From Gammaproteobacteria bacterium (GTDB lineage Bacteria > Pseudomonadota > Gammaproteobacteria > BMS3Bbin11): a DNA stretch of 64,000 nt. A model generated the notes under the pieces. That model was not told the DNA's origin and made no database searches. It worked only from the letters and a program-made list of their open reading frames with translations. The position numbers and the translations under genes are program-made. Below are positions 1-64,000 of this stretch, piece after piece. Position 1 is the stretch's first letter. Each line of letters opens with the position of its first letter. The stretch lies in NCBI GenBank assembly GCA_013150915.1, contig JAADJE010000112.1, forward strand, positions 318 through 64,317, written 5' to 3'.

Positions 1-731
1 TCCAGCGAGTTTTCGATATCGTCAATTTTGAGTAGACGCGATGCCAGTTCAAGCCGGGTATTTAGATCCACTTCGTGGTTTAGTTTATTGTATAATGCAT
101 TTATTGTTTCGATGGGTGATTCATCCTCTTTGGGGCTGGCGTTGATTATTTCCAGGTGAGTCATCAACAGGCTGATTGATGGGTTGTTCTGGAGGGGCAG
201 TGGGATGGAATAGCCGAGTTTTTCAGCCTCAGTAAAACGTGCTTGCCGTATCAGTAGTTTCAGCATATCAGCAGGGATGCGTACGTCATCTGGAGTCTCA
301 ATAACGGCCTCTGCCAGCAGTTGTAAAGCCTCTTCGGTTTTGCCTGATTGAACGTGCTCTATTGCCCGGGTATGTAATGAACTAAGTCCCTGCGGGATAT
401 GTTTCGCCAGGATCTGTCTCAGACTCTTTTCAGATTCGGCGTTGCGGATAGTTTCAGCCACTTCACCTTTTAGATAGATCCGCACATGGGGCAGGCTGTG
501 TATGCTCAGCTGCCGTACGAGATCAGTTTCTTCATCGGTATTTACCATGCCAAGAAGAAATCGTCCCTGATACTCAGTACAGAGCTTAACCAGACGCGGC
601 ATTAGCATCATGCAGGGCGCGGCTTTAGCAGACCAGAAGTTTACCAGAACGGGGCCTTTGTCTGAATTTGCTAGAATCAGTTCATCGAACTCAGTGCTTT
701 TCAGGTCAAAAATATAAGGTGAAATCGTCAT
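1..731 (-). CDS. ybbN: Thioredoxin-domain/TPR co-chaperone (CnoX/YbbN-like); N-terminal part, the gene continues past the window start
   Basis: I translated the minus strand by hand from the ATG at 731: MTISPYIFDLKSTEFDELILANSDKGPVLVNFWSAKAAPCMM... This is a thioredoxin fold with an SxxC motif (FWSAKAAPC) like E. coli CnoX (FWSERSQHC). It is absent from the ORF track because there is no stop inside the window. Confidence 0.6.
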   Translation of the reverse strand, partial: MTISPYIFDLKSTEFDELILANSDKGPVLVNFWSAKAAPCMMLMPRLVKLCTEYQGRFLLGMVNTDEETDLVRQLSIHSLPHVRIYLKGEVAETIRNAESEKSLRQILAKHIPQGLSSLHTRAIEHVQSGKTEEALQLLAEAVIETPDDVRIPADMLKLLIRQARFTEAEKLGYSIPLPLQNNPSISLLMTHLEIINASPKEDESPIETINALYNKLNHEVDLNTRLELASRLLKIDDIENSL

Positions 732-972
732 CCAGGAGGAAGTGATTAAAGAATATTATGAATAGCAGACAGTTTACAGCATAGGGATGTAGATTATTAA
801 CATGTATTTATTAAGTAATTGAATAATAAAGTTATATGCTATTTTATTTGCCAATTCTCAGGTGCAATAATTATCGCTTAAACACCCTGATTATTGACAG
901 TAGTAGGTTATTCTAATACAATAACCAACCTAAATGGTCGGGAATTGATGCCCCAAGCATCAGGAGAATTAT

Positions 973-1461
973 ATGAGATTATCGTCAAAAGGTCAGATAG
1001 CTATTTCAGGGATGATGTTTCTTGCAATAAATGGCAAAGGGCAGGCCATGACAGCGGCTCAAATTGCAGCAGATCAGGCTATTTCTGTCTCATATATCGA
1101 ACAGCTTTTTGCAAATTTAAGAGAGAGTAATCTTATTGAGGGTGTCCGCGGACCGGGCGGTGGTTACAGACTGGCTCTGGAACCTGAAAAAATCTCGGTG
1201 GCAGACATTGTGACATCCGTTGATGACCGTACCTATAATATGCGTGAAACTGTTATCCCGCATTATGGAGACAATGTTCGCAACTTGAGTCAGATGATGT
1301 GGAGTTCGTTGAGTCGAAGCCTCTACCAGTTTCTGCACAATATTTCCCTGAAAGATTGCATTGAGCGGCCTGATGACGGTGATGCCATTGTTGATATGCA
1401 CCCGGGTGTACTGCGGACAGCACTGCCAGGAACCTATACAGATTTAAGAAAAGCCGGCTAA
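973..1461 (+). CDS. Rrf2-family transcriptional regulator (IscR-like, but lacking the three cluster-ligating cysteines)
   Basis: N-terminus MRLSSKGQIAISGMMFLA is a typical Rrf2 wHTH. The only Cys is in KDCIERP near the C-terminus. It sits upstream of iscU. Confidence 0.8.
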   Translation: MRLSSKGQIAISGMMFLAINGKGQAMTAAQIAADQAISVSYIEQLFANLRESNLIEGVRGPGGGYRLALEPEKISVADIVTSVDDRTYNMRETVIPHYGDNVRNLSQMMWSSLSRSLYQFLHNISLKDCIERPDDGDAIVDMHPGVLRTALPGTYTDLRKAG

Positions 1462-1553
1462 GTAATCATACGGAAAATATCGAATTTTACTGCTATAATA
1501 AGCGGAATCTTGTAAACATATTTAGAGTGAGCGTGCACGGAGTAAATTAAATT

Positions 1554-1946
1554 ATGGCCTACAGTGAAAAAGTACTGGATCATTATGAAAATCCCAGAAA
1601 TGTTGGGACACTGGACAAGGATGCTCCAAACGTGGGTACCGGAATGGTCGGTGCACCGGCCTGTGGCGATGTCATGCGGTTACAAATCCAGATCGATGAT
1701 GATGGTGTGATTGAAGACGCCAAATTCAAGACCTACGGCTGCGGTTCGGCCATTGCTTCGAGTTCATTGGTAACAGAATGGATGAAAGGCAAGACTCTGG
1801 ATGAAGCTGGCGAGATCAGAAATACAGCCATTGCTGAAGAACTGGCCCTGCCGCCAGTCAAAATTCATTGTTCAGTACTGGCAGAAGACGCGATTACTGC
1901 CGCTATTGCCGATCTGAAGGAAAAGTCAGGTAAAGCTGCCGCCTGA
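1554..1946 (+). CDS. iscU: Fe-S cluster assembly scaffold IscU
   Basis: Contains GAPACGD, YGCGSAIASSS and LPPVKIHCS, the three conserved Cys plus the LPPVK motif. Length 130 aa. Confidence 0.92.
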   Translation: MAYSEKVLDHYENPRNVGTLDKDAPNVGTGMVGAPACGDVMRLQIQIDDDGVIEDAKFKTYGCGSAIASSSLVTEWMKGKTLDEAGEIRNTAIAEELALPPVKIHCSVLAEDAITAAIADLKEKSGKAAA

Positions 1947-2171
1947 TCTGCAGAATAGAAATGATGAAGGTCGCTGTCGTTTATACAGCGGCCTTTTTTA
2001 TTTTAGGGAACCTGATTAATCCTGGGCGAAGTAGATTGCGGTCTAAACTATTCAGGTTTGAGACGCAAATCGCACGTAATAGCGGGCCATTGCCAAGGGT
2101 TGTGACCGCAGGAAATGCCTCGAAGGGCGTAATGGCGAGTTCTTTCCATCTTTTAGAGGAGCCATTTAGCG

Positions 2172-3227
2172 ATGCGCCACACTTATCAACTCAATAACTT
2201 ACCCCGCGCATATCAAATTCTACCCATAAACGGGGAACTCCGTACCACAGAGGAAGACTTTGTTGTAGACGAAGAGCTGGGGTTTTCACCCACAGGGAAG
2301 GGTGAGCACACTTTTTTACATATACGAAAAAGGGGCAGGAATACGGAAGACGTCGCACGGGCCCTGGCTCATTACAGCAACGTCCCCCGAAAGGCAGTTA
2401 GTTACGCCGGTCTGAAAGATAGAAATGCTATCACCTCACAGTATTTCAGTGTCCACCTGCCCGGTAAGAATGATCCAGACTGGCAGGGTATGGCAGATTC
2501 GTCGCTTGAGTTTCTTTCAATTAATAGACACAGTAAGAAAATCAGGCGCGGTGCCCTGCAGAGAAATAGTTTTCGACTCATACTACGTGAATTTCTTGGC
2601 AGCAGAGAACTGGCGGATCAGAGACTGGTAGAAATAAAAAGAAACGGCGTGCCAAATTATTTTACCGCTCAGCGTTTTGGTCATAATGCCAATAATCTAT
2701 ACCACGCAGATGAGGTGCTGGTAAATAGCAGACGAGTAAGGGACAGATTTATACGAAACATCTATTTTTCAGCGGCACGATCATGGTTATTTAATCTGCT
2801 GCTTGCGGAAAGAATCCACAGTAACACCTGGAACAAAGCCATCCAGGGTGACAGCATGATGCTTAACGGTTCACGGTCCTGTTTTCATATTGATACCGTC
2901 GATGATGAGATACGAAAAAGAGTAGATGAGCTCGACATCAGCCCGACGGGTCCGCTCTGGGGCAGAGGAAGTCACATGCTGACGGCTGAGGCTGCAGACA
3001 TAGAGACGTCAAGCCTCAGCGACTGGCACTGCTGGAAAGAGGGGCTGGAAAAAGTCGGGCAACAAATGGCTCGCCGCAGTCTACGCATGTCAGTAGCTGA
3101 TTTATCCTGGGAATGGCCTGAGGAAAAGCAGTTGGAACTGAAGTTCTCATTATCGCCGGGGTGTTATGCCACGGCGGTATTGCGAGAACTTGGGGAATTT
3201 TCTGAACCTGAAAGAAAACAGATTTGA
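2172..3227 (+). CDS. truD: tRNA pseudouridine(13) synthase TruD
   Basis: Collinear similarity to E. coli TruD (EDFVVDEELGF, GLKDRNAIT, VPNYFTAQRFG, FSAARSWLFN). Length 351 aa. Confidence 0.9.
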   Translation: MRHTYQLNNLPRAYQILPINGELRTTEEDFVVDEELGFSPTGKGEHTFLHIRKRGRNTEDVARALAHYSNVPRKAVSYAGLKDRNAITSQYFSVHLPGKNDPDWQGMADSSLEFLSINRHSKKIRRGALQRNSFRLILREFLGSRELADQRLVEIKRNGVPNYFTAQRFGHNANNLYHADEVLVNSRRVRDRFIRNIYFSAARSWLFNLLLAERIHSNTWNKAIQGDSMMLNGSRSCFHIDTVDDEIRKRVDELDISPTGPLWGRGSHMLTAEAADIETSSLSDWHCWKEGLEKVGQQMARRSLRMSVADLSWEWPEEKQLELKFSLSPGCYATAVLRELGEFSEPERKQI

Positions 3228-3251
3228 ACCACAGGGCTTTGACTTTCAAGC

Positions 3252-4121
3252 CTACCACTCAGCGAACACTACTGTGCGATTCTGATGCAACAGTATCCTG
3301 TCTTCAGCATGCCAGCGCACGGCGCGGGCCAGTACGTTGCGTTCAATATCCCGACCAAATTCTTTCAGTTCTTCAACATCGTGGCGATGTGATACGCGTT
3401 TGACATCTTGTTCGATGATTGGGCCTTCGTCGAGGTCTTCGGTAACGTAATGGGCGGTGGCACCGATGATTTTTACCCCGCGTTCTGCAGCCCTTCGGTA
3501 AGGGTCGGCACCGACGAAAGCCGGCAGGAAGGAATGATGGATATTGATGATACGGTTTGGGAAGTGGCTGATAAAATTGGCAGACAGTATCTGCATATAA
3601 CGGGCCAGTACAACCAGATCAGTATCACCAGATAACAATTCGAGTATTTTATTTTCTGCCTGTACTTTATTACCGGCATTGACGGGCACATGATGGAACG
3701 TGGCACCAAAGGACTTTACTGCCGCTTCGACATCGGTGTGGTTACTGATAACCTGGGTAATATCTATAGGCAATTGGCCACGCGAACAGCGCCATAGTAG
3801 TTCGAGCAGGGCATGATCTTGTTTGGATACCAGTATGGCGGTGCGTTTGTGCCGTGCTGCATAGCTAATTTTCCAGTCCATATTATAGGGTTTGGCGACA
3901 TTTTCAGCGAAAGCTTGCTCGAGCAACGACTGGCTGGTATTCAGGTGCGGTGTCTGGAATTCCAGACGCATCAAGAAGGTTCCGTCTTCAGGATCACTGG
4001 AATGCTGATCCAGCGCCGTTATGTTGGCACCATGGTGATAGAGAAAATTTGAGACGGTGGCGACTATACCGGGTTTATCATCGCAGCTGATCAGCAGGCG
4101 TGCTGTGGTTTCAGTATTCAT
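3252..4121 (-). CDS. purU: Formyltetrahydrofolate deformylase PurU (ACT plus formyltransferase domain)
   Basis: N-terminal ACT domain (LLISCDDKPGIVATVSNFL) and a formyl-transferase core (ILVSKQDHAL..., HHSFLPAF). Confidence 0.88.
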   Translation of the reverse strand: MNTETTARLLISCDDKPGIVATVSNFLYHHGANITALDQHSSDPEDGTFLMRLEFQTPHLNTSQSLLEQAFAENVAKPYNMDWKISYAARHKRTAILVSKQDHALLELLWRCSRGQLPIDITQVISNHTDVEAAVKSFGATFHHVPVNAGNKVQAENKILELLSGDTDLVVLARYMQILSANFISHFPNRIINIHHSFLPAFVGADPYRRAAERGVKIIGATAHYVTEDLDEGPIIEQDVKRVSHRHDVEELKEFGRDIERNVLARAVRWHAEDRILLHQNRTVVFAEW

Positions 4122-4215
4122 TATCTTAAGGGTACAGTATTATATGAGCTGAATAATTCATAAAAGTAGATGATGATCATATCAGCTGAAGACTGGACTT
4201 CACAGGCAGGGATTC

Positions 4216-5604
4216 ATGGATAAAAAACAAACGCGTGTTGAAAAGGATTCTATGGGAGAGGTAGAGGTGCCGGTGGATGCACTCTATGGTGCGCAGACAC
4301 AGCGTGCGGTGAATAATTTCCCGATATCCGGCAGTACACTGCCGCGTTCAGTGATCCGCGCATTGGGCCTGATAAAACAGGCCTGCGCGACAACCAATCA
4401 TCATCTGGCTTTGCTGGATGAAGCAAGAACAAGAGCCATTACACTGGCATCCGCCGCCGTTGCCGAAGGCAAGCATGATGATCAGTTTCCCATCGACGTC
4501 TTTCAGACCGGTTCGGGTACCAGTACAAATATGAATGCCAACGAGGTTATCGCGACCCTGGCATCCCGGGAATCAGGCGTACAGGTGCACCCGAATGATC
4601 ATGTCAATATGGGGCAAAGCTCGAACGATGTGTTCCCGGCCGCTATTCATGTGGCTGCTGCATTACGGGTAAATGAGGCATTGATCCCTGCGCTGGACAA
4701 GCTGGAATCGAGTTTGAGCAGACGGTCTGATGCGTTGGGTCGCGCAGTAAAGACAGGTCGCACTCATTTGATGGATGCAATGCCCGTTACCCTGGGTCAG
4801 GAAATCAGCGGTTGGCGTGATCAGATTATCCGTGCGAAGTCACGAATCCAGCAGGCCGCATCAGGGGTGCTGGATCTTCCCTTAGGGGGGACAGCCGTTG
4901 GTACGGGTATCAATACACCAGAAGGTTTTGCTGAGGGATGCGTCTTGGCCCTGAACGATCTGACCGGCCTTAGCTTCAGAGTGCGTGATAATTTTTTCTC
5001 TGGCCTGTCCAGTCAGGATGATGCCGTTGCACTCAGCGGCCAGCTGAAATCACTGGCCGTGGCAATGATGAAGATTGCCAATGACCTGCGCTGGATGAAT
5101 TCCGGTCCACTGGCGGGCCTGGGAGAAATTACTCTGCCAGCACTGCAGCCGGGCAGCAGTATAATGCCCGGGAAAATCAATCCGGTCATTCCAGAGGCCG
5201 TAGCGATGGTCTGTGCTGAAGTAATAGGCAATGACACAACAATTACCCTGGCCGGGCAGTCAGGAAACTTTCAGCTTAATGTCATGCTGCCTGTTCTGGT
5301 AAAAAACCTGAGTGCCAGCATTGAGTTGCTGAGCAATGCATGCACTGTACTGGCTGAAAAGGCTATTGATGGTTTTGTCGTTAACGAGGCCGTACTGAAT
5401 GACTCGCTTGAACGTAACCCAATACTGGTGACGGCGCTCAATCCGGTTATTGGCTATGAGCTTGGCGCGAAAATTGCTAAACGTGCCTATGCAGAAAACC
5501 GCACTGTAAAAGATATCGCACTGGAAATGACAGACCTCGGCGAGGCTGAGCTTGATCGTTTGCTTGATCCATACAAACTGACGCTTGGGGGATTGAAAAA
5601 ATGA
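4216..5604 (+). CDS. fumC: Class II fumarate hydratase FumC
   Basis: EKDSMGEVEVP N-terminus, QTGSGTSTNMNANEV, the GSSIMPGKINPVIPE signature, and 462 aa. Closer to FumC than to aspartase. Confidence 0.9.
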   Translation: MDKKQTRVEKDSMGEVEVPVDALYGAQTQRAVNNFPISGSTLPRSVIRALGLIKQACATTNHHLALLDEARTRAITLASAAVAEGKHDDQFPIDVFQTGSGTSTNMNANEVIATLASRESGVQVHPNDHVNMGQSSNDVFPAAIHVAAALRVNEALIPALDKLESSLSRRSDALGRAVKTGRTHLMDAMPVTLGQEISGWRDQIIRAKSRIQQAASGVLDLPLGGTAVGTGINTPEGFAEGCVLALNDLTGLSFRVRDNFFSGLSSQDDAVALSGQLKSLAVAMMKIANDLRWMNSGPLAGLGEITLPALQPGSSIMPGKINPVIPEAVAMVCAEVIGNDTTITLAGQSGNFQLNVMLPVLVKNLSASIELLSNACTVLAEKAIDGFVVNEAVLNDSLERNPILVTALNPVIGYELGAKIAKRAYAENRTVKDIALEMTDLGEAELDRLLDPYKLTLGGLKK

Positions 5605-5626
5605 TTTATGGTTTATGTGGTATTGG

Positions 5627-5684
5627 GTTTCAAGTTTCAAGTTCCAAGTTCCAAGTTATAGGTCGTAAACCGTAAACCGTAAAT
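5627..5684. repeat. Heptanucleotide tandem repeat tracts: (GTTTCAA)2(GTTCCAA)2 at 5627-5657 and (CGTAAAC)2CGTAAAT at 5664-5684
   Basis: Read directly in the fumC-hydrolase intergenic spacer, immediately 3' of the fumC stop codon. Confidence 0.9.
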
Positions 5685-5687
5685 CAA

Positions 5688-6332
5688 ATGTTTGATCGCT
5701 GTAAAGAAGGGCTCTCATCATTCCCTGTTACTATTCCCGGTCCGTCAGGGACCCTCGAAGGAATAGTCGACTGTGCTGCGGGCAGCCCACTGGGCGGTGC
5801 AGTCATCTGCCATCCACATCCACTCTACGGCGGCACTATGCAGAACAAGGTGGTGCATACTCTGGCCAAATCTCTAACGGCAAGTAACCGTACTGCAGTT
5901 CGATTTAATTTCAGAGGTGTCGGTGTCAGTACGGGTGTATATGACGAAGGTGCGGGTGAAACAGATGATGCGCTGGCAGTCCTTGACTGGCTAGCCTCTA
6001 GCCAACCCGGTTTGCCAATGATCCTTGCCGGCTTCTCTTTTGGTTCATATATCGCTTTACAGGTAGCGGCAGAGGCTGATTCTGCTGCCCTGATCACGGT
6101 TGCCCCGCCGGTAGGTATGTTTGATTTTGAAAATCTGTCATCGATAATCTGTCCCTGGCTGTTGATACAGGGTGATGAGGATGAGGTCGTTGATAGCAAT
6201 TCAGTGATCAACTGGGTTCATAGCCTGGAGAACCCACCACAGTTGGAGATCGTGCGTGGTGCCAGTCACTTTTTTCATGGCAAACTGCTTGATCTACGAT
6301 CGGTCTGTGGTAATTTCCTACAAAATCTCTAG
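5688..6332 (+). CDS. Alpha/beta-fold hydrolase, small (about 210 aa)
   Basis: GFSFGS nucleophile elbow (GxSxG) and HPHPLYGGT; Asp/His near the C-terminus. Confidence 0.7.
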   Translation: MFDRCKEGLSSFPVTIPGPSGTLEGIVDCAAGSPLGGAVICHPHPLYGGTMQNKVVHTLAKSLTASNRTAVRFNFRGVGVSTGVYDEGAGETDDALAVLDWLASSQPGLPMILAGFSFGSYIALQVAAEADSAALITVAPPVGMFDFENLSSIICPWLLIQGDEDEVVDSNSVINWVHSLENPPQLEIVRGASHFFHGKLLDLRSVCGNFLQNL

Positions 6333-6514
6333 CCCAGTGAACGGTATATCTGTAGGGGAGACAGATCGCACGGCTATATTAATCGTCTCGTATTCCGGTA
6401 TGAGAAATATCCACGAAGGCTCTTTTACCTGAACTCACGGCTGGTATACTACTTTATAACACTGAACCCAGAGGATGGCCTCATCGTTCGGCACACGAAT
6501 ACAAGGAGAATCCA

Positions 6515-7057
6515 TTGGAAGTCCACGATACCCATCTAAAGGGTGTACGCTTAATTGTCCCGCGGGTCTTTGAAGATGATCGGGGTTTTTTTCTCGAGAC
6601 TTTTAATTCAGCCATTTTTGAAGAAAATGGCCTGCCGGTAAATTTTGTACAGGATAACCACTCACGTTCCAGTCGTGGGGTATTGCGTGGTCTGCACTAT
6701 CAGTTTCCGACATGGCAGGGCAAACTGGTACGAGTGGTAACGGGCGAGATTTTTGATGTGGCTGTTGATATTCGACCTGAATCTGCCACATATGGACAGT
6801 GGTATGGTGTGGTGTTGAGTGAAGAGAACAAGCATCAGCTTTATATTCCACCCGGCTATGCGCATGGTTTTTGTGTTCTCAGCGATACTGTTGATGTGAC
6901 CTATAAATGTACGGCACAGTATATACCTGCCGAAGATGCGGGCATACGTTGGGATGATCCTGATATTGGTATAGACTGGCCGATCAGCGACCCCCTGGTG
7001 TCAGAAAAAGACCGCAACGCACCTTTGTTGAAAGAGTTAGTTCTCGCGCAGAACTGA
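6515..7057 (+). CDS. rfbC: dTDP-4-dehydrorhamnose 3,5-epimerase RmlC
   Basis: FEDDRGFF, RGLHYQ, cupin-fold RmlC signatures; 180 aa. Confidence 0.92.
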   Translation: MEVHDTHLKGVRLIVPRVFEDDRGFFLETFNSAIFEENGLPVNFVQDNHSRSSRGVLRGLHYQFPTWQGKLVRVVTGEIFDVAVDIRPESATYGQWYGVVLSEENKHQLYIPPGYAHGFCVLSDTVDVTYKCTAQYIPAEDAGIRWDDPDIGIDWPISDPLVSEKDRNAPLLKELVLAQN

Positions 7058-7065
7058 GTATAGCT

Positions 7066-7941
7066 ATGAAGATTCTACTGTTTGGGTGTGATGGCCAGCT
7101 GGGGACACATTTGAATGAAGCCTTGCCGAATGTTGCCGGGGTTGAGGAGTTATCAGGATACGGTATCAATGATCTCAATCTTTCCCATCTTGACCGACTT
7201 CGCCAGGTAATAAATGATGAAAAGCCGAACCTCATCATAAATGCCGCGGCTTACACTGCGGTAGACAAGGCAGAATCAGACGTTGAGCTGGCGGCGAAGG
7301 TAAATGCTGAGGCGCCTTCAGTAATGGCTGAAGTGGCCACCATCCTGAATGCCGGAATGATTCATTATTCTACTGATTATGTCTTTGATGGCACGGCAAC
7401 TCGGCCTTATTCCGAAGATGATATACCCAATCCAGAATCTGTATACGGCTCAACCAAACTGGATGGAGAGAATGCGGTGCTGATGCATTGTAAAAACTCT
7501 CTGGTTTTACGAACCAGCTGGGTTTACTCCATGCATGGGCAGAATTTTCTTCGCACGATACTGCGGCTGGCGGCCGAGCGAGATGAGTTGAAAGTTGTCG
7601 GTGACCAGATAGGGGCACCGACTACAACACGTGCCCTGACTGATGCCAGCCTGAAGCTGGTGCAATACTTCATGCTTCATAACGGGTTTTCCGAAACGGT
7701 TAGCGGGGTTTATCACATGACCTGCGGCGGTGAAACCAGCTGGTGTGGATTTGCCAGGGCAATCGTTTCCGCATCAGAATATTCCGACACTCGAGTACTT
7801 GATATTCCGACTGTCGATTATCCTACGCCGGCGAAACGACCGGCCTATACGGTGCTATCAAATAAAAAACTTTTCGATACATTTGGTATTTCCCTGCCTG
7901 ATTGGGAAGCGGCCCTTATTGAATGTATGCAAGAAGAGTAA
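7066..7941 (+). CDS. rfbD: dTDP-4-dehydrorhamnose reductase RmlD
   Basis: MKILLFGCDGQLG Rossmann start, YSTDYVFDG, 291 aa, immediately downstream of rmlC. Confidence 0.9.
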   Translation: MKILLFGCDGQLGTHLNEALPNVAGVEELSGYGINDLNLSHLDRLRQVINDEKPNLIINAAAYTAVDKAESDVELAAKVNAEAPSVMAEVATILNAGMIHYSTDYVFDGTATRPYSEDDIPNPESVYGSTKLDGENAVLMHCKNSLVLRTSWVYSMHGQNFLRTILRLAAERDELKVVGDQIGAPTTTRALTDASLKLVQYFMLHNGFSETVSGVYHMTCGGETSWCGFARAIVSASEYSDTRVLDIPTVDYPTPAKRPAYTVLSNKKLFDTFGISLPDWEAALIECMQEE

Positions 7942-7959
7942 TCAACAAATATAGCACCA

Positions 7960-9879
7960 TTGACACTTCTTACTGACGCATCTTCACTGCTTGGCTCAGG
8001 TGGGCCCTTTACTCACCTGCTGGATAATTATCGTGTTCGCGAGTCTCAGCAGCAAATGGCATCACGTATTGAACAGGCCATAACAGATAAAGAAATTCTG
8101 ATTGCTGAATCGGGTACAGGAACGGGTAAAACCCTCGCCTATCTGGTGCCTGCCATGCTGTCCGGGAAAAAGGTATTGGTGTCTACCGGCACCCGACATC
8201 TTCAGGACCAGTTGTATAAACTGGATTTACCACTCGTCCGGCGTGCCCTGGAAGTACCTGTCACCATGGCTTTATTAAAAGGGCGCTCCAACTACCTTTG
8301 CCGCTTTCGGCTGGAGCAGGCTGAGCTGGACCGATCCGGTTATAGCCCTTACCCGCATGTAGACCTTGCTCTGATCAGCAAGTGGTCGCTGACGACATTA
8401 CATGGTGATGTCGCCGAAGTCAGTGGTGTGCCTGAGCAATCCAGGGTCTGGTCTGATGTTACCTCAACTGTCGACAACTGTATCGGCATGAAATGTCGGC
8501 ATTATGATGATTGCTTCATCAACATGGCACGCAAGGATGCCATGGAAGCCGATATTCTAGTCGTCAATCATCATCTTTTTCTGGCGGATGTTGTGTTAAA
8601 AGAAGAAGGTTTCGGGCAACTGCTGCCAAAAGTCGATGTGGTGATATTTGATGAAGCCCACCAGATACCGGACACAGCCAGTATGTATTTTAGTACGGGG
8701 GTTAGCCTGCGACAGATACTGGATCTTTGCCGTGATGCACAACGGGCTGAGGTGACAGAAAAAAGTGGAATTACGGGTTTTGAGAGGCGTGCCGATAAAC
8801 TGGAAAAGCGGGCCAGGGAATGTCGACTTGCAATGGGGACATCCATGGGCAGAGGCAGCTGGTCCCAACTTGAAGCTATTTCCGGTTTCACTACGGCGCT
8901 TGAATCACTAAAGCAGGGCCTGCAACAGATGCTGGAACTCCTGAAATCTGCTGCCGTAACGGGTGACCAGCTTGAGAACTGTTACGAGCGTGCACAAGTG
9001 TTAATTGACAGGCTGGCTGCATTGAGCACAGACAGTAACAAAGAATTTATTCGCTGGTACGAGACCAGTAAAACTGGATTCCGACTTCACAGTACCCCAC
9101 TGAGCATTGCTGACAAATTCAGGGAACTGGTATGTGAACAGGACAGATCGGTGATCTTCACCTCAGCAACACTGGCCGTTTCCGGGAGTTTTACTCATTA
9201 CCAGCAGCAGCTTGGGCTTGAAGATGCAGGCACCGGCATCTGGCCCGGCCCCTTCAATTATTCTGAGCAGGCATTATTTTATTTGCCTGAAGGCTTGCCT
9301 GAGCCTGGTGATTCAGGGCACACAGCCAGTGTGGTTGAACTGGCTGAGAAGCTGATAAAAATATCTCGTGGCCGGGTTTTTATACTTTTTACCAGTTATC
9401 GTGCCCTGAATGAGGCGGCGAGTATGCTGGAAGGTCGATGTGACTATCCATTACTGGTGCAGGGTGAGGCCCCCAGGCATGAATTGCTGAAACGTTTCCG
9501 CGATGCCGGTGATGCCGTACTACTCGGTACAGGCAGTTTCTGGGAAGGGGTGGATGTCAAGGGGGATGCCCTGATTGCAGTGATGATTGATAAATTTCCC
9601 TTTGCCGTACCGGATGACCCTGTATTACAGGCCCGTAGCAAGGCGGCCAGGAGCGCTGGCCTGAACCCCTTCATGACATTGCAACTTCCGCAGGCTGTCG
9701 TAGCGCTGCGCCAGGGGGCTGGTCGTTTGATACGATCAGTGGACGATCGGGGCGTCTTTATCCTGTGCGATAGTCGGCTGGTCAGCAAATCCTACGGCAA
9801 AATCTTTATCAGAAGTCTACCCGCCATGAAACGAACCCGTAATTTTGCGGAAGTATCAGCGTTTCTGGAAAGGGGTTAG
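7960..9879 (+). CDS. yoaA: DinG-family ATP-dependent DNA helicase YoaA
   Basis: Near-collinear with E. coli YoaA: ESGTGTGKTLAYLVPA, LLKGRSNYLC, VVNHHLFLAD, FDEAHQIPD. TTG start in ORF track; 639 aa. Confidence 0.88.
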   Translation: MTLLTDASSLLGSGGPFTHLLDNYRVRESQQQMASRIEQAITDKEILIAESGTGTGKTLAYLVPAMLSGKKVLVSTGTRHLQDQLYKLDLPLVRRALEVPVTMALLKGRSNYLCRFRLEQAELDRSGYSPYPHVDLALISKWSLTTLHGDVAEVSGVPEQSRVWSDVTSTVDNCIGMKCRHYDDCFINMARKDAMEADILVVNHHLFLADVVLKEEGFGQLLPKVDVVIFDEAHQIPDTASMYFSTGVSLRQILDLCRDAQRAEVTEKSGITGFERRADKLEKRARECRLAMGTSMGRGSWSQLEAISGFTTALESLKQGLQQMLELLKSAAVTGDQLENCYERAQVLIDRLAALSTDSNKEFIRWYETSKTGFRLHSTPLSIADKFRELVCEQDRSVIFTSATLAVSGSFTHYQQQLGLEDAGTGIWPGPFNYSEQALFYLPEGLPEPGDSGHTASVVELAEKLIKISRGRVFILFTSYRALNEAASMLEGRCDYPLLVQGEAPRHELLKRFRDAGDAVLLGTGSFWEGVDVKGDALIAVMIDKFPFAVPDDPVLQARSKAARSAGLNPFMTLQLPQAVVALRQGAGRLIRSVDDRGVFILCDSRLVSKSYGKIFIRSLPAMKRTRNFAEVSAFLERG

Positions 9880-9970
9880 TGTAAATGTCTGTCGACAGGA
9901 AGATGGCCACAAGGACGCATAAGACGCTAAAGAGAAAACCTGTGATACCATTTCGGTTACACTTGCTTAT

Positions 9971-12112
9971 TTGTACCGCCATATCGTGATGGATATCAAC
10001 GATTCAAAATACTACATAAATCGTGAACTCAGTCTGCTGCAGTTTAATTCCCGTGTGCTTGCACAGGCCCGTGATGCAGAGACGCCTCTGTTAGAGCGCC
10101 TCAAGTTTCTTTGCATTTCATGCAGCAATCTGGATGAGTTCTTTGAGATCAGAGTTGCCCGCTTAAAAGAGTTTTCAAAGCACGGTATTTCTACCACAGG
10201 CGCTGACGGTTTGTTGCCAAAGGATGCGCTGCAAAAGATCACCGAAGAAGCGCATCACCTGGTCAGGATGCAGTACTATGTGCTGAATAAAGAATTGGTT
10301 CCAGCATTGTCCAGGGAAGGTATCAATTTCATTCGCAGGGATCACTGGACAGATGCACAGAAAAAATGGGTAAAGGATTTTTTTACTAATGAGATTTTTC
10401 CTGTCTTGAGTCCGGTTGGACTAGATCCCTCGCACCCTTTTCCGCCCGTTATTAATAAGAGTTTGAACTTCATTGTTTCGCTGGAGGGCCTGGATGCCTT
10501 TGGCCGTGATACAGACCATGCGATAGTTACAGCGCCACGATCTCTACCCCGTGTTATCCATTTTCCTGCTGAGGTTGCCAGCGGTGATACTGATCTGGTT
10601 TTTTTGTCATCAATACTGCATCAACATGTTGATTCCCTGTTTCCGGGAATGGAAGTCACTGGCTGCTTCCAGTTCAGGGTAACCCGCAACAGCAACCTAT
10701 TTGTTGATGAGGAAGAATCTAATGATCTGATGGATGCACTGGAAGGTGAGCTGCCGACCCGTAATTTTGGCGACAGCGTACGCCTGGAAGTAGCCGATAA
10801 TTGCTCTGATGAACTGGTCAAGTTACTGCAGGAAAAATTTTTATTGAATGATGATGATTTGTACAGGGTTAACGGCCCGGTGAACCTTAATCGCTTAATC
10901 GCTGTGCCGGCGATGATCGACCGCCCGGAACTGAAATATCGCAATTTTACCCCGGGTAATATATTCGAGACCCCGGTATCAGATTCATTTTTTCGTGTAC
11001 TCAAACCGAATCAAAAAACACACAGCAGACCGAGCCTGTTTGATGCCATCAGGAAGAAAGATCTTCTATTGCATCACCCCTATCAGAGTTTTGTACCGGT
11101 GATTGACTTTGTGAGGGAGGCATCAAAAGACCCCAAAGTATTGTCCATCAAACAGACCCTGTATCGAACCGACAGGGATTCAGAAATAGTCCAGGCCTTG
11201 ATCAACGCCGCATTGGCGGGTAAGGATGTCACGGCAGTTGTTGAACTGAAAGCGCGTTTTGATGAAGATGCCAACATCAAGGTAGCCAACCGCATGCTAC
11301 GTGCCGGCGTACAGGTAGTTTATGGTGTAGTGGGACATAAAACACATGCCAAGATGATTCTTGTGGTCCGTAAGGAGGAGGACGGTCTGCATAATTATAC
11401 CCATCTCAGTACAGGGAATTACCATGCAGGGACGGCACGAACCTACACAGACTTCGGGATTATTAGCGCGCGCCCGGAAATCGCCGAGGATGTTCAGAGG
11501 ATATTTCTACAGCTTACCGGTCTGGGTAAGTTTTCGGGCCTGAACAAAATACTGCAGGCGCCGTTTACTCTGCATGAGAATATAATTGCTAAAATTAACC
11601 GTGAGGCTAAAAATGCAAGGGAGGGCAGGCCAGCAGCGATCATCGCAAAAATGAATTCGCTCCAGGAATTCGATGTCATGAAGGCGCTTTATGAGGCGTC
11701 AATGGCGGGTGTCAGCATAGACCTTATTATTAGGGGGATATGCGGTATACGACCAGGGATCAAGGGATTGTCTGAAAATATCCGTGTACGCTCAATCGTT
11801 GGCCGTTTTCTCGAGCACCATCGAATCTTCTGTTTTGAGAATGGTGGAAACAGGGAGTTGTATATCTCCAGTGCGGATTGGCTGGACAGGAACTTCTTCC
11901 GCCGTGTGGAAACCTGTACACCCATAGAAGATGAAGAGCTGAAGTCTCTGGTTTATCGGCATGGACTCGAGGTCTATCTGAAAGATAATATTAATGCATG
12001 GCAACTCGATGAAGAGGGCAATTATAGTCGTGTCGAGCCAGAAAAGGGCGAAGAAGGGTTTTCTGCTCAGCAATATCTGCTGGATACCCTGGCGCTACGT
12101 GAAAAACATTAA
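9971..12112 (+). CDS. ppk: Polyphosphate kinase 1
   Basis: INRELSLLQFNSRVL, VVELKARFDEDANI, HKTHAKMILVVR, PLD-like HxK motifs. 713 aa. Confidence 0.93.
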   Translation: MYRHIVMDINDSKYYINRELSLLQFNSRVLAQARDAETPLLERLKFLCISCSNLDEFFEIRVARLKEFSKHGISTTGADGLLPKDALQKITEEAHHLVRMQYYVLNKELVPALSREGINFIRRDHWTDAQKKWVKDFFTNEIFPVLSPVGLDPSHPFPPVINKSLNFIVSLEGLDAFGRDTDHAIVTAPRSLPRVIHFPAEVASGDTDLVFLSSILHQHVDSLFPGMEVTGCFQFRVTRNSNLFVDEEESNDLMDALEGELPTRNFGDSVRLEVADNCSDELVKLLQEKFLLNDDDLYRVNGPVNLNRLIAVPAMIDRPELKYRNFTPGNIFETPVSDSFFRVLKPNQKTHSRPSLFDAIRKKDLLLHHPYQSFVPVIDFVREASKDPKVLSIKQTLYRTDRDSEIVQALINAALAGKDVTAVVELKARFDEDANIKVANRMLRAGVQVVYGVVGHKTHAKMILVVRKEEDGLHNYTHLSTGNYHAGTARTYTDFGIISARPEIAEDVQRIFLQLTGLGKFSGLNKILQAPFTLHENIIAKINREAKNAREGRPAAIIAKMNSLQEFDVMKALYEASMAGVSIDLIIRGICGIRPGIKGLSENIRVRSIVGRFLEHHRIFCFENGGNRELYISSADWLDRNFFRRVETCTPIEDEELKSLVYRHGLEVYLKDNINAWQLDEEGNYSRVEPEKGEEGFSAQQYLLDTLALREKH

Positions 12113-12187
12113 GGAATCTCTGACGTGTCTGGACGAAGTAGATTTGATCCAAACTCTACAGGTTTGTGACCACAGGAAATACTGTGA

Positions 12188-13074
<887 letters not shown>

Positions 13075-13075
<1 letters not shown>

Positions 13076-13113
13076 AAGTAAAAAGTTAAAAGTTAAAAGT
13101 TAAAAGTTAAAAG
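13075..13113. repeat. (AAAAGTT)n heptanucleotide tandem repeat, about 5.5 copies
   Basis: Read directly; begins at the dapB stop codon. Confidence 0.9.
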
Positions 13114-13178
13114 GAAACAATCTTGCGAGCTTTGAGCTTTCCCTTGCATTAGACCGACCGGTCAACTATATTCAACAC

Positions 13179-13784
13179 ATGAACAGTACCAACGGTACCC
13201 GTGAAAGAATCATAGAAGTCGCCAAGTCACGCTTCCATAATCGCAGCTATGCCGATGTGGGCATTAGGGAAATCTGTGATATGGCATCAATACAGAAGGG
13301 TAGCTTTTATCATTTCTTTCCTTCCAAGCGGGATCTGGTTCTGGCTGTTATTGATAATTTTGCCTTAGACTGGGCAAACGGATTCGTCGCTGAGGCCTTT
13401 GATCCGCTACTTCCTCCAATGGAGAGAATTGATTATGTCATTGATGCTGCGTATTTCTGGCAAAGATCCAGTAAAGAACTGAATGGTCATATTCCGGGCT
13501 GCCTGTTTGGCAACCTGGCGCTTGAAGTCAGTACCCAGGATGATGTCCTACGTGCCAAACTCAATGCTGTATTTATTTCAGCAAAAGACCGTTTCAAAGA
13601 CACACTGGATGAGGCAATAGAACAGGGTATTATTCCTCCGTTAGACAGCGAGTTTACTGCTGAGGCAATGCTTGCCTATCTAGAAGGCATGATCTTACTC
13701 GCCAAGGCAAAGAACGACCCTGAAGTGATTTATCGCCTTGGTTCTGCGCTAAAAAATATTCGTATTGAGTTGAACACACATTAA
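13179..13784 (+). CDS. TetR/AcrR-family transcriptional regulator
   Basis: N-terminal HTH IIEVAKSRFHNRSYADVGIREICDMASIQKGSFYHFFPSKRDL; 201 aa. Confidence 0.85.
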   Translation: MNSTNGTRERIIEVAKSRFHNRSYADVGIREICDMASIQKGSFYHFFPSKRDLVLAVIDNFALDWANGFVAEAFDPLLPPMERIDYVIDAAYFWQRSSKELNGHIPGCLFGNLALEVSTQDDVLRAKLNAVFISAKDRFKDTLDEAIEQGIIPPLDSEFTAEAMLAYLEGMILLAKAKNDPEVIYRLGSALKNIRIELNTH

Positions 13785-13810
13785 ATAGAGGGATCCAAAA
13801 GGAGACACTC

Positions 13811-14413
13811 ATGGGAAATACAGCAAAGGTAGTACAGGAGCCAGCGATGGATAGGAACCTGTTTAATAAATGGTTTGACGACCGTATGGCTGAGCGCGAA
13901 GCAGCACATGTGCCGTCAATGACCATCATTGCAACCAAGGGAACGCTGGATATGGCGTATCCACCGTTTATTTTATCTTCAACAGCCGCCGCCATGGGCT
14001 GGGATGTATCGGTATTTTTTACCTTCTATGGTCTTAATCTGCTGAAAAAAGACCTGGATCTTGAGATTAGCCCCCTCGGTAATCCAGCCATGCCAATGAA
14101 AATGCCGGTGGGTCCAGAATGGTTGCGTAAGATGAATATGAATATTCCAAATACCATTATGGCAAATGTACCGGGGTTTGAAAAAATGGCTAGCGGTATG
14201 ATGAAAAAGACGATGAAAGACAAGGGGGTGGCGACTATCGAAGAGCTGCGTTCTCTGTGTCTTGAAGCTGACGTAAAACTGTTGGCCTGTCAAATGACGG
14301 TTGATTTATTCACTATGGATCAAAGTGAATTTATTCCTGAAATTCAGGACTGGATCGGTGCAGCCAGTTTTCTGCCTACGGCACAGAAGGCAGATGTCAG
14401 TTTATTCATCTGA
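13811..14413 (+). CDS. DsrE/DsrF/DrsH-like family protein (DsrE2-type, peroxiredoxin-like fold)
   Basis: MTIIATKGTLDMAYPPFILSSTAAAMG...FFTFYGL matches the conserved N-terminal pattern of the DsrE2-like family. Follows the TetR gene. Confidence 0.55.
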   Translation: MGNTAKVVQEPAMDRNLFNKWFDDRMAEREAAHVPSMTIIATKGTLDMAYPPFILSSTAAAMGWDVSVFFTFYGLNLLKKDLDLEISPLGNPAMPMKMPVGPEWLRKMNMNIPNTIMANVPGFEKMASGMMKKTMKDKGVATIEELRSLCLEADVKLLACQMTVDLFTMDQSEFIPEIQDWIGAASFLPTAQKADVSLFI

Positions 14414-14994
14414 TAATTTGTGTCGTGTCGTGCCCCTTGTGATGTAGCAACAGATGGCTCCTTCTCTTACGCGCCGCATTTCAACGGCGTGAGCAGTTGC
14501 CATTATACTGTCAGAGTGCGCCTGGAATACGATCCTTGCTTCGATATGACAGTTTATGCATTATAATCAGAATTAACAGAGCAGCCATTAACTTGAGATG
14601 GATCAAATAATTTTGTTTGAAAAGACATGAAAAGTAGCTTACTGGGGAAAATGGATAATTTATTATTTAGTATAAACAATATGTTAGTGATATCATTTTT
14701 GAATGAAAGTATGGTTTGAAGTGTATTATTTTCATGCTAGAATTGTGCGGGTTCTATCAATATATTTAGAATCTCGGGCATTCTGACACCCGTTGATATG
14801 GGATTCCCCTGTTCAACCCGGGTTAAGAATAAAAAGTATTACGGAAAATTGGTACGTGTGCCTAAAGCCAGTCTACAGTGATGCTAGTGTCTGTGTGGTG
14901 AATAGCCAGGTTTTTATAAAAAATATAACAAATAGATTTAAACTAAAACGTTCATTCTCAATAATCGTTCATTATTAATTTACAAGGGAAGCAC

Positions 14995-15621
14995 ATGAAA
15001 TATTCAAAAATAGTATTAGTAGCAGCTCTGGGCTTACTGGTTACCATTGCGATGCCTGCACAAGCAGGCAAAAAAAAAGTAAATAATTATGTCAGGAGTG
15101 GTGATGGTTCTCTCGTTAGGGACGGTGAGGGGAAATGCGTGCGGTCTGGTGACAAAACTACAAAACTTCTGGAAGAATGTGGTTATAAAAAGAAAAAAGC
15201 GGCTATAAAAAAAGCACCTGTGATAGCTGCTCCTGAAATTGTAAAGGACACAGTTCTAGAGCATATCGTCGTCAACAACATTCAGTTTTCTTTTGATAGT
15301 GACGTCCTGTCTTCTGATGACAAGGCGATACTTGATGATGTAGCAAGCCGTCTTGCACCTTATAAAGAAAAGTTAAAAAAGGGAACAAGCCACATAAATA
15401 TTACCGGTTACACTGATAGCTCAGGTCCAGAAGCTTACAATATGAAATTATCACAGCGACGCGCAAACGTTGTTGCAGACTACCTGGCTGAGAACCACGG
15501 TGCTGATCGTAACAGTATGAATGTTACCGGTAAGGGCGAAGCAAACCCGGTTGCTGATAACAGTACACGTGCAGGCCGTATTCGTAACCGTCGTGTAGAA
15601 GTTGATGTAGTTCAAAATTAA
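14995..15621 (+). CDS. OmpA-family peptidoglycan-associated protein with signal peptide
   Basis: Signal peptide, Lys-rich linker, then OmpA-C: NIQFSFDSDVL, ITGYTDSSGPEAYNMKLSQRRANVVADYL, RNRRVEV. Confidence 0.85.
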   Translation: MKYSKIVLVAALGLLVTIAMPAQAGKKKVNNYVRSGDGSLVRDGEGKCVRSGDKTTKLLEECGYKKKKAAIKKAPVIAAPEIVKDTVLEHIVVNNIQFSFDSDVLSSDDKAILDDVASRLAPYKEKLKKGTSHINITGYTDSSGPEAYNMKLSQRRANVVADYLAENHGADRNSMNVTGKGEANPVADNSTRAGRIRNRRVEVDVVQN

Positions 15622-15656
15622 GTATTAAATAATCTACTACACATAATCGATAGCTG

Positions 15657-15690
15657 GACGATCCGTAGAAATACGGGTCGTTTTTTTATC
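15657..15690 (+). terminator. Rho-independent terminator after the ompA-family gene
   Basis: GACGATCCGTA-gaaa-TACGGGTCG hairpin followed by TTTTTTT. Confidence 0.75.
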
Positions 15691-16054
15691 TGGATTGACC
15701 GTAATAGAGCCACCCCAAATGCGCTATCACCCACAAGGTCTGCAACAATTAATCCAGGGGACCTCCGATTCATTCAAAAAACCCATCATTGCACCCTCCG
15801 GGCATCTCCTGCAGGAGGATGACTACACCCTCCTCAACACCACGAGCGTCAAGGCCTGGCAATCTCATGTAATATAATCAAGTACTTAGCGTTTTATTCA
15901 CCACTATGTTCCCCACAATGGTGAATGAATCAGAGGTTCCCAGGACAAACGATTGGGCCAACGCTGATGAGAAGAACTCCCTTATGACTGATTGCTTATG
16001 CAGGTAAGGCGCATTACAGTAGCAGGCTTCTGGCAGGATATAATGATATGTAAT

Positions 16055-19000
16055 ATGCCTGAGTTACTGAAACCTTTCACGCAGTTGCGGGTACATCCAT
16101 CCGGTGGATTCTTTACTGGCAGGATGAGTTTGCAGCTGAGTATCAGCAGTTTGCTGACTGTCCTGTTAGTTGTACTTGGCGGTGCGATCACCGGGTATAC
16201 CTACGAAGGTCAGAAAAAAGAAACGCTGCAATCAACCGGCGTTATTTTCAAACGTGCAGCCGAACAAACTTCACAAAGCCTGAAGGCGCTGATGGAACCG
16301 GTGGGAAATTTCATCAGCCTGTCAACACAGCTTGAAAAGATCAGCGGCGGTCGTCAACAGCGTCTCGATCTTCTACCCTATTTTGTCCAGGCATTACGTA
16401 ATACACGCTGGCTGGCTAATGTCTCTGTGGGCTATTCGAATGGTGACTTTATTGTTATCTGGGCCTTACGCGGCAATGAACTGTTGAGCAGACAGACTGC
16501 TGCACCAAAGAAAGCGGCTTATCTGGTCAAACTGATCGAACGAAACCCGGGTAAATTAGCTTTAGAACGTTATCTCTACTACGACGAAAAACTTACACTG
16601 ATCAGTGAAAATGATCGCTTTTTATCGGGCTATGATCCACGCACGCGGCCATGGTACAAGCAGGCCATAAATAGTGACTACCAAATACGTACGGCACCTT
16701 ATCGTTTTGCTTCAACAGGCCAAATGGGAATTACTAGCGCACGCCGATTGGCAAATGGCCTCGGTGTGGTTGCTGCCGATATTGCCCTGGATAGTCTGGC
16801 CAGTGTATTACAGGACCATAAACTAACGGATTCCACACAGGCTGTAATATTCGACGAAAAAGGTACAGTGCTTGTCTATATCGATAATGAGGTCATGTTA
16901 GAGCGGCAGTCACAATTTCTTAAAGGGAGCATCAACGTCCTTGATCTTGAGAGGGATGAGTTATCCGAACTCTATAATGAATCGCTACGCAAGCAATTGG
17001 GTAAGGGGAACATCATCAATACTGAACAGGGGGAATGGTTCAGTATTGTCTCGGATTTATCGGCACACCCAAAACGGCGTACCTACTTGGCCATTGCTAC
17101 TCCTGTCAGAGAACTCACCACAAATGCCCGTGCCATGGCACGCGAAAATTTGATATTAGCAGGTTTCGTTATCCTGATTGCGATCTTCCTGGGGCTGTAT
17201 GTTACGCGCCGCATCGCTGGTTCTCTGCACACACTCGATCAGCAGGCTGAACGTATACGTGATTTTGATTTTGATACTGCGGTACATGTCAATTCCCGTA
17301 TCAGGGAAGTAAGCAGTCTTGCCAGCACGATGACGGTAATGAAAACAGTCATACAGCGCTTTATAGAAATTGCCCGCTCACTATCTGCCGAGCAAAAAAT
17401 AGAACGTGTACTGGAACTCATCCTACAGGATGCCATGACCGTCACCAATGCGGACGGTGGCAGCATTGCACTGCTCAGTGATGACAATACACAACTTGAA
17501 TATGCCCTGGTGCGTAATGATGAAATCGCAATACACATCGGAGGAACAAGTCAGTCACCCATTGATATCGACCCCATCCTAATCAACGATGAGAATAATA
17601 TTCATGCTGAGTTATATGTGTTACAGACGAAGAACCCTGTTTCTGTTGACAACATTAACGAGAATAGAGTGCTTGATTTCAGCAGTGTAAGGAAACGTCA
17701 TCAGTCCGGTGATTACCTGTGTAAATCCTATCTCGCACTGCCATTACTCAATAGACAGAAAGAAGTTATCGGCGTATTACAGCTTGTTAATTCCCGAGAC
17801 CGCCATAGCAAGGAAATCACCGGTTTTGACCATGCCTACCGGGCCTATGTTCATGCGCTGGCATCAAATGCCGCACTGGCACTGGATAACAATCGACTAA
17901 TACGGGCGCAAAAAGATTTATTTGATTCCTTCGTGCAGTTGATTGCCGGGGCAATCGATACCAAGTCACCCTACACGGGGGGGCATTGCCAGCGCGTGCC
18001 GGTACTGGCCGAACTGCTTGCCAACGAAGCATCGCGATCCAGGCTCGAAGCTTTCAGGGACTTTAGCCTGTCGGAAGACGAAACCTACGAACTTTATGTT
18101 GCCTCCTGGCTGCACGACTGCGGCAAGGTTACGACACCGGAGTACATCGTCGACAAGGCGACAAAGCTGGAGACTATATACAACCGTATCCACGAAATCC
18201 GTATGCGCTTTGAGGTGCTGTGGCGCGATGCAGAAATCGCTTATCGTGATGGGCTTGCAGAACATCCTGGTGATAAAAAAAAGCTGCGTAAGGGGCTGAA
18301 AGACCATCAGCTGCAATTACAGGAAGACTTTGTCTTCGTCGCCAGTTGCAACGTGGGCAGTGAGTGTATGAATCCCGATCATATGCAACGTATCAGAGAG
18401 ATAGCCAGTCAAACCTGGGTGCGCCATTTTGATGATCGTATCGGGCTATCTGAGGATGAAGTTCAGCTGCGTAAGGACGTGCCACCGGTAAATGCCCCGG
18501 CTGATGAGCAATTGCTGGCGGACAGGCCGGAGCATCTTATTCCGCGTACCGATGGGGGCAGGCCCTTTGGTGATAACCCCTATGCTTTCAAAATGGATGT
18601 CCCTGACTATGTTTACAATCTGGGTGAGGTCACAAACCTGTGCATCGCAGCAGGAACGCTTACCGATGAAGACCGTTTTAAGATCAATGACCATATCGTG
18701 CAGACCATTATCATGCTCAATAAACTGCCGTTCCCGAAGGCACTTAAACATGTACCGGAGTGGGCTGGCAACCATCACGAAAAACTGGACGGTACCGGCT
18801 ATCCAAGAAAACTGAAAGCTGAGGATCTTTCAATTCCCGAGCGCGTCATGGGCATTGCAGATATTTTTGAAGCGCTAACAGCTTCAGACCGCCCCTATAA
18901 AAAGGCCAATACATTAAACGAATCAATACAGGTTCTGAGCCTCATGCGTAACGATGGCCATATCTGTCCGGATTTATTCGATCTGTTCCTGACATCTGGC

Positions 19001-19090
19001 ATCTATCTGAAATATGCAGAAGAACACCTGTCACGGGATCAAATCGATGATGTGGATATCAGTAGTTATGTGCGCAACGAACAGAAATGA
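16055..19090 (+). CDS. Membrane c-di-GMP phosphodiesterase: periplasmic Cache-like sensor, TM, HAMP-like, GAF, HD-GYP
   Basis: Two TM segments flank a roughly 320 aa periplasmic domain. There is a GAF-like region. The HD-GYP signature is HDCGK...HHEKLDGTGYPRKL. The ORF track starts at 15992; the true start is probably M22 (16055) or M45 (16124). Confidence 0.8.
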   Translation: MPELLKPFTQLRVHPSGGFFTGRMSLQLSISSLLTVLLVVLGGAITGYTYEGQKKETLQSTGVIFKRAAEQTSQSLKALMEPVGNFISLSTQLEKISGGRQQRLDLLPYFVQALRNTRWLANVSVGYSNGDFIVIWALRGNELLSRQTAAPKKAAYLVKLIERNPGKLALERYLYYDEKLTLISENDRFLSGYDPRTRPWYKQAINSDYQIRTAPYRFASTGQMGITSARRLANGLGVVAADIALDSLASVLQDHKLTDSTQAVIFDEKGTVLVYIDNEVMLERQSQFLKGSINVLDLERDELSELYNESLRKQLGKGNIINTEQGEWFSIVSDLSAHPKRRTYLAIATPVRELTTNARAMARENLILAGFVILIAIFLGLYVTRRIAGSLHTLDQQAERIRDFDFDTAVHVNSRIREVSSLASTMTVMKTVIQRFIEIARSLSAEQKIERVLELILQDAMTVTNADGGSIALLSDDNTQLEYALVRNDEIAIHIGGTSQSPIDIDPILINDENNIHAELYVLQTKNPVSVDNINENRVLDFSSVRKRHQSGDYLCKSYLALPLLNRQKEVIGVLQLVNSRDRHSKEITGFDHAYRAYVHALASNAALALDNNRLIRAQKDLFDSFVQLIAGAIDTKSPYTGGHCQRVPVLAELLANEASRSRLEAFRDFSLSEDETYELYVASWLHDCGKVTTPEYIVDKATKLETIYNRIHEIRMRFEVLWRDAEIAYRDGLAEHPGDKKKLRKGLKDHQLQLQEDFVFVASCNVGSECMNPDHMQRIREIASQTWVRHFDDRIGLSEDEVQLRKDVPPVNAPADEQLLADRPEHLIPRTDGGRPFGDNPYAFKMDVPDYVYNLGEVTNLCIAAGTLTDEDRFKINDHIVQTIIMLNKLPFPKALKHVPEWAGNHHEKLDGTGYPRKLKAEDLSIPERVMGIADIFEALTASDRPYKKANTLNESIQVLSLMRNDGHICPDLFDLFLTSGIYLKYAEEHLSRDQIDDVDISSYVRNEQK

Positions 19091-19170
19091 GGTTGAATGA
19101 AAAGACCCATGCTCTGGATTTACGCTATGTTTTGTCCGGAATACTGTATTTGTTGGGGCAATAAATCATT

Positions 19171-20274
19171 ATGAAAATTACAAACCGACTTGCCGTAGCC
19201 ACTATTCTGTTTGTCAGTGTTGCCCTGGCAAGTACGACATTAACCTGGTTGGCGGCTGAACGAGTTCGAAGTGATACATTTGCCAGCAAGAAAAGACTTC
19301 TGTTATCCGAACTTGAGTCGCGCCGCCTTCGTGTGGTGAATTACCTGGAGCAGGTCACGAATGATTTACGCATTATGGCTGGTTCACGTTTTGTCCAGCA
19401 TGCCTTGATCGATTTCGCAAAGGCCTTCAATAATACCGGGGGAAATGCAGAAAAAACACTGCAGCGTTTATACATAGAGGAAAATCCAAATCCTGTTGGC
19501 AGAAAACACCTGCTTATCATGGCCCGGGATGGCTCCTCATACAGTGCACTGCACCAGGAATATCACGACTGGACCAGCAGCATTGCCAAGGTACGTGACT
19601 ACTACGATATCTTCCTCGTCGATCCCCAGGGGAACATAGTCTATACCGTTTTCAAGGAAGACGACTTCGCTACAAATCTTTTCAATGGTAAGTACAAAGA
19701 CACCGAACTGGCACAGGTCTTTTCTGATGTAGCAGCCAGGCCTCAAACAGGTGAAATTTATGCTCGCGACTTTGTCCGCTACGCGCCAAGCCAAAATAAA
19801 CCTGCCTCTTTTTTCGGTACTGCGGTCAACTATGAAGGTGAATTTGTTGGTGCCATCGTCGTACAACTAAAACCAGAACCTTTCAACCGTATCATGCATT
19901 TTTCACGCAGCATGGGAGAGAGTGGCAAGACCTATATTGTTGGTAAGGACAAACTACTTCGCACGCGATCACGTTTCAGTGAAGAGGATGCTGTTCTCAG
20001 AACAAAGGTCGATACAAAATCCAGTAACGCAGCCCTGGAAGGACGAAATGGTATCTGGATCATTAATGACTATCGTGGTGTACCAGTACTATCCGCCTAC
20101 GCACCCATACAGGGGGAACGCACTACATGGGCCGTACTGGCCGAAATCGATGTAGATGAAGTGACATCAGAATCAGACGATCTTATTCTGATGATGGTGC
20201 TGGTCTCCGTGATCGCATCCACACTTGCATTCCTGCTTGGTTGGTTGCTGGCTGGGCGAGATGAGGAGAGCTAA
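19171..20274 (+). CDS. Sensor-only double-Cache-like membrane protein (TM, about 300 aa periplasmic domain, TM, no output domain)
   Basis: N-terminal TM (AVATILFVSVALAS), C-terminal TM (LILMMVLVSVIASTLAFLLGWLLAG), then only RDEES. The periplasmic part resembles the sensor of the upstream HD-GYP protein. Confidence 0.6.
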   Translation: MKITNRLAVATILFVSVALASTTLTWLAAERVRSDTFASKKRLLLSELESRRLRVVNYLEQVTNDLRIMAGSRFVQHALIDFAKAFNNTGGNAEKTLQRLYIEENPNPVGRKHLLIMARDGSSYSALHQEYHDWTSSIAKVRDYYDIFLVDPQGNIVYTVFKEDDFATNLFNGKYKDTELAQVFSDVAARPQTGEIYARDFVRYAPSQNKPASFFGTAVNYEGEFVGAIVVQLKPEPFNRIMHFSRSMGESGKTYIVGKDKLLRTRSRFSEEDAVLRTKVDTKSSNAALEGRNGIWIINDYRGVPVLSAYAPIQGERTTWAVLAEIDVDEVTSESDDLILMMVLVSVIASTLAFLLGWLLAGRDEES

Positions 20275-20529
20275 CTAACTCGCAATACTCTGATCATTCG
20301 GTGCCAACATTAGAATTAACGCCTGTGCATGCTCTGCCGCTTTTCTACCGATGTCGGTTAGATAGCCGCCATCGATTTGTGTAACCAGACCTTTTTCAAA
20401 TAAACGTTTTACGGCTTCTACGTGTGCTGTGTTGGCGCTTGAATGCACCTTGATGCCTTGCTGGGTCGTAGCCAGGTTGTAGCGAATAAGAATATCAATT
20501 TCAGCGATTTGCTCTTTCGAGTAGTGCAT
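20275..20529 (-). CDS. Small conserved hypothetical protein (84 aa)
   Basis: Clean ORF MHYSKEQIAEIDILIRYNLATTQQGIKVHSS..., no recognisable domain from sequence alone. Confidence 0.4.
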   Translation of the reverse strand: MHYSKEQIAEIDILIRYNLATTQQGIKVHSSANTAHVEAVKRLFEKGLVTQIDGGYLTDIGRKAAEHAQALILMLAPNDQSIAS

Positions 20530-20611
20530 AGCTTTACCTTTCCGCCTTGATTAATGCAGGGTGGGAACCATAGAGGCGTCCTGTGATATTACATGATATT
20601 AGTTATTGACG

Positions 20612-20625
20612 TTACCCGGGTAACT
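20612..20625. promoter_or_regulatory. Perfect 14 bp palindrome GTTACCCGGGTAAC in the divergent promoter region
   Basis: Read directly; between the 84 aa gene (-) and the PAS-LuxR gene (+). Confidence 0.4.
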
Positions 20626-20836
20626 ATTTTTTCCGATTACTCAGTTTTCGTGCCCAGGCAGTTGTTTGGCTGCGCATGAGGCTATAAAGTTGTTCCTTGA
20701 GGCGGTTGTCTCCCCGAGTCTGAGGGGTAGGGTTTTTGCTGTCTTTTTTTAATTGTCGCCTACCGTGCCTCCGTTTCTGATATTCCTTGACCTGTGTCCC
20801 CCACATATGTTTTATAGTAGCTCGAAGCATGCTCTA

Positions 20837-21532
20837 ATGAGAGAACTTGGGTCGCACGGATGGAGGGGGTTGATTTTGTCTAACCTGGCAGATTTACTTT
20901 TTCGCGCAGTAGATGGTGTTTTCGCCGTCGACGGAAAGCAGAAGATCATCTTTTGGAATTCTGCTTGTGCCCAGTTATTAGGCATACCCTCCAATGAGGC
21001 GCTGGGTCGCTCGTGCAGTTCGGTTGTGCGGGGAAAGGATCCCGCAGGGCAGCCTTTCTGCGGTGGGGGATGTTGCATGACCCAGTTGATCCGGGGTGAA
21101 AATGCTCCTGGGACGTTTCCACTTCGGGTACGTGACGGCAACGGAAAGGAGTTGAGACTCTGGGTAAGTGTCGTTCTGGTGCCTTCCCGGAGGAAGAACC
21201 GGTGGACATGCGTGCATCTGCTGCATAGAGGGGAGGCCGTGGATACCCTTAACGTGTTGGAGTACAGCATCTCGCAAGGACGACCAACCACCGAGCGTAA
21301 TGCCGGTAATAATGGTCACTCATCTCCATCTGCGATCTCATCACTGACCCCACGGGAACATGAGATTCTTCAGTTGCTGTCGGAGGGTCTTGCCGTTTTG
21401 GTAATTTCCGATTTGTTGAACATCAGTCCCGTGACGGTGCGGAACCACCTTCAGCATATTCAGGCAAAGTTCGGTGTGCATAGCCAGGTTGGGACAGTGG
21501 CCTATGCTTATCGGCACAATCTCATTGCGTAG
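20837..21532 (+). CDS. PAS-domain / LuxR(GerE)-type HTH transcriptional regulator
   Basis: PAS core (DGVFAVDGKQKIIFWNSACAQLLG) with a CGGGCC cysteine cluster. C-terminal LuxR HTH (LTPREHEILQLLSEGLAVLVISDLLNISPVTVRNHLQHIQAKFGV). The ORF-track start 20753 is possible; I prefer the ATG at 20837. Confidence 0.75.
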   Translation: MRELGSHGWRGLILSNLADLLFRAVDGVFAVDGKQKIIFWNSACAQLLGIPSNEALGRSCSSVVRGKDPAGQPFCGGGCCMTQLIRGENAPGTFPLRVRDGNGKELRLWVSVVLVPSRRKNRWTCVHLLHRGEAVDTLNVLEYSISQGRPTTERNAGNNGHSSPSAISSLTPREHEILQLLSEGLAVLVISDLLNISPVTVRNHLQHIQAKFGVHSQVGTVAYAYRHNLIA

Positions 21533-21566
21533 CAGGCATAACCACCCGGAAGAGGGAGGAATAATA

Positions 21567-21842
21567 ATGGTAAAAAAGATCGCAGTGCTTGTCAGGGACA
21601 GACAGGGTGAAGCGCTCAGGATGGCACTGGGACTCACCCTGGTGGATGACATCATCGATGTATATGTGCTTGATAGAAAATTAGCGGGGACAGAACAAAA
21701 TCAGCTCAATCTTGAGTTAATGAAGGAACTGGAGATAAAAACATACTCTAATTATAAAAAAGGGAATGAAAGTATGGAATACCTTTCTACCGGGGAAATC
21801 GCTCACAAACTGCTTGAATACGACCACGTTTTACCCTATTGA
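21567..21842 (+). CDS. Small DsrE/DsrF-like family protein (91 aa, no Cys)
   Basis: The N-terminus follows the DsrE/DsrF pattern: MVKKIAVLVRDRQGEALRMALGLTLVDDIIDVYVLD. There is a strong SD (GAGGGAGGA) 7 nt upstream of the ATG at 21567. The ORF track extends to 21474. Confidence 0.45.
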   Translation: MVKKIAVLVRDRQGEALRMALGLTLVDDIIDVYVLDRKLAGTEQNQLNLELMKELEIKTYSNYKKGNESMEYLSTGEIAHKLLEYDHVLPY

Positions 21843-21846
21843 TATT

Positions 21847-22010
21847 TAGGGAACCTCTGATCAATTCATGAACGCGTATCTTACGCCTAAAATATCCAGT
21901 TTTTTCGTTGCAAATCTTCGCAATAGCTAGCTATTACGTGCGATTTACGCCTCAAACCTGAATATTTTAGATCATAATCTACTTCGTCCAGACACATCAG
22001 AGGTTCCTTA
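21847..22010. repeat. 164 bp element bounded by 15 bp inverted repeats (TAGGGAACCTCTGAT / ATCAGAGGTTCCTTA) with internal direct repeats and palindromes
   Basis: The inverted repeats match 14/15. Inside are two roughly 17 bp direct repeats ending TTACGCCT and the palindrome AATAGCTAGCTATT. The whole element is intergenic. Confidence 0.6.
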
Positions 22011-22046
22011 GGAAATAACGTAAATTAGGTGGACACCTTTGTACAA

Positions 22047-22068
22047 AAATGATGTAAATGCATCATTT
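22047..22068. promoter_or_regulatory. 22 bp palindromic operator-like motif AAATGATGTA-AA-TGCATCATTT (copy 1)
   Basis: About 95 bp upstream of the DsrE-like gene at 22162. A near-identical copy lies at 30943-30964. Confidence 0.5.
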
Positions 22069-22161
22069 CCTTCGTTAGCCACGAATCATAGTATTTTCAC
22101 ATACAGCGCTACAGTTGTTGGTTTGCGAGCTAGAAAATAGTTACCGAAGAATGAAACGACG

Positions 22162-22464
22162 ATGAAACTTGGCATCCTGGTAAATACGGATAAACATCTT
22201 GAGCACATACTGGGACTCACGAAAGCATCCGTAGCCAGAAATCATGAGACAAGTATCTTTGTTATGGACGAGGGAACAAGATTATTGGGAAACGATTTAT
22301 TTGTCGCACTGGCAGGGCTGCCAGCTGTGTCGATAACTCTTTGCGAGCATAGTGCAAAAGGTTACGGAATTAATACAAATAATTTATCAAAGGGAATCAA
22401 CTGTGCAAGCCAGTTTAATAACGCAATAATGAACCATAATGCTGACAGGGTGATTGTTTTATAG
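22162..22464 (+). CDS. DsrE/DsrF (TusD/TusC)-like sulfur-relay family protein, 100 aa
   Basis: MKLGILVNTDKHLEHILGLTKAS...IFVMDEG...ITLCEHSAKGYGI...DRVIVL has the same architecture as the TusC/TusD fold, including the conserved Cys position. Confidence 0.55.
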   Translation: MKLGILVNTDKHLEHILGLTKASVARNHETSIFVMDEGTRLLGNDLFVALAGLPAVSITLCEHSAKGYGINTNNLSKGINCASQFNNAIMNHNADRVIVL

Positions 22465-22512
22465 AAACGAAAAAATCGTGATACGTAGGTACGTATGTGT
22501 GCATGCATGACA

Positions 22513-22683
22513 ATGAGTATACTTCACATCTTGAATGACGGTTCGACCAAATTGTCCGATCAAATTATCGACGCGCATTCCAGAGAATGCCACACTGAGG
22601 TGGTTGATCTGAACAAAAAGGAAATCTCGTATGAGGATCTTGTTGACAAAATATTTTATTTTGAACGGGTCATCTCATGGTAA
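22513..22683 (+). CDS. Truncated/miniature DsrH (TusB)-like protein, 56 aa
   Basis: MSILHILNDG start and ...ISYEDLVDKIFYFERVISW end mirror the DsrH/TusB termini (MSILHIV..., DY..FV.L....W), but the central roughly 40 aa are missing. Confidence 0.4.
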   Translation: MSILHILNDGSTKLSDQIIDAHSRECHTEVVDLNKKEISYEDLVDKIFYFERVISW

Positions 22684-22717
22684 AGAAGGAGTAAACGGGC
22701 GGACAATAGACAGATTT

Positions 22718-22744
22718 GACAGACGTGGTCGTCCCTGTTTTTTC
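22718..22744 (+). terminator. Rho-independent terminator after the dsrEFH-like trio
   Basis: ACAGACGTGGTCGTCCCTGT hairpin followed by TTTTTT. Confidence 0.6.
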
Positions 22745-22819
22745 GCGATAAACTGCGCAAGTAAGCAAGAAAGTGTCGAGTCAGAGAGATGAGCCACCAG
22801 GAATGGGAGCAGGTTGTAA

Positions 22820-24646
22820 GTGATCCGAACCGATCTGAGTCATCGTAGCACTTCGTTTCCTTGTTCGAGGAGTGATATTTCGTTGTCTGATCCCGATAGT
22901 GTTTTTGACTTTAACCAGAGCAGGGCAAAGAAAAATTATGACGGTCTCCTGACCGTTCTGATTTCCCTGCTTACCCTTACGATATTTCTTGCACTGTTTG
23001 TCTTTCGTTCGCTGGATGATAACCGTCTCACCAGCTGGCAATGGGTATATACCGGCATGGACGCGTTTAGTATTCTGCCTGTGCTTGCCATCGGTATTTT
23101 TCTTGCATATCTACTCTCCAATGTTTCCCTCCCGGTGCGCAAACCAGCGATATGGCTTTTTATTTTTTCGTTTGCTGTTTCCGTTATCTTTTGGGGAGAA
23201 CCAGAGGTTATCGTGGATGCGTCGAGGTATTTAGTGCAAGCCAAGTATCTCGAACTATACGGTATTGGATATTTCTTTAAAGAGTGGGGCAATGCTATTG
23301 CGGTGTGGACGGATCTGCCGCTAGTCCCGCTGCTTTATGGTCTTATTTTTAAATTTTTCGGTGAATACAGAATAGGCACACAGATATTAAATAGTGTGCT
23401 GTTTTCCGGGACGGTTGTACTGACCTACCAGATTGGTAAGGTACTGTGGGATAAAACTGTTGGCATAAATGGAGGAATACTGCTTCTCGGTATGCCTTAC
23501 CTGTTTACCCAGGTGCCGCTCATGCTGGTTGATGTGCCAGCGATGTTCTTTTTTACCCTCGCCCTCCTTACAACGATCAAGGCCCTCAGACAAGGCGGTT
23601 CAGTGTTGCTGATATTGGCATCAGTAACAATCGTGTTTGCGATGTTATCCAAGTATTCAGTTTGGTTAATGTTAAGTGTTATCCCTGTCATTTTCCTGGC
23701 TCATATGCCATACGGAAGGAAAGTGATTCTTCAACGGGCAGCTGTGATATCCCTGGGTGCGGCACTCCTTATTGGCTTGGTCTTACTCTGGAAATTTAGT
23801 GTGTTTGTAGACCAACTGAAGTTTCTACAAAGTTATCAGGTGCCAGGACTCAGGCGCTGGGGTGAGAGCTTTACATCTACATTCTTCTTTCAGATACACC
23901 CTTATATTACGCTGGCAGCACTGTTTTCAATTTATGCAGGCATTAAAAAGAAAGATTCTAAATATGCAATCATTAGTTGGTTATTACTGCTGATTGTTGT
24001 TCTGGAGATTAAGCGGGCGCGGTATCTTATCGTGGTGTTACCGATGCTGGCACTGATGGCATCTTACGGGATGAGAGAAATTAGAAATATAAAAATACGC
24101 AAGTTTATTGTTTCGTCTGCCGTTGTATCAGCACTTGTGATAGCGATCTTCGGATATTTGCCTTTTTTGCAAAAAACAAGTGCTGTTAATCTTACCCAGG
24201 CCGGGAAATATCTCGATACCATGGATGCTGAAACAATCGAAGTGATAACGCTTCCACCGTTTCGCTCAATTGTTAATCCAGCTGTTTCGGTTCCTGTTCT
24301 CGATTTATTTACCCAAAAGACGCTTTTGTATCGGTATGATAAATATTCACTTACAAGACCTCCATCGATCGAGAAATCTTCCTTGAGATTCACGTGGGAA
24401 TATAAGAATCCCGAATACTTTATTGCCGATGTTGATAGATCTACAGATACTTCAAAAAAGCACATTCCGGTAGCCATTATTTTTGGTGGCCGTAACCAGA
24501 TTCTTCCAGCTCGAATAGCAAAGAGGATAGAGGGCTATCGTATGACTAAAGAATTGATGGTTTTTGACCGGGTGTTTAAATACCAAACGATGATTCGGGT
24601 GTACCAGCCATTACAGACCCTGACCAGTAACGACCCGTTAGCTTAA
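22820..24646 (+). CDS. GT-C fold glycosyltransferase, ArnT/PMT_2-like (polyprenyl-phosphate-sugar dependent), multi-TM with C-terminal periplasmic domain
   Basis: More than 10 TM helices. The loop/TM pattern DLPLVPLLYGLIFKFFGEYRIGTQILNSVLFSGTVVLTYQIG...GGILLLGMPYLFTQVP is characteristic of ArnT/PMT_2 (GT83/GT39-like). GTG start, uncertain. Confidence 0.65.
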   Translation: MIRTDLSHRSTSFPCSRSDISLSDPDSVFDFNQSRAKKNYDGLLTVLISLLTLTIFLALFVFRSLDDNRLTSWQWVYTGMDAFSILPVLAIGIFLAYLLSNVSLPVRKPAIWLFIFSFAVSVIFWGEPEVIVDASRYLVQAKYLELYGIGYFFKEWGNAIAVWTDLPLVPLLYGLIFKFFGEYRIGTQILNSVLFSGTVVLTYQIGKVLWDKTVGINGGILLLGMPYLFTQVPLMLVDVPAMFFFTLALLTTIKALRQGGSVLLILASVTIVFAMLSKYSVWLMLSVIPVIFLAHMPYGRKVILQRAAVISLGAALLIGLVLLWKFSVFVDQLKFLQSYQVPGLRRWGESFTSTFFFQIHPYITLAALFSIYAGIKKKDSKYAIISWLLLLIVVLEIKRARYLIVVLPMLALMASYGMREIRNIKIRKFIVSSAVVSALVIAIFGYLPFLQKTSAVNLTQAGKYLDTMDAETIEVITLPPFRSIVNPAVSVPVLDLFTQKTLLYRYDKYSLTRPPSIEKSSLRFTWEYKNPEYFIADVDRSTDTSKKHIPVAIIFGGRNQILPARIAKRIEGYRMTKELMVFDRVFKYQTMIRVYQPLQTLTSNDPLA

Positions 24647-24666
24647 ACGCTACAGGAGTTGATGAT

Positions 24667-26100
24667 ATGGAAATGCTTGCTAGTGAAAGAAAGAATCGGG
24701 TATGGGCCTTTATCATATTAGGCTTTTTTGCTCTGGTCAGTGTTGCGACCTTCGCCTATAACGAATATTACATTTACCTTTCTATCTACCTCTGGTTTGG
24801 TCTGATTTATGGGTTGGCCTTACAGTATGGCAGGTTCTGTTTTTCCTCGGCATTCCGTGATCTGTTTGCGGTCGGTGTTGCAAGAATGGCGGTTGGAATC
24901 ACGATTGCTATCGCACTCTTCGCCTTGGTCGCCTCCCTGGTGACCGCACAGGGCTTAAGCACGTTTCATCCTGCGCCCTCGGGTATTCACGCCGTCATCG
25001 CCGGATTTATTTTCGGAATGGGAATGGTGTTTGCGGGTGGTTGCGCATCAGGGTCTTTGTATAAAACCGGGGAAGGCAATATGAATGCCTTGATTGTGGT
25101 TTTTTCTATCAGCGTGTCCCAGGCTTTATTTGTCGACATCGGCGGATGGACCAATAAGCTTGTTCCGGAATCGTGGCATCACTCGGCACTTGCAAAAGGA
25201 CTTCCTGCGTCAATAAACGTGGGCGACGGCTGGATGGATCAGTATCTGGCTGGCTATGTCTGGAACCATCCAGTGACAACTTTTGCGAAAATGCTGGGTT
25301 GGGAAAATTCCTCGGCATTGGGGGCGATTGTGGGTAATTTTCTCATTGGTGTAATATTACCTTCGGCATTACTTCTAGGTGTGGTCTATTTTGTCTGGTC
25401 ACGTAAGGCCTTTGTCAGGAAAATGCTCAAGCAGGGCAAGGAAAAAATGACGCTGCTTGATGAAGTGAAAGGCTATTGGGCGATGCTGTCGGCCTCCAAA
25501 CGAACAGCGATCGCAGGCCTGATTATCGGGGTTGCAGCAGGCTTGCACATGCTGGTGCTGCAAGGGGCACGGGTCAAGTTTGGCGTCAAGAATGCAGGCG
25601 CACTGCTGGAGAGAATGGGCTTCGATTATGGTATATCTGTGAACGGTACTGTCTTCGATCCCGGTTACTGGTATGTGACAACACAGGAGGCACAATGGGT
25701 TGGCTGGATGTTACAGAAAACAACCGGTGCTAACTATATGGATAATGTATTTTTCGGTTACGTCAATGGAATACCTAATCCCGCTATTAATCCAGCGGAC
25801 TGGATGTCACTCGCAACCATTGGTGGTGCCGCCATCATGGCATTGTTGTACAGTGAATTTAAATTTAAAAAACCCACTCTCGAGCTTGCCACCTGGGCGA
25901 TCATAGGGGGTACCCTGATGGGTATAGGTGCACGCCTGGCGCTCGGCTGTAACATTGGTGCATTTTTTATACGGGTGGCGAATGGTGATCCCTCAGGGTG
26001 GTTATTTGGTATAGGTATGGTTCCCGGCGCATATGTTGCGGTTAGGTTCTTCAATTGGTGGACCGAGAGAAAAATGGAAAAACAGGGTTTTGGTTTGTAA
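24667..26100 (+). CDS. YeeE/YedE-family thiosulfate/sulfur-compound transporter (two-repeat type)
   Basis: GRFCFSS and GGCASGS motifs, then a second repeat with GCNIGAF; about 10 TM; 477 aa. Immediately followed by a TusA-like gene (the yeeE-yeeD arrangement). Confidence 0.85.
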   Translation: MEMLASERKNRVWAFIILGFFALVSVATFAYNEYYIYLSIYLWFGLIYGLALQYGRFCFSSAFRDLFAVGVARMAVGITIAIALFALVASLVTAQGLSTFHPAPSGIHAVIAGFIFGMGMVFAGGCASGSLYKTGEGNMNALIVVFSISVSQALFVDIGGWTNKLVPESWHHSALAKGLPASINVGDGWMDQYLAGYVWNHPVTTFAKMLGWENSSALGAIVGNFLIGVILPSALLLGVVYFVWSRKAFVRKMLKQGKEKMTLLDEVKGYWAMLSASKRTAIAGLIIGVAAGLHMLVLQGARVKFGVKNAGALLERMGFDYGISVNGTVFDPGYWYVTTQEAQWVGWMLQKTTGANYMDNVFFGYVNGIPNPAINPADWMSLATIGGAAIMALLYSEFKFKKPTLELATWAIIGGTLMGIGARLALGCNIGAFFIRVANGDPSGWLFGIGMVPGAYVAVRFFNWWTERKMEKQGFGL

Positions 26101-26136
26101 TCTTCAGGACAATAACAGGTAGCAAAGGAGGTCATT

Positions 26137-26388
26137 ATGACGATGAAATTTGAACAGACAAATGAAGGAAATTACCTGTTAGATGTGACGGGGTATGTTT
26201 GCCCACACCCACAGATTTACACCAAGAAAGCATTGGAAAGAATCGAACCGGGTGATGTTTTACGGGTGATATTCGACAACCCATCTTCTGGGGAATCGAT
26301 TTCCACCATGTGTGAAAATACGGGTGATGAAATCCTCGAGAAGAAAAAAGAGGGGGGTGCTTTCATATGGAATATACAAAAAATTTAA
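26137..26388 (+). CDS. TusA-like sulfurtransferase (YeeD/TsuB-like)
   Basis: LDVTGYVCPHPQIYTKKAL carries the CPxP motif of TusA. 83 aa. Confidence 0.85.
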   Translation: MTMKFEQTNEGNYLLDVTGYVCPHPQIYTKKALERIEPGDVLRVIFDNPSSGESISTMCENTGDEILEKKKEGGAFIWNIQKI

Positions 26389-26446
26389 TTTTGTACAGCG
26401 CATCGTGCAGTGATGCGAAACGGGTGTTCAGAAAGAGTCTGTAGCC

Positions 26447-26638
26447 ATGAAAAGTGATCTTTGGGTGGTGATTATCGTTACGGTGACATTTATTGGATTT
26501 CTGATAGGGTACAGTCTTCCTCCCCTGGTAGAGACGGGCCTGTTAACCGGGAAGGGGGGTGAACAGGCTGAAATGACACGAGAACTGGGTAAGGACATGG
26601 AGCAGTATTATCGCGACTTGCAAAAGGACGACGAATGA
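26447..26638 (+). CDS. Small single-pass membrane peptide, paralog 1 (63 aa)
   Basis: MKSDLWVVIIVTVTFIGFLIGYS TM then VETG...EQYYRDL acidic tail; a paralog follows. Confidence 0.55.
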   Translation: MKSDLWVVIIVTVTFIGFLIGYSLPPLVETGLLTGKGGEQAEMTRELGKDMEQYYRDLQKDDE

Positions 26639-26680
26639 GAATGCCTGAATCTATACGACTGTGAACAAAGGAGTAAAGCG

Positions 26681-26890
26681 TTGAAAAACAACCTTTGGAT
26701 GTTAATTACACTGGTAGCAGGACTGCTGGGTTTTCTTGCAGGTTACGGTATATCATTTTCTACGGGTGTGGAGCCTGGTTTTTTTGAGGCAGTGGAGACG
26801 GGCAGTTATGGTGGTGGAAGTACTGGAGAAGTTACCGAGGGGATTAGTGCGGAAGACCAGGAATATTACCGTAAATTATTGGAAGAGTGA
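26681..26890 (+). CDS. Small single-pass membrane peptide, paralog 2 (69 aa)
   Basis: TTG start with AAAGGAG 7 nt upstream. MKNNLWMLITLVAGLLGFLAGYG TM then a Gly/Ser/Thr/Glu-rich tail with VETG and QEYYRKL. Confidence 0.55.
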   Translation: MKNNLWMLITLVAGLLGFLAGYGISFSTGVEPGFFEAVETGSYGGGSTGEVTEGISAEDQEYYRKLLEE

Positions 26891-27189
26891 GATTGACAGG
26901 AAATATAGGCCTTACCGATTGTGAGACTAAAGAGGTCATCATTCTCGGTACTGGTCTCGCAGGTTCTGGGACCGTACATGCCTTGTCTTATTCTAGTTTT
27001 AATTCCAGTACGGGAACAGATATTCTTGTCAATGAAGCAGATAGGACGGTCGGTGGTCTGCCTAAAACAGTTAAGTACTGCGATTACAACATGGAGCCTG
27101 GTGTCGTTGCAGCCAAAGAAATGATAGCGGGTAGTTTTGTAATAATAAAAGAGCAGGGCCCATTTTCCCCGACAGGGATCAACTTATGA
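26887..27189 (+). pseudogene. N-terminal fragment of an FAD-dependent amine-oxidase/desaturase-like oxidoreductase (gene remnant)
   Basis: Has the GxGxxG dinucleotide-binding motif (KEVIILGTGLAGSGTVHAL) plus DILVNEADRTVGG (the EA-DR-GGR motif). The ORF is only 100 aa and overlaps both neighbours. Confidence 0.4.
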
Positions 27190-28673
27190 AATGTGCATTG
27201 ATCCATCCGGCATGGTTTCCTGAAGAAATATTTCCTTCCAGAACGGTTGCCTCGCAAATTAATTACTGGCAGCCACTGGGAATCCTGTATGTGGGCGCCA
27301 GTCTTCTGAAAGCGGATCATGACGTAAAGTTTTTTAACGGTGCATTCATGTCACATGAAGAGCTGATGCACCGGGTAAAAGAATTTAAACCCGATTTTAC
27401 AGGCATTTATTCTACCAGCTTCGGTTGGCCAAAGGCCATGAAGACAGCGGAGGCTATCAAAAAGCTTGATAAGAACATATTTACCTGTGTTGGTGGGCCC
27501 TATCCGATTGCCGTGCAAGAGCGGTGTTTAAACGATCAAAGCACAAGTATCGATGCCATCGTCACAGGTGAGGCGGAACTGACCATGGTCGAGCTGCTGG
27601 CGAGGCTTCAGCAAGGGAAAGACCTCGAGGGTGTTCAGGGGCTGGCTTTCAGGCAGGGTTCGAGGGTCATCAAGAACCCATTGAGACCATTGACCGAGGA
27701 TCTGGATATTCTACCTTTTCCCGCACGCGAGCTGTTGGGTGATATGAATCAATATATTCCACCACCGGCGACATACCGGAGAAAACCGGTCACTACCCTT
27801 ATAAGCTCCAGGGGATGCAACAGAAGGTGCATCTTCTGCTTCCAGATCGATAAGGAAAGGAAAAGCGGTAAGCGTGGTATCCGCTTCCGCAGCGTCGAGA
27901 ACGTCCTCCAGGAAATAGAGCTCTGTCTCAGGCAGGGTTACCGTGAGATCAAGTTTATTGACGACACCTTTGCCGCTGATTATGACCGGGCCATGCAGAT
28001 ATGCCAGCAGATAAAAGCACGGCAGCTTGATTTCACCTGGTTCGCCTCAGCCTGTGTCAACCAGGTTGATAAACCCTTGCTCCAGGCTATGAAGGAGGCC
28101 GGTTGCTGGTCCATTCTGTTTGGTGCCGACAGTGGTGTCCAGAAAACTCTCAATACACTCAGGAAAGGAACCACCCTTGAGTTCATACGCAGGGATGTGC
28201 GTGCAGCAAAAGAAGTCGGCCTGAAAGTCAGCACCCCTTTTATATTTGGCGCGCCGGGAGAAACTTTTGCAGACGGGTTGAAAACCATTGAATTTGCTAT
28301 AGAGCTGGATGCCGACCTGGCAAACTTCCACGCCCTGACGCCATTTCCGGGTACCTATCTCTACGATAATCTGGATAAATTCGGCACTGTTTCTGGCGAC
28401 CTCTCAGACCGTACCTATCAGTCGGCCGCGTTTACCCCGTATACCATGACCCGTGATGAAATCTTAAGCTTACGCCAGCTGGCATTCAGGCGTTTCTATT
28501 CCAGGCCGAAATTTTTAGTTAGAAGGCTGATGGAAATCAGGACCTTGAACGACTGCAAGGCCGCGGTCAGTGGTCTGAGGAGTCTGTTCTGGCTCTGGGC
28601 AGGCAACAATTTGTTTTATAGACGAAAAAAGGGGGCGCTGACACCCGTTGAATTAAGTGTTCCTAAAAAGTGA
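27186..28673 (+). CDS. B12-binding-domain radical SAM protein (class B rSAM)
   Basis: N-terminal B12-binding-like region (FTGIYSTSFGWPKA, TCVGGPYP) and the CNRRCIFCF CxxxCxxC radical-SAM motif; 495 aa. Confidence 0.8.
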   Translation: MKCALIHPAWFPEEIFPSRTVASQINYWQPLGILYVGASLLKADHDVKFFNGAFMSHEELMHRVKEFKPDFTGIYSTSFGWPKAMKTAEAIKKLDKNIFTCVGGPYPIAVQERCLNDQSTSIDAIVTGEAELTMVELLARLQQGKDLEGVQGLAFRQGSRVIKNPLRPLTEDLDILPFPARELLGDMNQYIPPPATYRRKPVTTLISSRGCNRRCIFCFQIDKERKSGKRGIRFRSVENVLQEIELCLRQGYREIKFIDDTFAADYDRAMQICQQIKARQLDFTWFASACVNQVDKPLLQAMKEAGCWSILFGADSGVQKTLNTLRKGTTLEFIRRDVRAAKEVGLKVSTPFIFGAPGETFADGLKTIEFAIELDADLANFHALTPFPGTYLYDNLDKFGTVSGDLSDRTYQSAAFTPYTMTRDEILSLRQLAFRRFYSRPKFLVRRLMEIRTLNDCKAAVSGLRSLFWLWAGNNLFYRRKKGALTPVELSVPKK

Positions 28674-28745
28674 CCAGCGTTCAGCAATCGCTATTCAAGG
28701 CGGCCTCTATTCATGAATTAACGGGGGTACCCTTAAGTCAGTACG

Positions 28746-29825
28746 TTATAATTGTACGTACTCTTTGGCCAGGGTCGGATACAGTCGGGGGTTGAACAGG
28801 ATGTTTGTAATAAAATAGCACTCGTGTGTGCAATAGCACTGCTTGTTATGGATAGAATCCAGCACGGGTCTGGCCTTCTCGGAACGAACGATTTTCTTCA
28901 TGTTGTAGTTATAGTCTCTAACATTGCCAAAACGGGTTGAGAGAATTTCACAGGGATAGACATCTCCGGTTTCCGTCAGTACCAGGTTTAGTCTCCCGGC
29001 GTAGCATGGAATGTGTCTTTTCTGGGCGAGCAGCGTCTGATGGATCAAACGGCGCTGTACAATATCCTGAGCGGCTTTCAGTTTGGCACCACGAAAGCGG
29101 TATAGGCTGGATGTTCTGTTTTTTAGATTTCTCTCAAGCCGGTCAATCGCACAACGGTATTTTTCGTAATCCACTTCTTTAAAATGTGAATCTGCAAGTC
29201 TGCCTCGCACCATCGAAATAGTGTGTGTTTTAATATTTGTCAGATCCTGTACAAAATCAATGATCTCATCCATTTTGTCCTGGTTTTCGGAAAGAAATAC
29301 GGTGTTGATGCCGAGTTCGAAATTTGGATATTGTTGCAGCAGTTCACCAAGCAGGCGATAAGTCTGCATGGTTTTATCAAAGCAACCCGGCGTATCGCGT
29401 AGCACATCGTGATCGCCATGCAAGCCATCAAGAGAAAGCTTGACGGTGACGACAGACTTTTTACAGTATTTTAGAATTTGTTCTGTCTTGTCTTTAATCA
29501 TATCTGGCATCAGACCATTGGTGGGAAAGAGCATCATGACAGGCTTGTTATAATCGTAGAAAAGCTTGCTTATTTCTACAAGATCCTTTCTCAGGTAGGG
29601 TTCACCACCGGAGAAGGCCAGCCACAACAGTTTACCCAGTGATAAAGAGATTTTTTTAATTTCATCAAGTGAAAGCTCTGCTTCGCTGCCCTCCTTGTTG
29701 TGGGTGTTGTCAACATAAAAGCAGAAGGGGCATCGAGCATTACACTTACGGGTGACAAAAAAAGTGAGTTGAACAGGCTGCCCCTTCGAGAGTATAGAAG
29801 CTGTGTGACGCAGTGGAGAATACAT
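28746..29825 (-). CDS. Radical SAM enzyme with C-terminal SPASM/twitch-like Cys cluster
   Basis: CNARCPFCF CxxxCxxC near the N-terminus and a C-terminal CYCTHEC cluster. The start reassigned to the ATG at 29825 (MYSPLRH) overlaps the GT2 stop as TGATG; the ORF-track start is 29951. Confidence 0.75.
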   Translation of the reverse strand: MYSPLRHTASILSKGQPVQLTFFVTRKCNARCPFCFYVDNTHNKEGSEAELSLDEIKKISLSLGKLLWLAFSGGEPYLRKDLVEISKLFYDYNKPVMMLFPTNGLMPDMIKDKTEQILKYCKKSVVTVKLSLDGLHGDHDVLRDTPGCFDKTMQTYRLLGELLQQYPNFELGINTVFLSENQDKMDEIIDFVQDLTNIKTHTISMVRGRLADSHFKEVDYEKYRCAIDRLERNLKNRTSSLYRFRGAKLKAAQDIVQRRLIHQTLLAQKRHIPCYAGRLNLVLTETGDVYPCEILSTRFGNVRDYNYNMKKIVRSEKARPVLDSIHNKQCYCTHECYFITNILFNPRLYPTLAKEYVQL

Positions 29826-30829
29826 CAGGCCTTCTCCAGCAGCGTGCGCCCAACTGTAAAGTATCTGGCCAGACCGGCAAGTGCGCCAATGCCTACTGCC
29901 GTAGGGTAGAGAAACAGGTAATAAGACGTTGCGGCAAGTGCAAACAGCCATCCTTTCGTGCGGTAAAATGCCATCAGTAACCCCCTGTTCAGATACAGAT
30001 CAATGGCAAGAATCAAGGGGATTAGTGATATAAATGCCCTGTTCTCAGTCAAAAGAAAAACAAGAAAAAGAATCACGATAGAAAACCAGGTAGCTACATT
30101 GATTTTCAGACCTATGGATGCGGTACCAGAGTCGGCAAGTACATCGTTGTTTTTTATGGAATACATAGTCCAGTACATTGATTTTCTGATGGCATTGCGT
30201 AAAGAACGATACAGGGAGAAATTAAATATGTGCTGTACCTGGATAGCCGTTTCCATGACAAGCCTGTATCCGTCCTGGCGCAATCGATGACTAAAATCTA
30301 CATCTTCGATTATCGGCAGGAAGGTCTCGGTAAATCCGCCGCTTCTGTGAAAACTCCGGGCGTTGATAACCATGGCATGAGTGGCGATATAGTCGGGATG
30401 TTCTACATCTCGGGTCTCTGAATAATTGATAAAGATAGACTGAAACAGACTGAAGAAGCTGTTATCGAATGGAATGCGTGTATAGGTGCCGCCGACAACG
30501 GTAGTGGGGCCTGCCAGGGAGGCAGTTTGGCTGGCAATGGAAAGGGTATTTTTCTGCAGGATGCAGTCGGAATCGGTAAAAAAGAGTATATCTCCACTGC
30601 AGTTGGCGGCCCCAATATTTCTTGCCTGTGCTGCACCGCAGCGTGACTTCAGCCGGATGAGCTTGCAGGGGAAACTTTTTATCACCTCGATCGAATTATC
30701 CCTGGAGCAGTCATCGACGACTATTACCTCGAAGTCGCGGAATGTAGATGCAAAGATCGCTTCCAGGCACCTTCCTATTGTGGCACCTCCCTGATAGTTG
30801 GGAATAATAATCGAGACAAATTTATCCAT
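29825..30829 (-). CDS. GT2-family glycosyltransferase with C-terminal TM helices (polyprenyl-phosphate sugar synthase-like, ArnC/GtrB/DPM1-like)
   Basis: IIIPNYQGGATIGRCL...VVDDCSRD...TDSDC (the DxD motif) and about 3 C-terminal TM helices; 334 aa. Confidence 0.75.
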   Translation of the reverse strand: MDKFVSIIIPNYQGGATIGRCLEAIFASTFRDFEVIVVDDCSRDNSIEVIKSFPCKLIRLKSRCGAAQARNIGAANCSGDILFFTDSDCILQKNTLSIASQTASLAGPTTVVGGTYTRIPFDNSFFSLFQSIFINYSETRDVEHPDYIATHAMVINARSFHRSGGFTETFLPIIEDVDFSHRLRQDGYRLVMETAIQVQHIFNFSLYRSLRNAIRKSMYWTMYSIKNNDVLADSGTASIGLKINVATWFSIVILFLVFLLTENRAFISLIPLILAIDLYLNRGLLMAFYRTKGWLFALAATSYYLFLYPTAVGIGALAGLARYFTVGRTLLEKA

Positions 30830-30942
30830 CGTTTATTGATAAAAAAACAAAAAATCATAATAGCAGAGTCCGTCCCGGTAGTCTCCGGGGCTGTATGACA
30901 AGGCAGGCTTTTTCAGTTACTTCAACTACCGGGTATCCTGGA

Positions 30943-30964
30943 AAATGATGCAGATGCATCATTT
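30943..30964. promoter_or_regulatory. 22 bp palindromic operator-like motif AAATGATGCA-GA-TGCATCATTT (copy 2)
   Basis: Perfect 10 bp arms in the divergent region between the GT2 gene (-) and the rhodanese gene (+). It matches the motif at 22047-22068. Confidence 0.5.
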
Positions 30965-31166
30965 CATTTTTTGCATACAGGTATTCTAATTAGCATAGGA
31001 TCGTCAAAAAAAATTTGACTGTCCCGGCGAGTGCATTGTGGAACGTATGGTTGGTTCGCTCATGTGTTGATGGACTTGGCAACATTTTAGTGGCAATGCT
31101 CCATGTGCTGCGTCACAGATTGCGGCGGTGCTGAAATAAGGTTTAGGCGTTGTTTTGATTGGATGA

Positions 31167-32207
31167 ATGGATAAAGGACGGAGGCGTATCATGAATAATC
31201 TACGAAAATGGAAAATCTCAGTTACAGGGATTCTGGTACTATTTCTTGTCGGCTGGGCTGGAATCGCATCAGCATCGAGCTGGGTAAACCCTGACCTTCT
31301 TGTCACACCAGAGTTGCTCAAGAAGAATATCGACAAACCCGACTGGGTGGCTGTTGATTGCAGAAGTTTGAAGGATTATGCCAAGGGTCATATTCCAGGT
31401 GCTATCAGTCTCGGAAAACGCTGCAAGAAGGCACTAAGAGACCCCACCTCGAGGGTTTTTACAGATACCGCAAAGTATGAAAAGCTTTTTGGTAAGGTTG
31501 GTATTGGCAATGACACCCATGTCGTTTTTTATCATGGAGGTCTGAAAACGCTGACGGATGCTACCGTTGGATTCTGGATCATGGAGTATCTCGGGCACGA
31601 TAAGGTTCATCTCCTCAATGGAGGGCTCGATGCCTGGCGCAAGGCGGGTAACCGACTCAATAATAAACCCGTCAGGAAGAGCGCTAAAACATTCAAGGCC
31701 AAGATTGTGCCGAGCAGGTATTCCAAAACAAGTGAAGTGGTGGACATTGCCGAAGGAAGGCTCAAAGACGTACAACTTATAGATTCAAGGACAAAAAAGG
31801 AATATGACGGCAAGGATATCCGGGCAATCAGGGGCGGTCATGTACCCAACGTGACGATGAATAAATCACACATAGATACTGTCCTTCAGAAGAAAGACAA
31901 GAAGACAGGGAAGATGAAGCCGACGGGTTACCTTGATGCAGATCAGGCACATAAAGTCTTTGGCATGCTGGATAAAGATAAACGCACGGTAGCCTACTGT
32001 CAGACGGGTACACGTTCGACCCTGACTTATCTCCAGTTAAGACTGCTTGGCTTTAAGGATCCCGCAAACTGGGATGACTCATGGCGGGTTTATGGTTCCA
32101 CGCTGATGTATCCTGTTGCGGGCGAACAATGGTTTAACTTTGCCAAGATGAATAAGCAAATGAAAAAGCTTAAGAAGAAAGTCGCAGAACTCGAAAAAAA
32201 GCAGTAA
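31167..32207 (+). CDS. Secreted two-domain rhodanese (thiosulfate sulfurtransferase-like) with Lys-rich coiled C-terminal tail
   Basis: Signal/TM (ISVTGILVLFLVGWAGIASA), two rhodanese repeats with the active site AYCQTGTRS, and a C-terminal KKLKKKVAELEKKQ. Confidence 0.8.
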   Translation: MDKGRRRIMNNLRKWKISVTGILVLFLVGWAGIASASSWVNPDLLVTPELLKKNIDKPDWVAVDCRSLKDYAKGHIPGAISLGKRCKKALRDPTSRVFTDTAKYEKLFGKVGIGNDTHVVFYHGGLKTLTDATVGFWIMEYLGHDKVHLLNGGLDAWRKAGNRLNNKPVRKSAKTFKAKIVPSRYSKTSEVVDIAEGRLKDVQLIDSRTKKEYDGKDIRAIRGGHVPNVTMNKSHIDTVLQKKDKKTGKMKPTGYLDADQAHKVFGMLDKDKRTVAYCQTGTRSTLTYLQLRLLGFKDPANWDDSWRVYGSTLMYPVAGEQWFNFAKMNKQMKKLKKKVAELEKKQ

Positions 32208-32227
32208 GCAAATAAAGACAAGAACTT

Positions 32228-32266
32228 AACCAGATGGGATTTATAAATCCTATCTGGTTTGTTTTG
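32228..32266 (+). terminator. Strong hairpin terminator between the convergent rhodanese and DUF1858 genes
   Basis: AACCAGATGGGATT-tata-AATCCTATCTGGTT (14 bp stem, one G-U) followed by TGTTTTG. Confidence 0.7.
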
Positions 32267-32286
32267 GATAAGTAATCAGAGTCTCC

Positions 32287-32481
32287 CTAGTCAATTTTTT
32301 TATTTATTTCATCGAGCAGTGTCGCAAGGTCCCGGTTCTTTTCTTTGGCCAGTGTTTCTATCGACCACATCATGCTTGAATCGTGCCCACACCCACACAG
32401 CCCCAGTTCCATGAACCAATCTGTCAGTTCAGGGTAGTCTCTCAGTATTTCGCCTACTGTTTTTGAAGCATCGATTTCCAT
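32287..32481 (-). CDS. DUF1858-domain small redox protein (hybrid-cluster-protein-associated disulfide family)
   Basis: 64 aa; TVGEILRDYPELTDWFMELGLCGCGHD matches the DUF1858 pattern. Confidence 0.6.
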   Translation of the reverse strand: MEIDASKTVGEILRDYPELTDWFMELGLCGCGHDSSMMWSIETLAKEKNRDLATLLDEINKKID

Positions 32482-32626
32482 AAAGATTGATATTGGCTTA
32501 TAGATAGTAGTATCTTAAGCCTATCTGGTTTAGTAAGGTAGCGGGTAACGCATACGCCGATCGTATCATTAGATATTACGGCAATGCGAATAATTAAAGG
32601 CGATTGGGAGAAACAGGATCGCCGGT

Positions 32627-33967
32627 TTGGTGCTAGCCGAGGAGTATTTAGCTCGGCTCGCTGGAGAGATTCTACGTGAAGGACTTGCCATTAAAAACCA
32701 TACCGATAACCAACAGACTGTCGCTGCAGCAGGGCATCAGATTTTGAAACTGGTCATGGCCGACTACCGCGGGCCGGTCGCTGTGCAATTTTGGAACGGG
32801 GAGCTGGCTGTAGGACAGTTGGATGCGCCTTGCACGGTGATTTTTAAGCAGCCCTCAGTATTACGCCAGCTGGTTCTTCATAGGAATATATTGCACCTGG
32901 CTGAAGACTATCTGGCGGAAGGAGCCGATATCGAGGGTGATGCCGAGTGTCTGTTTGATCTGTTGTCCTATATACACCACCTGGCTATACCCTGGCCAAC
33001 CCGATTACGCGTGATACGCCAGGCATTCAGGTTGCCCCGCCATCATCGCGAAAAAAGTACACGGGCAATACGTGCCGGACGTGCTAAACGGCAAAATACA
33101 AAACAGAGTATTGCTCACCACTACGATGTTGGTAACGATTTCTATCAACTGTGGCTGGATGGGGAAATGGTTTACTCCTGTGCCTATTTTTCTGGTGATG
33201 ATCAGACACTGGATGACGCCCAGCGGGACAAACTCGATTATATCTGCCGCAAGTTGCGCCTGGGGTCGGGTGAGACTCTGCTGGATATTGGTTGTGGTTG
33301 GGGCGCCCTGGTATGTTGGGCGGCTCGGCACTACGGGGTGAAGGCCCATGGCATTACGCTTAGTGAACAACAGGTCGCTTACGCCAGGGAGCGAATACGC
33401 AAAGAAGGCCTGGAAGATCTGGTTACGGTCGAATTGCGGGATTACCGTGACCTGCCCGGCAACCTCCGCTATGACCGGGTAGTCAGTGTCGGCATGTTCG
33501 AGCACATCGGAGTTGCCAATTTCCCTCTTTATTTTGATGCCATCAAGCGGGTGCTGGCACCGGGTGGATTATTTCTCAACCACGGTATCACCAACGATAC
33601 CGGTTGGCAGGATACACCCATCACCCAATTCATCAACAGTTATGTATTCCCGGACGGTGAACTGGCGTGTATTGGTGATGTCATCAGCGCTATGGAAAAT
33701 GCGGGTTTTGAGATTATCGACGTAGAAGGCTTGCGTCGTCACTATGCCATGACCCTGCGTTGTTGGGTCAAGGCGTTGGAAGCGAATAAAGCGCGAGCAG
33801 TCGATATCGTGGGCGAGGCGACCTATCGGGTCTGGCGTCTTTACATGGAAGGGTCTGCTTATTACTTTAATGAGGGCAGCATAAATGTTTTCCAGGTGCT
33901 GGCAGGGCATGATCGAGAACCGCTGACGATCGGTCTGAGGCGTGACGAACTGTATGAAAAAGCCTGA
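32627..33967 (+). CDS. cfa: Cyclopropane-fatty-acyl-phospholipid synthase family SAM methyltransferase
   Basis: YDVGNDFYQLWLD, LLDIGCGWGALVCWAA, VSVGMFEHIG collinear with E. coli Cfa; GTG start. Confidence 0.85.
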   Translation: MVLAEEYLARLAGEILREGLAIKNHTDNQQTVAAAGHQILKLVMADYRGPVAVQFWNGELAVGQLDAPCTVIFKQPSVLRQLVLHRNILHLAEDYLAEGADIEGDAECLFDLLSYIHHLAIPWPTRLRVIRQAFRLPRHHREKSTRAIRAGRAKRQNTKQSIAHHYDVGNDFYQLWLDGEMVYSCAYFSGDDQTLDDAQRDKLDYICRKLRLGSGETLLDIGCGWGALVCWAARHYGVKAHGITLSEQQVAYARERIRKEGLEDLVTVELRDYRDLPGNLRYDRVVSVGMFEHIGVANFPLYFDAIKRVLAPGGLFLNHGITNDTGWQDTPITQFINSYVFPDGELACIGDVISAMENAGFEIIDVEGLRRHYAMTLRCWVKALEANKARAVDIVGEATYRVWRLYMEGSAYYFNEGSINVFQVLAGHDREPLTIGLRRDELYEKA

Positions 33968-34088
33968 GGATGTAAACCTGTGCGTACAAAGAGTGATGGG
34001 GCATGGACAGGCTTAGAGGCGATACGACTGGATAACACCAAGCCGTATCAGATTGATTAAGGGAGGCCCTCATCGGTGAGGCTGAAGT

Positions 34089-35816
34089 ATGTCAGAGAAC
34101 AGAAGCCAACAAGCTCGTATTTCACTCGCCGCATGGCAGGCGTATAGGCCCACAGACTATCTGAAGGCCGATAGCAATATCCGACGGGTTCTGCAAATGC
34201 ACATGGATGAAAACTATTTGCGCTACCAGCCCATGTTGAGCAAGGCTGCCCGCATGTCGGCTAGCAGGATGGATAGTCTGGCCATCAACTCAAACCGCGA
34301 TGAGAATTTACCTCGCCTGAATCGTTTCAACGGCATTGGTGAGCGTACTGAAGAAGTGGTTTTTCATCCTGATTACCACGAGCTCGGTGTCTGCGTCTGG
34401 GAGACTGGCGTACTGGCAGTATTGGAACAATCGGGCAACGAACTATACAGCGGTGCTCTGTCCTATTTCATTGCCCATAATGGCGAGGCGGGCCATGCCT
34501 GTCCGGTAGCCTGTACGGCAGGATTGATCAAACTATTGCAGCAGGTCGGTTCGGCCGAACAAAAGAAAAAGTATTTACCGCGGCTGCTAGAGACAGACTA
34601 TACAAAACGTCTGCATGGTGCGCAGTTTGTTACCGAGATTCAGGGCGGTTCAGACGTTGCCGCGATCAGTTGTGTTGCCGTACCGGATACTAAACGCGAA
34701 GGGTACTACCGGATCAGTGGCGAAAAATGGTTTTGCTCGGTCGTCGATGCCGGTTTATTCGTGTTGGCTGCAAGGCCTGAGGGGGCTCCGCAGGGGACAC
34801 AGGGTCTCGCCCTGTTTCTCGTTCCCCGCACGGTGGATGGCGACGTCAACGATTTCACCATCCGTCGCTTGAAATACAAACTCGGCACGCGCTCCATGGC
34901 CTCGGCAGAAGTGGACTTCAATGGTGCACTGGCTGAACCCATCGGCCCACTGGAAGAGGGTTTCAAGAACCTGATGGGCATCGTGCTCGACACATCACGA
35001 GTCCACAATGCTGTCGCGGCCTGTGGCTTAATGCGCCGTGCCTGTATCGAAGCGCAAGCCTATGCTCGATACCGTGTTGCCTTTGGCAGGTCGATCATCG
35101 AGCATCCCACGGTTGCGCAAATCTTCGCCCGCATGAAAGTTATTACCAGTGCCGCTGTGTCCACAACGTTTCGTATTCTTGCCATGGGCGACCGGCTTAC
35201 TGCCGGCAAGGCATCAAAAGAGATGAAAGAGGCAAGGCGAACCCACGTCAACATCAACAAGTACTGGACCTCGATCCAGTGTACTCAGGTGGTTCGTGAC
35301 GCCATCGAAGTGCTGGGCGGCAATGGTACCATTGAGGAATTTAGCGTGTTACCGCGCCTTTACCGTGATGCCATTGTGCTGGAAAGCTGGGAGGGCACGC
35401 ATAATACGCTCTGTGCTCAGGTGCTGCGTGATTTTACCACGCGCAAACTGCATTTTCCCTGGCTGGCCGATTTGAGCGATGTACTCTCTTCAATCACACA
35501 CCCGTCACTGGAGGAGCATCATTCTCGCGCGGCCTTATTGTTGAACCACCTGGCGGCACGCATTGAGCGACTCCTGTCGAGCGAGGCCGATTACGCCAAC
35601 TTTCACATCCGCGGTGTTGTTGATCGCATGTGTGCGCTAAACAATTATCTGAGTCTTCTGCTCGAGCTCAACTGGGAACTCAACCAGAATATCGAGTCTG
35701 AAAAGGGGGTGATGATTGAATTTTATTATTGTCTGTTCATCGATCAGGCCGACCCGATGGATAACCCTGAACTGCCTGGTTTGATTCAGGGAATTTGTAT
35801 GGAAACTACCCGGTAA
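34089..35816 (+). CDS. AidB-like acyl-CoA dehydrogenase family protein
   Basis: 575 aa. ACAD middle/C-terminal domains (WFCS..., ESWEGTHNTL) with an AidB-like N-terminal extension. Confidence 0.75.
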   Translation: MSENRSQQARISLAAWQAYRPTDYLKADSNIRRVLQMHMDENYLRYQPMLSKAARMSASRMDSLAINSNRDENLPRLNRFNGIGERTEEVVFHPDYHELGVCVWETGVLAVLEQSGNELYSGALSYFIAHNGEAGHACPVACTAGLIKLLQQVGSAEQKKKYLPRLLETDYTKRLHGAQFVTEIQGGSDVAAISCVAVPDTKREGYYRISGEKWFCSVVDAGLFVLAARPEGAPQGTQGLALFLVPRTVDGDVNDFTIRRLKYKLGTRSMASAEVDFNGALAEPIGPLEEGFKNLMGIVLDTSRVHNAVAACGLMRRACIEAQAYARYRVAFGRSIIEHPTVAQIFARMKVITSAAVSTTFRILAMGDRLTAGKASKEMKEARRTHVNINKYWTSIQCTQVVRDAIEVLGGNGTIEEFSVLPRLYRDAIVLESWEGTHNTLCAQVLRDFTTRKLHFPWLADLSDVLSSITHPSLEEHHSRAALLLNHLAARIERLLSSEADYANFHIRGVVDRMCALNNYLSLLLELNWELNQNIESEKGVMIEFYYCLFIDQADPMDNPELPGLIQGICMETTR

Positions 35817-35984
35817 ACTCGACGCCAATTTTTACGAGGACGTGGTGGCCACTGACGTGACCCATGCTGCAACAATTGTTTGAGAATCCCGAACGACTGC
35901 GGACGATCGCTGTGAATGATTTTGTGGATAGCCTGATGTTGTAATCTCGATTCGTATCAGACGTGCCTGATTTTGAACTGTTCC

Positions 35985-36065
35985 TCAGAAGTACCATTCT
36001 AGTTGCAACGTAACATTGTCCTCGAATGCTCCGTATTCACTTCCGTTTCTACCGTTGAATAAAAC
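35985..36065 (-). pseudogene. Relic of the C-terminus of an outer-membrane beta-barrel gene (paralogous to the gene at 36236-37390)
   Basis: ...LFNGRNGSEYGAFEDNVTLQLEWYF versus the upstream gene's ...IYSGITGSEYGSFENMLYAQWQLFF. DNA-level similarity is also visible (TCCGTATTCACT versus ACCGTACTCACT). Confidence 0.45.
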
Positions 36066-36093
36066 TACCCCCCGGGGCTTGAATTCAAGCCCC
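36050..36093 (-). terminator. Perfect 20 bp palindrome GGGGCTTGAATTCAAGCCCC followed (on the minus strand) by GGGGGTAGTTTTATT; likely terminator of the lolA-like/ABC/FtsX/OMP operon
   Basis: Read directly; about 140 bp downstream of the OMP gene end. Confidence 0.5.
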
Positions 36094-36235
36094 GTGGTAG
36101 TCGCCGTGGTGGTTTCAATGAACCGTGGTCGAGATCGAAGAATCGGGATCAGATCACAGTTGCTTCTAATATTGGTATTTTCTGTGTTCTGACCCCGGTT
36201 TTGAGCATGTCTTCGATAAAAATATTTAGAAATAT

Positions 36236-37390
36236 TCAGAAAAACAACTGCCATTGAGCATACAGCATATTTTCAAAGGAACCGTACTCACTGCCTGTGA
36301 TACCGCTGTATATCTGGATGCCCAGCGCCAGTTCATTGTTCTGTGTTATTGCGTAAGAAATTTCCGGGGCATAAAAAAAGCTCTTATCGTCCAGGTTGTT
36401 GATGTAGTAGTTTTTCCACTTTATTAGCGGTGTGATGTCATAACCCAGATACAGGCCCAGATACCGTTGCGCCAGACTCTGAATCTCGCCACTCAATAGC
36501 CTGGAGAAATCATAGGCGCTGGTATCGGTCGCGCCCTGTCCGTTAAAATAGAATTCGCCATTGATGGTGAGCGTATTCAAAAAAGTATAATCCGCCCCCA
36601 GTACGAAGCGCGTATAGAAACCATCAACCGGTGATTTTGTTCGAGTGAGTTCGCTCCGCACGCCAATCTTGCCAATCTGCCCAGCCAGGTCGACTCCTGC
36701 CATGTCATCGTTACGGAACCTGCCTGCAGTGACACCCCAGTCGTATCCGTATTTATTTGTACGCCAGCGTACCGCAGTACTGGCACGAACAGGCGAGGCG
36801 TGGACCGCATACAGCACGCTTACCCGGGACAGATCGGAGTAATCCGCATCCAGTACGACGGCATCCACACCCGTACGTCGATCACGCTCCAGCGCCGTGG
36901 GGTCGATCGGATTGAGAATATCCACTGGACTCCAGAACAGGGCACTGCCCCAGGCAACACGTTGACGGCCGATGCGTAGATCCGCATTTCCAATACGAGT
37001 ATCGAGATACGCGCGATAGAAACCATGACGTCCGAACACCGACTGCTTGTCTGTATAGGTGCTGCGCAAGTTTAAGTAAGTGTCCAGGGGAATGTTCTTT
37101 TGTGCCTGGAACTGCTTTGTTTTCAGGTAGTCGCCGAGGAAGATTTCATTGTCGTACTGCAGATTGAATACTGTGTTCTCGCCGAGGTCCCCCCGCAACT
37201 CCAGGTGCAAACGATTAAGGTCGACCGTGTAGTCTGTTGCTGGTAAAAAGGCGGGAAAACCCAATGTGCGGGAACTGACCAGCAAATTCTTGTAATAACC
37301 ACTGACCTCGATCTGCGCCCCCGCTGCTTGCCAAAAACCACCAGTAATCAGACCAAGCGCAAATAGTGGCCAGATTTTTTTGTCAGACAT
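36236..37390 (-). CDS. Outer-membrane beta-barrel protein (partner of the FtsX/ABC/LolA-like system)
   Basis: Signal peptide MSDKKIWPLFALGLITGGFWQAAGA, alternating amphipathic pattern, C-terminal WQLFF. The start at 37390 gives an 8 nt ATGTCTGA overlap with the FtsX gene. Confidence 0.65.
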   Translation of the reverse strand: MSDKKIWPLFALGLITGGFWQAAGAQIEVSGYYKNLLVSSRTLGFPAFLPATDYTVDLNRLHLELRGDLGENTVFNLQYDNEIFLGDYLKTKQFQAQKNIPLDTYLNLRSTYTDKQSVFGRHGFYRAYLDTRIGNADLRIGRQRVAWGSALFWSPVDILNPIDPTALERDRRTGVDAVVLDADYSDLSRVSVLYAVHASPVRASTAVRWRTNKYGYDWGVTAGRFRNDDMAGVDLAGQIGKIGVRSELTRTKSPVDGFYTRFVLGADYTFLNTLTINGEFYFNGQGATDTSAYDFSRLLSGEIQSLAQRYLGLYLGYDITPLIKWKNYYINNLDDKSFFYAPEISYAITQNNELALGIQIYSGITGSEYGSFENMLYAQWQLFF

Positions 37391-39890
37391 GCCGGATGGC
37401 CGCGACAGGTTCCAGGTGCGCAGCACGGGTGGCAGGATAAATAGCCGTTACTGCGCCGGTGGCAAACAGGGCAATGGCCGCCCACCATAAACTTCCGATT
37501 ATGAGTACCGGTTTAAGGATGGGTGTCATGCCCGGGATCGCCTCGGTCGCCTGCATCAAACTGGTAAGATCTATACCCACATTGTGATAGTAGGCCGTCA
37601 CCGCAATTCCGAGAATTGTACCAATAACAATACCGATTGCCGATAGCGCCAGCGATTCATAAATGACTATACGCAGTACCTGTCCGGGTTCTGTCCCCAG
37701 CGCCATCATGACACCAAACTCGCGCGTGCGCTCAAGCACCGACATCAATAAGGTGTTCATTATGCCCATGGCAATCACGAACAGCACGATAGCCAGAATG
37801 ATGTAGAAGAACACATCGCTGAATTCAATCATTTGTACAACGACTGGCATCAGCGTTTCCCATGGCAGGGCTTCGAGCCCATTGTTGTCCATGCTGCTAT
37901 TCAAACTGCTTGCAAATACGCGACTATCCCGGCGATCTTTTAGTGATATGGCAATGGTGGAGATGCTGTTGCCCAGTCCTAACAACTCCTGTCCCGCCGA
38001 AAGCGGAATCAGGCCCATCAAACCATCAAAGAATTCATTGCCCGTTTCAAATATGCCCGCGACGCGATAGGCGGCAGAACCCAGGTCGCCATTCACCTGT
38101 TGTGCGGTAACAACTACTTTCTCGCCGATACGGATGCCAAGCTTTTTCGCCACTTTTTTTCCGAGGACGATACTGTTTTTCTCGTTGGCAGCAAGATAAG
38201 TCCCCTTGACAATTACCTTCTGCAACTGTGTAACCCGCTGCTCCCTCTGTGTATCAATACCCAGTATCAGCAAGGGTTCCGATGCCATCGGGCTGCTGAC
38301 CATCGCGCGGGTCTGTACCCGGGGAGACGCCTGCAGAACACGTGGATCCTGCTCCACTTTCTGCAAGATCTGCTCATAACCGCCAATGCGCAGACCCGGA
38401 TCCATATCCAGACGGAATCCCTGGCGTTCTATTTGTACATGGGCACTAAAATAGCGGGTCGAGTTTTCCACCAATTGCCCATACCAACCTTCGATCAAGG
38501 CATATAAAACAATAAAGGCCGCCAGCCCAAACGCTGTGGCACCGGCGGTCAGCAAGGCACGACGCGGGTTACGCGCCATACCACGACTGGCGATGGCCCA
38601 GAATATGGCACGAGTGCGCTGCTGCGTTTTATGCTCGCGAGCCATCTTCTGGCCCACTTTTCGTGTGCGTATTCCACGGATAGCCTCTACCGGCTCAATA
38701 CTCGCCGCGCGCCAGGCAGGATAAAGCGCCGGCACGATGCTGATAAAGAAGACGATGGCAGACAACTCCGCAATATGATCCCAACGTGAAACCGGATAGA
38801 CAACCGCGGAAAGGCCCGGCATGCTTTCCAGGGCCGCGGTAAACTGCTCAAGATTCAGTCCTGTGCTGGCGAGATAGAAATTGATGCCGAGCCCAACGAT
38901 ATTGCCGACGATTATTCCCGCAATTCCAATCAACATCGACTCCAGAATCACCAACCTGACAATTTGGGAACGTGTGGTTCCCATGGCCATCATGACGCCA
39001 AACTCACGGGTGCGCTCCATCACTGCCATCAATATGGTATTGGTAATCCCCACCGCCACCACCACAAACATAATACCCAAAATGATATAGGTCATGGCCT
39101 CGTGGAATAATACCGCCTGCACCACCGACGGCAGTAACTTGCGCCACCCCAGCACTTCGTACTCGGGTCCCAACTGGCGCGATAGTGCTTCCGCCACCTG
39201 GGCCGATTGTTGGCGCTGATTCAGCCGTATCGCCCACGCCGTGACCCGTCCCCACATGGCATACAGATCGCGCGCGGCCTGCAGGGTAAGGAAGACATAA
39301 TTGGTGTCAATGGCATCAATTCCGGTATCGAAAATACCGACAATACGATAACGTCCGGCACCAATTGATCCGTCTGCCGCCTGCGTTATTAGCACGGTCT
39401 CTTCACCCGGTTTGACGCCGAGTATCTTTGCCATTTTATCGCCGATCAATATTCCATTTTTATCATCCGGACGCAGGTAGCGGCCTTCGATAACGGTCTT
39501 GTTAATCGTGGTAATCTTGACTTCGTTTTCTGGTTCGACGCCGACCACTATGACACCACGACTCTTGTCCGTGCCGCTTATCATGGCCTTTCCTTCCAGG
39601 CGCGCGGACAACGCTTTGACATTGCTATTTTTCAGAATCTCTGCCCGAATTGCCGGATCATCGGTGATAGCACGATGTAATTTCCTGTCATCGTGATAAC
39701 CTTTCCCATGTACTTTTAAATGACCTGTCAAATAGCTCGTGCTGTTTTCGATCATCTGCTCGTTCATTCCATCGATGAGTCCCCAGAGAAACACCAGTGA
39801 CGCCAGGCCAACGCTAATCGCGACTACCGTAATCAGGGAACGCCTGACGTTGCGCAGCACATTCCGCCAGGCCAGACGCAGCAGTATCAT
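37383..39890 (-). CDS. ABC transporter permease with duplicated FtsX/MacB-like domains (835 aa)
   Basis: Two repeats, each a large periplasmic domain plus an FtsX 4-TM bundle (NTLLMSVLERTREFGVMMALG / NTILMAVMERTREFGVMMAMG). Confidence 0.85.
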   Translation of the reverse strand: MILLRLAWRNVLRNVRRSLITVVAISVGLASLVFLWGLIDGMNEQMIENSTSYLTGHLKVHGKGYHDDRKLHRAITDDPAIRAEILKNSNVKALSARLEGKAMISGTDKSRGVIVVGVEPENEVKITTINKTVIEGRYLRPDDKNGILIGDKMAKILGVKPGEETVLITQAADGSIGAGRYRIVGIFDTGIDAIDTNYVFLTLQAARDLYAMWGRVTAWAIRLNQRQQSAQVAEALSRQLGPEYEVLGWRKLLPSVVQAVLFHEAMTYIILGIMFVVVAVGITNTILMAVMERTREFGVMMAMGTTRSQIVRLVILESMLIGIAGIIVGNIVGLGINFYLASTGLNLEQFTAALESMPGLSAVVYPVSRWDHIAELSAIVFFISIVPALYPAWRAASIEPVEAIRGIRTRKVGQKMAREHKTQQRTRAIFWAIASRGMARNPRRALLTAGATAFGLAAFIVLYALIEGWYGQLVENSTRYFSAHVQIERQGFRLDMDPGLRIGGYEQILQKVEQDPRVLQASPRVQTRAMVSSPMASEPLLILGIDTQREQRVTQLQKVIVKGTYLAANEKNSIVLGKKVAKKLGIRIGEKVVVTAQQVNGDLGSAAYRVAGIFETGNEFFDGLMGLIPLSAGQELLGLGNSISTIAISLKDRRDSRVFASSLNSSMDNNGLEALPWETLMPVVVQMIEFSDVFFYIILAIVLFVIAMGIMNTLLMSVLERTREFGVMMALGTEPGQVLRIVIYESLALSAIGIVIGTILGIAVTAYYHNVGIDLTSLMQATEAIPGMTPILKPVLIIGSLWWAAIALFATGAVTAIYPATRAAHLEPVAAIRHV

Positions 39891-40585
39891 TTTTTCGCTC
39901 CGGTTTGCGTGCGATCATCGATAATTTTTCCGTCATGCAATGTGACAATGCGGCGTGCACGTTCCATCACCATGGGATCATGGGTGGCAAAGATGAAGGT
40001 GGTCTTGTGGCGCTCATTGAGATCGCGCATCAAATCCAGCAAGGCGGCGCCGGTGTGGGAATCCAGGTTGGCAGTGGGTTCATCTGCCAGCACAATGGCG
40101 GGTTTCGACGCAATGGCACGGGCCACGGCGACCCGTTGTTGTTGTCCACCGGATAGTTGTGATGGCCGCCGGTTTACGTATTGCTCGAGACCCACTTCGC
40201 TCAATATCCCTTCGGCTCGCTCACGCCGCTCCTTGTCCGGCACGCCCTGTAACAACATCACGTATTCAACGTTCTCGACGGCACTCAGCACCGGGATCAA
40301 ATTATATTCCTGGAAAATAAAGCCAATTTCCCGTAATCGCAGGCGAGAGAGCTGGCTTTTCGGCAGGCGACCAATTTCCTGCTCACGAATCCACACCTGC
40401 CCGCGGGTGGGCACGTCCAGCCCGCCGATGATGTTCAGCAGCGTGGTCTTGCCGGATCCCGAAGGCCCCACCAGGGACATAAACTCGCCACCGTTCACAA
40501 CCAGATCCACACTATCCAGCGCATTGACAACGATGCTGTCCTGCTGGTACTGCTTGCTGACTTGTTTAACTGTTACCAGTGTCAT
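39887..40585 (-). CDS. ABC transporter ATP-binding protein (LolD/MacB-type)
   Basis: Walker A GPSGSGKTT, signature LSGGQQQRVAVARA, Walker B IVLADEPT. 4 nt overlap with the permease gene. Confidence 0.9.
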   Translation of the reverse strand: MTLVTVKQVSKQYQQDSIVVNALDSVDLVVNGGEFMSLVGPSGSGKTTLLNIIGGLDVPTRGQVWIREQEIGRLPKSQLSRLRLREIGFIFQEYNLIPVLSAVENVEYVMLLQGVPDKERRERAEGILSEVGLEQYVNRRPSQLSGGQQQRVAVARAIASKPAIVLADEPTANLDSHTGAALLDLMRDLNERHKTTFIFATHDPMVMERARRIVTLHDGKIIDDRTQTGAKK

Positions 40586-40606
40586 GACATTTCTCCAATA
40601 TTCGGG

Positions 40607-41416
40607 CTAACGCCGGCGGCGCAGGTTGCGGAGCGTAAAAATAGAATCTTTTATCGGTTGGTTGAAGACCACATCGACGACACGTATACGGGTGACGTTA
40701 CCGGGTTTCAACGTGGGCCGCATTTCCCATTGCGAGGGTAATTCACGGTCGCCAAACTTGCGGATATCAGAGAAAGTGAGGACCTTGATGATTTGGCCGC
40801 GTTCGTCAATGTACTCCTGCCGCACAGGCATTAAATCTGACTTGCGCACCAGATAAACGATGCTGCCCCAGATTACGGCTGCTTCGGGTTTGGGAGTGGA
40901 GACAACGCGATAAACTTCGGTGCCATTGAGATTTTCAGTGCCAGTGACTTTGTGAGTATAGTCGTTGACCATGCTGCTTTCCTTCACCAGGTCATCGTTG
41001 GAGAAATCCGATCCCATCCAGGGCTGCAACATCATGGAGGGCGGGATTTTGATAACCCGTTCGACCTTAGGCAGGTAGTTCCACATCTCGCTCCTGATTC
41101 GCAACGAACCGATACCGGCTTCCTTGGCCGGTGACAGGATACGGACGAAGCTTTTATCTGGGCGTCGCATCCACATGTTCAACTTGAGCGTACGTTTCCA
41201 GTAGGGTGTAGTAATGGTCATCTCATACTTCCCTGATGCCGTCCTACCCCACAGCCGACTTTCAACAGCGGTCACGATTTCCCTGCCAGTTTTATCTTCA
41301 CTCGCGAACACTGTCCCGTGATAGAGGGAAATCATGAGAAATACGCCCGCCATCAGGGCGCTATATGTCAGGTGCCAACCCGTTCTGGGTCTCATTCGAT
41401 TTGAGATAATTTTCAT
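40607..41416 (-). CDS. Outer-membrane lipoprotein-sorting (LolA-like) protein
   Basis: Signal peptide, then a LolA-like beta-sheet domain. Start set at MKIISNRMRPRTG (41416) with an AAGGAG SD. The ORF track extends to 41521. Confidence 0.6.
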   Translation of the reverse strand: MKIISNRMRPRTGWHLTYSALMAGVFLMISLYHGTVFASEDKTGREIVTAVESRLWGRTASGKYEMTITTPYWKRTLKLNMWMRRPDKSFVRILSPAKEAGIGSLRIRSEMWNYLPKVERVIKIPPSMMLQPWMGSDFSNDDLVKESSMVNDYTHKVTGTENLNGTEVYRVVSTPKPEAAVIWGSIVYLVRKSDLMPVRQEYIDERGQIIKVLTFSDIRKFGDRELPSQWEMRPTLKPGNVTRIRVVDVVFNQPIKDSIFTLRNLRRRR

Positions 41417-41867
41417 TACAGACTCCTTATTGACCGGGTGAACATCCCCAGTTTCGTTAGCAGCCCCAGTTAGGGTTCGCGCGTGACTTTTAATAATGCG
41501 CCAGTACCTGGCACTAAGCAAAGGGTAAGCCGCAGGTTCATGGAACCAACGGGGGCTTTCCTGGCAGATTCGATGCCGCTACCTGGTCTGTGGAGAAGGA
41601 GAAATCAGGCAACCAATGGGCTACCGCCAATGCATTGAGCGCTGACTACATGTTTTGATGGTGTTCTGCTAGACTCTGAATTATCACTCTAACCACCCTC
41701 AGGTGGTGCCAGGGTAAGGGGATTGAATGAAGGCGTCTGAACTGCCCACATCGCCGCTGGCCGCCTGTGAATAACCGGTGAGTAGCGCAGGGATAGCTTA
41801 TTTCGGAGACTGTGGAGACAGGGCGAGCACAGTCGGGTTGCGCACGTTCGATCGTGCTGATACCCGC

Positions 41868-41913
41868 ACCGATGCGGTTTGTAATAACCCGATATACTTT
41901 TTACCGCATCGGT
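41868..41913. promoter_or_regulatory. Perfect 11 bp inverted repeat ACCGATGCGGT...ACCGCATCGGT with a 24 nt AT-rich loop, about 110 bp upstream of prpBC
   Basis: Read directly in the 500 bp intergenic region upstream of the prp operon. Confidence 0.4.
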
Positions 41914-42022
41914 TATATCAGCGCCTTCCATGATCCCCGAATCTATTGTCCTTACACTGTGTTGCTAGCTACTGCAGTGCTGCTGGAAAAATACGGCAGC
42001 GAAACGCTAAGGAACATTTACT

Positions 42023-44056
42023 GTGAGTCCATCGCCATCCAATTCAGCTGATACAGGCCAGCGTTTACGTCAGGCCGTCGATGAAGAACGGCCGCTGCAG
42101 ATGGTGGGCGTACCCAATGCGTATTGCGCGTTACTGGCACAACGGGTCGGGTTCAGGGGGATATATCTGTCCGGCGCAGGCGTGGCCAATGTGGCGTATG
42201 GCCGTCCTGATCTTGGTCTGACATCGCGCGCCGAAGTGGTTGAAGAGGCGCGTCGTATCACGGCAGTTACCTCACTGCCACTGCTGGTCGATGTAGACAC
42301 GGGGTGGGGGGATGAAATAGTGGATTGTGTGCAGGAACTGGAGCAGGCAAGTGCCGCCGGACTGCAACTCGAAGATCAGGTGGACGAGAAACGCTGCGGT
42401 CATCGGCCGGGTAAGGTGCTGGTGTCAATAGCAGAAATGCAGGCCCGTTTGACCGCTGCCCTGGCGGCACGGCAGAACAACAGTTTTGTCATTATGGCGC
42501 GCACCGATGCCGGTGCTGTCGAGGGACTGACAGCTGCCATCGACCGCAGTCTGGCCTATGTCGAAACCGGTGCCGATATGATCTTTGTGGAAGCGCTCAC
42601 TTCGCTGGATGAATATCACCGGTTTACCGAGGCCGTACAGGTGCCGGTGCTGGCCAACCTGACCGAGTTCGGGCAAACCCCGTTATTTGATCGAGAACAA
42701 ATGGCACAGAGCGGCGTCAGTGTATTGCTCTACCCATTGAGCGCATTCCGGGTCATGAGTAAATCAGTAGAAGCGCTTTATGCCTCGATACGCACAGATG
42801 GCACTCAGCGTGCCTGGCTGGAACACATGCAGAGCCGCGAGGAATTGTACGAGCTGCTCGATTACCACACGGCAGAGCTGGCGCAGGATGCGCAACATAA
42901 GAAGGATCGCCAAAAAATGGCCCAGGTCAGGAAACAGCCCAGTGGCGGTCTGGCAGATATCGTTGCCGGTGATTCGGCCATCTGCACCGTTGGCAAGCAG
43001 GGACACGGTCTGAGTTACCGCGGCTATGCCATTGAAGATCTCACTGCCAGCGCCTGCTTTGAAGAAGTAGCCTACCTGTTACTCTACGGTAAATTGCCCA
43101 CCACAGGTCAGCTTGATGCTTATCTGCAACGACTGTCCTCCTTGCGCAAGCTGCCCGAGGAACTAAAAGCCCAACTCGAAATGCTGCCAGCCAGCAGTCA
43201 TCCAATGGACGTATTACGCAGTGGCTGCTCACTGCTCGGGTGTATTGAGCCGGAACACAGCTTTGACGAACAATACAATATCGCTGACCGCTTACTGGCG
43301 ACCCTGCCGGTCATGCTGTTGTACTGGTATGGCTTTCATAAGCACGGCAAACGCATGGACTCGGTTATGGAAATAGCCGGAGAAACAATCAATCTGGCCG
43401 GCAGTTTCCTGCATCTGTTGCACGGTAAGGCACCTACCGAGATACAGCAGCGTGCGCTGGATGCCTCCCTGATTCTCTATGCTGAACACGAATTCAATGC
43501 ATCCACCTTTGCTGCACGGGTGACGGCCTCGACCCTGGCAGATTTTTATTCCTGTATTACCTCGGCCATCGGTACCTTGCGCGGTCCTTTGCACGGTGGT
43601 GCTAACGAAGCCACCATGGCCTTTATCGCCGATTTCTCCGATCCTGATGCCGCCGAAGAGGCAGTGCTTGCTGCGCTGGCATCACACCAGAAGGTGATGG
43701 GCTTTGGCCACCGAGTCTATCGGGAATCAGATCCACGTAACACACTGATCAAAGCATGGAGCAAACGGCTGTCAGACGACATCGGTGATGGTCGGTTGTT
43801 TGCTGTTTCCGAACGTATCGAACAGGTGATGTGGCGCGAAAAAAAATTGTTTGCCAATCTGGATTTCTACAGTGCCTCGGTCTATCACTTCCTCGCTATA
43901 CCGGTGTCACTGTATACCCCAGTATTTGTATGTGCGCGGGTTGCCGGCTGGGCCGCCCATGTTATGGAGCAACGTCAACATAATCGTCTGATCCGGCCCA
44001 CTGCCAATTATATCGGTCCGGACGAAAGATCCTTTGTCCCGCTTGGGCAAAGATAA
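42023..44056 (+). CDS. prpBC: Fusion protein: 2-methylisocitrate lyase (PrpB) N-terminal half plus 2-methylcitrate synthase (PrpC) C-terminal half
   Basis: Residues 1-290 match PrpB/PEP-mutase (GIYLSGAGVANVAYGRPDLGL, LLVDVDTGWGD). Residues about 310-677 are collinear with E. coli PrpC (GLSYRGYAIEDL, LYAEHEFNASTF, GFGHRVYRESDPR, ARVAGWAAHVMEQRQ). There is no stop between the halves. Confidence 0.85.
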   Translation: MSPSPSNSADTGQRLRQAVDEERPLQMVGVPNAYCALLAQRVGFRGIYLSGAGVANVAYGRPDLGLTSRAEVVEEARRITAVTSLPLLVDVDTGWGDEIVDCVQELEQASAAGLQLEDQVDEKRCGHRPGKVLVSIAEMQARLTAALAARQNNSFVIMARTDAGAVEGLTAAIDRSLAYVETGADMIFVEALTSLDEYHRFTEAVQVPVLANLTEFGQTPLFDREQMAQSGVSVLLYPLSAFRVMSKSVEALYASIRTDGTQRAWLEHMQSREELYELLDYHTAELAQDAQHKKDRQKMAQVRKQPSGGLADIVAGDSAICTVGKQGHGLSYRGYAIEDLTASACFEEVAYLLLYGKLPTTGQLDAYLQRLSSLRKLPEELKAQLEMLPASSHPMDVLRSGCSLLGCIEPEHSFDEQYNIADRLLATLPVMLLYWYGFHKHGKRMDSVMEIAGETINLAGSFLHLLHGKAPTEIQQRALDASLILYAEHEFNASTFAARVTASTLADFYSCITSAIGTLRGPLHGGANEATMAFIADFSDPDAAEEAVLAALASHQKVMGFGHRVYRESDPRNTLIKAWSKRLSDDIGDGRLFAVSERIEQVMWREKKLFANLDFYSASVYHFLAIPVSLYTPVFVCARVAGWAAHVMEQRQHNRLIRPTANYIGPDERSFVPLGQR

Positions 44057-44156
44057 TGAACATACTGGCACCGTCGTAGCGAAATGCCAGATTTGACAAT
44101 AACCAGGGCTCACGGCACCATCCCCCTTACATCACTTTTCCGGCGGAGGTGAGGCC

Positions 44157-45785
44157 ATGTCGCAGAATATTCGTGCCCTGAGCGCACGTTCTTACAGGGA
44201 ACGAACGCTGTTCGAGGCACTGCTGGAGATGGCACGGACGACGGGGACGCCTTCTCATGCGCAACTCCGAGTGCTGGGTGAACAGCGTCAGGTTTCACCG
44301 GCGGCATTACTGGGTGCTGCATCCTTTTATGATTTTCTCTCAGAAGACAACCGCAACAAACAGGCCTATGTCTGCAAGGGTACGGCCTGCCTGTTGGCAG
44401 GTGGGCAGGAAGCGGTTCGTGCCCGGCTGGGGGCGCAGTTCTCGGATGAACAGATTGGTGAGGCTACCTGCCTGGGCCACTGTTATCGCGGCGGCGCCTA
44501 CCGGATAGGGGACCACTGTCTTGATGCCGGAGCCGATCCAGATTCTGAGCAGGGGGCAGGGACGATTCCCTTTCATTGCCATACACCGAGCTCGATGTTT
44601 GGTGACAATGGAGACGAGGCCGAAGTCCTTTATCAACGGATATCCCAAACAGCGTCCTCGACCCCGGTTTTATTGCTGTATGAATTATCGATATCCGGAC
44701 TGCGGGGCCGTGGTGGTGCTGGTTTTCCTTTTACCAATAAGCTTGCTGCCTGTCGCAGTGCGCCGGTGCGACAGAAATATGTCGTTTGTAATGGCGATGA
44801 AGGCGACCCCGGTGCTTTTTCAGATCGCTGGTTGCTGGAAGAGCGTCCCCAGCGGGTACTGGCGGGCATGCTGGCGGCCGGATTGGCGATGGGTTCGAAC
44901 ATGGGCTTTCTCTATGTCCGGGCGGAATACCCTCTGGCGCAAAGGCGCGTAGCCGAGGCTATCGAAACATTCGAACAGACGCCCGCCTTTGTACAGGCTG
45001 GATTTCGGTTTCACCTGGTGCGGGGTGCAGGTGCCTACATCTGTGGCGAAGAGACTGCATTGCTCAATTCCATCGAGGGTCTGCGTCCCGAGGTGCGCAC
45101 CCGGCCTCCCTATCCTGCGCAGGCGGGGCTGTTCGAGCGGCCCACCCTGGTAAGTAACGTAGAGACCTTCGCCGCGCTGCCCTGGATACTGGAGAACGGT
45201 GGCGCGGCCTTTGCCGCACTGGGTACAGAGGCAAGTACCGGCACCAAGCTGGTGTCACTGGATCAGGGGTTCAACAATCCTGGTGTACACGAAGTAACGA
45301 TGGGCACCGCGCTGGAGGGGGTGATTTATAATTATGGCGGTGGTTTTCGTAGGGCGGTCAAGGCCGTGCAGGTCGGTGGTCCGCTGGGCAGCGTAGTACC
45401 GGTGGAAAAAATCACCAGATTATCGCTGGACTTTGAGTCATTTGCAGGCGAGGGGTTTCTGCTGGGGCATGCCGGCATCGTCAGCATTCCACAGGACTTT
45501 CCCATGATCGAGTTTCTGCGCCACCTCTTCACCTTCATGGCCGATGAATCCTGTGGGAAGTGTCTGCCCTGTCGCCTGGGCACCGAGAAGGGGCGGCGCA
45601 TGCTGTTGGCGGCGACGGTGGACAGTCCTATCGACAGCATCGCATTTGATGACCTGCTGGAAACACTGGAACTGGGTTCTCTGTGCGGTTTGGGTGGTGG
45701 ACTTCCCCTGCCGGTGCGCAACATCCTGAGCCACTTCCGTTCTGAGTTGGCGGATTATTTCAGCCTGGAGGGGGACCATGAGTGA
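44157..45785 (+). CDS. fdsB: NAD-dependent formate dehydrogenase beta subunit (NuoE-like 2Fe-2S N-domain fused to a NuoF-like FMN/NAD/4Fe-4S module)
   Basis: N-terminal CKGTACLLAG...CLGHC. NuoF-like GRGGAGFP, CNGDEGDPGAF, ESCGKCLPCR. 542 aa. Confidence 0.75.
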   Translation: MSQNIRALSARSYRERTLFEALLEMARTTGTPSHAQLRVLGEQRQVSPAALLGAASFYDFLSEDNRNKQAYVCKGTACLLAGGQEAVRARLGAQFSDEQIGEATCLGHCYRGGAYRIGDHCLDAGADPDSEQGAGTIPFHCHTPSSMFGDNGDEAEVLYQRISQTASSTPVLLLYELSISGLRGRGGAGFPFTNKLAACRSAPVRQKYVVCNGDEGDPGAFSDRWLLEERPQRVLAGMLAAGLAMGSNMGFLYVRAEYPLAQRRVAEAIETFEQTPAFVQAGFRFHLVRGAGAYICGEETALLNSIEGLRPEVRTRPPYPAQAGLFERPTLVSNVETFAALPWILENGGAAFAALGTEASTGTKLVSLDQGFNNPGVHEVTMGTALEGVIYNYGGGFRRAVKAVQVGGPLGSVVPVEKITRLSLDFESFAGEGFLLGHAGIVSIPQDFPMIEFLRHLFTFMADESCGKCLPCRLGTEKGRRMLLAATVDSPIDSIAFDDLLETLELGSLCGLGGGLPLPVRNILSHFRSELADYFSLEGDHE

Positions 45786-48516
45786 GCCTGTTGCCTACAT
45801 CGACGGCGTCGCACACCCCTTTGACGACGATGAAACGATTTATCATTTCGTCAGCCGTTACCTGGGGCTGAATACCATACCGGTGCTGTGCCATGACGAG
45901 GCCCTGGCACCTTTCGGGAACTGCCGACTGTGCAGTGTCGATGTGGCGCCGGCGAAAGAGGGGGCACGGCGTGTCCGAGCGGCGTGCCATACTCGGGTGG
46001 AGACCGGCCAGTATATTTACCCGAATTCACCGCGTATCGAAAGACTCCGCCGGACGATCCTGGAATTGTTGTTGAGTGATTATCCCGAGCGGGCATTGTC
46101 GCCGGCTCCCGGTGAAAGGCCTACGCATTTCCAGAGGCTCCTGCAGCAGGCCGGTATAAATATCTCGCAACCCCCGTTTTTGAAAAGTCGGTTTCCTCGA
46201 AACGGCGCAGAAATCCAGGTCGATGCCGATCACCCCTTCATTCATTTCGACCCGGCTCAGTGTATTCATTGCTATCGTTGTATTCGCGCCTGTGATGAGA
46301 TCCAGGGTGAAATGGTGCTGGCCATGCATGGGCGAGGTTATCGTTCCCGGGTCATTGCCTCCCTGGATCAGTCCTTTCTGGAATCCGATTGTGTGGCCTG
46401 CGGTCGTTGTATACAGAGCTGTCCCACCAATGCGTTGACCGATCGTTACCGGACCAAGACCCTGATCGCAGACCGGCGGGTACGCACGGTCTGCACCTAT
46501 TGCGGTGTGGGTTGTAATCTTGAGGTACTGTTGAAGGGAGGAGAGATACGCGCCATCGATGCGGTGGGTGATGCGGAAGTCAACCGGGGACACGCCTGTC
46601 TCAAGGGGCGCTATGCCTTTGCCTATTACCATCACCCCGATCGGCTGCGCACGCCATTGCTGCGCAGGAACGGCGAATTGCAGCCCGTCAGTTGGGACGA
46701 GGCTCTGGACCACATCGCCCAACGACTCGATCAGATAAAAATGCAGCATGGGTCACAGGCCATCGCCGGTATTTCCTCCTCGCGTTGCACAAACGAGGAA
46801 AACTACCTGATGCAGAAATTCATGCGCGTGGTCATCGGCAATAACAACATCGACGGTTGTGCCCGGGTGTGCCATGCGCCGACGGCTTTCGGTATGCGCG
46901 AAACCTTCGGTACCGGTGCAGCCACCAATTCCATCGGTGAGATCGGCGCGTCCGATTGCCTGCTGGTGGTGGGCGCGAATTCCACCGAGGCCCATCCCGT
47001 CACCGGCGTAAAATTACGGCAGCGCGCTATGAAGGGCATACCACTGATTGTCATTGATCCGCGGCGCATCGAGTTGGCCCGCCATGCGACAGTTCATCTG
47101 CAGTTACGTCCGGGCAGCAATGTGGCCTTGTTGGAGATGCTGGCCTACTGCATCATCAGCGAGGGACTGGTCGACGAGGATTTTGTTCGTCGGCGTACCG
47201 AGGGCTTCGAGGATTTCCGGCGTGCCGTATTGGATGTCAATCTTGGGCGGCTGGAAAGGATCACTGGCGTCAGCCGCAAAACGGTACAGAAAGCGGCGAT
47301 GATTTACGGCCGGGCGAAAAATGCCATGGCCTTTCACGGTCTCGGGCTCACGGAGCATTATCAGGGCAGCCGCGGGGTGATGCTGCTCTCCGCGCTGGCC
47401 ATGATGACCGGTAACATCGGGCGGCCAGGCGTCGGCATCAATCCATTGCGTGGACAGAACAACGTTCAGGGTGCGGCCGACATGGGTGTGCAGCCAAAAC
47501 TGGGCCCCGGTTATCTGGACATCTCCAACCCCGAGGTGCGCGCCCATTACGAACGCCATTACGGGCGGCCCGTTCCCGCAGAGGAGGGATTAACAACGCC
47601 CGAGATGCTTCACGCCGCAGGCGAAGGGAGGCTCAAGGCCTTGTGGATTATGGGTGAGGACATTCTGCAAACCGACCCCGATACCACCCATGTCAGGCAG
47701 GCGCTCATGAGGCTGGATTTTCTGGTGGTGCAGGAGTTATTCATGACCGAAACGGCCAGTCTTGCCGACGTGGTACTGCCCGCCGCCTCTCATCTGGAAA
47801 AGAGCGGCACTTTTACAAACGGTGAACGCCGTGTACAACGCGTCAATCAGGCCATCGCACCACTGGGAGATACCCGGGCGGACGGGCAGATCATGGTGGA
47901 TATCATGAACCGCATGGGCTATCCGCAGGCGGCTTATGATCCGGCGGTTCTGCTCGAAGAGATTTCGCAGGTGGTGCCGTTTTTTGCCGGGGTAAGCTGG
48001 GATGGCCTTGGTGTCGATGGTAAACAGTGGCCAGTGAACGAGGACGGCAGTGATACCAAAATTCTACACACGGAGCAGTTCAAGATCGGCAAGGGGCGTT
48101 TCGTGTTCACCGACTTTGTCGAAACCCCCGAACTGCTGGGTGATGATGCGGATGACTATCCCTTTATTCTCACCACCGGTCGTCGGCTGCAGCATTACAA
48201 TTGCGGTTCCATGACCCGGCGCACACCGCTGCTGGATCTCGTCGATCACGATGAATTATTGATCAATCCGCTGGACGCGGGGCGCTGCGAAATTGTCGAC
48301 GGCGATGAGGTATTGCTGCGTTCGCGGCAGGGCCGGACGCACCTGCAGGCGTGTCTCAGTGATGAGGTTCGTCCCGGTGTCCTGTTCACCACCTTTCATT
48401 TCCCCGAAGCGGCAATCAACCATCTGACCAGCGGCGTGCTGGATCAGGACAGTATGACACCTGAATTCAAAGTGGTAGCGGTCTCTATTTCCAAAGCCTC
48501 ACGGGCATGTGCTTGA
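45778..48516 (+). CDS. fdsA: NAD-dependent formate dehydrogenase alpha subunit (molybdopterin, Cys-type)
   Basis: N-terminal 2Fe-2S plus 4Fe-4S domains, MopB CTYCGVGCN, and the active-site region IDGCARVCHAPT (Cys, not Sec). 912 aa; 8 nt overlap with fdsB. Confidence 0.8.
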   Translation: MSEPVAYIDGVAHPFDDDETIYHFVSRYLGLNTIPVLCHDEALAPFGNCRLCSVDVAPAKEGARRVRAACHTRVETGQYIYPNSPRIERLRRTILELLLSDYPERALSPAPGERPTHFQRLLQQAGINISQPPFLKSRFPRNGAEIQVDADHPFIHFDPAQCIHCYRCIRACDEIQGEMVLAMHGRGYRSRVIASLDQSFLESDCVACGRCIQSCPTNALTDRYRTKTLIADRRVRTVCTYCGVGCNLEVLLKGGEIRAIDAVGDAEVNRGHACLKGRYAFAYYHHPDRLRTPLLRRNGELQPVSWDEALDHIAQRLDQIKMQHGSQAIAGISSSRCTNEENYLMQKFMRVVIGNNNIDGCARVCHAPTAFGMRETFGTGAATNSIGEIGASDCLLVVGANSTEAHPVTGVKLRQRAMKGIPLIVIDPRRIELARHATVHLQLRPGSNVALLEMLAYCIISEGLVDEDFVRRRTEGFEDFRRAVLDVNLGRLERITGVSRKTVQKAAMIYGRAKNAMAFHGLGLTEHYQGSRGVMLLSALAMMTGNIGRPGVGINPLRGQNNVQGAADMGVQPKLGPGYLDISNPEVRAHYERHYGRPVPAEEGLTTPEMLHAAGEGRLKALWIMGEDILQTDPDTTHVRQALMRLDFLVVQELFMTETASLADVVLPAASHLEKSGTFTNGERRVQRVNQAIAPLGDTRADGQIMVDIMNRMGYPQAAYDPAVLLEEISQVVPFFAGVSWDGLGVDGKQWPVNEDGSDTKILHTEQFKIGKGRFVFTDFVETPELLGDDADDYPFILTTGRRLQHYNCGSMTRRTPLLDLVDHDELLINPLDAGRCEIVDGDEVLLRSRQGRTHLQACLSDEVRPGVLFTTFHFPEAAINHLTSGVLDQDSMTPEFKVVAVSISKASRACA

Positions 48517-48529
48517 TGACGCTACTGTC

Positions 48530-49957
48530 ATGAGCAAGTCGGCAGGCAACCGTGTGCAGCAGGCGGATGCGCTGCTGAATCAACTCACGGACTACGCGCT
48601 CGGTTACACTCCCGATGATCTGGAGGCGTATGATACGGCGCGCTATTGTTTTATCGACAGTCTGGGTTGTGCACTGCACAGCCTCGATGACCCAGACTGT
48701 CAGCGTGTGCTCGCTCCCTGGCTGGACGGCATCACCCTCACCGGGGGAGTTCGTATCCCCGGACTGAAGCAGGAACTGGATCCGGTACAGGCCGCTTTCA
48801 ATCTGGGCAGCATGATCCGCTGGCTGGATTTCAACGACACCTGGCTGGCGGCGGAGTGGGGTCACCCATCTGATAACCTCGGTGGAATTCTGGTTGCGGC
48901 GCTGTTGATGGAAAAACGCCAGCCTGGTATTTCGCTGTACGACATCCTGACGGCAATGATCAAGGCCTATGAGATACAGGGCGTACTGGCGTTGGGTAAC
49001 AGCTTTAATCAGTTTGGGCTGGATCATATCATCCTGGTGCGTGTCGCGACCACGCTGGTAACCAGTGTTATGTTGGGTGCTTCGCGCCAACAGGTTTTTA
49101 ATGCCCTGTCCAATGCCTGGGTGGATGGTGGTAGCTTGCGTTGTTACCGCCACGCCCCGGATACGGGCCCGCGAAAAAGTTGGGCAGCGGGGGATGCGAC
49201 CGCACGCGGCCTGTGGCTGGCGCTACTGGCCTTACGCGGTGAGACGGGATATCCGCACGCGCTCAGCACACCCCGATGGGGCTTCCAGGATAGCCTGTTA
49301 CACGGTCGGGAACTCACTTTGCTACAACCGCTTGGTTGCTACGTGATGCAAAATATCCTGTTCAAAGTGGCCTTTCCGGCTGAATTTCACGCCCAGACAG
49401 CCGTTGAGGCCGCAATACTACTGTATTCTGTCGAAGGTGAACGCTGTGATGACATTAGCCATATTGTGATAGAAACCCAACGGGCCGGTATGCAGATCAT
49501 CAACAAGACCGGTACGCTGAATAATCCGGCGGACCGTGATCACTGCCTGCAATACATGGTGGCTGTTGCGCTCTTGCGCGGTAAGCTGACCAGTGAGGAT
49601 TACCGCGATAGCCGAGCAGCCGACCCGCGCATTGATCGTTTGCGTGCCTGTACGGAGGTGATCGAAAATCCTGACTTTACCCAGGCCTATTACGAGCCAT
49701 CACGGCGTGCAATTCCTGGTGCCGTCCAGGTATTCTTTAACGATGGTAGCCAGAGCCAACGTATCGTCGTGGAATACCCACTTGGCCATCGCCAACGCCG
49801 GGATGAAGCCTTGCCTCTGTTGCATAAAAAATTTCGTACCAATACAAGTAACACTCTAGATAAGGATCATTGTGAACAGATTCTGGTACTGCTTGACGAC
49901 AGTGAACGCTTTGATGCCATGCCGCTCGGTGACTTTATGCGCCTGCTACGTAGCTAA
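48530..49957 (+). CDS. prpD: 2-methylcitrate dehydratase PrpD
   Basis: Collinear with E. coli PrpD (LDPVQAAFNLGSMIRWLDFNDTWLAAEWGHPSDNLGGIL, NPADRDHCLQYMVAVALL). The ORF track has a GTG at 48509 overlapping the fdsA end. Confidence 0.9.
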   Translation: MSKSAGNRVQQADALLNQLTDYALGYTPDDLEAYDTARYCFIDSLGCALHSLDDPDCQRVLAPWLDGITLTGGVRIPGLKQELDPVQAAFNLGSMIRWLDFNDTWLAAEWGHPSDNLGGILVAALLMEKRQPGISLYDILTAMIKAYEIQGVLALGNSFNQFGLDHIILVRVATTLVTSVMLGASRQQVFNALSNAWVDGGSLRCYRHAPDTGPRKSWAAGDATARGLWLALLALRGETGYPHALSTPRWGFQDSLLHGRELTLLQPLGCYVMQNILFKVAFPAEFHAQTAVEAAILLYSVEGERCDDISHIVIETQRAGMQIINKTGTLNNPADRDHCLQYMVAVALLRGKLTSEDYRDSRAADPRIDRLRACTEVIENPDFTQAYYEPSRRAIPGAVQVFFNDGSQSQRIVVEYPLGHRQRRDEALPLLHKKFRTNTSNTLDKDHCEQILVLLDDSERFDAMPLGDFMRLLRS

Positions 49958-50072
49958 ACGCTGTACCTGAAAGGCCCTTGACATGTGTCTAACGCACATG
50001 CGTTACACTCAACCTATGTTCCAGAGTCTCATCAATCCTGGATGACTCGCAGAGGAACATAGGAGGTGTATT

Positions 50073-50450
50073 ATGAAAGAGCAACGATGGCAAGATTGGA
50101 CAATTGTCCTGTTAGGTGTGTGGCTTGTGCTAGCGCCGTTCTTTGGTATCGGTGCTATTGGTGATGTGGCTGCAATCAACTCTTACCTGATCGGTACGGT
50201 GGTAGCGTTAGTTGCTTTCATGGCAATTGCCAAACCGGAGGTGTGGAAGGAGTATACCAATCTGACACTCGGGCTCTGGTTGATCGCCGCGCCGTTTGTA
50301 TTAAGCTTTACGAATCTGGCAGGCCCGATGTGGAACCAGATTATCGTAGGCCTTCTGATTGGTGCTGCCGCTTATGATGTTACCTTGAAAAAGCCGACAT
50401 CAACGGTGGGGCACGGCGGTCCTAAAGGGCATGGACACGGGCACGCATAG
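50073..50450 (+). CDS. SPW-repeat-like small membrane protein with C-terminal His/Gly-rich tail
   Basis: About 4 TM segments with conserved Trp positions; tail HGGPKGHGHGHA. Confidence 0.5.
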   Translation: MKEQRWQDWTIVLLGVWLVLAPFFGIGAIGDVAAINSYLIGTVVALVAFMAIAKPEVWKEYTNLTLGLWLIAAPFVLSFTNLAGPMWNQIIVGLLIGAAAYDVTLKKPTSTVGHGGPKGHGHGHA

Positions 50451-50938
50451 CGCGCAGACACGTTTAGTGGCTTTCTGTTGACTGAGAGGAGGCAGCGAAT
50501 GGCCCGGATGTGAATGGGTAATCGGGCAGCGAGTTTGGCATCAGCTAAATGTTCGCGCGGTCGCCCAACAGGATCCGGGCTGTTTTAGTTTGTGAGCGCA
50601 ATAGCCAACCATCATAATTGGCATCTTTCTTTACACTTTTATCTCTATGCATTGTCTGTAGCGCTTAAAGATTGAAAAAGTCATAGAAACCAGGAGGTCT
50701 TTACTTAACACATTAAACTTAGCATCTACCCGCCCACTTCCCTTCAATAATTTTCTTACCTCTCCCCGACTTGGACAGACTCTAGTACACAGAATCCAGA
50801 AAAGATATGATTTATTCATATCTTCCTCACTGAATAAATAGAATGCACATATTCGGGTATTTAGCGTAGAAAAACAGCTATAATCCTGCGGTGCAGGAGC
50901 GGGGAAATTGAAATTGTAATGTGGACCAAGCGAAAAAA

Positions 50939-51025
50939 TGGTACCGAGGAGAGGACTTGAACCTCCACGGGCTTGCGCCCACTAGCACCTGAAGCTAGCG
51001 CGTCTACCAATTCCGCCACCTCGGC
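50939..51025 (-). tRNA. tRNA-Leu (anticodon CAG), 87 nt with long variable arm and encoded CCA
   Basis: The reverse complement reads GCCGAGGTGGCGGAATTGGTAGACGCGCTAGCTTCAGGTGCTAGTGGGCGCAAGCCCGTGGAGGTTCAAGTCCTCTCCTCGGTACCA. It has the D-loop, the CAG anticodon loop and the T-loop GGTTCAAGTCC. Confidence 0.9.
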
Positions 51026-51061
51026 ATGGATGCTGTCAATTAAGCGCGTGAATTCTGACGA

Positions 51062-53434
51062 TTGAATGAGTTGATGTCAATGACGAAATCGAAAAAATAC
51101 ACTGAAGATCCCTTTGCAGAACGTGAAGCGGAAAAATATGAAAATCCTGTTCCCAGTCGTGAGGCAATTCTGTCGCTGTTGAAACAAAGCGGCCAGCTCT
51201 TGCCGTTGATGAAGATACTTGATGCACTGAATATTGATGATGAGGAAAGCAAAGTAGCGATACGCCGCCGGCTCAAGGCGATGGTACGCGACGGTCAGTT
51301 ATTACGTAATCGCAAGAATATGTATGGCCTGGCACAGCAGATGGGAATGACCTGCGGTCTGATCCAGGGGCATCCTGATGGGTATGGCTTTGTTATTCCC
51401 GAAGCGGGCGGAGAAGATGTTTTTCTCAGTGCGAAAGAAATGCGTCAGGTTTTGCATGGGGATAAGGTCATGGTGCGTGCCATGGAAGGGGTTCGTGGCA
51501 AGCTTGAAGGCAGCATAGTTGAGGTGCTGCAGCGAAACAATCATACGGTGTTGGGTCACTATCACGTGGATACGGGTATCGGTTATGTGATTCCCGATGA
51601 TAGAAGAATTGTACAGGATATTCTGATACCACAGGGACGGTCTGCGGAGGCCAAACAGGGGCAGATCGTAGTTGCCGTGATTGACCGGCAACCAGACAAG
51701 CATAGCCAACCGGTAGGGCATATCTCCGAAGTGCTGGGTGAACACATGGCCCCCGGTATGGAGATTGAGATTGCTACCCGAAAATATGAGCTACCCTACA
51801 TCTGGCCTGATGAGGTTAGCCATAAGGTAAAAAGTCTGCCGTCAGAGGTACATAAAGGGCAGGCGCAGGGGCGACTGGATCTTCGGGATCAACCCCTGGT
51901 GACCATTGATGGTGAGGACGCACGTGACTTTGATGACGCTGTGCTCAGCCGCAAGACAGACTCGGGTTGGCAGTTAATTGTTGCCATTGCGGATGTTGCC
52001 GCCTATGTCAAAAAGGGACAACCACTTGATAAGGAGGCCATTAAGCGGGGTAATTCTGTCTATTTTCCTGAACAGGTGATACCCATGTTGCCGGAGCAGC
52101 TGTCCAACGGTCTGTGTTCGTTAAACCCGGATGTCGATCGTCTGTGCATGGTATGCATCATGGAGATTGACCAGAATGGGGAAATCTCCGACTGGCGATT
52201 TGACAATGCGGTAATGTGCTCCCGGGCACGATTAACCTATACGAAAGTGGCTTCTATTCTGGTAGAGGGTGATCCCGAATTGATACAGGAATATTCCTCA
52301 GTATTTGAAGCACTGCAGAATCTCTATGAACTGTATCAGTTGCGCCGCCTATGGCGTGAACGACAGGGTGCGATGGATCTTGATATGCCTGAGACCCGTA
52401 TTATTTTTAACGATAAGCGCAAGATTGAAGCGATCGTGCCACAGGTGCGTAATGAGGCCCACCGGCTGATTGAGGAGTTTATGCTGGCTGCCAATGTCTG
52501 TGCCGCAAAAACAATATCTGATGCCCGTTATCCGGGCCTTTATCGTGTACATGAAGGGCCAACTGAAGAAAAGCGGGACAATCTGCGTAAGTTTCTGTTT
52601 GAGGTTGGTTTAAGTCTCAGCGGAGGCGATGAACCGGGTGTGCAGGACTATGCCCGATTATTGGCTGATGTGTCACAGCGACCGGATGCTGAGGTCATCA
52701 AACCGATGATATTGCGTTCTCTTAGTCAGGCGCGATATACGCCCGATTGCGATGGTCATTTTGCACTGGGTTTCACACATTACACCCATTTCACCTCACC
52801 CATACGCCGTTATCCTGACCTGCAGGTTCATCGTACTCTGAAGGCCATACTGCGTAAAAATCCTTCACCTTATACAGAACTGGAACTGGTAGAACTGGGT
52901 GAGCACTGCTCGATGACAGAACGTAGGGCGGATGATGCCACCCGCGATGTGATGCGCTGGCTGAAGGCTGAATATATGGTTGATCACGTGGGTGATGAGT
53001 TTCCCGGTACAGTCAGTGGCGTAACGGGATTTGGTCTGTTCGTGACACTGGATGAAATTTATATTGATGGGCTGATTCACATTACGGCACTTGGCAACGA
53101 TTATTTTCAGTTTGATGTGGCTAAGGGTCGTCTCAGTGGGGAACGCACGCGCAGGACATATCGACTGGGTGACCGCTTAAGGGTCGTGGTAGTGCGTGTC
53201 GATGTCGATGAGGGTAGGATTGATCTTGAGCTTGCCGGGAAAGATGGCGAAACAAAGGGTGGCGCTGAAACTCAGAATAAAAGACAGGGAAAGTCCAACA
53301 GCAAGAAGAGCAAAACAAAAGGTACAAATAAACACGGAACAGGTAAGCGTGGGAAAACGCTCTCTCGAAATAAGGGGGGTAAAAAGAATTCCAGGCAGGC
53401 CAAGCGTGGGAAAAAGGTTCGGAGGACTCAATGA
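51062..53434 (+). CDS. rnr: Ribonuclease R
   Basis: Collinear with E. coli RNase R (DPFAEREAEKYENPVPSRE, RNB domain DLRDQPLVTIDGEDARDFDDAV, HFTSPIRRYPDL, S1 domain, Lys-rich tail). Confidence 0.93.
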   Translation: MNELMSMTKSKKYTEDPFAEREAEKYENPVPSREAILSLLKQSGQLLPLMKILDALNIDDEESKVAIRRRLKAMVRDGQLLRNRKNMYGLAQQMGMTCGLIQGHPDGYGFVIPEAGGEDVFLSAKEMRQVLHGDKVMVRAMEGVRGKLEGSIVEVLQRNNHTVLGHYHVDTGIGYVIPDDRRIVQDILIPQGRSAEAKQGQIVVAVIDRQPDKHSQPVGHISEVLGEHMAPGMEIEIATRKYELPYIWPDEVSHKVKSLPSEVHKGQAQGRLDLRDQPLVTIDGEDARDFDDAVLSRKTDSGWQLIVAIADVAAYVKKGQPLDKEAIKRGNSVYFPEQVIPMLPEQLSNGLCSLNPDVDRLCMVCIMEIDQNGEISDWRFDNAVMCSRARLTYTKVASILVEGDPELIQEYSSVFEALQNLYELYQLRRLWRERQGAMDLDMPETRIIFNDKRKIEAIVPQVRNEAHRLIEEFMLAANVCAAKTISDARYPGLYRVHEGPTEEKRDNLRKFLFEVGLSLSGGDEPGVQDYARLLADVSQRPDAEVIKPMILRSLSQARYTPDCDGHFALGFTHYTHFTSPIRRYPDLQVHRTLKAILRKNPSPYTELELVELGEHCSMTERRADDATRDVMRWLKAEYMVDHVGDEFPGTVSGVTGFGLFVTLDEIYIDGLIHITALGNDYFQFDVAKGRLSGERTRRTYRLGDRLRVVVVRVDVDEGRIDLELAGKDGETKGGAETQNKRQGKSNSKKSKTKGTNKHGTGKRGKTLSRNKGGKKNSRQAKRGKKVRRTQ

Positions 53435-54183
53435 CGGAGGAAATCCTGACGGGTATCCATACCGTCTCAGCGGTCTTATCTTTGAATCCCGGCCGCGTGC
53501 GCCAAGTCTATGTCAATGAAAAGCGCCGGAATAATCGACTGATTTCAGTTCTCCGGGCGGTAAACGAACTGGGGCTGCCGCTGAAGGAAGTATCACGCGA
53601 AAAACTGGATCATCTGGCCGAAAATCAAATTCATCAGGGTATCATCGCACGCTGTGAAGCGATGCCGGCAAGAGGTGAAACCGAATTATTGTGGGATGTG
53701 AAGGCACTAAAACACCCCGCTATGTTGCTGGTGCTGGATGGAATCCAGGATCCGCATAATTTGGGTGCCTGTGTGCGGACACTCGACAGTGCCGGGGGCG
53801 ATGCCATCGTAATTCCCAAAGACCGTTCCACACCGGTGACCCCCGTTGTCCACAAAACTGCCAGCGGTGCGATGGAAACGACGCCGGTTTATACGGTAAC
53901 CAATCTTTCCCGTACCCTGCAGCGGCTGAAAGAAGACTGCGGCCTATGGATATTCGGTACCGGCGACAAAGCTGAGAACAATCTCTACCGGGCAGATTTA
54001 ACGGTTCCTTTTGCGCTGGTCTTGGGGGCAGAAGGTAAGGGTATGCGGCGCCTGGTAACAGAACATTGTGATGAATTGCTAACAATACCAATGAAAGGTT
54101 CAGTCAGCAGTCTGAATGTGTCTGTTGCAGCCGGTATTTGTTGTTATGAGGCCTTAAGGCAAAGGCAGATTGAACGCACATGA
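53431..54183 (+). CDS. rlmB: 23S rRNA (guanosine2251-2'-O)-methyltransferase RlmB
   Basis: SpoU/TrmH fold (LVLDGIQDPHNLGACVRT, LVLGAEGKGMRRLV). ATGA overlap with rnr. Confidence 0.9.
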   Translation: MTEEILTGIHTVSAVLSLNPGRVRQVYVNEKRRNNRLISVLRAVNELGLPLKEVSREKLDHLAENQIHQGIIARCEAMPARGETELLWDVKALKHPAMLLVLDGIQDPHNLGACVRTLDSAGGDAIVIPKDRSTPVTPVVHKTASGAMETTPVYTVTNLSRTLQRLKEDCGLWIFGTGDKAENNLYRADLTVPFALVLGAEGKGMRRLVTEHCDELLTIPMKGSVSSLNVSVAAGICCYEALRQRQIERT

Positions 54184-54219
54184 CGAAGGTACGACAGCTA
54201 CGAACTAAAAATGTATTCT

Positions 54220-54696
54220 TCAGAATTCAAAACTCTCTGACCTGGCACTTTGCCACCGGGCACTTTTCACCAGCCATTTATCACCATCTTTTTTCAGCTT
54301 TATATCAAAACGATAAAGATCAGCATTCAGATCAATCAAAGATTTCGACTTTTCAACTGGATCCCCGGCCATGCCGACATAGACAGTGACACTGGCCGCA
54401 TTTGCATTATCATTGAGTTTAATGTTGCTGATGCGTGTTAGTAGGTAGATGGACTGGTGTCCCTGGAAATAGAACATCAGAGCCCGTAGGGCTGCGCGCC
54501 GACTGCCATTCCATTCATCTCTATATTCGTTGTCAACCAGTTCTTTAACGCTTTCCAGTGATCGTTGTTCGACAGCTACCTCCATTGCCGAAACCATGTT
54601 TCGTATCTGCTCTTCGGGGCTGTTTGTATCCTGATTGCAGGCACTGAGGAAAAAAAGGCCAAGGCTTGACAACATTAGGATAGATTTTACTGACAT
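54220..54696 (-). CDS. Lipoprotein of unknown function
   Basis: Lipobox LGLFFLSAC then a roughly 135 aa soluble domain; no recognisable motif. Confidence 0.5.
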   Translation of the reverse strand: MSVKSILMLSSLGLFFLSACNQDTNSPEEQIRNMVSAMEVAVEQRSLESVKELVDNEYRDEWNGSRRAALRALMFYFQGHQSIYLLTRISNIKLNDNANAASVTVYVGMAGDPVEKSKSLIDLNADLYRFDIKLKKDGDKWLVKSARWQSARSESFEF

Positions 54697-54917
54697 CGCT
54701 GGATATTAACACGGGGTAGGCAGCAATATTTCTCCAGCCGCCTGTTTATATTTCAACGCTCTTAGACAACGGTTTATTTTTTTTATCTGGGGAAGCTGAT
54801 TAATTAAAAAAGCCGTTACTGTAAGCTTTGGGCATTTCCTACGGACAGGAGTACCGAATCGCAATGACAAATAAATATAGAGTTTCCTTAATCTTCTATG
54901 GTGTAAAGTAGCGCGAT

Positions 54918-55493
54918 ATGGCGGTAAAAGAAAAAACACGATGCGAATGGTGTAATGGCTCAGAAATCGAAAGAGCCTACCACGATGATGAATGGGGTGT
55001 CCCATTGCATGAGGACAGGAAATTATTCGAGTTTCTCATTCTCGAAGGTGCGCAGGCAGGCCTGAGCTGGATAACTGTTCTGAAAAAAAGAGCCCACTAC
55101 CGTAAAGTTTTCGATCAGTTTGATCCTGTTCGGATAGCTAAATACTCCGATAAAAAAATTGAGAAATTACTGCTCGATCCCGGAATAATTCGTAACCGGC
55201 TTAAGGTTTCATCAGCGGTCAGTAACGCCCGTATTTTTCTTGAAGTTCAGGCAGAGTTCGGCCGCTTCGACTCCTACATCTGGCAGTTCACTGATGGTAA
55301 GGCGATACATAATCGATGGCAATCGATGTCAGAGATTCCGGCAAATTCACCTAAATCGGATGTTATGAGCAACGACCTGAAAAAACGCGGGTTTCGTTTT
55401 GTGGGAACGACTATCTGCTATGCTTTTATGCAGGCGACAGGTATGGTGAACGATCACACAATCGATTGTTATCGACATTCAGAGTTAGGCTGA
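54918..55493 (+). CDS. tag: DNA-3-methyladenine glycosylase I
   Basis: RCEWCNGSEIERAYHDDEWGVP, LILEGAQAGLSWITVLKKR. 191 aa. Confidence 0.92.
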   Translation: MAVKEKTRCEWCNGSEIERAYHDDEWGVPLHEDRKLFEFLILEGAQAGLSWITVLKKRAHYRKVFDQFDPVRIAKYSDKKIEKLLLDPGIIRNRLKVSSAVSNARIFLEVQAEFGRFDSYIWQFTDGKAIHNRWQSMSEIPANSPKSDVMSNDLKKRGFRFVGTTICYAFMQATGMVNDHTIDCYRHSELG

Positions 55494-55497
55494 AACT

Positions 55498-56004
55498 ATG
55501 ACAAATAATAAAGAACGTACCATTACTCTGATTAGGCATGCAAAGTCATCGTGGAGTGATTCATCATGCCCTGACTTCGAACGTCCGTTGAATAAACGGG
55601 GCATCGCTGATGCACCCAAAGTGGGGGCTGCTCTGGCGGAAGCCGGTTTGGGCTTTGATCGAATACTGTGCAGTGATGCCAGGCGCGCCCAACAAACTCT
55701 GTCGTTATTAAGACAGGGCATCGAGATCGACGAGAAAATCACTGAGTATCGCCATGATCTCTACTGTGCCAGCGCTAACCATCTGATTTCATGTATTTCT
55801 GCTCAGCCTTCAGGCATCCATCATCTGGTATTGATTGGACACAATCCCGGTATGGAAGACCTGGCCAACACGCTGGCGGAACAAACAATAGGTTCTATGC
55901 CGACCTGTTGTGTCGTGCATATACTGTTTTCATGTGGGGACTGGCCTGACTTGCCAATGTCAGAAGGGAACATAGGCCTGATGATAAGACCCCGGGACTT
56001 GTAA
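55498..56004 (+). CDS. sixA: Phosphohistidine phosphatase SixA
   Basis: LIRHAKS (the RHG-type histidine phosphatase motif), LVLIGHNPG. 168 aa. Confidence 0.85.
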   Translation: MTNNKERTITLIRHAKSSWSDSSCPDFERPLNKRGIADAPKVGAALAEAGLGFDRILCSDARRAQQTLSLLRQGIEIDEKITEYRHDLYCASANHLISCISAQPSGIHHLVLIGHNPGMEDLANTLAEQTIGSMPTCCVVHILFSCGDWPDLPMSEGNIGLMIRPRDL

Positions 56005-56098
56005 ACCCACGCTGAACTGAGAAAAAACATTGTCTTTCACCAAATAAACCCTGGCTATCTGAGCCTGAATGGGTTTGGCAGGTTTAGAATCTGCCGGT

Positions 56099-56527
56099 CT
56101 AGCATTGCTCCCACGGCAGGCCATCAAACCGCCAGCCGTTCAGGCTGCTGCGTTTATGTTTGTCATTGAGATCTCCTTCGAAGCCGCTTTTGACATGGTA
56201 GACGTTGGTCATACCGTCTTCGATTAATTTTCGGCCGGCTTCAAGGGAGCGAATACCGCTACGGCAGATCAGTATTATGGGTGCGCTATGCAGTTCATCA
56301 CTGCGGATAACGCCCCCGAGCAATAATTTTCGTATATCTACCGTAAAGTTCTCGTTCACCTTCCAGTCCGGTTCATCAATCCAGGAGACATGCACGGCCC
56401 CTTCCGGGTGACCAACAAACAGGTATTCCATGCTGCTTCGAACATCAATTAATAGAGCGCGGGGATCATCATCCAGCATCCTGGCGGTTTCTTTCGGGCT
56501 GAGGGGTTTAACTTCTCTATTTTTCAC
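56099..56527 (-). CDS. Single-domain rhodanese-like sulfurtransferase
   Basis: LIDVRSSMEY...ILICRSGIRS (the active-site Cys loop). Confidence 0.8.
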   Translation of the reverse strand: MKNREVKPLSPKETARMLDDDPRALLIDVRSSMEYLFVGHPEGAVHVSWIDEPDWKVNENFTVDIRKLLLGGVIRSDELHSAPIILICRSGIRSLEAGRKLIEDGMTNVYHVKSGFEGDLNDKHKRSSLNGWRFDGLPWEQC

Positions 56528-56600
56528 AGCACATCCTTTTTTGTCCTGTTATTTCTACCGAATATATCAGCCTATGTACTGGATGGGGAGAATCTTTTTC

Positions 56601-57206
56601 TTAATATGCCCTGAACTGCCCGACAATTCGGCCCTGTATGCTGACGCGGTCTGCTGAGTAACGAAATGCCTGCATGGACTGATTGGAAGGTATCAGGCTA
56701 ATACTACCGTCCTGATTATTTTTAATACGTTTCAGTGTGGCTTCTTCCCTGTCTATCAGTGCTACGACGATTTCATTATCCCGCGCAGTCTGACAGCTTT
56801 CCATGATCACCATGTCACCATCAAAGATACCGTCGTCGATCATTGAATCACCCTGCACACGCAGCACAAAGCGACCGGGCCGCACAAAAAATTCATTCAG
56901 GTTGATGGTTTCCTGATCTTCGATGGCTTCTATCGGCATGCCGGCGGCAATGGTTCCAGCCAGTGGGAGCGAATTCTCGTCAATACGGGTAGCGTTGCCG
57001 TTGTCCACCACCGCAATGCCACGAGAGCGACCAGTCGTCACCTGGATTAGATTTTCATTTTCCAGTGCCCGGACATAACGGTGCACCGTACCGCGGGATC
57101 TTATCCCCAGGTGGTCACCAATTTCCTTAAGTTTTGGCGGGTATCCCTTATCATCAATAAAACTGTGGATGAAATTAAGGGTTTGCCGTTGTCGGTCAGT
57201 TAGCAT
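56601..57206 (-). CDS. lexA: LexA repressor
   Basis: N-terminal wHTH, the Ala-Gly cleavage site (IAAGMP), and Ser/Lys in the peptidase S24 domain (GDSMID...KRIK). Confidence 0.92.
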   Translation of the reverse strand: MLTDRQRQTLNFIHSFIDDKGYPPKLKEIGDHLGIRSRGTVHRYVRALENENLIQVTTGRSRGIAVVDNGNATRIDENSLPLAGTIAAGMPIEAIEDQETINLNEFFVRPGRFVLRVQGDSMIDDGIFDGDMVIMESCQTARDNEIVVALIDREEATLKRIKNNQDGSISLIPSNQSMQAFRYSADRVSIQGRIVGQFRAY

Positions 57207-57210
57207 ATAC

Positions 57211-57229
57211 TGTTCTCAATCTGTTCTCA
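57211..57229. promoter_or_regulatory. Direct repeat GTTC-N7-GTTC (minus-strand GAACAGATTGAGAAC) immediately upstream of the lexA start; candidate SOS box
   Basis: Read directly; the canonical CTGT-N8-ACAG is not present upstream of lexA or recA. Confidence 0.35.
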
Positions 57230-57286
57230 TCCAGAATACGTTAATGTACAGGAAATTGCAAGACAACATCAAGATTACATCCTTCT

Positions 57287-57805
57287 ATGATTATGAAAAA
57301 CACGGTAGATAGGCCATTGGAAGCGTTAGCGGCAAAGATTGGAGATGCTCTGTTGTCGCGTTGTGAATTCCTGGTCACTGCGGAATCCTGTACCGGTGGA
57401 TGGGTGTCCATGCTTGTCACTTCTATTGCGGGCAGTTCGGCCTGGTTCGATCGAGGCTTTGTCACCTACAGCAATGAAGCCAAGCAGGAAATGCTTGCTA
57501 TCAACAGGCAGGTTATTGAAATACACGGTGCCGTCAGTGAAGAAACAGCCCGACATATGGTACAGGGGGCGGTAAGAAACAGTCATGCACAGGCCGGTTT
57601 GTCAGTCACCGGGATTGCCGGCCCGAGCGGAGGCAGTGTTGAGAAGCCAGTGGGTACGGTGTGTTTTGGCTGGTTGTTTGATACCCAGTGTCAAACAGAG
57701 ACCTGCTATTTTTCAGGTGATCGTGAGGAGATAAGAGAGCAATCTGTGTGTCATGTATTGGGCGGAATGTTAGCCCGACTTGAAAGAGAGAGTGATCGTG
57801 GCTGA
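57287..57805 (+). CDS. pncC: NMN amidohydrolase PncC (CinA C-terminal domain protein)
   Basis: LVTAESCTGGWVS, GIAGPSGGS, 172 aa. In the conserved position upstream of recA. Confidence 0.88.
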   Translation: MIMKNTVDRPLEALAAKIGDALLSRCEFLVTAESCTGGWVSMLVTSIAGSSAWFDRGFVTYSNEAKQEMLAINRQVIEIHGAVSEETARHMVQGAVRNSHAQAGLSVTGIAGPSGGSVEKPVGTVCFGWLFDTQCQTETCYFSGDREEIREQSVCHVLGGMLARLERESDRG

Positions 57806-57815
57806 AACAGGAGAA

Positions 57816-58367
57816 ATGAATATGAGATCAGATCCAGAACCAGATTCGGGCAGGCGTTTGTTTCTTGCTTGCTGGCCGGACCAATCCCTGCAGAAATTGT
57901 TGTACGACCTGGCACGCCGTTTACAGCTAAAGCACGGTGGACGAAGGACTGAAAGAGAGAATATTCATCTCACCCTGGTGTTTCTCGGCCAGGTGCACCA
58001 ACAAAAAGAGCAGCAGCTGAGGCAGCGACTGCGATTGCTGGACATAAAGCAATTTGATCTGGAACTTGATCAGGCAGGCAGTTTTACACACTGTAGAATA
58101 AACTGGATAGGCCCCAGTATTTTACCGCCGAGATTGAAAGAGCTGCATTCCGTCCTAAAGCGGATTAGCCACGAATTAGGTTTTCATACCGAACAGCACT
58201 CTTACCGTCCCCATATCAGTTTGTTACGAGATTCCCACAGCAAAACCGAGCACGCGATTAAACCCGTGAAGTGGAAAGTGAACAAATACTGTCTGATTGA
58301 ATCAAGAAAAAAACGAGAGGGCATGGAATACAAAGTAATAGAGGAATTTCCACTAGCAGAAGATTAA
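57816..58367 (+). CDS. thpR: RNA 2',3'-cyclic phosphodiesterase ThpR (2H phosphoesterase)
   Basis: Two H-x-T/S-x motifs: HLTLVFLG and HISLLR. Start placed at the MNMRS/MRS after the pncC stop. Confidence 0.8.
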
Positions 58368-58417
58368 TTATGTCCACGGGTGTGGGCACGTATGTCATAA
58401 TCCAGAGGAGAATTAAC

Positions 58418-59482
58418 ATGGATCAACCAACAACGAGTATCAAAATGGACGATAACAAAACAAAGGCACTTAGTGCAGCACTGAGTCAGATAGAACGCCA
58501 GTTTGGAAAAGGGGCCGTTATGCGGCTGGGCGATGGTGCCGTACAGAACATCGAAGCGATACCTACGGGTTCGCTGGCACTGGACAATGCCCTGGGGATA
58601 GGTGGCCTGCCCCGTGGTAGAGTGGTGGAAATTTATGGCCCGGAATCTTCCGGTAAAACGACCCTCACCTTACAGGTCGTTGCAGAAGCACAAAAACTGG
58701 GCGGCACCTGTGCTTTTGTAGATGCCGAGCATGCGTTGGACCCATCCTATGCTGAAAAAATCGGTGTGGATGTTGATAATCTTCTGGTATCTCAGCCTGA
58801 CACCGGTGAACAGGCGCTGGAGATCACCGACATGCTGGTCCGTTCTGCAGCGGTTGATATCGTTGTCATCGATTCCGTTGCCGCACTGACGCCAAAGGCA
58901 GAAATTGAAGGTGATATGGGCGATCACCACGTTGGCCTCCAGGCCAGGTTGATGTCACAGGCCCTACGCAAGCTGACGGCCAACATCAAGCGATCCAATA
59001 CCCTGGTGATCTTCATTAACCAGATCAGGATGAAAATCGGTGTTATGTTTGGTAATCCTGAAACCACGACAGGGGGTAATGCCCTAAAGTTTTACTCATC
59101 AGTACGTCTTGATATTCGGCGTATCGGGGCAATCAAGAAGGCCGATGAGATCCTTGGCAACCAGACCCGCGTTAAAGTTGTGAAAAACAAGGTTGCACCG
59201 CCTTTCAAACAGTGTGAATTCGATATTCTTTATGATGAAGGTATCTCACATGAAGGTGAGCTGATTGACATTGGTGTTTTACACAACATTGTCGATAAGG
59301 CAGGTGCCTGGTATGGTTACGGTAAGGAGCGTATCGGACAGGGCAAGGATAATGCCCGGCAGTATTTGAAAGATCATCCTGAAATAGCAGCAGAGATAGA
59401 AGAAAAACTTCGTATTGCCATGGGCATCACCAAATCAGATGATGTTGTAGAAGAGGTGGCTGAGGCAGCAGAAGCTGAATAA
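58418..59482 (+). CDS. recA: Recombinase RecA
   Basis: [24 protein letters not shown], Walker [10 protein letters not shown], acidic C-terminus. Start at 58418 with a GAGGAG SD (58445 is also possible). Confidence 0.95.
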
Positions 59483-59525
59483 ACGGCCTTATACTCCTAC
59501 CCTTAAAGATGTCAGACGGCGTGCC

Positions 59526-59951
59526 ATGGACTTGTTGGCACGTCGTGAACATGGCGTTGCCGAACTTTCTCGTAAACTAAAAACAAAAGGTTTTGATCCT
59601 GTACTGATCGAAGAAGCCATTCAGGGCTTGGTTAGAGACAATCTTGTTTCCGACCAACGTTTTTGTGAAAGCATGATTTATTCCCGCTTTAATCGAGGGC
59701 ATGGGCCTGTCAGGGTGCGCTATGAATTACGCAGGAAAGGTATAGCGGATCAACTTATAGAGCGTGTGATGGATGTACTGGCACCCGACTGGCAGCAGGC
59801 GCTGGTAGATCTAATTAAAAAAAAGTATGACGGCAGCCTATCTGGGACTCCCGCAGAACGCGCAAAAAAGGTAAGATTCCTCTCCTCCAGAGGCTTTCCG
59901 CAGGAGTTGATATTTATTGTTATGCGGGATGCGAATATTGATCAGGATTAG
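59526..59951 (+). CDS. recX: Recombination regulator RecX
   Basis: Helical-repeat protein just downstream of recA ([16 protein letters not shown]...); 141 aa. Confidence 0.8.
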
Positions 59952-59968
59952 GGTGTATCTGCCAGGGT

Positions 59969-62572
59969 ATGAAAAGCAGTGAAATAAGAAAACAGTTTCT
60001 TGGGTATTTTGCCTCAAAGGGACATGAAATTGTGGCAAGCAGTTCGCTTGTGCCCACCAATGATCCCTCGTTGCTATTTACCAATGCGGGTATGGTGCAG
60101 TTCAAGGATGTCTTCCTTGGCAACGAATCGAGACCCTATCACCGTGCGGCCAGTTCTCAGCGTTGTGTACGTGCTGGTGGAAAACACAATGACCTCGAAA
60201 ATGTTGGCTATACCGCTCGTCATCACACCTTTTTCGAAATGCTCGGCAACTTTAGCTTCGGTGATTATTTTAAACGGGATGCCATTGTCTATGCCTGGGA
60301 GTTTCTCACCGACGTCATGAATATCCAGGAAGACAGGCTCTGGGTCACCGTTTTCGAGGAGGACGAGACAGCAGAAAATATCTGGTTGAATGAGATTGGA
60401 ATCAATCCGGAACGTTGCCTGCGTATCGGCGCCAGGGACAACTTCTGGTCTATGGGGGATACCGGCCCCTGTGGGCCCTGTACTGAAATCTTTTATGACC
60501 ATGGCCCTGAGATAAAAGGTGGCCCCCCTGGTTCACCGGACGAAGACGGTGATCGATATGTTGAAATCTGGAACCTGGTCTTCATGCAGTATGACAGGGC
60601 GGCTGATGGCACACTAAACGATTTACCTAAACCCTCTGTCGATACAGGTATGGGCCTGGAACGTCTGGCAGCAGTACAGCAGGGTGTCACCAATAACTAT
60701 GACATCGATCTCTTTAAGCGCCTTGTCGCTGAAGCAGGAAAAGTCACATCCTGCGAGGTGCTGGACAATAAATCCTTACGTGTCATAGCAGATCATATAC
60801 GTTCTACCTCATTTCTCATCCTCGATGGTGTAGTGCCGTCAAATGAAGGGCGGGGTTATGTGTTGCGGCGCATAATACGACGTGCCGTTAGGCATGGGCA
60901 CCTGCTTGATACTAAAGGTGCTTTTTTCTATAAACTGGTTGGGCCTTTGGTGGATGAAATGGGGGAGGCCTACCCGGAGCTTGTGAAGGCACAGACGATC
61001 ATCGAGTCCGTACTGAAAACTGAAGAAGAGCGTTTTGCTGAAACTCTGGAGGCAGGGATGGGTATTCTCAATCAGGCCATTGCCGAGATGGAGGGTGACG
61101 TTATCGATGGAACTACGGCCTTCCGTCTTTATGATACCCACGGTTTCCCACTTGACCTAACCGCAGATATTGCCAGAGAAAGAGGGCTGACAGTTGATCA
61201 ACAGGGTTTTGAAAACGAAATGGAGAAGCAACGCCAGCAAGCGCGTTCTTCAAGTCGATTTTCAACAGTAGAAACTAGCCGGCTACGGGTTGAGGGGCGT
61301 ACTGAATTTACCGGTTACAATCAACTTGAGGGGACAGCAAATATTGCGGCGATATATCAGGATAATGATGCGGTAAGAGAGATAATAGAAGGCGATGCCG
61401 CTGTCGTAATCCTCGACAAAACACCTTTTTATGCAGAGAGCGGCGGTCAGACCGGTGATAGTGGCCAGCTTTTAGCCGGTAAAGCGATTTTTGACATTAA
61501 AGACACAAAGAAACTGAATGAGAATATTTTTGGCCACATTGGACGACTACGCTCAGGTGTATTAAAAGTAAACAGTCCAGTCGTTGCAGAGGTCAATACA
61601 GAACAGCGACAAAAGACTGCGCTTAATCACTCAGCGACACATCTGATGCATGCTGCACTGAAATCAGTACTTGGTGTTTATGTTGAGCAGAAAGGTTCTC
61701 TAGTAAACAGTGATTATCTGCGTTTTGATTTTTCGCATTTCAGTCCCCTTAGTGAAGGTGAAATCAAACAGATTGAAAACCGGGTGAACACAGAGATTCG
61801 GGCAAACCGGACTGTGCATACCGATGTGATGGCAATTGACGAGGCAAAAGCAGCGGGTGCCGTAGCCCTGTTCGGGGAAAAATATGGTGATGAAGTAAGG
61901 GTTGTCCGTATGGGGGATTTTTCCATGGAATTATGCGGGGGTACACATGTTTCCCGCACCGGTGATATCGGCCTTTTTGTTATTCGTAGCGAATCTGGTG
62001 TTGCTGCGGGTGTACGGCGTATTGAAGCGCTGACAGGGGATACTGCAATACAATATTTTTCAGAGCGAATGGCTACGCTCAATAAAATTTCTGCAATGCT
62101 TAAGGGCAATAGTGCCAATATCGAAGAAAAAATACACAGCCTCCTCGACAGACTTCGAGAGATTGAGAAAGAGAACAACCGACTAAATGATAAACTGGCC
62201 TCATCCAGTGGTGACGACATAGCGTTAACTGTCATCGAAGTTGAAGGGGTGCCGGTGGTGGCCAGTATCATGGAAAATGCAAATGCCGATACCATGCGCA
62301 AAACAATTGATCAGCTGCGCAGCAAACTGGGCAGTGTTGTTGTCGTGCTGGGTGCAAGCAATGGAGAAAAGGTATGTTTTATTGCAGGGGTATCACCCGA
62401 TTTGACAGATCGTATTCATGCAGGAAACCTGATTCGTGCCGTTGCAGAAATTGCCGGTGGGCGTGGAGGTGGCAGACCGGACATGGCTCAGGCAGGTGGC
62501 AGCAAACCTGAAAAACTCAAGGAAGCCATAGCAACGGTGAAAGAGTTGGTTGCCGCTCAGCTGCAGTCCTGA
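59969..62572 (+). CDS. alaS: Alanine--tRNA ligase
   Basis: [31 protein letters not shown], editing domain [13 protein letters not shown]-terminal DHHA1. 867 aa. Confidence 0.95.
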
Positions 62573-62617
62573 GCTGCAGACAACAGACAAGTATTACCAG
62601 GATGAAAATAAATAACT

Positions 62618-63841
62618 ATGTCAATCATCGTTGAAAAATATGGCGGAACATCCGTTGGCAGTATTGAACGCATCAATGCCGTAGCCGAGAAAGTATCAAA
62701 AAGTTATGCGGCAGGAGACCAGATGGTTATCGTTGTCTCTGCAATGAGTGGCGAAACCAACCGTCTGCTTGAAATGGCAAAAGAAATTAACCCTCATTTG
62801 CCCGCCAGAGAAGCTGATGTCCTGGTTTCTACCGGGGAACAGGTGACCATTGCACTGTTATGTATGGCCCTGATAAAACGTGGCCTTCAGGCCCGATCCT
62901 ACACCGGTGGCCAGGTTCGAATTGAAACGGATACATCTCATGGTCGGGCACGTATACGCAATATTGACGACAGCCGTATAAGAAGAGACCTGGATGAAGG
63001 CAAAATCATCGTTGTAGCCGGTTATCAGGGTGTGGATAATGAGGGTAATATCACCACTCTTGGACGAGGTGGCTCGGATGTCTCCGCCGTTGCCCTGGCA
63101 GCTGCTCTAAAAGCCCTTGAGTGTCGTATTTATACCGATGTTGATGGGGTATACACAGCTGACCCACGAATCGTTCCAGAAGCACGTAGAATGGATGAGG
63201 TGACCTTCGAGGAAATGCTCGAGTTGTCTAGCCTGGGTGCAAAAGTATTACAGATTCGTTCAGTTGAATTTGCCGGAAAATATAAGGTACCGTTACGGGT
63301 GTTAAGTTCATTTGAGGACGGGCCGGGTACATTGATCAGCTATGAGGTGAAAAGAAATATGGAAAGGGCAGTTATTGCAGGTATTGCACACAATGCGGAC
63401 GAGGCTAAACTGACCATCACAGGTGTGCCTGATCACCCGGGCGTTGCCCACACGATATTGGGGCGGATCGCAAAAAAGGGGATCAATGTCGATATGATCA
63501 TCCAGAATGTTGCAGCGGACAAAACTACGGATTTCACCTTCACTGTCCCCAGAACAGACTATGAGAATGCAAAGACCCTATTGAAAAAGGTATCAACTGA
63601 ACTTGCTGCCAGGGGCGTCACAGGGGATAACACCATTGCCAAGGTTTCAGTCGTCGGGGTAGGTATGCGTTCACATACGGGTGTTGCAGACCTTATGTTC
63701 GCGACATTAGCACAGGAGGGTATCAATATTCGAATGATCTCAACGTCAGAGATCAAAGTTTCAGTCATTATTGATGACAAGTATACAGAATTAGCTGTCC
63801 GCGCACTGCACAAAGCCTTCGAACTTGATCAAAAAAAATAA
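62618..63841 (+). CDS. lysC: Aspartate kinase with C-terminal ACT domains
   Basis: VEKYGGTSVGSIERI, VVSAMSGETNRLL, two ACT repeats. 407 aa. Confidence 0.92.
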   Translation: MSIIVEKYGGTSVGSIERINAVAEKVSKSYAAGDQMVIVVSAMSGETNRLLEMAKEINPHLPAREADVLVSTGEQVTIALLCMALIKRGLQARSYTGGQVRIETDTSHGRARIRNIDDSRIRRDLDEGKIIVVAGYQGVDNEGNITTLGRGGSDVSAVALAAALKALECRIYTDVDGVYTADPRIVPEARRMDEVTFEEMLELSSLGAKVLQIRSVEFAGKYKVPLRVLSSFEDGPGTLISYEVKRNMERAVIAGIAHNADEAKLTITGVPDHPGVAHTILGRIAKKGINVDMIIQNVAADKTTDFTFTVPRTDYENAKTLLKKVSTELAARGVTGDNTIAKVSVVGVGMRSHTGVADLMFATLAQEGINIRMISTSEIKVSVIIDDKYTELAVRALHKAFELDQKK

Positions 63842-63949
63842 ATAAAACTGGTTTTTTCAAAAATATTGATTATCTTTATTACGGGGGGCGGAAGCTTCAC
63901 GGAAGAGCCGTAATGGTTGAAATATAGTGATCAAGGAGATTGTGACAAA

Positions 63950-64000
63950 GTGCTTATATTAACAAGACGCACAGGTGAGACATTAAATATCGGGGATAAC
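63950..64000 (+). CDS. csrA: Carbon storage regulator CsrA (5' end only; runs past the window end)
   Basis: GTG start with an AAGGAG SD at 63933; it translates to MLILTRRTGETLNIGDN, matching the CsrA N-terminus. Confidence 0.8.
   Translation, partial: MLILTRRTGETLNIGDN

Follow-up and report, generated by a model that had tools for sequence, protein, structure and literature searches.

A possible sulfur-relay-linked envelope glycosylation gene cluster shared by uncultured bacteria of several phyla

What function could hold genes for sulfur trafficking, radical SAM (rSAM) chemistry, and membrane glycosylation together in 12 kb of a gammaproteobacterial genome? The locus lies within a 64-kb stretch of DNA that was analysed as a whole (the window), and combines a chain for sulfur import and handover with radical enzymes that would tailor sugars, a pair for two-step glycosylation at the membrane, and small Tyr/Gly-rich membrane peptides (Table 1). 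Our preferred reading, held tentatively and at somewhat less than an even chance, is that these genes act as a single functional unit, a pathway that senses and is fed by sulfur and in which an unusual lipid-linked sugar would be attached in the periplasm to small proteins carrying Tyr/Gly motifs. The working name, sulfur-relay-linked envelope glycosylation gene cluster, is used with the same reserve. All genes named in the initial annotation were recovered in place by Pfam and by reading of the sequence, two corrections apart.

Table 1. Features of the cluster, with positions in the window
Feature	Coordinates	Strand	Evidence or remarks
PAS-LuxR (GerE HTH) transcription regulator	20753..21532	+	Pfam GerE 2.7e-15, PAS 4e-9
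s92, 91-aa cysteine-free protein, DsrE/DsrF/YchN fold	21567..21842	+	DsrF/TusC-like fold in model
Palindrome copy 1 (AAATGATGTAAATGCATCATTT)	22047..22068	.	Between s92 and DsrE-like gene; site conserved in LuxR-carrying loci
DsrE-like protein, 100 aa	22162..22464	+	Pfam DsrE E 1.5e-3, full length, below cutoff
s62, small conserved protein, 56 aa	22513..22683	+	In 60/83 loci, always after DsrE-like gene
GT-C glycosyltransferase (PMT_2/GT39-like)	22820..24646	+	Pfam PMT_2 35 bits, above cutoff
YeeE/YedE-family sulfur (thiosulfate) transporter	24667..26100	+	Pfam Sulf_transp 7e-38
TusA/YeeD-like sulfur carrier	26137..26388	+	Pfam TusA 5.7e-20; invariant Cys22-Pro-x-Pro motif
Peptide A, 63 aa	26447..26638	+	One N-terminal TM helix to GFLIGYS; acidic tail to EQYYRDLQKDDE
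Peptide B, 69 aa, TTG start	26681..26890	+	TM helix as in peptide A; tail with GSYGGG, EYYRKLLEE
UDP-galactopyranose-mutase (UGM)-like flavoenzyme, in-frame remnant, 100 aa	26887..27189	+	~1.19 kb lost (blastn vs L004)
B12-binding-domain rSAM enzyme	27186..28673	+	Pfam; start over stop of mutase remnant
rSAM/SPASM enzyme	28746..29828	-	Pfam Radical_SAM + SPASM
GT2 (GT-A) glycosyltransferase, 3-4 C-terminal TM helices	29825..30829	-	Pfam Glycos_transf_2 1.5e-26
Palindrome copy 2 (AAATGATGCAGATGCATCATTT)	30943..30964	.	Divergent GT2/rhodanese intergenic region; position conserved in LuxR-carrying loci
Two-domain secreted rhodanese, signal peptide	31167..32207	+	Pfam Rhodanese, two stretches, 2e-30
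Terminator, 14-bp-stem hairpin then T run	32228..32259	.	Between rhodanese and DUF1858 genes
DUF1858 small Cys-containing protein	32287..32481	-	Pfam DUF1858 4e-9

These genes are not neighbours by chance. Hundreds of uncultured bacteria, spread over six or more phyla, retain the cluster; their MAGs carry the labels Gamma-, Beta-, and Alphaproteobacteria, Nitrospirota, Rokubacteria, Actinomycetota, and Acidobacteria. Whether searched from the GT-C gene, in 293 species genomes, or from the SPASM gene, in no fewer than 521 metagenome contigs, the same order came back: (PAS-LuxR, s92), DsrE-like, the 56-aa protein, GT-C, YeeE, TusA, one or more peptides, mutase, and B12-rSAM, continued by the convergent SPASM-rSAM and GT2 genes and then the rhodanese. 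The initial annotation had staked its proposal on such co-occurrence elsewhere, and it was found: among 41 species loci whose sequence continues for 9 kb or more downstream of GT-C, YeeE and B12-rSAM were each present in 34, and all six downstream genes in 24; among 15 long SPASM-anchored metagenome loci, 13 had both B12-rSAM and GT-C, and 12 had YeeE, TusA, and the mutase. Identities between Gammaproteobacteria and Nitrospirota-labelled MAGs are unusually high for the B12-rSAM (62-71%) and SPASM (54-70%) enzymes; the 1735 GT-C homologs show 50-79% identity, and the B12-rSAM enzyme shows 62-93% across phyla. Counting against the one-unit reading, four GT-C loci with long flanks have no partner genes at all. 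Many of the host lineages are sulfur oxidisers, going by their names.

The persulfide- and thiosulfate-handling parts, namely the rhodanese, YeeE, TusA, the DsrE-like protein, and its Cys-free DsrF-fold partner, form, by their sequences, a complete set leading from the periplasm to the cytoplasm. The rhodanese has an invariant active-site Cys278 (CQTGTRS), and signal peptides are evident in its sequence here and in Nitrospirota-type orthologs. YeeE has three invariant cysteines (58, 126, and 428) across 53 sequences, its NCBIfam YedE/TsuA matches lying below the cutoffs. Of the three small DsrE/DsrF/DsrH-fold proteins proposed earlier, s92 stands by its modelled fold, and the DsrE-like protein has weak sequence support: its profile matched only DsrE-family entries in PDB (3mc3, 0.016; 2hy5, 0.15), with Cys61 invariant in 61 orthologs and His12 and His28 invariant or nearly so. 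The third, s62, has no such support and no match in Pfam, PDB, or a profile-profile search. The DUF1858 protein is an accessory member of the cluster, recurring inside it in L005 and, among Nitrospirota-type loci, in L019, L034, L039, L049, and L075. A recognisable sulfur-acceptor enzyme or DsrC/TusE-like protein was not found in the cluster, which counts against a sulfur-fed pathway.

Four of the five enzymes (GT-C, GT2, the flavoenzyme, and B12-rSAM) point towards carbohydrate chemistry. The GT-C fold was confirmed in a predicted AF2 model (pLDDT 78.8, pTM 0.82), for which the Foldseek matches were STT3/PglB, ArnT, ALG12, and PMT; its first periplasmic loop has an invariant DDNR motif, and its C-terminal periplasmic domain is conserved. 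The GT2 enzyme is a candidate polyprenyl-phosphate sugar synthase, with D86/D88 and a juxtamembrane DSGTAS motif invariant. However, it shows no specific likeness to known polyprenyl-phosphate glycosyltransferases (DPMS E 9e-4; ArnC 18 bits) and its PDB matches are generic, which counts against this role. Its gene lies upstream of the SPASM gene in 50 of 52 metagenome loci, and in the window the two genes share 4 nt, the SPASM start lying over the GT2 stop.

What had been called an FAD-oxidoreductase fragment is indeed a fragment, reassigned here to a UGM-like enzyme; it lacks ~1190 bp relative to L004, its closest relative, and the remnant recurs in L084, an independent metagenome contig. Intact orthologs (468-476 aa) match NF005548 above cutoff, have UGM 4dsg as their nearest PDB entry (4e-28), and align with UGM over the full length, keeping the GGH loop and the two Arg and two Tyr positions that bind UDP in T. 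cruzi UGM. The mutase is dispensable, being a remnant here and missing in L018 and L032, and no other nucleotide-sugar synthesis gene was found in the cluster, both of which count against the proposed pathway. For the B12-rSAM enzyme, a methylation role had been suggested as typical of its class; this is not favoured, because its nearest relatives, HpnJ and AprD4 (PDB 6fd2, 1.4e-27), rearrange or dehydrate sugars. The SPASM enzyme has no NCBIfam match above 85 bits, and its nearest PDB entry is CteB (3.8e-11). The GT and rSAM genes stand outside known pathways, as had been proposed: all their NCBIfam matches fall far below cutoff (HpnJ 208 vs 577, MftF 90 vs 280, and ArnC 18 vs 529 bits), the GT-C, peptides, and small proteins belong to no NCBIfam family, and no description of the cluster was found in the literature and curated family libraries searched, so that it appears to match no system described there.

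Peptides A and B are paralogous single-TM proteins. Their family directly follows TusA in nearly all lineages. The TM helix is conserved, and the tails have GGYG repeats or end in GGYG[KR]; peptide B homologs from Nitrospirota-labelled MAGs carry 5-9 GGYGAP repeats before such an end. The flank charges of peptide A favour an N-in/C-out topology, and the charge distribution of the family favours a periplasmic tail. In a set of 14,041 ORFs, six secreted proteins in or beside Nitrospirota-type clusters end in APGY, the permuted tripeptides giving 0-3. The tails diverge strongly by lineage, however, with YYRxL in Gammaproteobacteria versus GGYG repeats elsewhere, and this counts against the preferred reading.

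The 22-bp palindrome AAATGATGyAnATGCATCATTT occurs at two positions in the window and nowhere else in its 64 kb, the expectation from 100 shuffles being none. Each copy is centred ~42 bp upstream of a predicted start, with a -10-like TAGTAT for copy 1 and, towards the rhodanese gene, TATTCT for copy 2. Copy 1 is a putative PAS-LuxR operator of the operon running from the DsrE-like gene to B12-rSAM, in which the sulfur-relay genes are joined with the GT-C, the single-TM peptide family, the UGM-like flavoenzyme, and the HpnJ/AprD4-like rSAM, facing the translationally coupled GT2/SPASM pair. The PAS-LuxR gene, whose true start is probably ATG 20807 or 20837, is present in ~22 of 83 genome loci, each time with the palindromes; wherever it occurs (proteobacterial versions), the palindrome is found at both of the same promoters, and it was never found at these two positions in loci without the gene. 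The two-palindrome regulon first proposed holds and is phylogenetically footprinted. In its PAS domain, Cys88, Cys103, and Cys107 are conserved in 27 orthologs. The hairpin after the rhodanese gene is the right-hand boundary of its transcription unit.

A different account, which we consider rather unlikely though it weighs most among the alternatives, is that two separate functions merely share a location and their regulation. The rhodanese, YeeE, TusA, and DsrE-like proteins would take up thiosulfate or sulfane sulfur, to be assimilated or used in dissimilatory oxidation, while GT2, GT-C, the mutase, and the rSAM enzymes would respond to reduced sulfur by remodelling lipid A, another envelope lipid, or a glycan, the glycan being free of sulfur and the peptides accessory transporter subunits. 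Gene content offers some support. Two variants in Nitrospirota-labelled MAGs (L027 and L040) keep GT-C, mutase, B12-rSAM, SPASM, GT2, and rhodanese genes with YeeE/TusA swapped for a porin and unknown proteins; in these lineages at least, the sugar chemistry does not need the cytoplasmic relay, which also counts against the preferred reading. The sulfur genes form a block on the opposite strand in L032, and the GT2-SPASM pair lies ~7 kb away, beyond housekeeping genes, in L096, L102, and L105. The names of many hosts, suggesting sulfur oxidation, also fit, as does a small cysteine-free single-TM protein encoded beside the YeeE-like SoxT transporter in Hyphomicrobium (PMC11582611). Against this, sulfur and sugar genes are interleaved, with 4-nt overlaps and gaps of at most 137 nt in the window, and across phyla the GT-C gene separates YeeE from the DsrE-like genes, with the mutase and B12-rSAM genes downstream of TusA and the peptide in that one operon. 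Such interleaving and a shared operator are unexpected for functions that are merely neighbours. Moreover, no Dsr, sHdr, or Sox genes were linked to the relay within the 163 loci examined.

A peptide-derived product, either a RiPP or a mycofactocin-like cofactor, is improbable. The rSAM enzymes would here modify the Tyr-Gly motifs in the cytoplasm, GT2, like MftF, would glycosylate a moiety derived from tyrosine, and the relay would supply sulfur for thio-modification. MftF and its relatives are indeed the best NCBIfam matches of GT2, the SPASM enzyme is coupled with GT2, and the GGYG[KR] and APGY ends recall MftA, which ends in a C-terminal Tyr. Nevertheless, the mycofactocin-family matches all fall far below cutoff (for MftC, 48 vs 265), Pfam detects no RRE/PqqD-like domain in the cluster, with ~25 residues preceding CX3CX2C in the SPASM enzyme, and a peptidase and an exporter are absent from it. 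The flavoenzyme is a UGM homolog rather than a peptide-acting amine oxidase, the closest relatives of B12-rSAM act on sugars, the TM helix "leader" and the APGY-protein signal peptides put the motifs outside the cytoplasm, and GT-C would have no role.

There is a similarly slim chance that the Gly/Tyr-rich peptides are glycosylated envelope proteins that coat or tether zero-valent sulfur in the periplasm, as sulfur-globule proteins do, with the rhodanese mobilising this sulfur for import via YeeE, TusA, and the DsrE-like protein. The repetitive tails resemble the sulfur-globule proteins of Chromatiaceae, which are reportedly Gly/Tyr-rich and repetitive; the rhodaneses are predicted to be periplasmic, variant clusters include an anion-type porin, and the host lineages seem to take part in sulfur cycling. 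Yet GGYG repeats are nearly absent from the gammaproteobacterial peptides, those of the window included, sulfur storage is not known in many of the host lineages, and the rSAM enzymes are left unaccounted for. A selenium relay of the YedE/YedF type leading to a selenium-containing glycoconjugate is very improbable: the transporter and carrier match YedE/FdhT (129 bits) and YedF (48 bits) slightly better than the TsuA and TusA models, and several rhodanese matches are to seleno-associated families, but all are far below cutoffs at a similarity where sulfur and selenium carrier families are indistinguishable, and selD and other selenium-trait genes are absent from the cluster and the window.

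Under the preferred reading of a single sulfur-fed glycosylation pathway, the mutase would yield an NDP-furanose, which the two rSAM enzymes would rearrange, deoxygenate, or possibly thiolate; rSAM sulfur insertion into a furanose ring has a precedent in AbmM (PMC12691670). The membrane GT2 would place the sugar onto polyprenyl phosphate and, after flipping, GT-C would transfer it onto an acceptor on the periplasmic side of the membrane; no ArnE/F- or GtrA-like flippase was found in the cluster, which counts against this step. The likeliest acceptors would be the tyrosine motifs (GYS/GGYG/PGY) conserved in the peptides encoded alongside, joined in Nitrospirota-type loci by the secreted proteins with an APGY end, so that the glycosylated small membrane peptides first suggested as a target are strengthened, short of proof. 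The sulfur relay may act as sulfur donor for an rSAM step or may couple the pathway with sulfur supply, and the Cys-rich PAS-LuxR regulator would turn on both operons upon a redox or sulfane-sulfur signal.

The gene inventory proposed for positions 20753-32481 in the initial annotation was recovered by ORF listing, translation, and Pfam and NCBIfam scans (see table). From the DsrE-like gene to the gene for the B12-binding radical SAM enzyme (B12-rSAM), the genes form a tight run, with spacings that range from 4-nt overlaps up to a 137-nt gap; the gap between s92 and the DsrE-like gene is 320 nt. The radical SAM/SPASM enzyme (SPASM) and the GT2 are encoded convergently to the B12-rSAM operon, the SPASM start and the GT2 stop overlapping by 4 nt, and the rhodanese gene lies beyond a divergent intergenic region. 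No known RNA was matched in the cluster by Rfam. A nested inverted repeat between s92 and the first palindrome (folding energy -45.3 kcal/mol, z -4.1 against shuffles) likewise has no Rfam match; its 15-nt terminal arm is also found at three other intergenic spots in the window and in one relative, and the element looks like a small REP/MITE-like intergenic element.

Features of the cluster, of the rest of the window, and of relatives' loci (L numbers denote genomes or metagenome contigs)
Sequence	Feature	Coordinates	Strand
Window	PAS-GerE/LuxR regulator, first gene of cluster		+
Window	s92, 91 aa	21567-21842	+
Window	165-nt nested inverted repeat	21847-22010	
Window	First palindrome	22047-22068	
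Window	DsrE-like protein, 100 aa	22162-22464	+
Window	s62, 56 aa	22513-22683	+
Window	GT-C, 608 aa, PMT_2	22820-24646	+
Window	YeeE	24667-26100	+
Window	TusA	26137-26388	+
Window	Two paralogous single-TM peptides	26447-26638, 26681-26890	+
Window	FAD-protein (mutase) remnant, 100 aa	26887-27189	+
Window	B12-rSAM	27186-28673	+
Window	SPASM	28746-29828	-
Window	GT2 with C-terminal TM helices	29825-30829	-
Window	Second palindrome	30943-30964	
Window	Two-domain secreted rhodanese	31167-32207	
Window	Strong hairpin terminator, between rhodanese and DUF1858 genes		
Window	DUF1858 gene	32287-32481	-
Window	Copies of 15-nt repeat arm (two of three)	15929-15943, 32275-32289	
Window	Signalling genes upstream of cluster	15992-20529	
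Window	High-G+C segment	42023-49957	
Window	tRNA gene	50942-51025	-
L005	Copy of 15-nt repeat arm	6256-6270	
L003	Usp gene	14009-14473	
L003, L016	IscS/NifS-type cysteine desulfurase	7581-8726	-
L027	Variant without YeeE, TusA and DsrE-like genes	15548-18900	
L040	Variant without YeeE, TusA and DsrE-like genes	12311-15615	
L057	Restriction-modification pair after mutase	10541-14181	
L057	MtrC/MtrF-like cytochrome	4898-5785	
L003	APGY-ended protein	21357-21752	
L019	APGY-ended protein	15916-16131	
L027	APGY-ended protein	16556-17254	
L039	APGY-ended protein	16426-16683	
L040	APGY-ended protein	13283-13981	
L046	APGY-ended protein	6858-7226	

The host is an uncultured gammaproteobacterium: a Gammaproteobacteria MAG deposit has identical proteins, and the nearest relatives are Acidiferrobacterales and Thiohalobacterales MAGs. 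Outside the cluster, the 64 kb consists of ordinary chromosomal DNA, encoding TruD, PurU, fumarase, RmlD, polyphosphate kinase, DapB, RNase R, AlaRS, aspartokinase, and methylcitrate-cycle and formate-dehydrogenase-like functions. The tRNA gene is the sole Rfam family in the window at gathering score. One segment has a G+C content of 55-58% (about 47% elsewhere) and encodes PrpD, formate-dehydrogenase-like subunits of the NAD-dependent type, and a 677-aa fusion of a PEP-mutase/isocitrate-lyase-family protein with citrate synthase. The segment could have been acquired laterally as a methylcitrate/formate module. Directly upstream of the cluster lie genes for a 1032-aa dCache-HAMP-GAF-HD-GYP signalling protein and a dCache membrane protein, as well as a DUF5669 gene, none of which is kept beside the cluster in other genomes except in the near-identical contig L084.

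The initial annotation had left it to other genomes to tell whether these genes travel together, and two independent anchor scans agree that they do, ruling out a chance neighbourhood. Detectable GT-C homologs number 1735, the top 120 at 50-79% identity, and contigs with GT-C homologs of 63% and 52% identity carry the whole cluster with its order kept. A one-genome-per-species scan found a GT-C relative in 293 genomes, and tblastn mapping of the best 80 of these genomes' loci gave the conserved order (LuxR), (s92), DsrE-like, s62, GT-C, YeeE, TusA, (peptide), mutase, B12-rSAM, convergent SPASM and GT2, (rhodanese). In the 41 loci that extend 9 kb or more past the downstream end of the GT-C gene, YeeE and B12-rSAM were each present in 34, all six downstream genes in 24, and none in 4. 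Anchoring on SPASM, at the opposite end of the cluster, yielded at least 521 relatives in metagenomes; GT2 is located upstream of SPASM in 50 of 52 metagenome loci, and of the 15 loci that extend 8 kb or more past SPASM, 13 carry B12-rSAM and GT-C and 12 carry mutase, TusA, and YeeE.

The MAGs carrying the cluster are labelled as Gamma-, Beta-, and Alphaproteobacteria, Nitrospirota/Thermodesulfovibrionia, Rokubacteria, Actinomycetota, and Acidobacteria. Cross-phylum identities are high (62-71% for B12-rSAM, 54-70% for SPASM), suggesting that the cluster has spread laterally under strong constraint. All 80 inspected genome loci come from MAGs, with no cultured host among them, and this may be why the cluster has been overlooked so far; the hundreds of metagenome contigs with the cluster derive from groundwater, sediments, and hydrothermal sites. 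In a split variant, GT2-SPASM is located about 7 kb away from the remaining cluster genes, and a Nitrospirota-type variant lacks YeeE and TusA, retains a rhodanese, and adds a porin. In L027 and L040, which show this variant, the DsrE-like genes are missing as well; the genes between B12-rSAM and SPASM encode the rhodanese, two further proteins of 232 aa (with an APGY end) and 91 aa, and a porin of the phosphate-selective type (Porin_O_P).

Other neighbours vary by lineage. In L057, a type I restriction-modification methylase and specificity-subunit pair follows the mutase at the usual place of B12-rSAM. A universal stress protein (Usp) gene follows the peptide gene in 33 loci of Nitrospirota- and Betaproteobacteria-type clusters; the window has none. 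Multihaem c-type cytochromes with an MtrC/MtrF-like domain adjoin or sit inside the cluster in two lineages, after the rhodanese gene in L001 and L002 and also in L057. A single Nitrospirota-labelled lineage encodes an IscS/NifS-type cysteine desulfurase divergently beside the DsrE-like gene; this enzyme is not counted as a cluster member because it was found in just two loci.

Co-regulation of the two transcription units, proposed earlier from a shared palindrome, is supported by the co-occurrence of site and regulator across genomes. Within the 64 kb there are exactly two copies of the palindrome, where chance predicts none. In orthologous loci the motif AATGATGCAnATrCATCATT recurs at both places, one separating s92 from the DsrE-like gene and the other separating GT2 from the rhodanese gene, and it is present in essentially all loci with the PAS-LuxR gene (L001, L002, L005-L011, L013-L015, L022, L023, L031, L036, L044, L063, L067, and L079). 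At up to two mismatches it is absent from both positions in loci without this gene, and a few loci have an additional copy upstream of the regulator gene. The GerE-type HTH regulator is thus accompanied by a conserved putative operator at both cluster promoters. Both window palindromes are centred about 42 bp upstream of starts predicted from the -10-like hexamers TAGTAT and TATTCT, which would be the classical position of a lux-box-type activator site. In LuxR-type regulons, too, a GerE-type HTH is paired with lux-box palindromes of about 20 bp, comparable to the 22-bp palindrome found here near -42 at two promoters; unlike their regulators, however, this one has a Cys-rich PAS domain as sensor instead of an autoinducer-binding or receiver domain. 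Its three conserved PAS cysteines are compatible with a redox or sulfane-sulfur sensor, and the protein may function as one.

Of the five enzymes, four suggest carbohydrate chemistry. The GT-C passes the Pfam PMT_2 cutoff, and its D66-D67-N68-R69 motif, invariant or nearly so, follows TM1 in the first periplasmic loop. Foldseek comparison of its structural model with ArnT 5f15 (TM 0.49/0.54), ALG12 (0.52/0.63), and STT3/PglB (E down to 2.6e-7) confirmed the GT-C fold at the level of the predicted structure; no NCBIfam family was matched, and its profile had no match among PDB sequences. The GT2 combines a generic GT-A domain that has a conserved DxD with a juxtamembrane motif and C-terminal TM helices. 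Its similarity to DPMS, GtrB, ArnC, and PpgS is marginal, its architecture fits a polyprenyl-phosphate glycosyltransferase, and it co-occurs with the GT-C. With the GT2 at 18-22 bits against a cutoff of 529 for the ArnC model and the GT-C lacking any NCBIfam match, the two are not orthologs of ArnC/ArnT, whose acceptor is lipid A.

The FAD-oxidoreductase fragment of the initial annotation exists and is corrected here to an in-frame remnant. In an alignment with L004, the closest relative, the window matches as far as 27078 and then again from 27092 on, so that about 1190 bp of the ortholog have no counterpart in it. The same remnant is present in L084, an independent metagenome contig that is 98-100% identical, and an assembly artefact is therefore ruled out. 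Intact orthologs (468-476 aa) pass NF005548, 'PRK07208.1-4 hypothetical protein' (444-450 against 389), score below the cutoff of the Glf equivalog TIGR00031 (60-68 bits against 303.75), and align over their full length with the eukaryote-type UDP-galactopyranose mutase (UGM) 4dsg in a profile search (E 4e-28). In these orthologs G58-G59-H60, R180, R330, Y400, and Y435 are invariant at aligned positions, with R176, R327, Y395, and Y429 as the Trypanosoma cruzi counterparts, which we take to be the UDP-binding Arg/Arg/Tyr/Tyr set of that enzyme. On the strength of the full-length alignment and the conserved catalytic positions, the protein is read as UGM-like, and the alternative of an amine oxidase or phytoene desaturase with a peptide or lipid substrate is rejected.

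The B12-rSAM matches the Pfam B12-binding (3.9e-16) and Radical_SAM (3.9e-21) domains; among curated families it scores highest for HpnJ (208 bits, cutoff 577.6), and AprD4 is its best solved relative; both of these act on sugars. The SPASM enzyme has the Pfam radical SAM core and SPASM domains with conserved C-terminal Cys motifs and only about 25 residues ahead of CX3CX2C; its resemblance to AhbD/NirJ, CteB, and others is no more than generic.

The small ORF that follows TusA belongs to a real family, in which the N-terminal TM helix is conserved (MK.sLW.V.VV....GFL.GYS) and the tail is variable. Nitrospirota-type clusters encode tails of 5-9 GGYGAP(S/A) repeats that end in GGYGK, and Betaproteobacteria-type peptides of 50-56 aa have a single AGGYG[RKQ] (or AAGYGR) end. 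Gammaproteobacteria have two paralogs; a lone G(S/G)YG motif is present in one of them, and the C-termini of both consist of (E/Q)YY(R/K)xL with acidic residues after it. Mean charge is +0.8 in the N flank and -3.3 in the tail, a distribution that favours an exposed periplasmic tail. In addition, an APGY-COOH end is shared by six different secreted or lipoprotein-like proteins encoded within or next to Nitrospirota-type clusters, against 0-3 occurrences of permuted tripeptides among 14,041 ORFs. Taken with the GGYG and GYS motifs of the peptides, these ends show that tyrosine within G/P-G-Y(-G) recurs in extracytoplasmic proteins encoded by the cluster. Perhaps akin to the GGYG[KR] peptide ends, the APGY end may serve as a C-terminal tag for recognition or modification.

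The sulfur-handling genes form the other component. Of the three small proteins assigned earlier to the DsrE/DsrF/DsrH fold, the DsrE-like protein retains the assignment in part, with a weak, full-length, sub-cutoff Pfam DsrE match and weak profile matches to DsrE-family entries only in the PDB, and for s62 no match supports it. Cys61 of the DsrE-like protein is invariant in 61 orthologs and may be the structural counterpart of DsrE Cys78. The Cys-free s92, with 929 homologs, is predicted from its structural model to have a DsrF/TusC-like fold. No recognisable paralogy among the three proteins was found by hhalign. YeeE (Pfam Sulf_transp, 7e-38) has C58, C126, and C428 invariant in 53 sequences, the functional cysteines known from YeeE structure work. 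TusA (Pfam, 5.7e-20) has an invariant C22-P23-x-P25 and adjoins YeeE in 53 of 83 genome loci. Equivalog scores remain below cutoff for TsuA (108 against 400), YedE/FdhT (129 against 350), YedF (48 against 79), and TsuB (31 against 147). The active-site Cys278 of the rhodanese is conserved, and the rhodaneses of other lineages also have signal peptides.

A YeeE with three conserved cysteines beside a CPxP TusA-type carrier recalls the YeeE/YeeD (TsuA/TsuB) and TusA-TusBCD-TusE/DsrEFH-DsrC systems, as does the set of a Cys-bearing DsrE-like protein, a Cys-free partner with a predicted DsrF/TusC fold, and a third small protein of subunit size. At 100, 91, and 56 aa, these subunits fall short of the length of those in TusBCD/DsrEFH and have diverged too far to reach Pfam or NCBIfam cutoffs, no TusE/DsrC, MnmA, Dsr, or sHdr acceptor is located near the cluster (the Pfam and NCBIfam scans matched no cluster ORF to a DsrC/TusE-type acceptor), and the relay genes are embedded among glycosylation genes.

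A GT-C enzyme needs a lipid-phosphate-linked donor, and the GT2 is the sole candidate in the cluster able to make one, which leads to a model of lipid-linked glycosylation. In this model, the GT2 would load polyprenyl phosphate with a sugar made furanosidic by the mutase and tailored by the two radical SAM enzymes; the GT-C would transfer that sugar to tyrosine-motif peptides or proteins as acceptors; and the sulfur relay would either donate sulfur for a radical SAM step or couple the pathway to sulfur supply. A single pathway of the ArnC/ArnT, Ppm/Pmt, or DPA/Emb type is the most economical reading and is favoured tentatively, at somewhat under an even chance.

The ArnC/ArnT, GtrB/GtrC, and Ppm1/Pmt systems share with the cluster a membrane GT2 with a cytoplasmic GT-A domain and a GT-C whose first periplasmic loop carries an acidic motif, and the Arn pathway likewise co-encodes its sugar-tailoring enzymes (ArnA, ArnB, and ArnD). 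Unlike these systems, the cluster has no flippase (ArnE/F or GtrA), either in its window copy or among recurrent neighbour families, and tailoring would fall to two radical SAM proteins and a UGM-like mutase. Furthermore, the cluster interleaves genes for a sulfur relay and for dedicated small peptides, a feature of no described ArnC/ArnT-type member. Mycobacterial furanose glycosylation (UGM/Glf and decaprenyl-phosphate arabinofuranose, DPA, with Emb/Aft) also combines a furanose-forming flavoenzyme with GT-C enzymes, whose furanose donors are linked to polyprenyl phosphate, and AftA, AftB, and EmbB are among the GT-C structural matches, if weakly (TM 0.27-0.38). It differs in that the cluster lacks DprE1/E2 analogs, its hosts are Gram-negative or diderm, and its sulfur genes have no counterpart there.

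The main rival reading is that the sulfur and sugar modules are functionally separate but co-regulated. Variants without the cytoplasmic relay (YeeE/TusA) speak for separation, and this reading is judged possible though rather unlikely; the relay is interleaved in one operon and shares a common operator, and it is therefore taken as part of the same function. That sulfur itself enters the glycosylation product is judged unlikely. The fullest version, in which the relay would bring imported sulfane sulfur to one of the two radical SAM enzymes for insertion into a sugar of furanose origin, giving a thiosugar or thiocyclitol that is then passed by way of polyprenyl phosphate and the GT-C to tyrosine-motif membrane and secreted proteins, is likewise improbable. 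A precedent for the chemistry is AbmM, a radical SAM enzyme that swaps a furanose ring oxygen for sulfur from its own Fe-S cluster (PMC12691670). The cluster has ingredients similar to those of this albomycin and 4'-thionucleoside system (PMC12691670): a radical SAM enzyme that has auxiliary Fe-S clusters, a sulfur requirement, and a furanose as substrate, which in the cluster is implied by the mutase. Unlike that nucleoside-antibiotic cluster, the context here is membrane glycosylation with an external sulfur relay.

RiPP or cofactor, sulfur-globule-like, and selenium readings are less likely. With mycofactocin (MftA-F), the cluster shares a SPASM enzyme, a GT2 with MftF as its best family hit, and short peptides with a C-terminal Tyr motif. 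However, it lacks equivalents of MftB (RRE), MftD, and MftE, its peptides are membrane-anchored or secreted, it has GT-C, UGM-like, and sulfur genes, and the scores for MftC (47.6 against 265) and MftF (90 against 280) are below cutoffs; Pfam and NCBIfam found no RRE (PqqD-like) domain or partner, peptidase, or exporter in the cluster. The peptides presumably resemble sulfur-globule proteins in amino-acid composition. In the literature searched for the gene combination, GGYG peptides, and sulfur-globule-type proteins, no description of the cluster was found, and the combination was also not found in the papers examined on YeeE-like transporters and selenoproteomes. For the HpnI/HpnK/HpnJ hopanoid cyclitol-ether pathway, the parallels are a GT2, as HpnI is there, and a B12-rSAM nearest to HpnJ; nevertheless, HpnI is not among the matches of the cluster GT2, the cluster has no shc, hpnK, or hpnH, and no hopanoid genes were found in the loci examined. 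Membership in hopanoid, O-antigen, Arn, mycofactocin, or arsenosugar pathways is rejected, all curated models scoring far below their cutoffs.

As judged from profile comparison, each part is of a known superfamily, and none exceeds the cutoff of a named curated family except for the mutase and its 'hypothetical protein' model. The cluster is provisionally placed with lipid-linked periplasmic glycosylation, to which it adds elements without precedent, namely a relay for sulfur, a pair of radical SAM enzymes, and proposed dedicated acceptors with tyrosine motifs. Should sulfur enter the product, the system would be categorically new: the protein glycan would contain sulfur, and the dedicated pathway making it, from sulfur relay to glycosylation, would be widespread among uncultured bacteria of the sulfur cycle; the literature searched holds no description of such a glycan or of a Tus/Dsr-type relay coupled to glycan synthesis. 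The Cys-rich PAS-LuxR regulator and its footprinted operator offer a regulatory model for finding the sulfur signal sensed by these bacteria. If the cluster acts as one unit, it would represent a widespread pathway, in at least 293 species-level genomes, linking inorganic sulfur uptake to cell-envelope glycosylation. It would also give a function to 'hypothetical' families such as the homologs of the DsrF-fold protein and of the GT-C, and define GYG/PGY tyrosine motifs as a new GT-C substrate class, and new radical SAM sugar chemistry, possibly including sulfur insertion, could emerge from it.

Follow-up and report, generated by a model that had tools for sequence, protein, structure and literature searches.

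A conserved 22-bp palindrome as the predicted operator of a PAS-LuxR regulator at a proteobacterial sulfur-trafficking locus

Two copies of one 22-bp palindrome occur in the 64-kb stretch of DNA analyzed here (the window), each in an intergenic region of a locus in which genes for sulfur import and sulfur transfer are joined to genes for glycosyltransferases and radical-SAM enzymes. Which protein reads this palindrome, and what does it do to the transcription of the adjoining genes? The question bears on a wider one, as sulfur sensing and the control of cytoplasmic sulfur trafficking in sulfur-oxidizing bacteria are poorly understood; the published examples of sulfur-sensing regulators in these organisms are ArsR-type repressors (PMC11582611). 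The comparisons described below make it likely that the two dyads are operators of a dimer of the adjacently encoded PAS-LuxR protein, which is predicted to activate two promoters in the class II manner. The predicted regulator-operator pair would be a new one of a familiar kind, in which a LuxR-type dimer occupies an inverted repeat that covers the -35 region. The pair is unusually well conserved and, as far as is visible, limited to two promoters of one locus.

The palindromes and their surroundings

The features of the window that bear on this question, other than the promoter elements, are the following.

15992-20274, Cache-HAMP-GAF-HD-GYP and dCache proteins
20876-21532, + strand, PAS-LuxR (GerE HTH) one-component regulator, the proposed binder (Pfam GerE 2.7e-15, PAS 4.1e-9; alternative starts at 20837 and 20753)
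21567-21842, + strand, dsrE-like a, 91 aa, 35 nt beyond the end of the regulator gene, its Shine-Dalgarno sequence being a good one; absent from the gene map of the original prediction
22047-22068, no strand assigned, predicted operator site 1, AAATGATGTAAATGCATCATTT = AAATGATGTA-AA-TGCATCATTT, between dsrE-like a and b, a position kept in more than 30 non-redundant loci
22162-22464, + strand, dsrE-like b, whose homologs carry PF02635
22162-28673, + strand, proposed target operon 1, made up of co-directional, tightly spaced genes (Pfam, NCBIfam) in conserved synteny
28746-30829, - strand, SPASM radical SAM and GT2 (Pfam), divergent from site 2, a possible third target that is weak in the window
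30943-30964, no strand assigned, predicted operator site 2, AAATGATGCAGATGCATCATTT = AAATGATGCA-GA-TGCATCATTT, in the GT2/rhodanese intergenic region, a position kept in 17 loci
31191-32207, + strand, tandem-rhodanese sulfurtransferase (Pfam Rhodanese 2.2e-30), proposed target gene 2, which lies 3' of site 2 and of its -10-like element in all lineages

The pattern AAATGATG-N6-CATCATTT has exactly two matches in the 64 kb, at 22047-22068 and 30943-30964, versus 0.05 expected; dinucleotide-preserving shuffles yielded a mean of 0.05 matches, and none of the 100 shuffled sequences reached two or more. A search of the window that tolerated two mismatches returned the same two copies and no others. 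The pair of palindromes described in the original prediction is thus confirmed. With a weight matrix derived from 26 orthologous sites, the two copies score 42.7 and 39.6 bits, and everything else in the window scores below 8 bits. From the end of copy 1 to the ATG at 22162 there are 93 nt, in line with the distance of about 95 bp upstream of this DsrE-like gene given initially. The arms of copy 2 are perfect over 10 bp, as had been observed, and copy 1 has a single T-for-C change at position 9, where orthologs have either C or T. The flanks of the two copies are unrelated except for the -10 element.

The dyad has a 10-2-10 architecture with two free central bases. Measured from center to center, 11 bp separate its two invariant cores, TGATG and CATCA, a distance that places both of them on one face of the helix. 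The dyad has the size and shape of the operators of GerE-type regulators, which are inverted repeats of ~16 to 22 bp whose half-sites are spaced by roughly one turn of the helix.

The dsrE-like gene a is probably co-transcribed with the regulator gene. Because it lies between that gene and copy 1, copy 1 is located between two dsrE-like genes. Proposed target operon 1 comprises, in this order, dsrE-like b, a 62-aa ORF, a PMT_2 glycosyltransferase, a YeeE/YedE transporter, TusA, two small membrane ORFs, a 100-aa remnant of an FAD oxidase, and a B12-radical-SAM protein, the latter being HpnJ-like with a score below the cut-off. In its gene content (Sulf_transp, TusA, PF02635 DsrE-family homologs, and the 91-aa and 62-aa ORFs), this set resembles the YTD cluster, for which a recent study prefers the reading of a type II DsrEFH accompanied by YeeE and TusA (PMC13293266). 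In the window, the set is joined to PMT_2, GT2, B12-radical-SAM, SPASM radical-SAM, and rhodanese genes. None of the NCBIfam models matched the YTD/DsrEFH context genes. The contigs that match the window belong to an uncultured gammaproteobacterial MAG from marine-sediment and other environmental metagenomes.

Two peculiarities of this particular copy of the locus deserve description. The 100-aa ORF at 26887-27189 appears to be what is left of the N-terminal part of an FAD amine-oxidase/protoporphyrinogen-oxidase-like protein (weak NCBIfam matches). At the same position, relatives encode a full-length protein of ~470 to 520 aa that combines NAD_binding_8 and Amino_oxidase domains (e.g., at 17445-18854 in locus L204), so the window appears to carry a deletion; loci L008 and L010 have a 1.5-kb gap there. 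The second peculiarity is a family of MITE/REP-like intergenic elements, found at 12110-12253, 15755-15943, 21847-22010, and 32275-32289, with terminal inverted repeats of ~15 to 25 bp (TAGGGAACCTCTGAT...ATCAGAGGTTCCTTA) and divergent interiors; matches to their termini number 7 in the window versus 1.67 expected. The element at 21847-22010 is a 164-nt nested inverted repeat whose computed fold is one long hairpin (-45.3 kcal/mol, z = -4.96). It represents an insertion between dsrE-a and copy 1 of the motif and is missing in the 86%-identical relative L006. An Rfam search (E-value mode) of positions 20000-33000 detected no RNA family.

Conservation of the motif and its link to the PAS-LuxR gene

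For the comparison, 25 DsrE-b homologs were aligned and 80 related metagenomic loci retrieved. Dozens of relatives of this locus carry the same 22-mer, and they carry it where the window does, in the gap between dsrE-like a and b and in the gap between the GT2 and rhodanese genes. The ortholog consensus is AAATGATGYA-NN-TRCATCATTT. The loci that carry it belong to Gamma-, Beta-, and Alphaproteobacteria, with a GC content of up to 67% and with neighboring proteins whose identity goes down to 40 to 60%. In about 30 metagenomic loci, the 22-mer (with at most two mismatches) is found 53 to 345 nt upstream of a dsrE-b ortholog, at protein identities from 100% to 58%; L010 and L048 carry an additional copy in the GT2/rhodanese gap. 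In the loci of marine Alphaproteobacteria, which were found through homologs of the regulator, both positions retain the core ATGATGCA-NN-TRCATCAT.

Across 31 oriented site-1 regions, the mean pairwise identity is 0.92 in the motif, 0.28 to 0.36 in the 44 nt upstream of it, and 0.30 beyond +30. Within the motif, there is essentially no variation at arm positions 1 to 8 and 15 to 22. Position 9 alternates between C and T and position 14 between G and A, and the two central bases are unconstrained. Site conservation of this kind is directly observed, and, judged by it, the 22-mer is a functional, sequence-specific cis element and not a chance repeat. The opposite reading, in which the two copies are a chance match or a functionless remnant of a duplication or a mobile element, draws on the MITE-like element (21847-22010) immediately upstream of copy 1. 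That element, however, is missing in relatives that retain the motif, the shuffles predict just 0.05 matches, the two copies have unrelated flanks apart from the -10, and the motif keeps its identity of 0.92 while its flanks are randomized. The conservation data thus exclude such an origin, to which we assign a negligible probability.

A genome-wide pattern search had been proposed as a check on the motif. An exact-pattern scan (AAATGATGNANNTNCATCATTT) of GTDB species genomes returned at least 118 stretches, and at least 25 of these, among the matches listed, lie at one of the two orthologous positions. The latter, again among the matches listed, come from Acidiferrobacterales, Burkholderiales, other Betaproteobacteria, and a bin labeled Nitrospiria, with GC contents reaching 67% and regulator identities down to 40%. 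Many of the listed matches, from AT-rich Firmicutes, Bacteroidota, and archaea, look like chance or unrelated occurrences.

Does the motif go with the regulator gene? Among the loci with enough upstream DNA visible, it is present in 17 of the 18 that have the PAS-LuxR gene and in none of the 23 that lack it (Fisher p = 1.2e-10, uncorrected for phylogeny, the loci being phylogenetically non-independent). For that reason, a neighbor-joining tree of DsrE-b was built. In this tree, which is based on 100 residues and carries no support values, the loci with both the regulator and the motif form a paraphyletic group, and the two were lost together in at least two separate clades. Regulator and site are both kept in Alpha-, Beta-, and Gammaproteobacteria; their co-occurrence and their co-loss are observed facts of the locus. 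The layout of the genes differs accordingly: in loci without the regulator, the dsrE-like pair abuts (~27 nt), whereas in loci with it, a gap of 100 to 350 bp holds the motif and the promoter. Such contiguous dsrE-like pairs, with neither motif nor PAS-LuxR gene, are seen in L024, L026, L032, L046, L066, L083, and others (at ~9700-10300 in the 20-kb loci). The dsrE-like a protein was also considered as a regulator-specific partner and was rejected, since its gene is present in all 23 regulator-less loci, where it abuts dsrE-b.

Across the Gamma-, Beta-, and Alphaproteobacteria, the PAS-LuxR gene is the sole regulatory gene that is constantly adjacent, and the other flanking genes vary by lineage. 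In the recognition helix of its product, residues R189, N190, H191, and H194 are invariant in 46 homologs, paralleling the invariant arms of the motif. We infer that a dimer of this protein binds the dyad, in which each AAATGATGYA arm would be read by one GerE-type HTH. The original prediction of an operator for a dimeric HTH protein, and specifically for the adjacent PAS-LuxR regulator, is thereby strengthened, given the conservation in three classes, the skewed distribution of the motif between loci with and without the gene, and the joint losses. Its further suggestion of a dedicated regulon also holds up in a local form: the motif is kept at both positions of the locus, and the regulon appears to be local.

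The 22-mer also adjoins genes for other LuxR-type proteins in loci that are unrelated to this one, which agrees with the reading of the dyad as the operator of a dimeric HTH protein. In L098, it is next to a gene for a 306-aa PAS-LuxR protein, followed by a TetR gene; in L099, a gene for a REC-LuxR response regulator lies between two 22-mer sites; and in L193, the neighbor encodes a 351-aa GerE protein. The recognition helices of the LuxR-type proteins of L098, L099, and L193 all contain TVRNH. A wider set of LuxR-family proteins may share this operator.

That the dyad is bound by some other protein, such as a Fur/Zur metalloregulator or another LuxR-family response regulator, with the PAS-LuxR linkage being coincidental, strikes us as very improbable. 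Fur and Zur boxes are AT-rich palindromes of 19 to 23 bp. AATGAT/ATCATT may be likened to Fur-box hexamers, and the outer AAATG/CATTT to gammaproteobacterial Zur boxes; however, the likeness is superficial, and the spacing in AATGAT-N8-ATCATT is unlike that of Fur (N1; 7-1-7) or Zur. Moreover, although Fur and Zur are near-universal, 23 of 23 orthologous loci that lack the PAS-LuxR gene also lack the motif. The presence of the 22-mer next to the REC-LuxR gene of L099, and in loci with no detectable LuxR gene within 8 kb, would fit a different reader, but no further regulator gene neighbors the motif consistently across Gamma-, Beta-, and Alphaproteobacteria.

Three loci deserve separate mention. 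L033 (1780-2230) is the lone exception: it encodes a regulator of 66% identity and the dsrE-like pair, yet the motif is absent; its a-b gap is just 80 bp, and a hairpin terminator is found 3' of the regulator gene. L206 (CP070641.1, 912150-932788), from a 2.19-Mb Pseudomonadota genome in a single contig, encodes a regulator ortholog of 59% identity, and the 10 kb around it contain neither a dsrE/YeeE locus nor the motif. L207 encodes a regulator protein identical to that of L206, adjoined by dsrE-a, the motif, and dsrE-b.

Perfect-consensus 22-mers are also seen outside the sulfur locus, at L098:1192, L099:3873 and 4651, L193:1333, L128:1286, L168:1879, L143:6891, L175:2118, and L176:1094. Their carriers are unrelated genomes, often with high GC content. 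Several of these 22-mers are followed, again from +21, by a -10-like hexamer, and some lie upstream of genes for proteins with T9SS sorting domains. A separate palindrome, AAATGATGTACGTACATCATTT, is exactly repeated in about a dozen loci with otherwise unrelated flanks (L091, L093, L097, L103, L115, L133, L160, L161, L173, L180, L192, and L196). Those that have a name among the matches listed are from Paenibacillus, Fontibacillus, or Gracilibacillus. It is probably the operator of another regulator.

Promoter geometry and the sign of regulation

Both sites are followed at the same distance by a -10-like hexamer.

22089-22094, + strand, TAGTAT, inferred -10 element of the site-1 promoter, separated from the motif by 20 nt (T-A-G-T-A-T, then TTT, at +21 to +26 in 34 site-1 regions)
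30985-30990, + strand, TCTAAT, inferred -10 element of the rhodanese promoter, separated from the motif by 20 nt (T-x-T-A-A-T at +21 to +26 in 17 loci)

All site-1 instances have TAGTAT (or AATACT) at +21 to +26, followed by TTT, and the mean pairwise identity of this hexamer is 0.75, compared with ~0.3 in the adjoining sequence. All site-2 instances have T-x-T-A-A-T on the rhodanese side, the GT2 side being much weaker. The fixed geometry is an observed property of both site types. If the hexamers, which are assigned by consensus only, are true -10 elements, then the dyad extends from about -54 to -33, with its center near -43.5. At the -35 position (17-bp spacing), both promoter types have TTTCAT or TTTCCT, a poor match to TTGACA. 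A generic promoter scan of the window called neither the site-1 nor the site-2 promoter, because the -35 is absent. Such a layout, with the dyad placed over a poor -35, would be that of a class II activator, whose sites are centered at about -41.5 to -44.5 from the transcription start next to a weak or missing -35.

The two inferred promoters both point along the + strand, which places site 2 for the rhodanese gene. Copy 2 had been assigned to a divergent GT2/rhodanese promoter region. Its intergenic position is as described, but symmetric divergent use does not follow from the sequence, in which the conserved -10 is on the rhodanese side. In the window, the mirror +21 to +26 position on the GT2 side reads AAGTAA, so that bidirectional control would be possible but weak here. 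Some relatives (L119, L010, L194, L106, L137, L107, and L088) have CACAAT, CACTAT, or GAATAT at this mirror position, suggesting that in them one dyad could serve divergent promoters.

In the mechanism that we propose, the dyad near -43.5 would take the place of a recognizable -35. The regulator, once its PAS domain has been switched to the active state, would bind and recruit RNA polymerase to the two promoters. Promoter 1 would drive the operon from dsrE-b to the B12-radical-SAM gene, including the YeeE/TusA sulfur import module, and promoter 2 would drive the rhodanese gene. The same protein on the same site could alternatively be a repressor that blocks RNA polymerase at the -35 until a signal releases it, given that the inferred -35 is a common position of repressor operators too and that SoxR and sHdrR, regulators of sulfur-oxidation genes, are repressors released by sulfane sulfur (PMC11582611). 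Yet neither promoter type has a recognizable -35, so the unoccupied promoter would be weak, and the 20-nt spacing to the -10 is fixed in all lineages and at both site types, which is typical of contact between an activator and the polymerase. LuxR, TraR, and VqmA, with sites at the -35 region, are activators. The PAS-LuxR relatives that have their sites at the -35 region are activators as well (PMC9774167). Because the promoters lack a -35 and the spacing is rigid, we infer activation and consider repression unlikely.

A third possibility is that the palindrome acts in the RNA, as the hairpin of a terminator, an attenuator, or a processing site after dsrE-a. Site 1 is just 20 to 50 nt past the dsrE-a stop codon in many relatives, the two copies fold at -8 and -10 kcal/mol, and copy 2 is flagged as terminator-like by a consensus scan. 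The stem, however, is AT-rich, with 3 G-C pairs in 9 to 10; copy 1, which lacks a U-tract, escapes the terminator scan; and the fold z-scores are weak (-2.8 and -1.3). It is the sequence itself that is invariant, and changes in the inner arms (C9/A14, A10/C13) are non-compensatory. In addition, site 2 has no co-directional upstream gene, and the inferred geometry puts the site upstream of the transcription start. On the strength of the AT-rich stem, the unflagged copy 1, the z-scores, and the non-compensatory changes, an intrinsic terminator was rejected, and a function of the hairpin at the RNA level is extremely improbable.

The regulator and its possible signal

The likely reader of the operator, the PAS-LuxR protein, had been given a start at 20837. 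The likelier start is 20876, which yields a protein of 218 aa, as in most orthologs (208 to 219 aa, mostly 218 to 219). In the long version of the ORF, the PAS domain occupies residues 52 to 155 and the GerE domain residues 196 to 252, which fits the PimM type of Streptomyces PAS-LuxR proteins, of ~190 to 220 aa with an N-terminal PAS and a C-terminal LuxR HTH. The closest sequences in PDB are the DNA-binding HTH domains of LiaR, VraR, and NarL. NCBIfam has no family above cut-off for the regulator or for the small ORFs, and a literature search found no paper describing the regulator family or the operator.

An AlphaFold2 model built from the 46-sequence alignment has a moderate pLDDT of 72, with the Cys-bearing loop near 60. 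Its best fold matches are the VqmA-DNA complex (6ide, E = 1.5e-8) and EL222 (2.6e-7), at ~15% identity and a TM of ~0.37, followed by heme and flavin PAS sensors. In both VqmA and EL222, a PAS sensor is followed at the C terminus by an HTH of the LuxR type, and both proteins bind DNA as signal-controlled dimers. VqmA is the DPO receptor of Vibrio cholerae, solved in 6ide in the DNA-bound state, and EL222 is a LOV-HTH protein with light-activated DNA binding. Their operator sequences differ from the one described here. The LOV flavin-Cys motif (GXNCRFLQ) was not found in the aligned PAS domains; the likeness to EL222 is one of fold only.

In the PAS domain, four cysteines, C31, C47, C62, and C66, are invariant in the 46 homologs (WNxxC, GRxC, PFC, GGC(C)). 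C62 and C66 belong to a PFCGGGC(C) motif, and W27 and H114 are likewise invariant. The four cysteines suggest a metal, Fe-S, or thiol/sulfane-sulfur/redox sensing site, and a redox, Fe-S, or sulfane-sulfur switch might operate through them, an attractive idea in view of predicted targets that import and transfer sulfur. A bolder version of this idea, which we put forward tentatively and hold to be rather less probable than its negation, is that the PAS-LuxR proteins are a new class of cysteine-based one-component sensors of sulfur or redox status, using Fe-S or a persulfide/polysulfide switch on the four PAS cysteines. They would directly activate, through the 22-bp operator, a conserved cluster for sulfur import, sulfur transfer, and lipid glycosylation/radical-SAM chemistry in sulfur-oxidizing Alpha-, Beta-, and Gammaproteobacteria. 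If true, this would provide a positive-control counterpart to the ArsR-type sulfane-sulfur repressors.

Comparison with known systems places the predicted pair among GerE-type regulators and sets it apart from each of them. In LuxR/TraR (lux box and tra box) and NarL (7-2-7), as would be the case here, a dimer of GerE-type HTHs sits on an inverted repeat. The lux box is centered at about -42.5 over the -35 (class II, as for LuxR/TraR), and the central spacer of the NarL site is 2 bp. The half-site is different, though, and the sensor here is PAS, not an AHL-binding or receiver domain. The Streptomyces PAS-LuxR proteins (PimM, CfaR, and relatives) have the same combination of PAS and LuxR-type HTH and are likewise pathway-specific, encoded beside their targets, and they bind a palindrome of 16 bp in the -35 region of those targets (PMC9774167). 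Their GC-rich operator, CTVGGGAWWTCCCBAG (PMC9774167), is unmatched by the 22-bp AT-rich 10-2-10 dyad, and they control polyene and phytotoxin clusters in Actinobacteria, whereas the present cluster, for sulfur trafficking with glycosyltransferase and radical-SAM genes, is from Proteobacteria. The four invariant PAS cysteines would be a further difference from the Streptomyces proteins.

The heme-PAS HTH switch FG214 (bioRxiv 10.64898/2026.03.15.711900) also prefers an inverted repeat with a 2-bp spacer. It differs in its GC-rich half-site (GGGGCGGGG) and in its bis-His heme, as opposed to the Cys cluster of the present protein. The heme-ligating residues of FG214 are at positions 156-175, and its HTH is released from the PAS domain, so that its domain order appears to be reversed; with this and the GC-rich site, FG214 was rejected as a close relative. 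The ArsR-type SoxR and sHdrR are encoded beside genes for a YeeE-like transporter, TusA, DsrE, and rhodanese and sense sulfur via conserved cysteines (PMC11582611). They belong, however, to the ArsR family, act as repressors released from DNA, and have other operators.

The predicted pair offers an uncharacterized regulator family with an unusually well-defined 22-bp candidate operator, two target promoters, and a hypothesis of a four-Cys sensor. The regulon would couple the YeeE/TusA/DsrE-like/rhodanese module to glycosyltransferases and radical-SAM enzymes, and the inducing signal, if known, would help assign a function to the cluster. The operator and its promoter geometry might also serve as an orthogonal expression switch.

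In the window, the DNA upstream of the regulator gene (20876) contains no autoregulatory site, even at very low matrix scores. Weaker dyads (e.g., CAATGATGTTATTGCATCATTA) are present 100 to 190 bp upstream of the regulator gene at L007:8719, L010:3509, L061:1903, and L198:3247, which suggests lineage-specific autoregulation.
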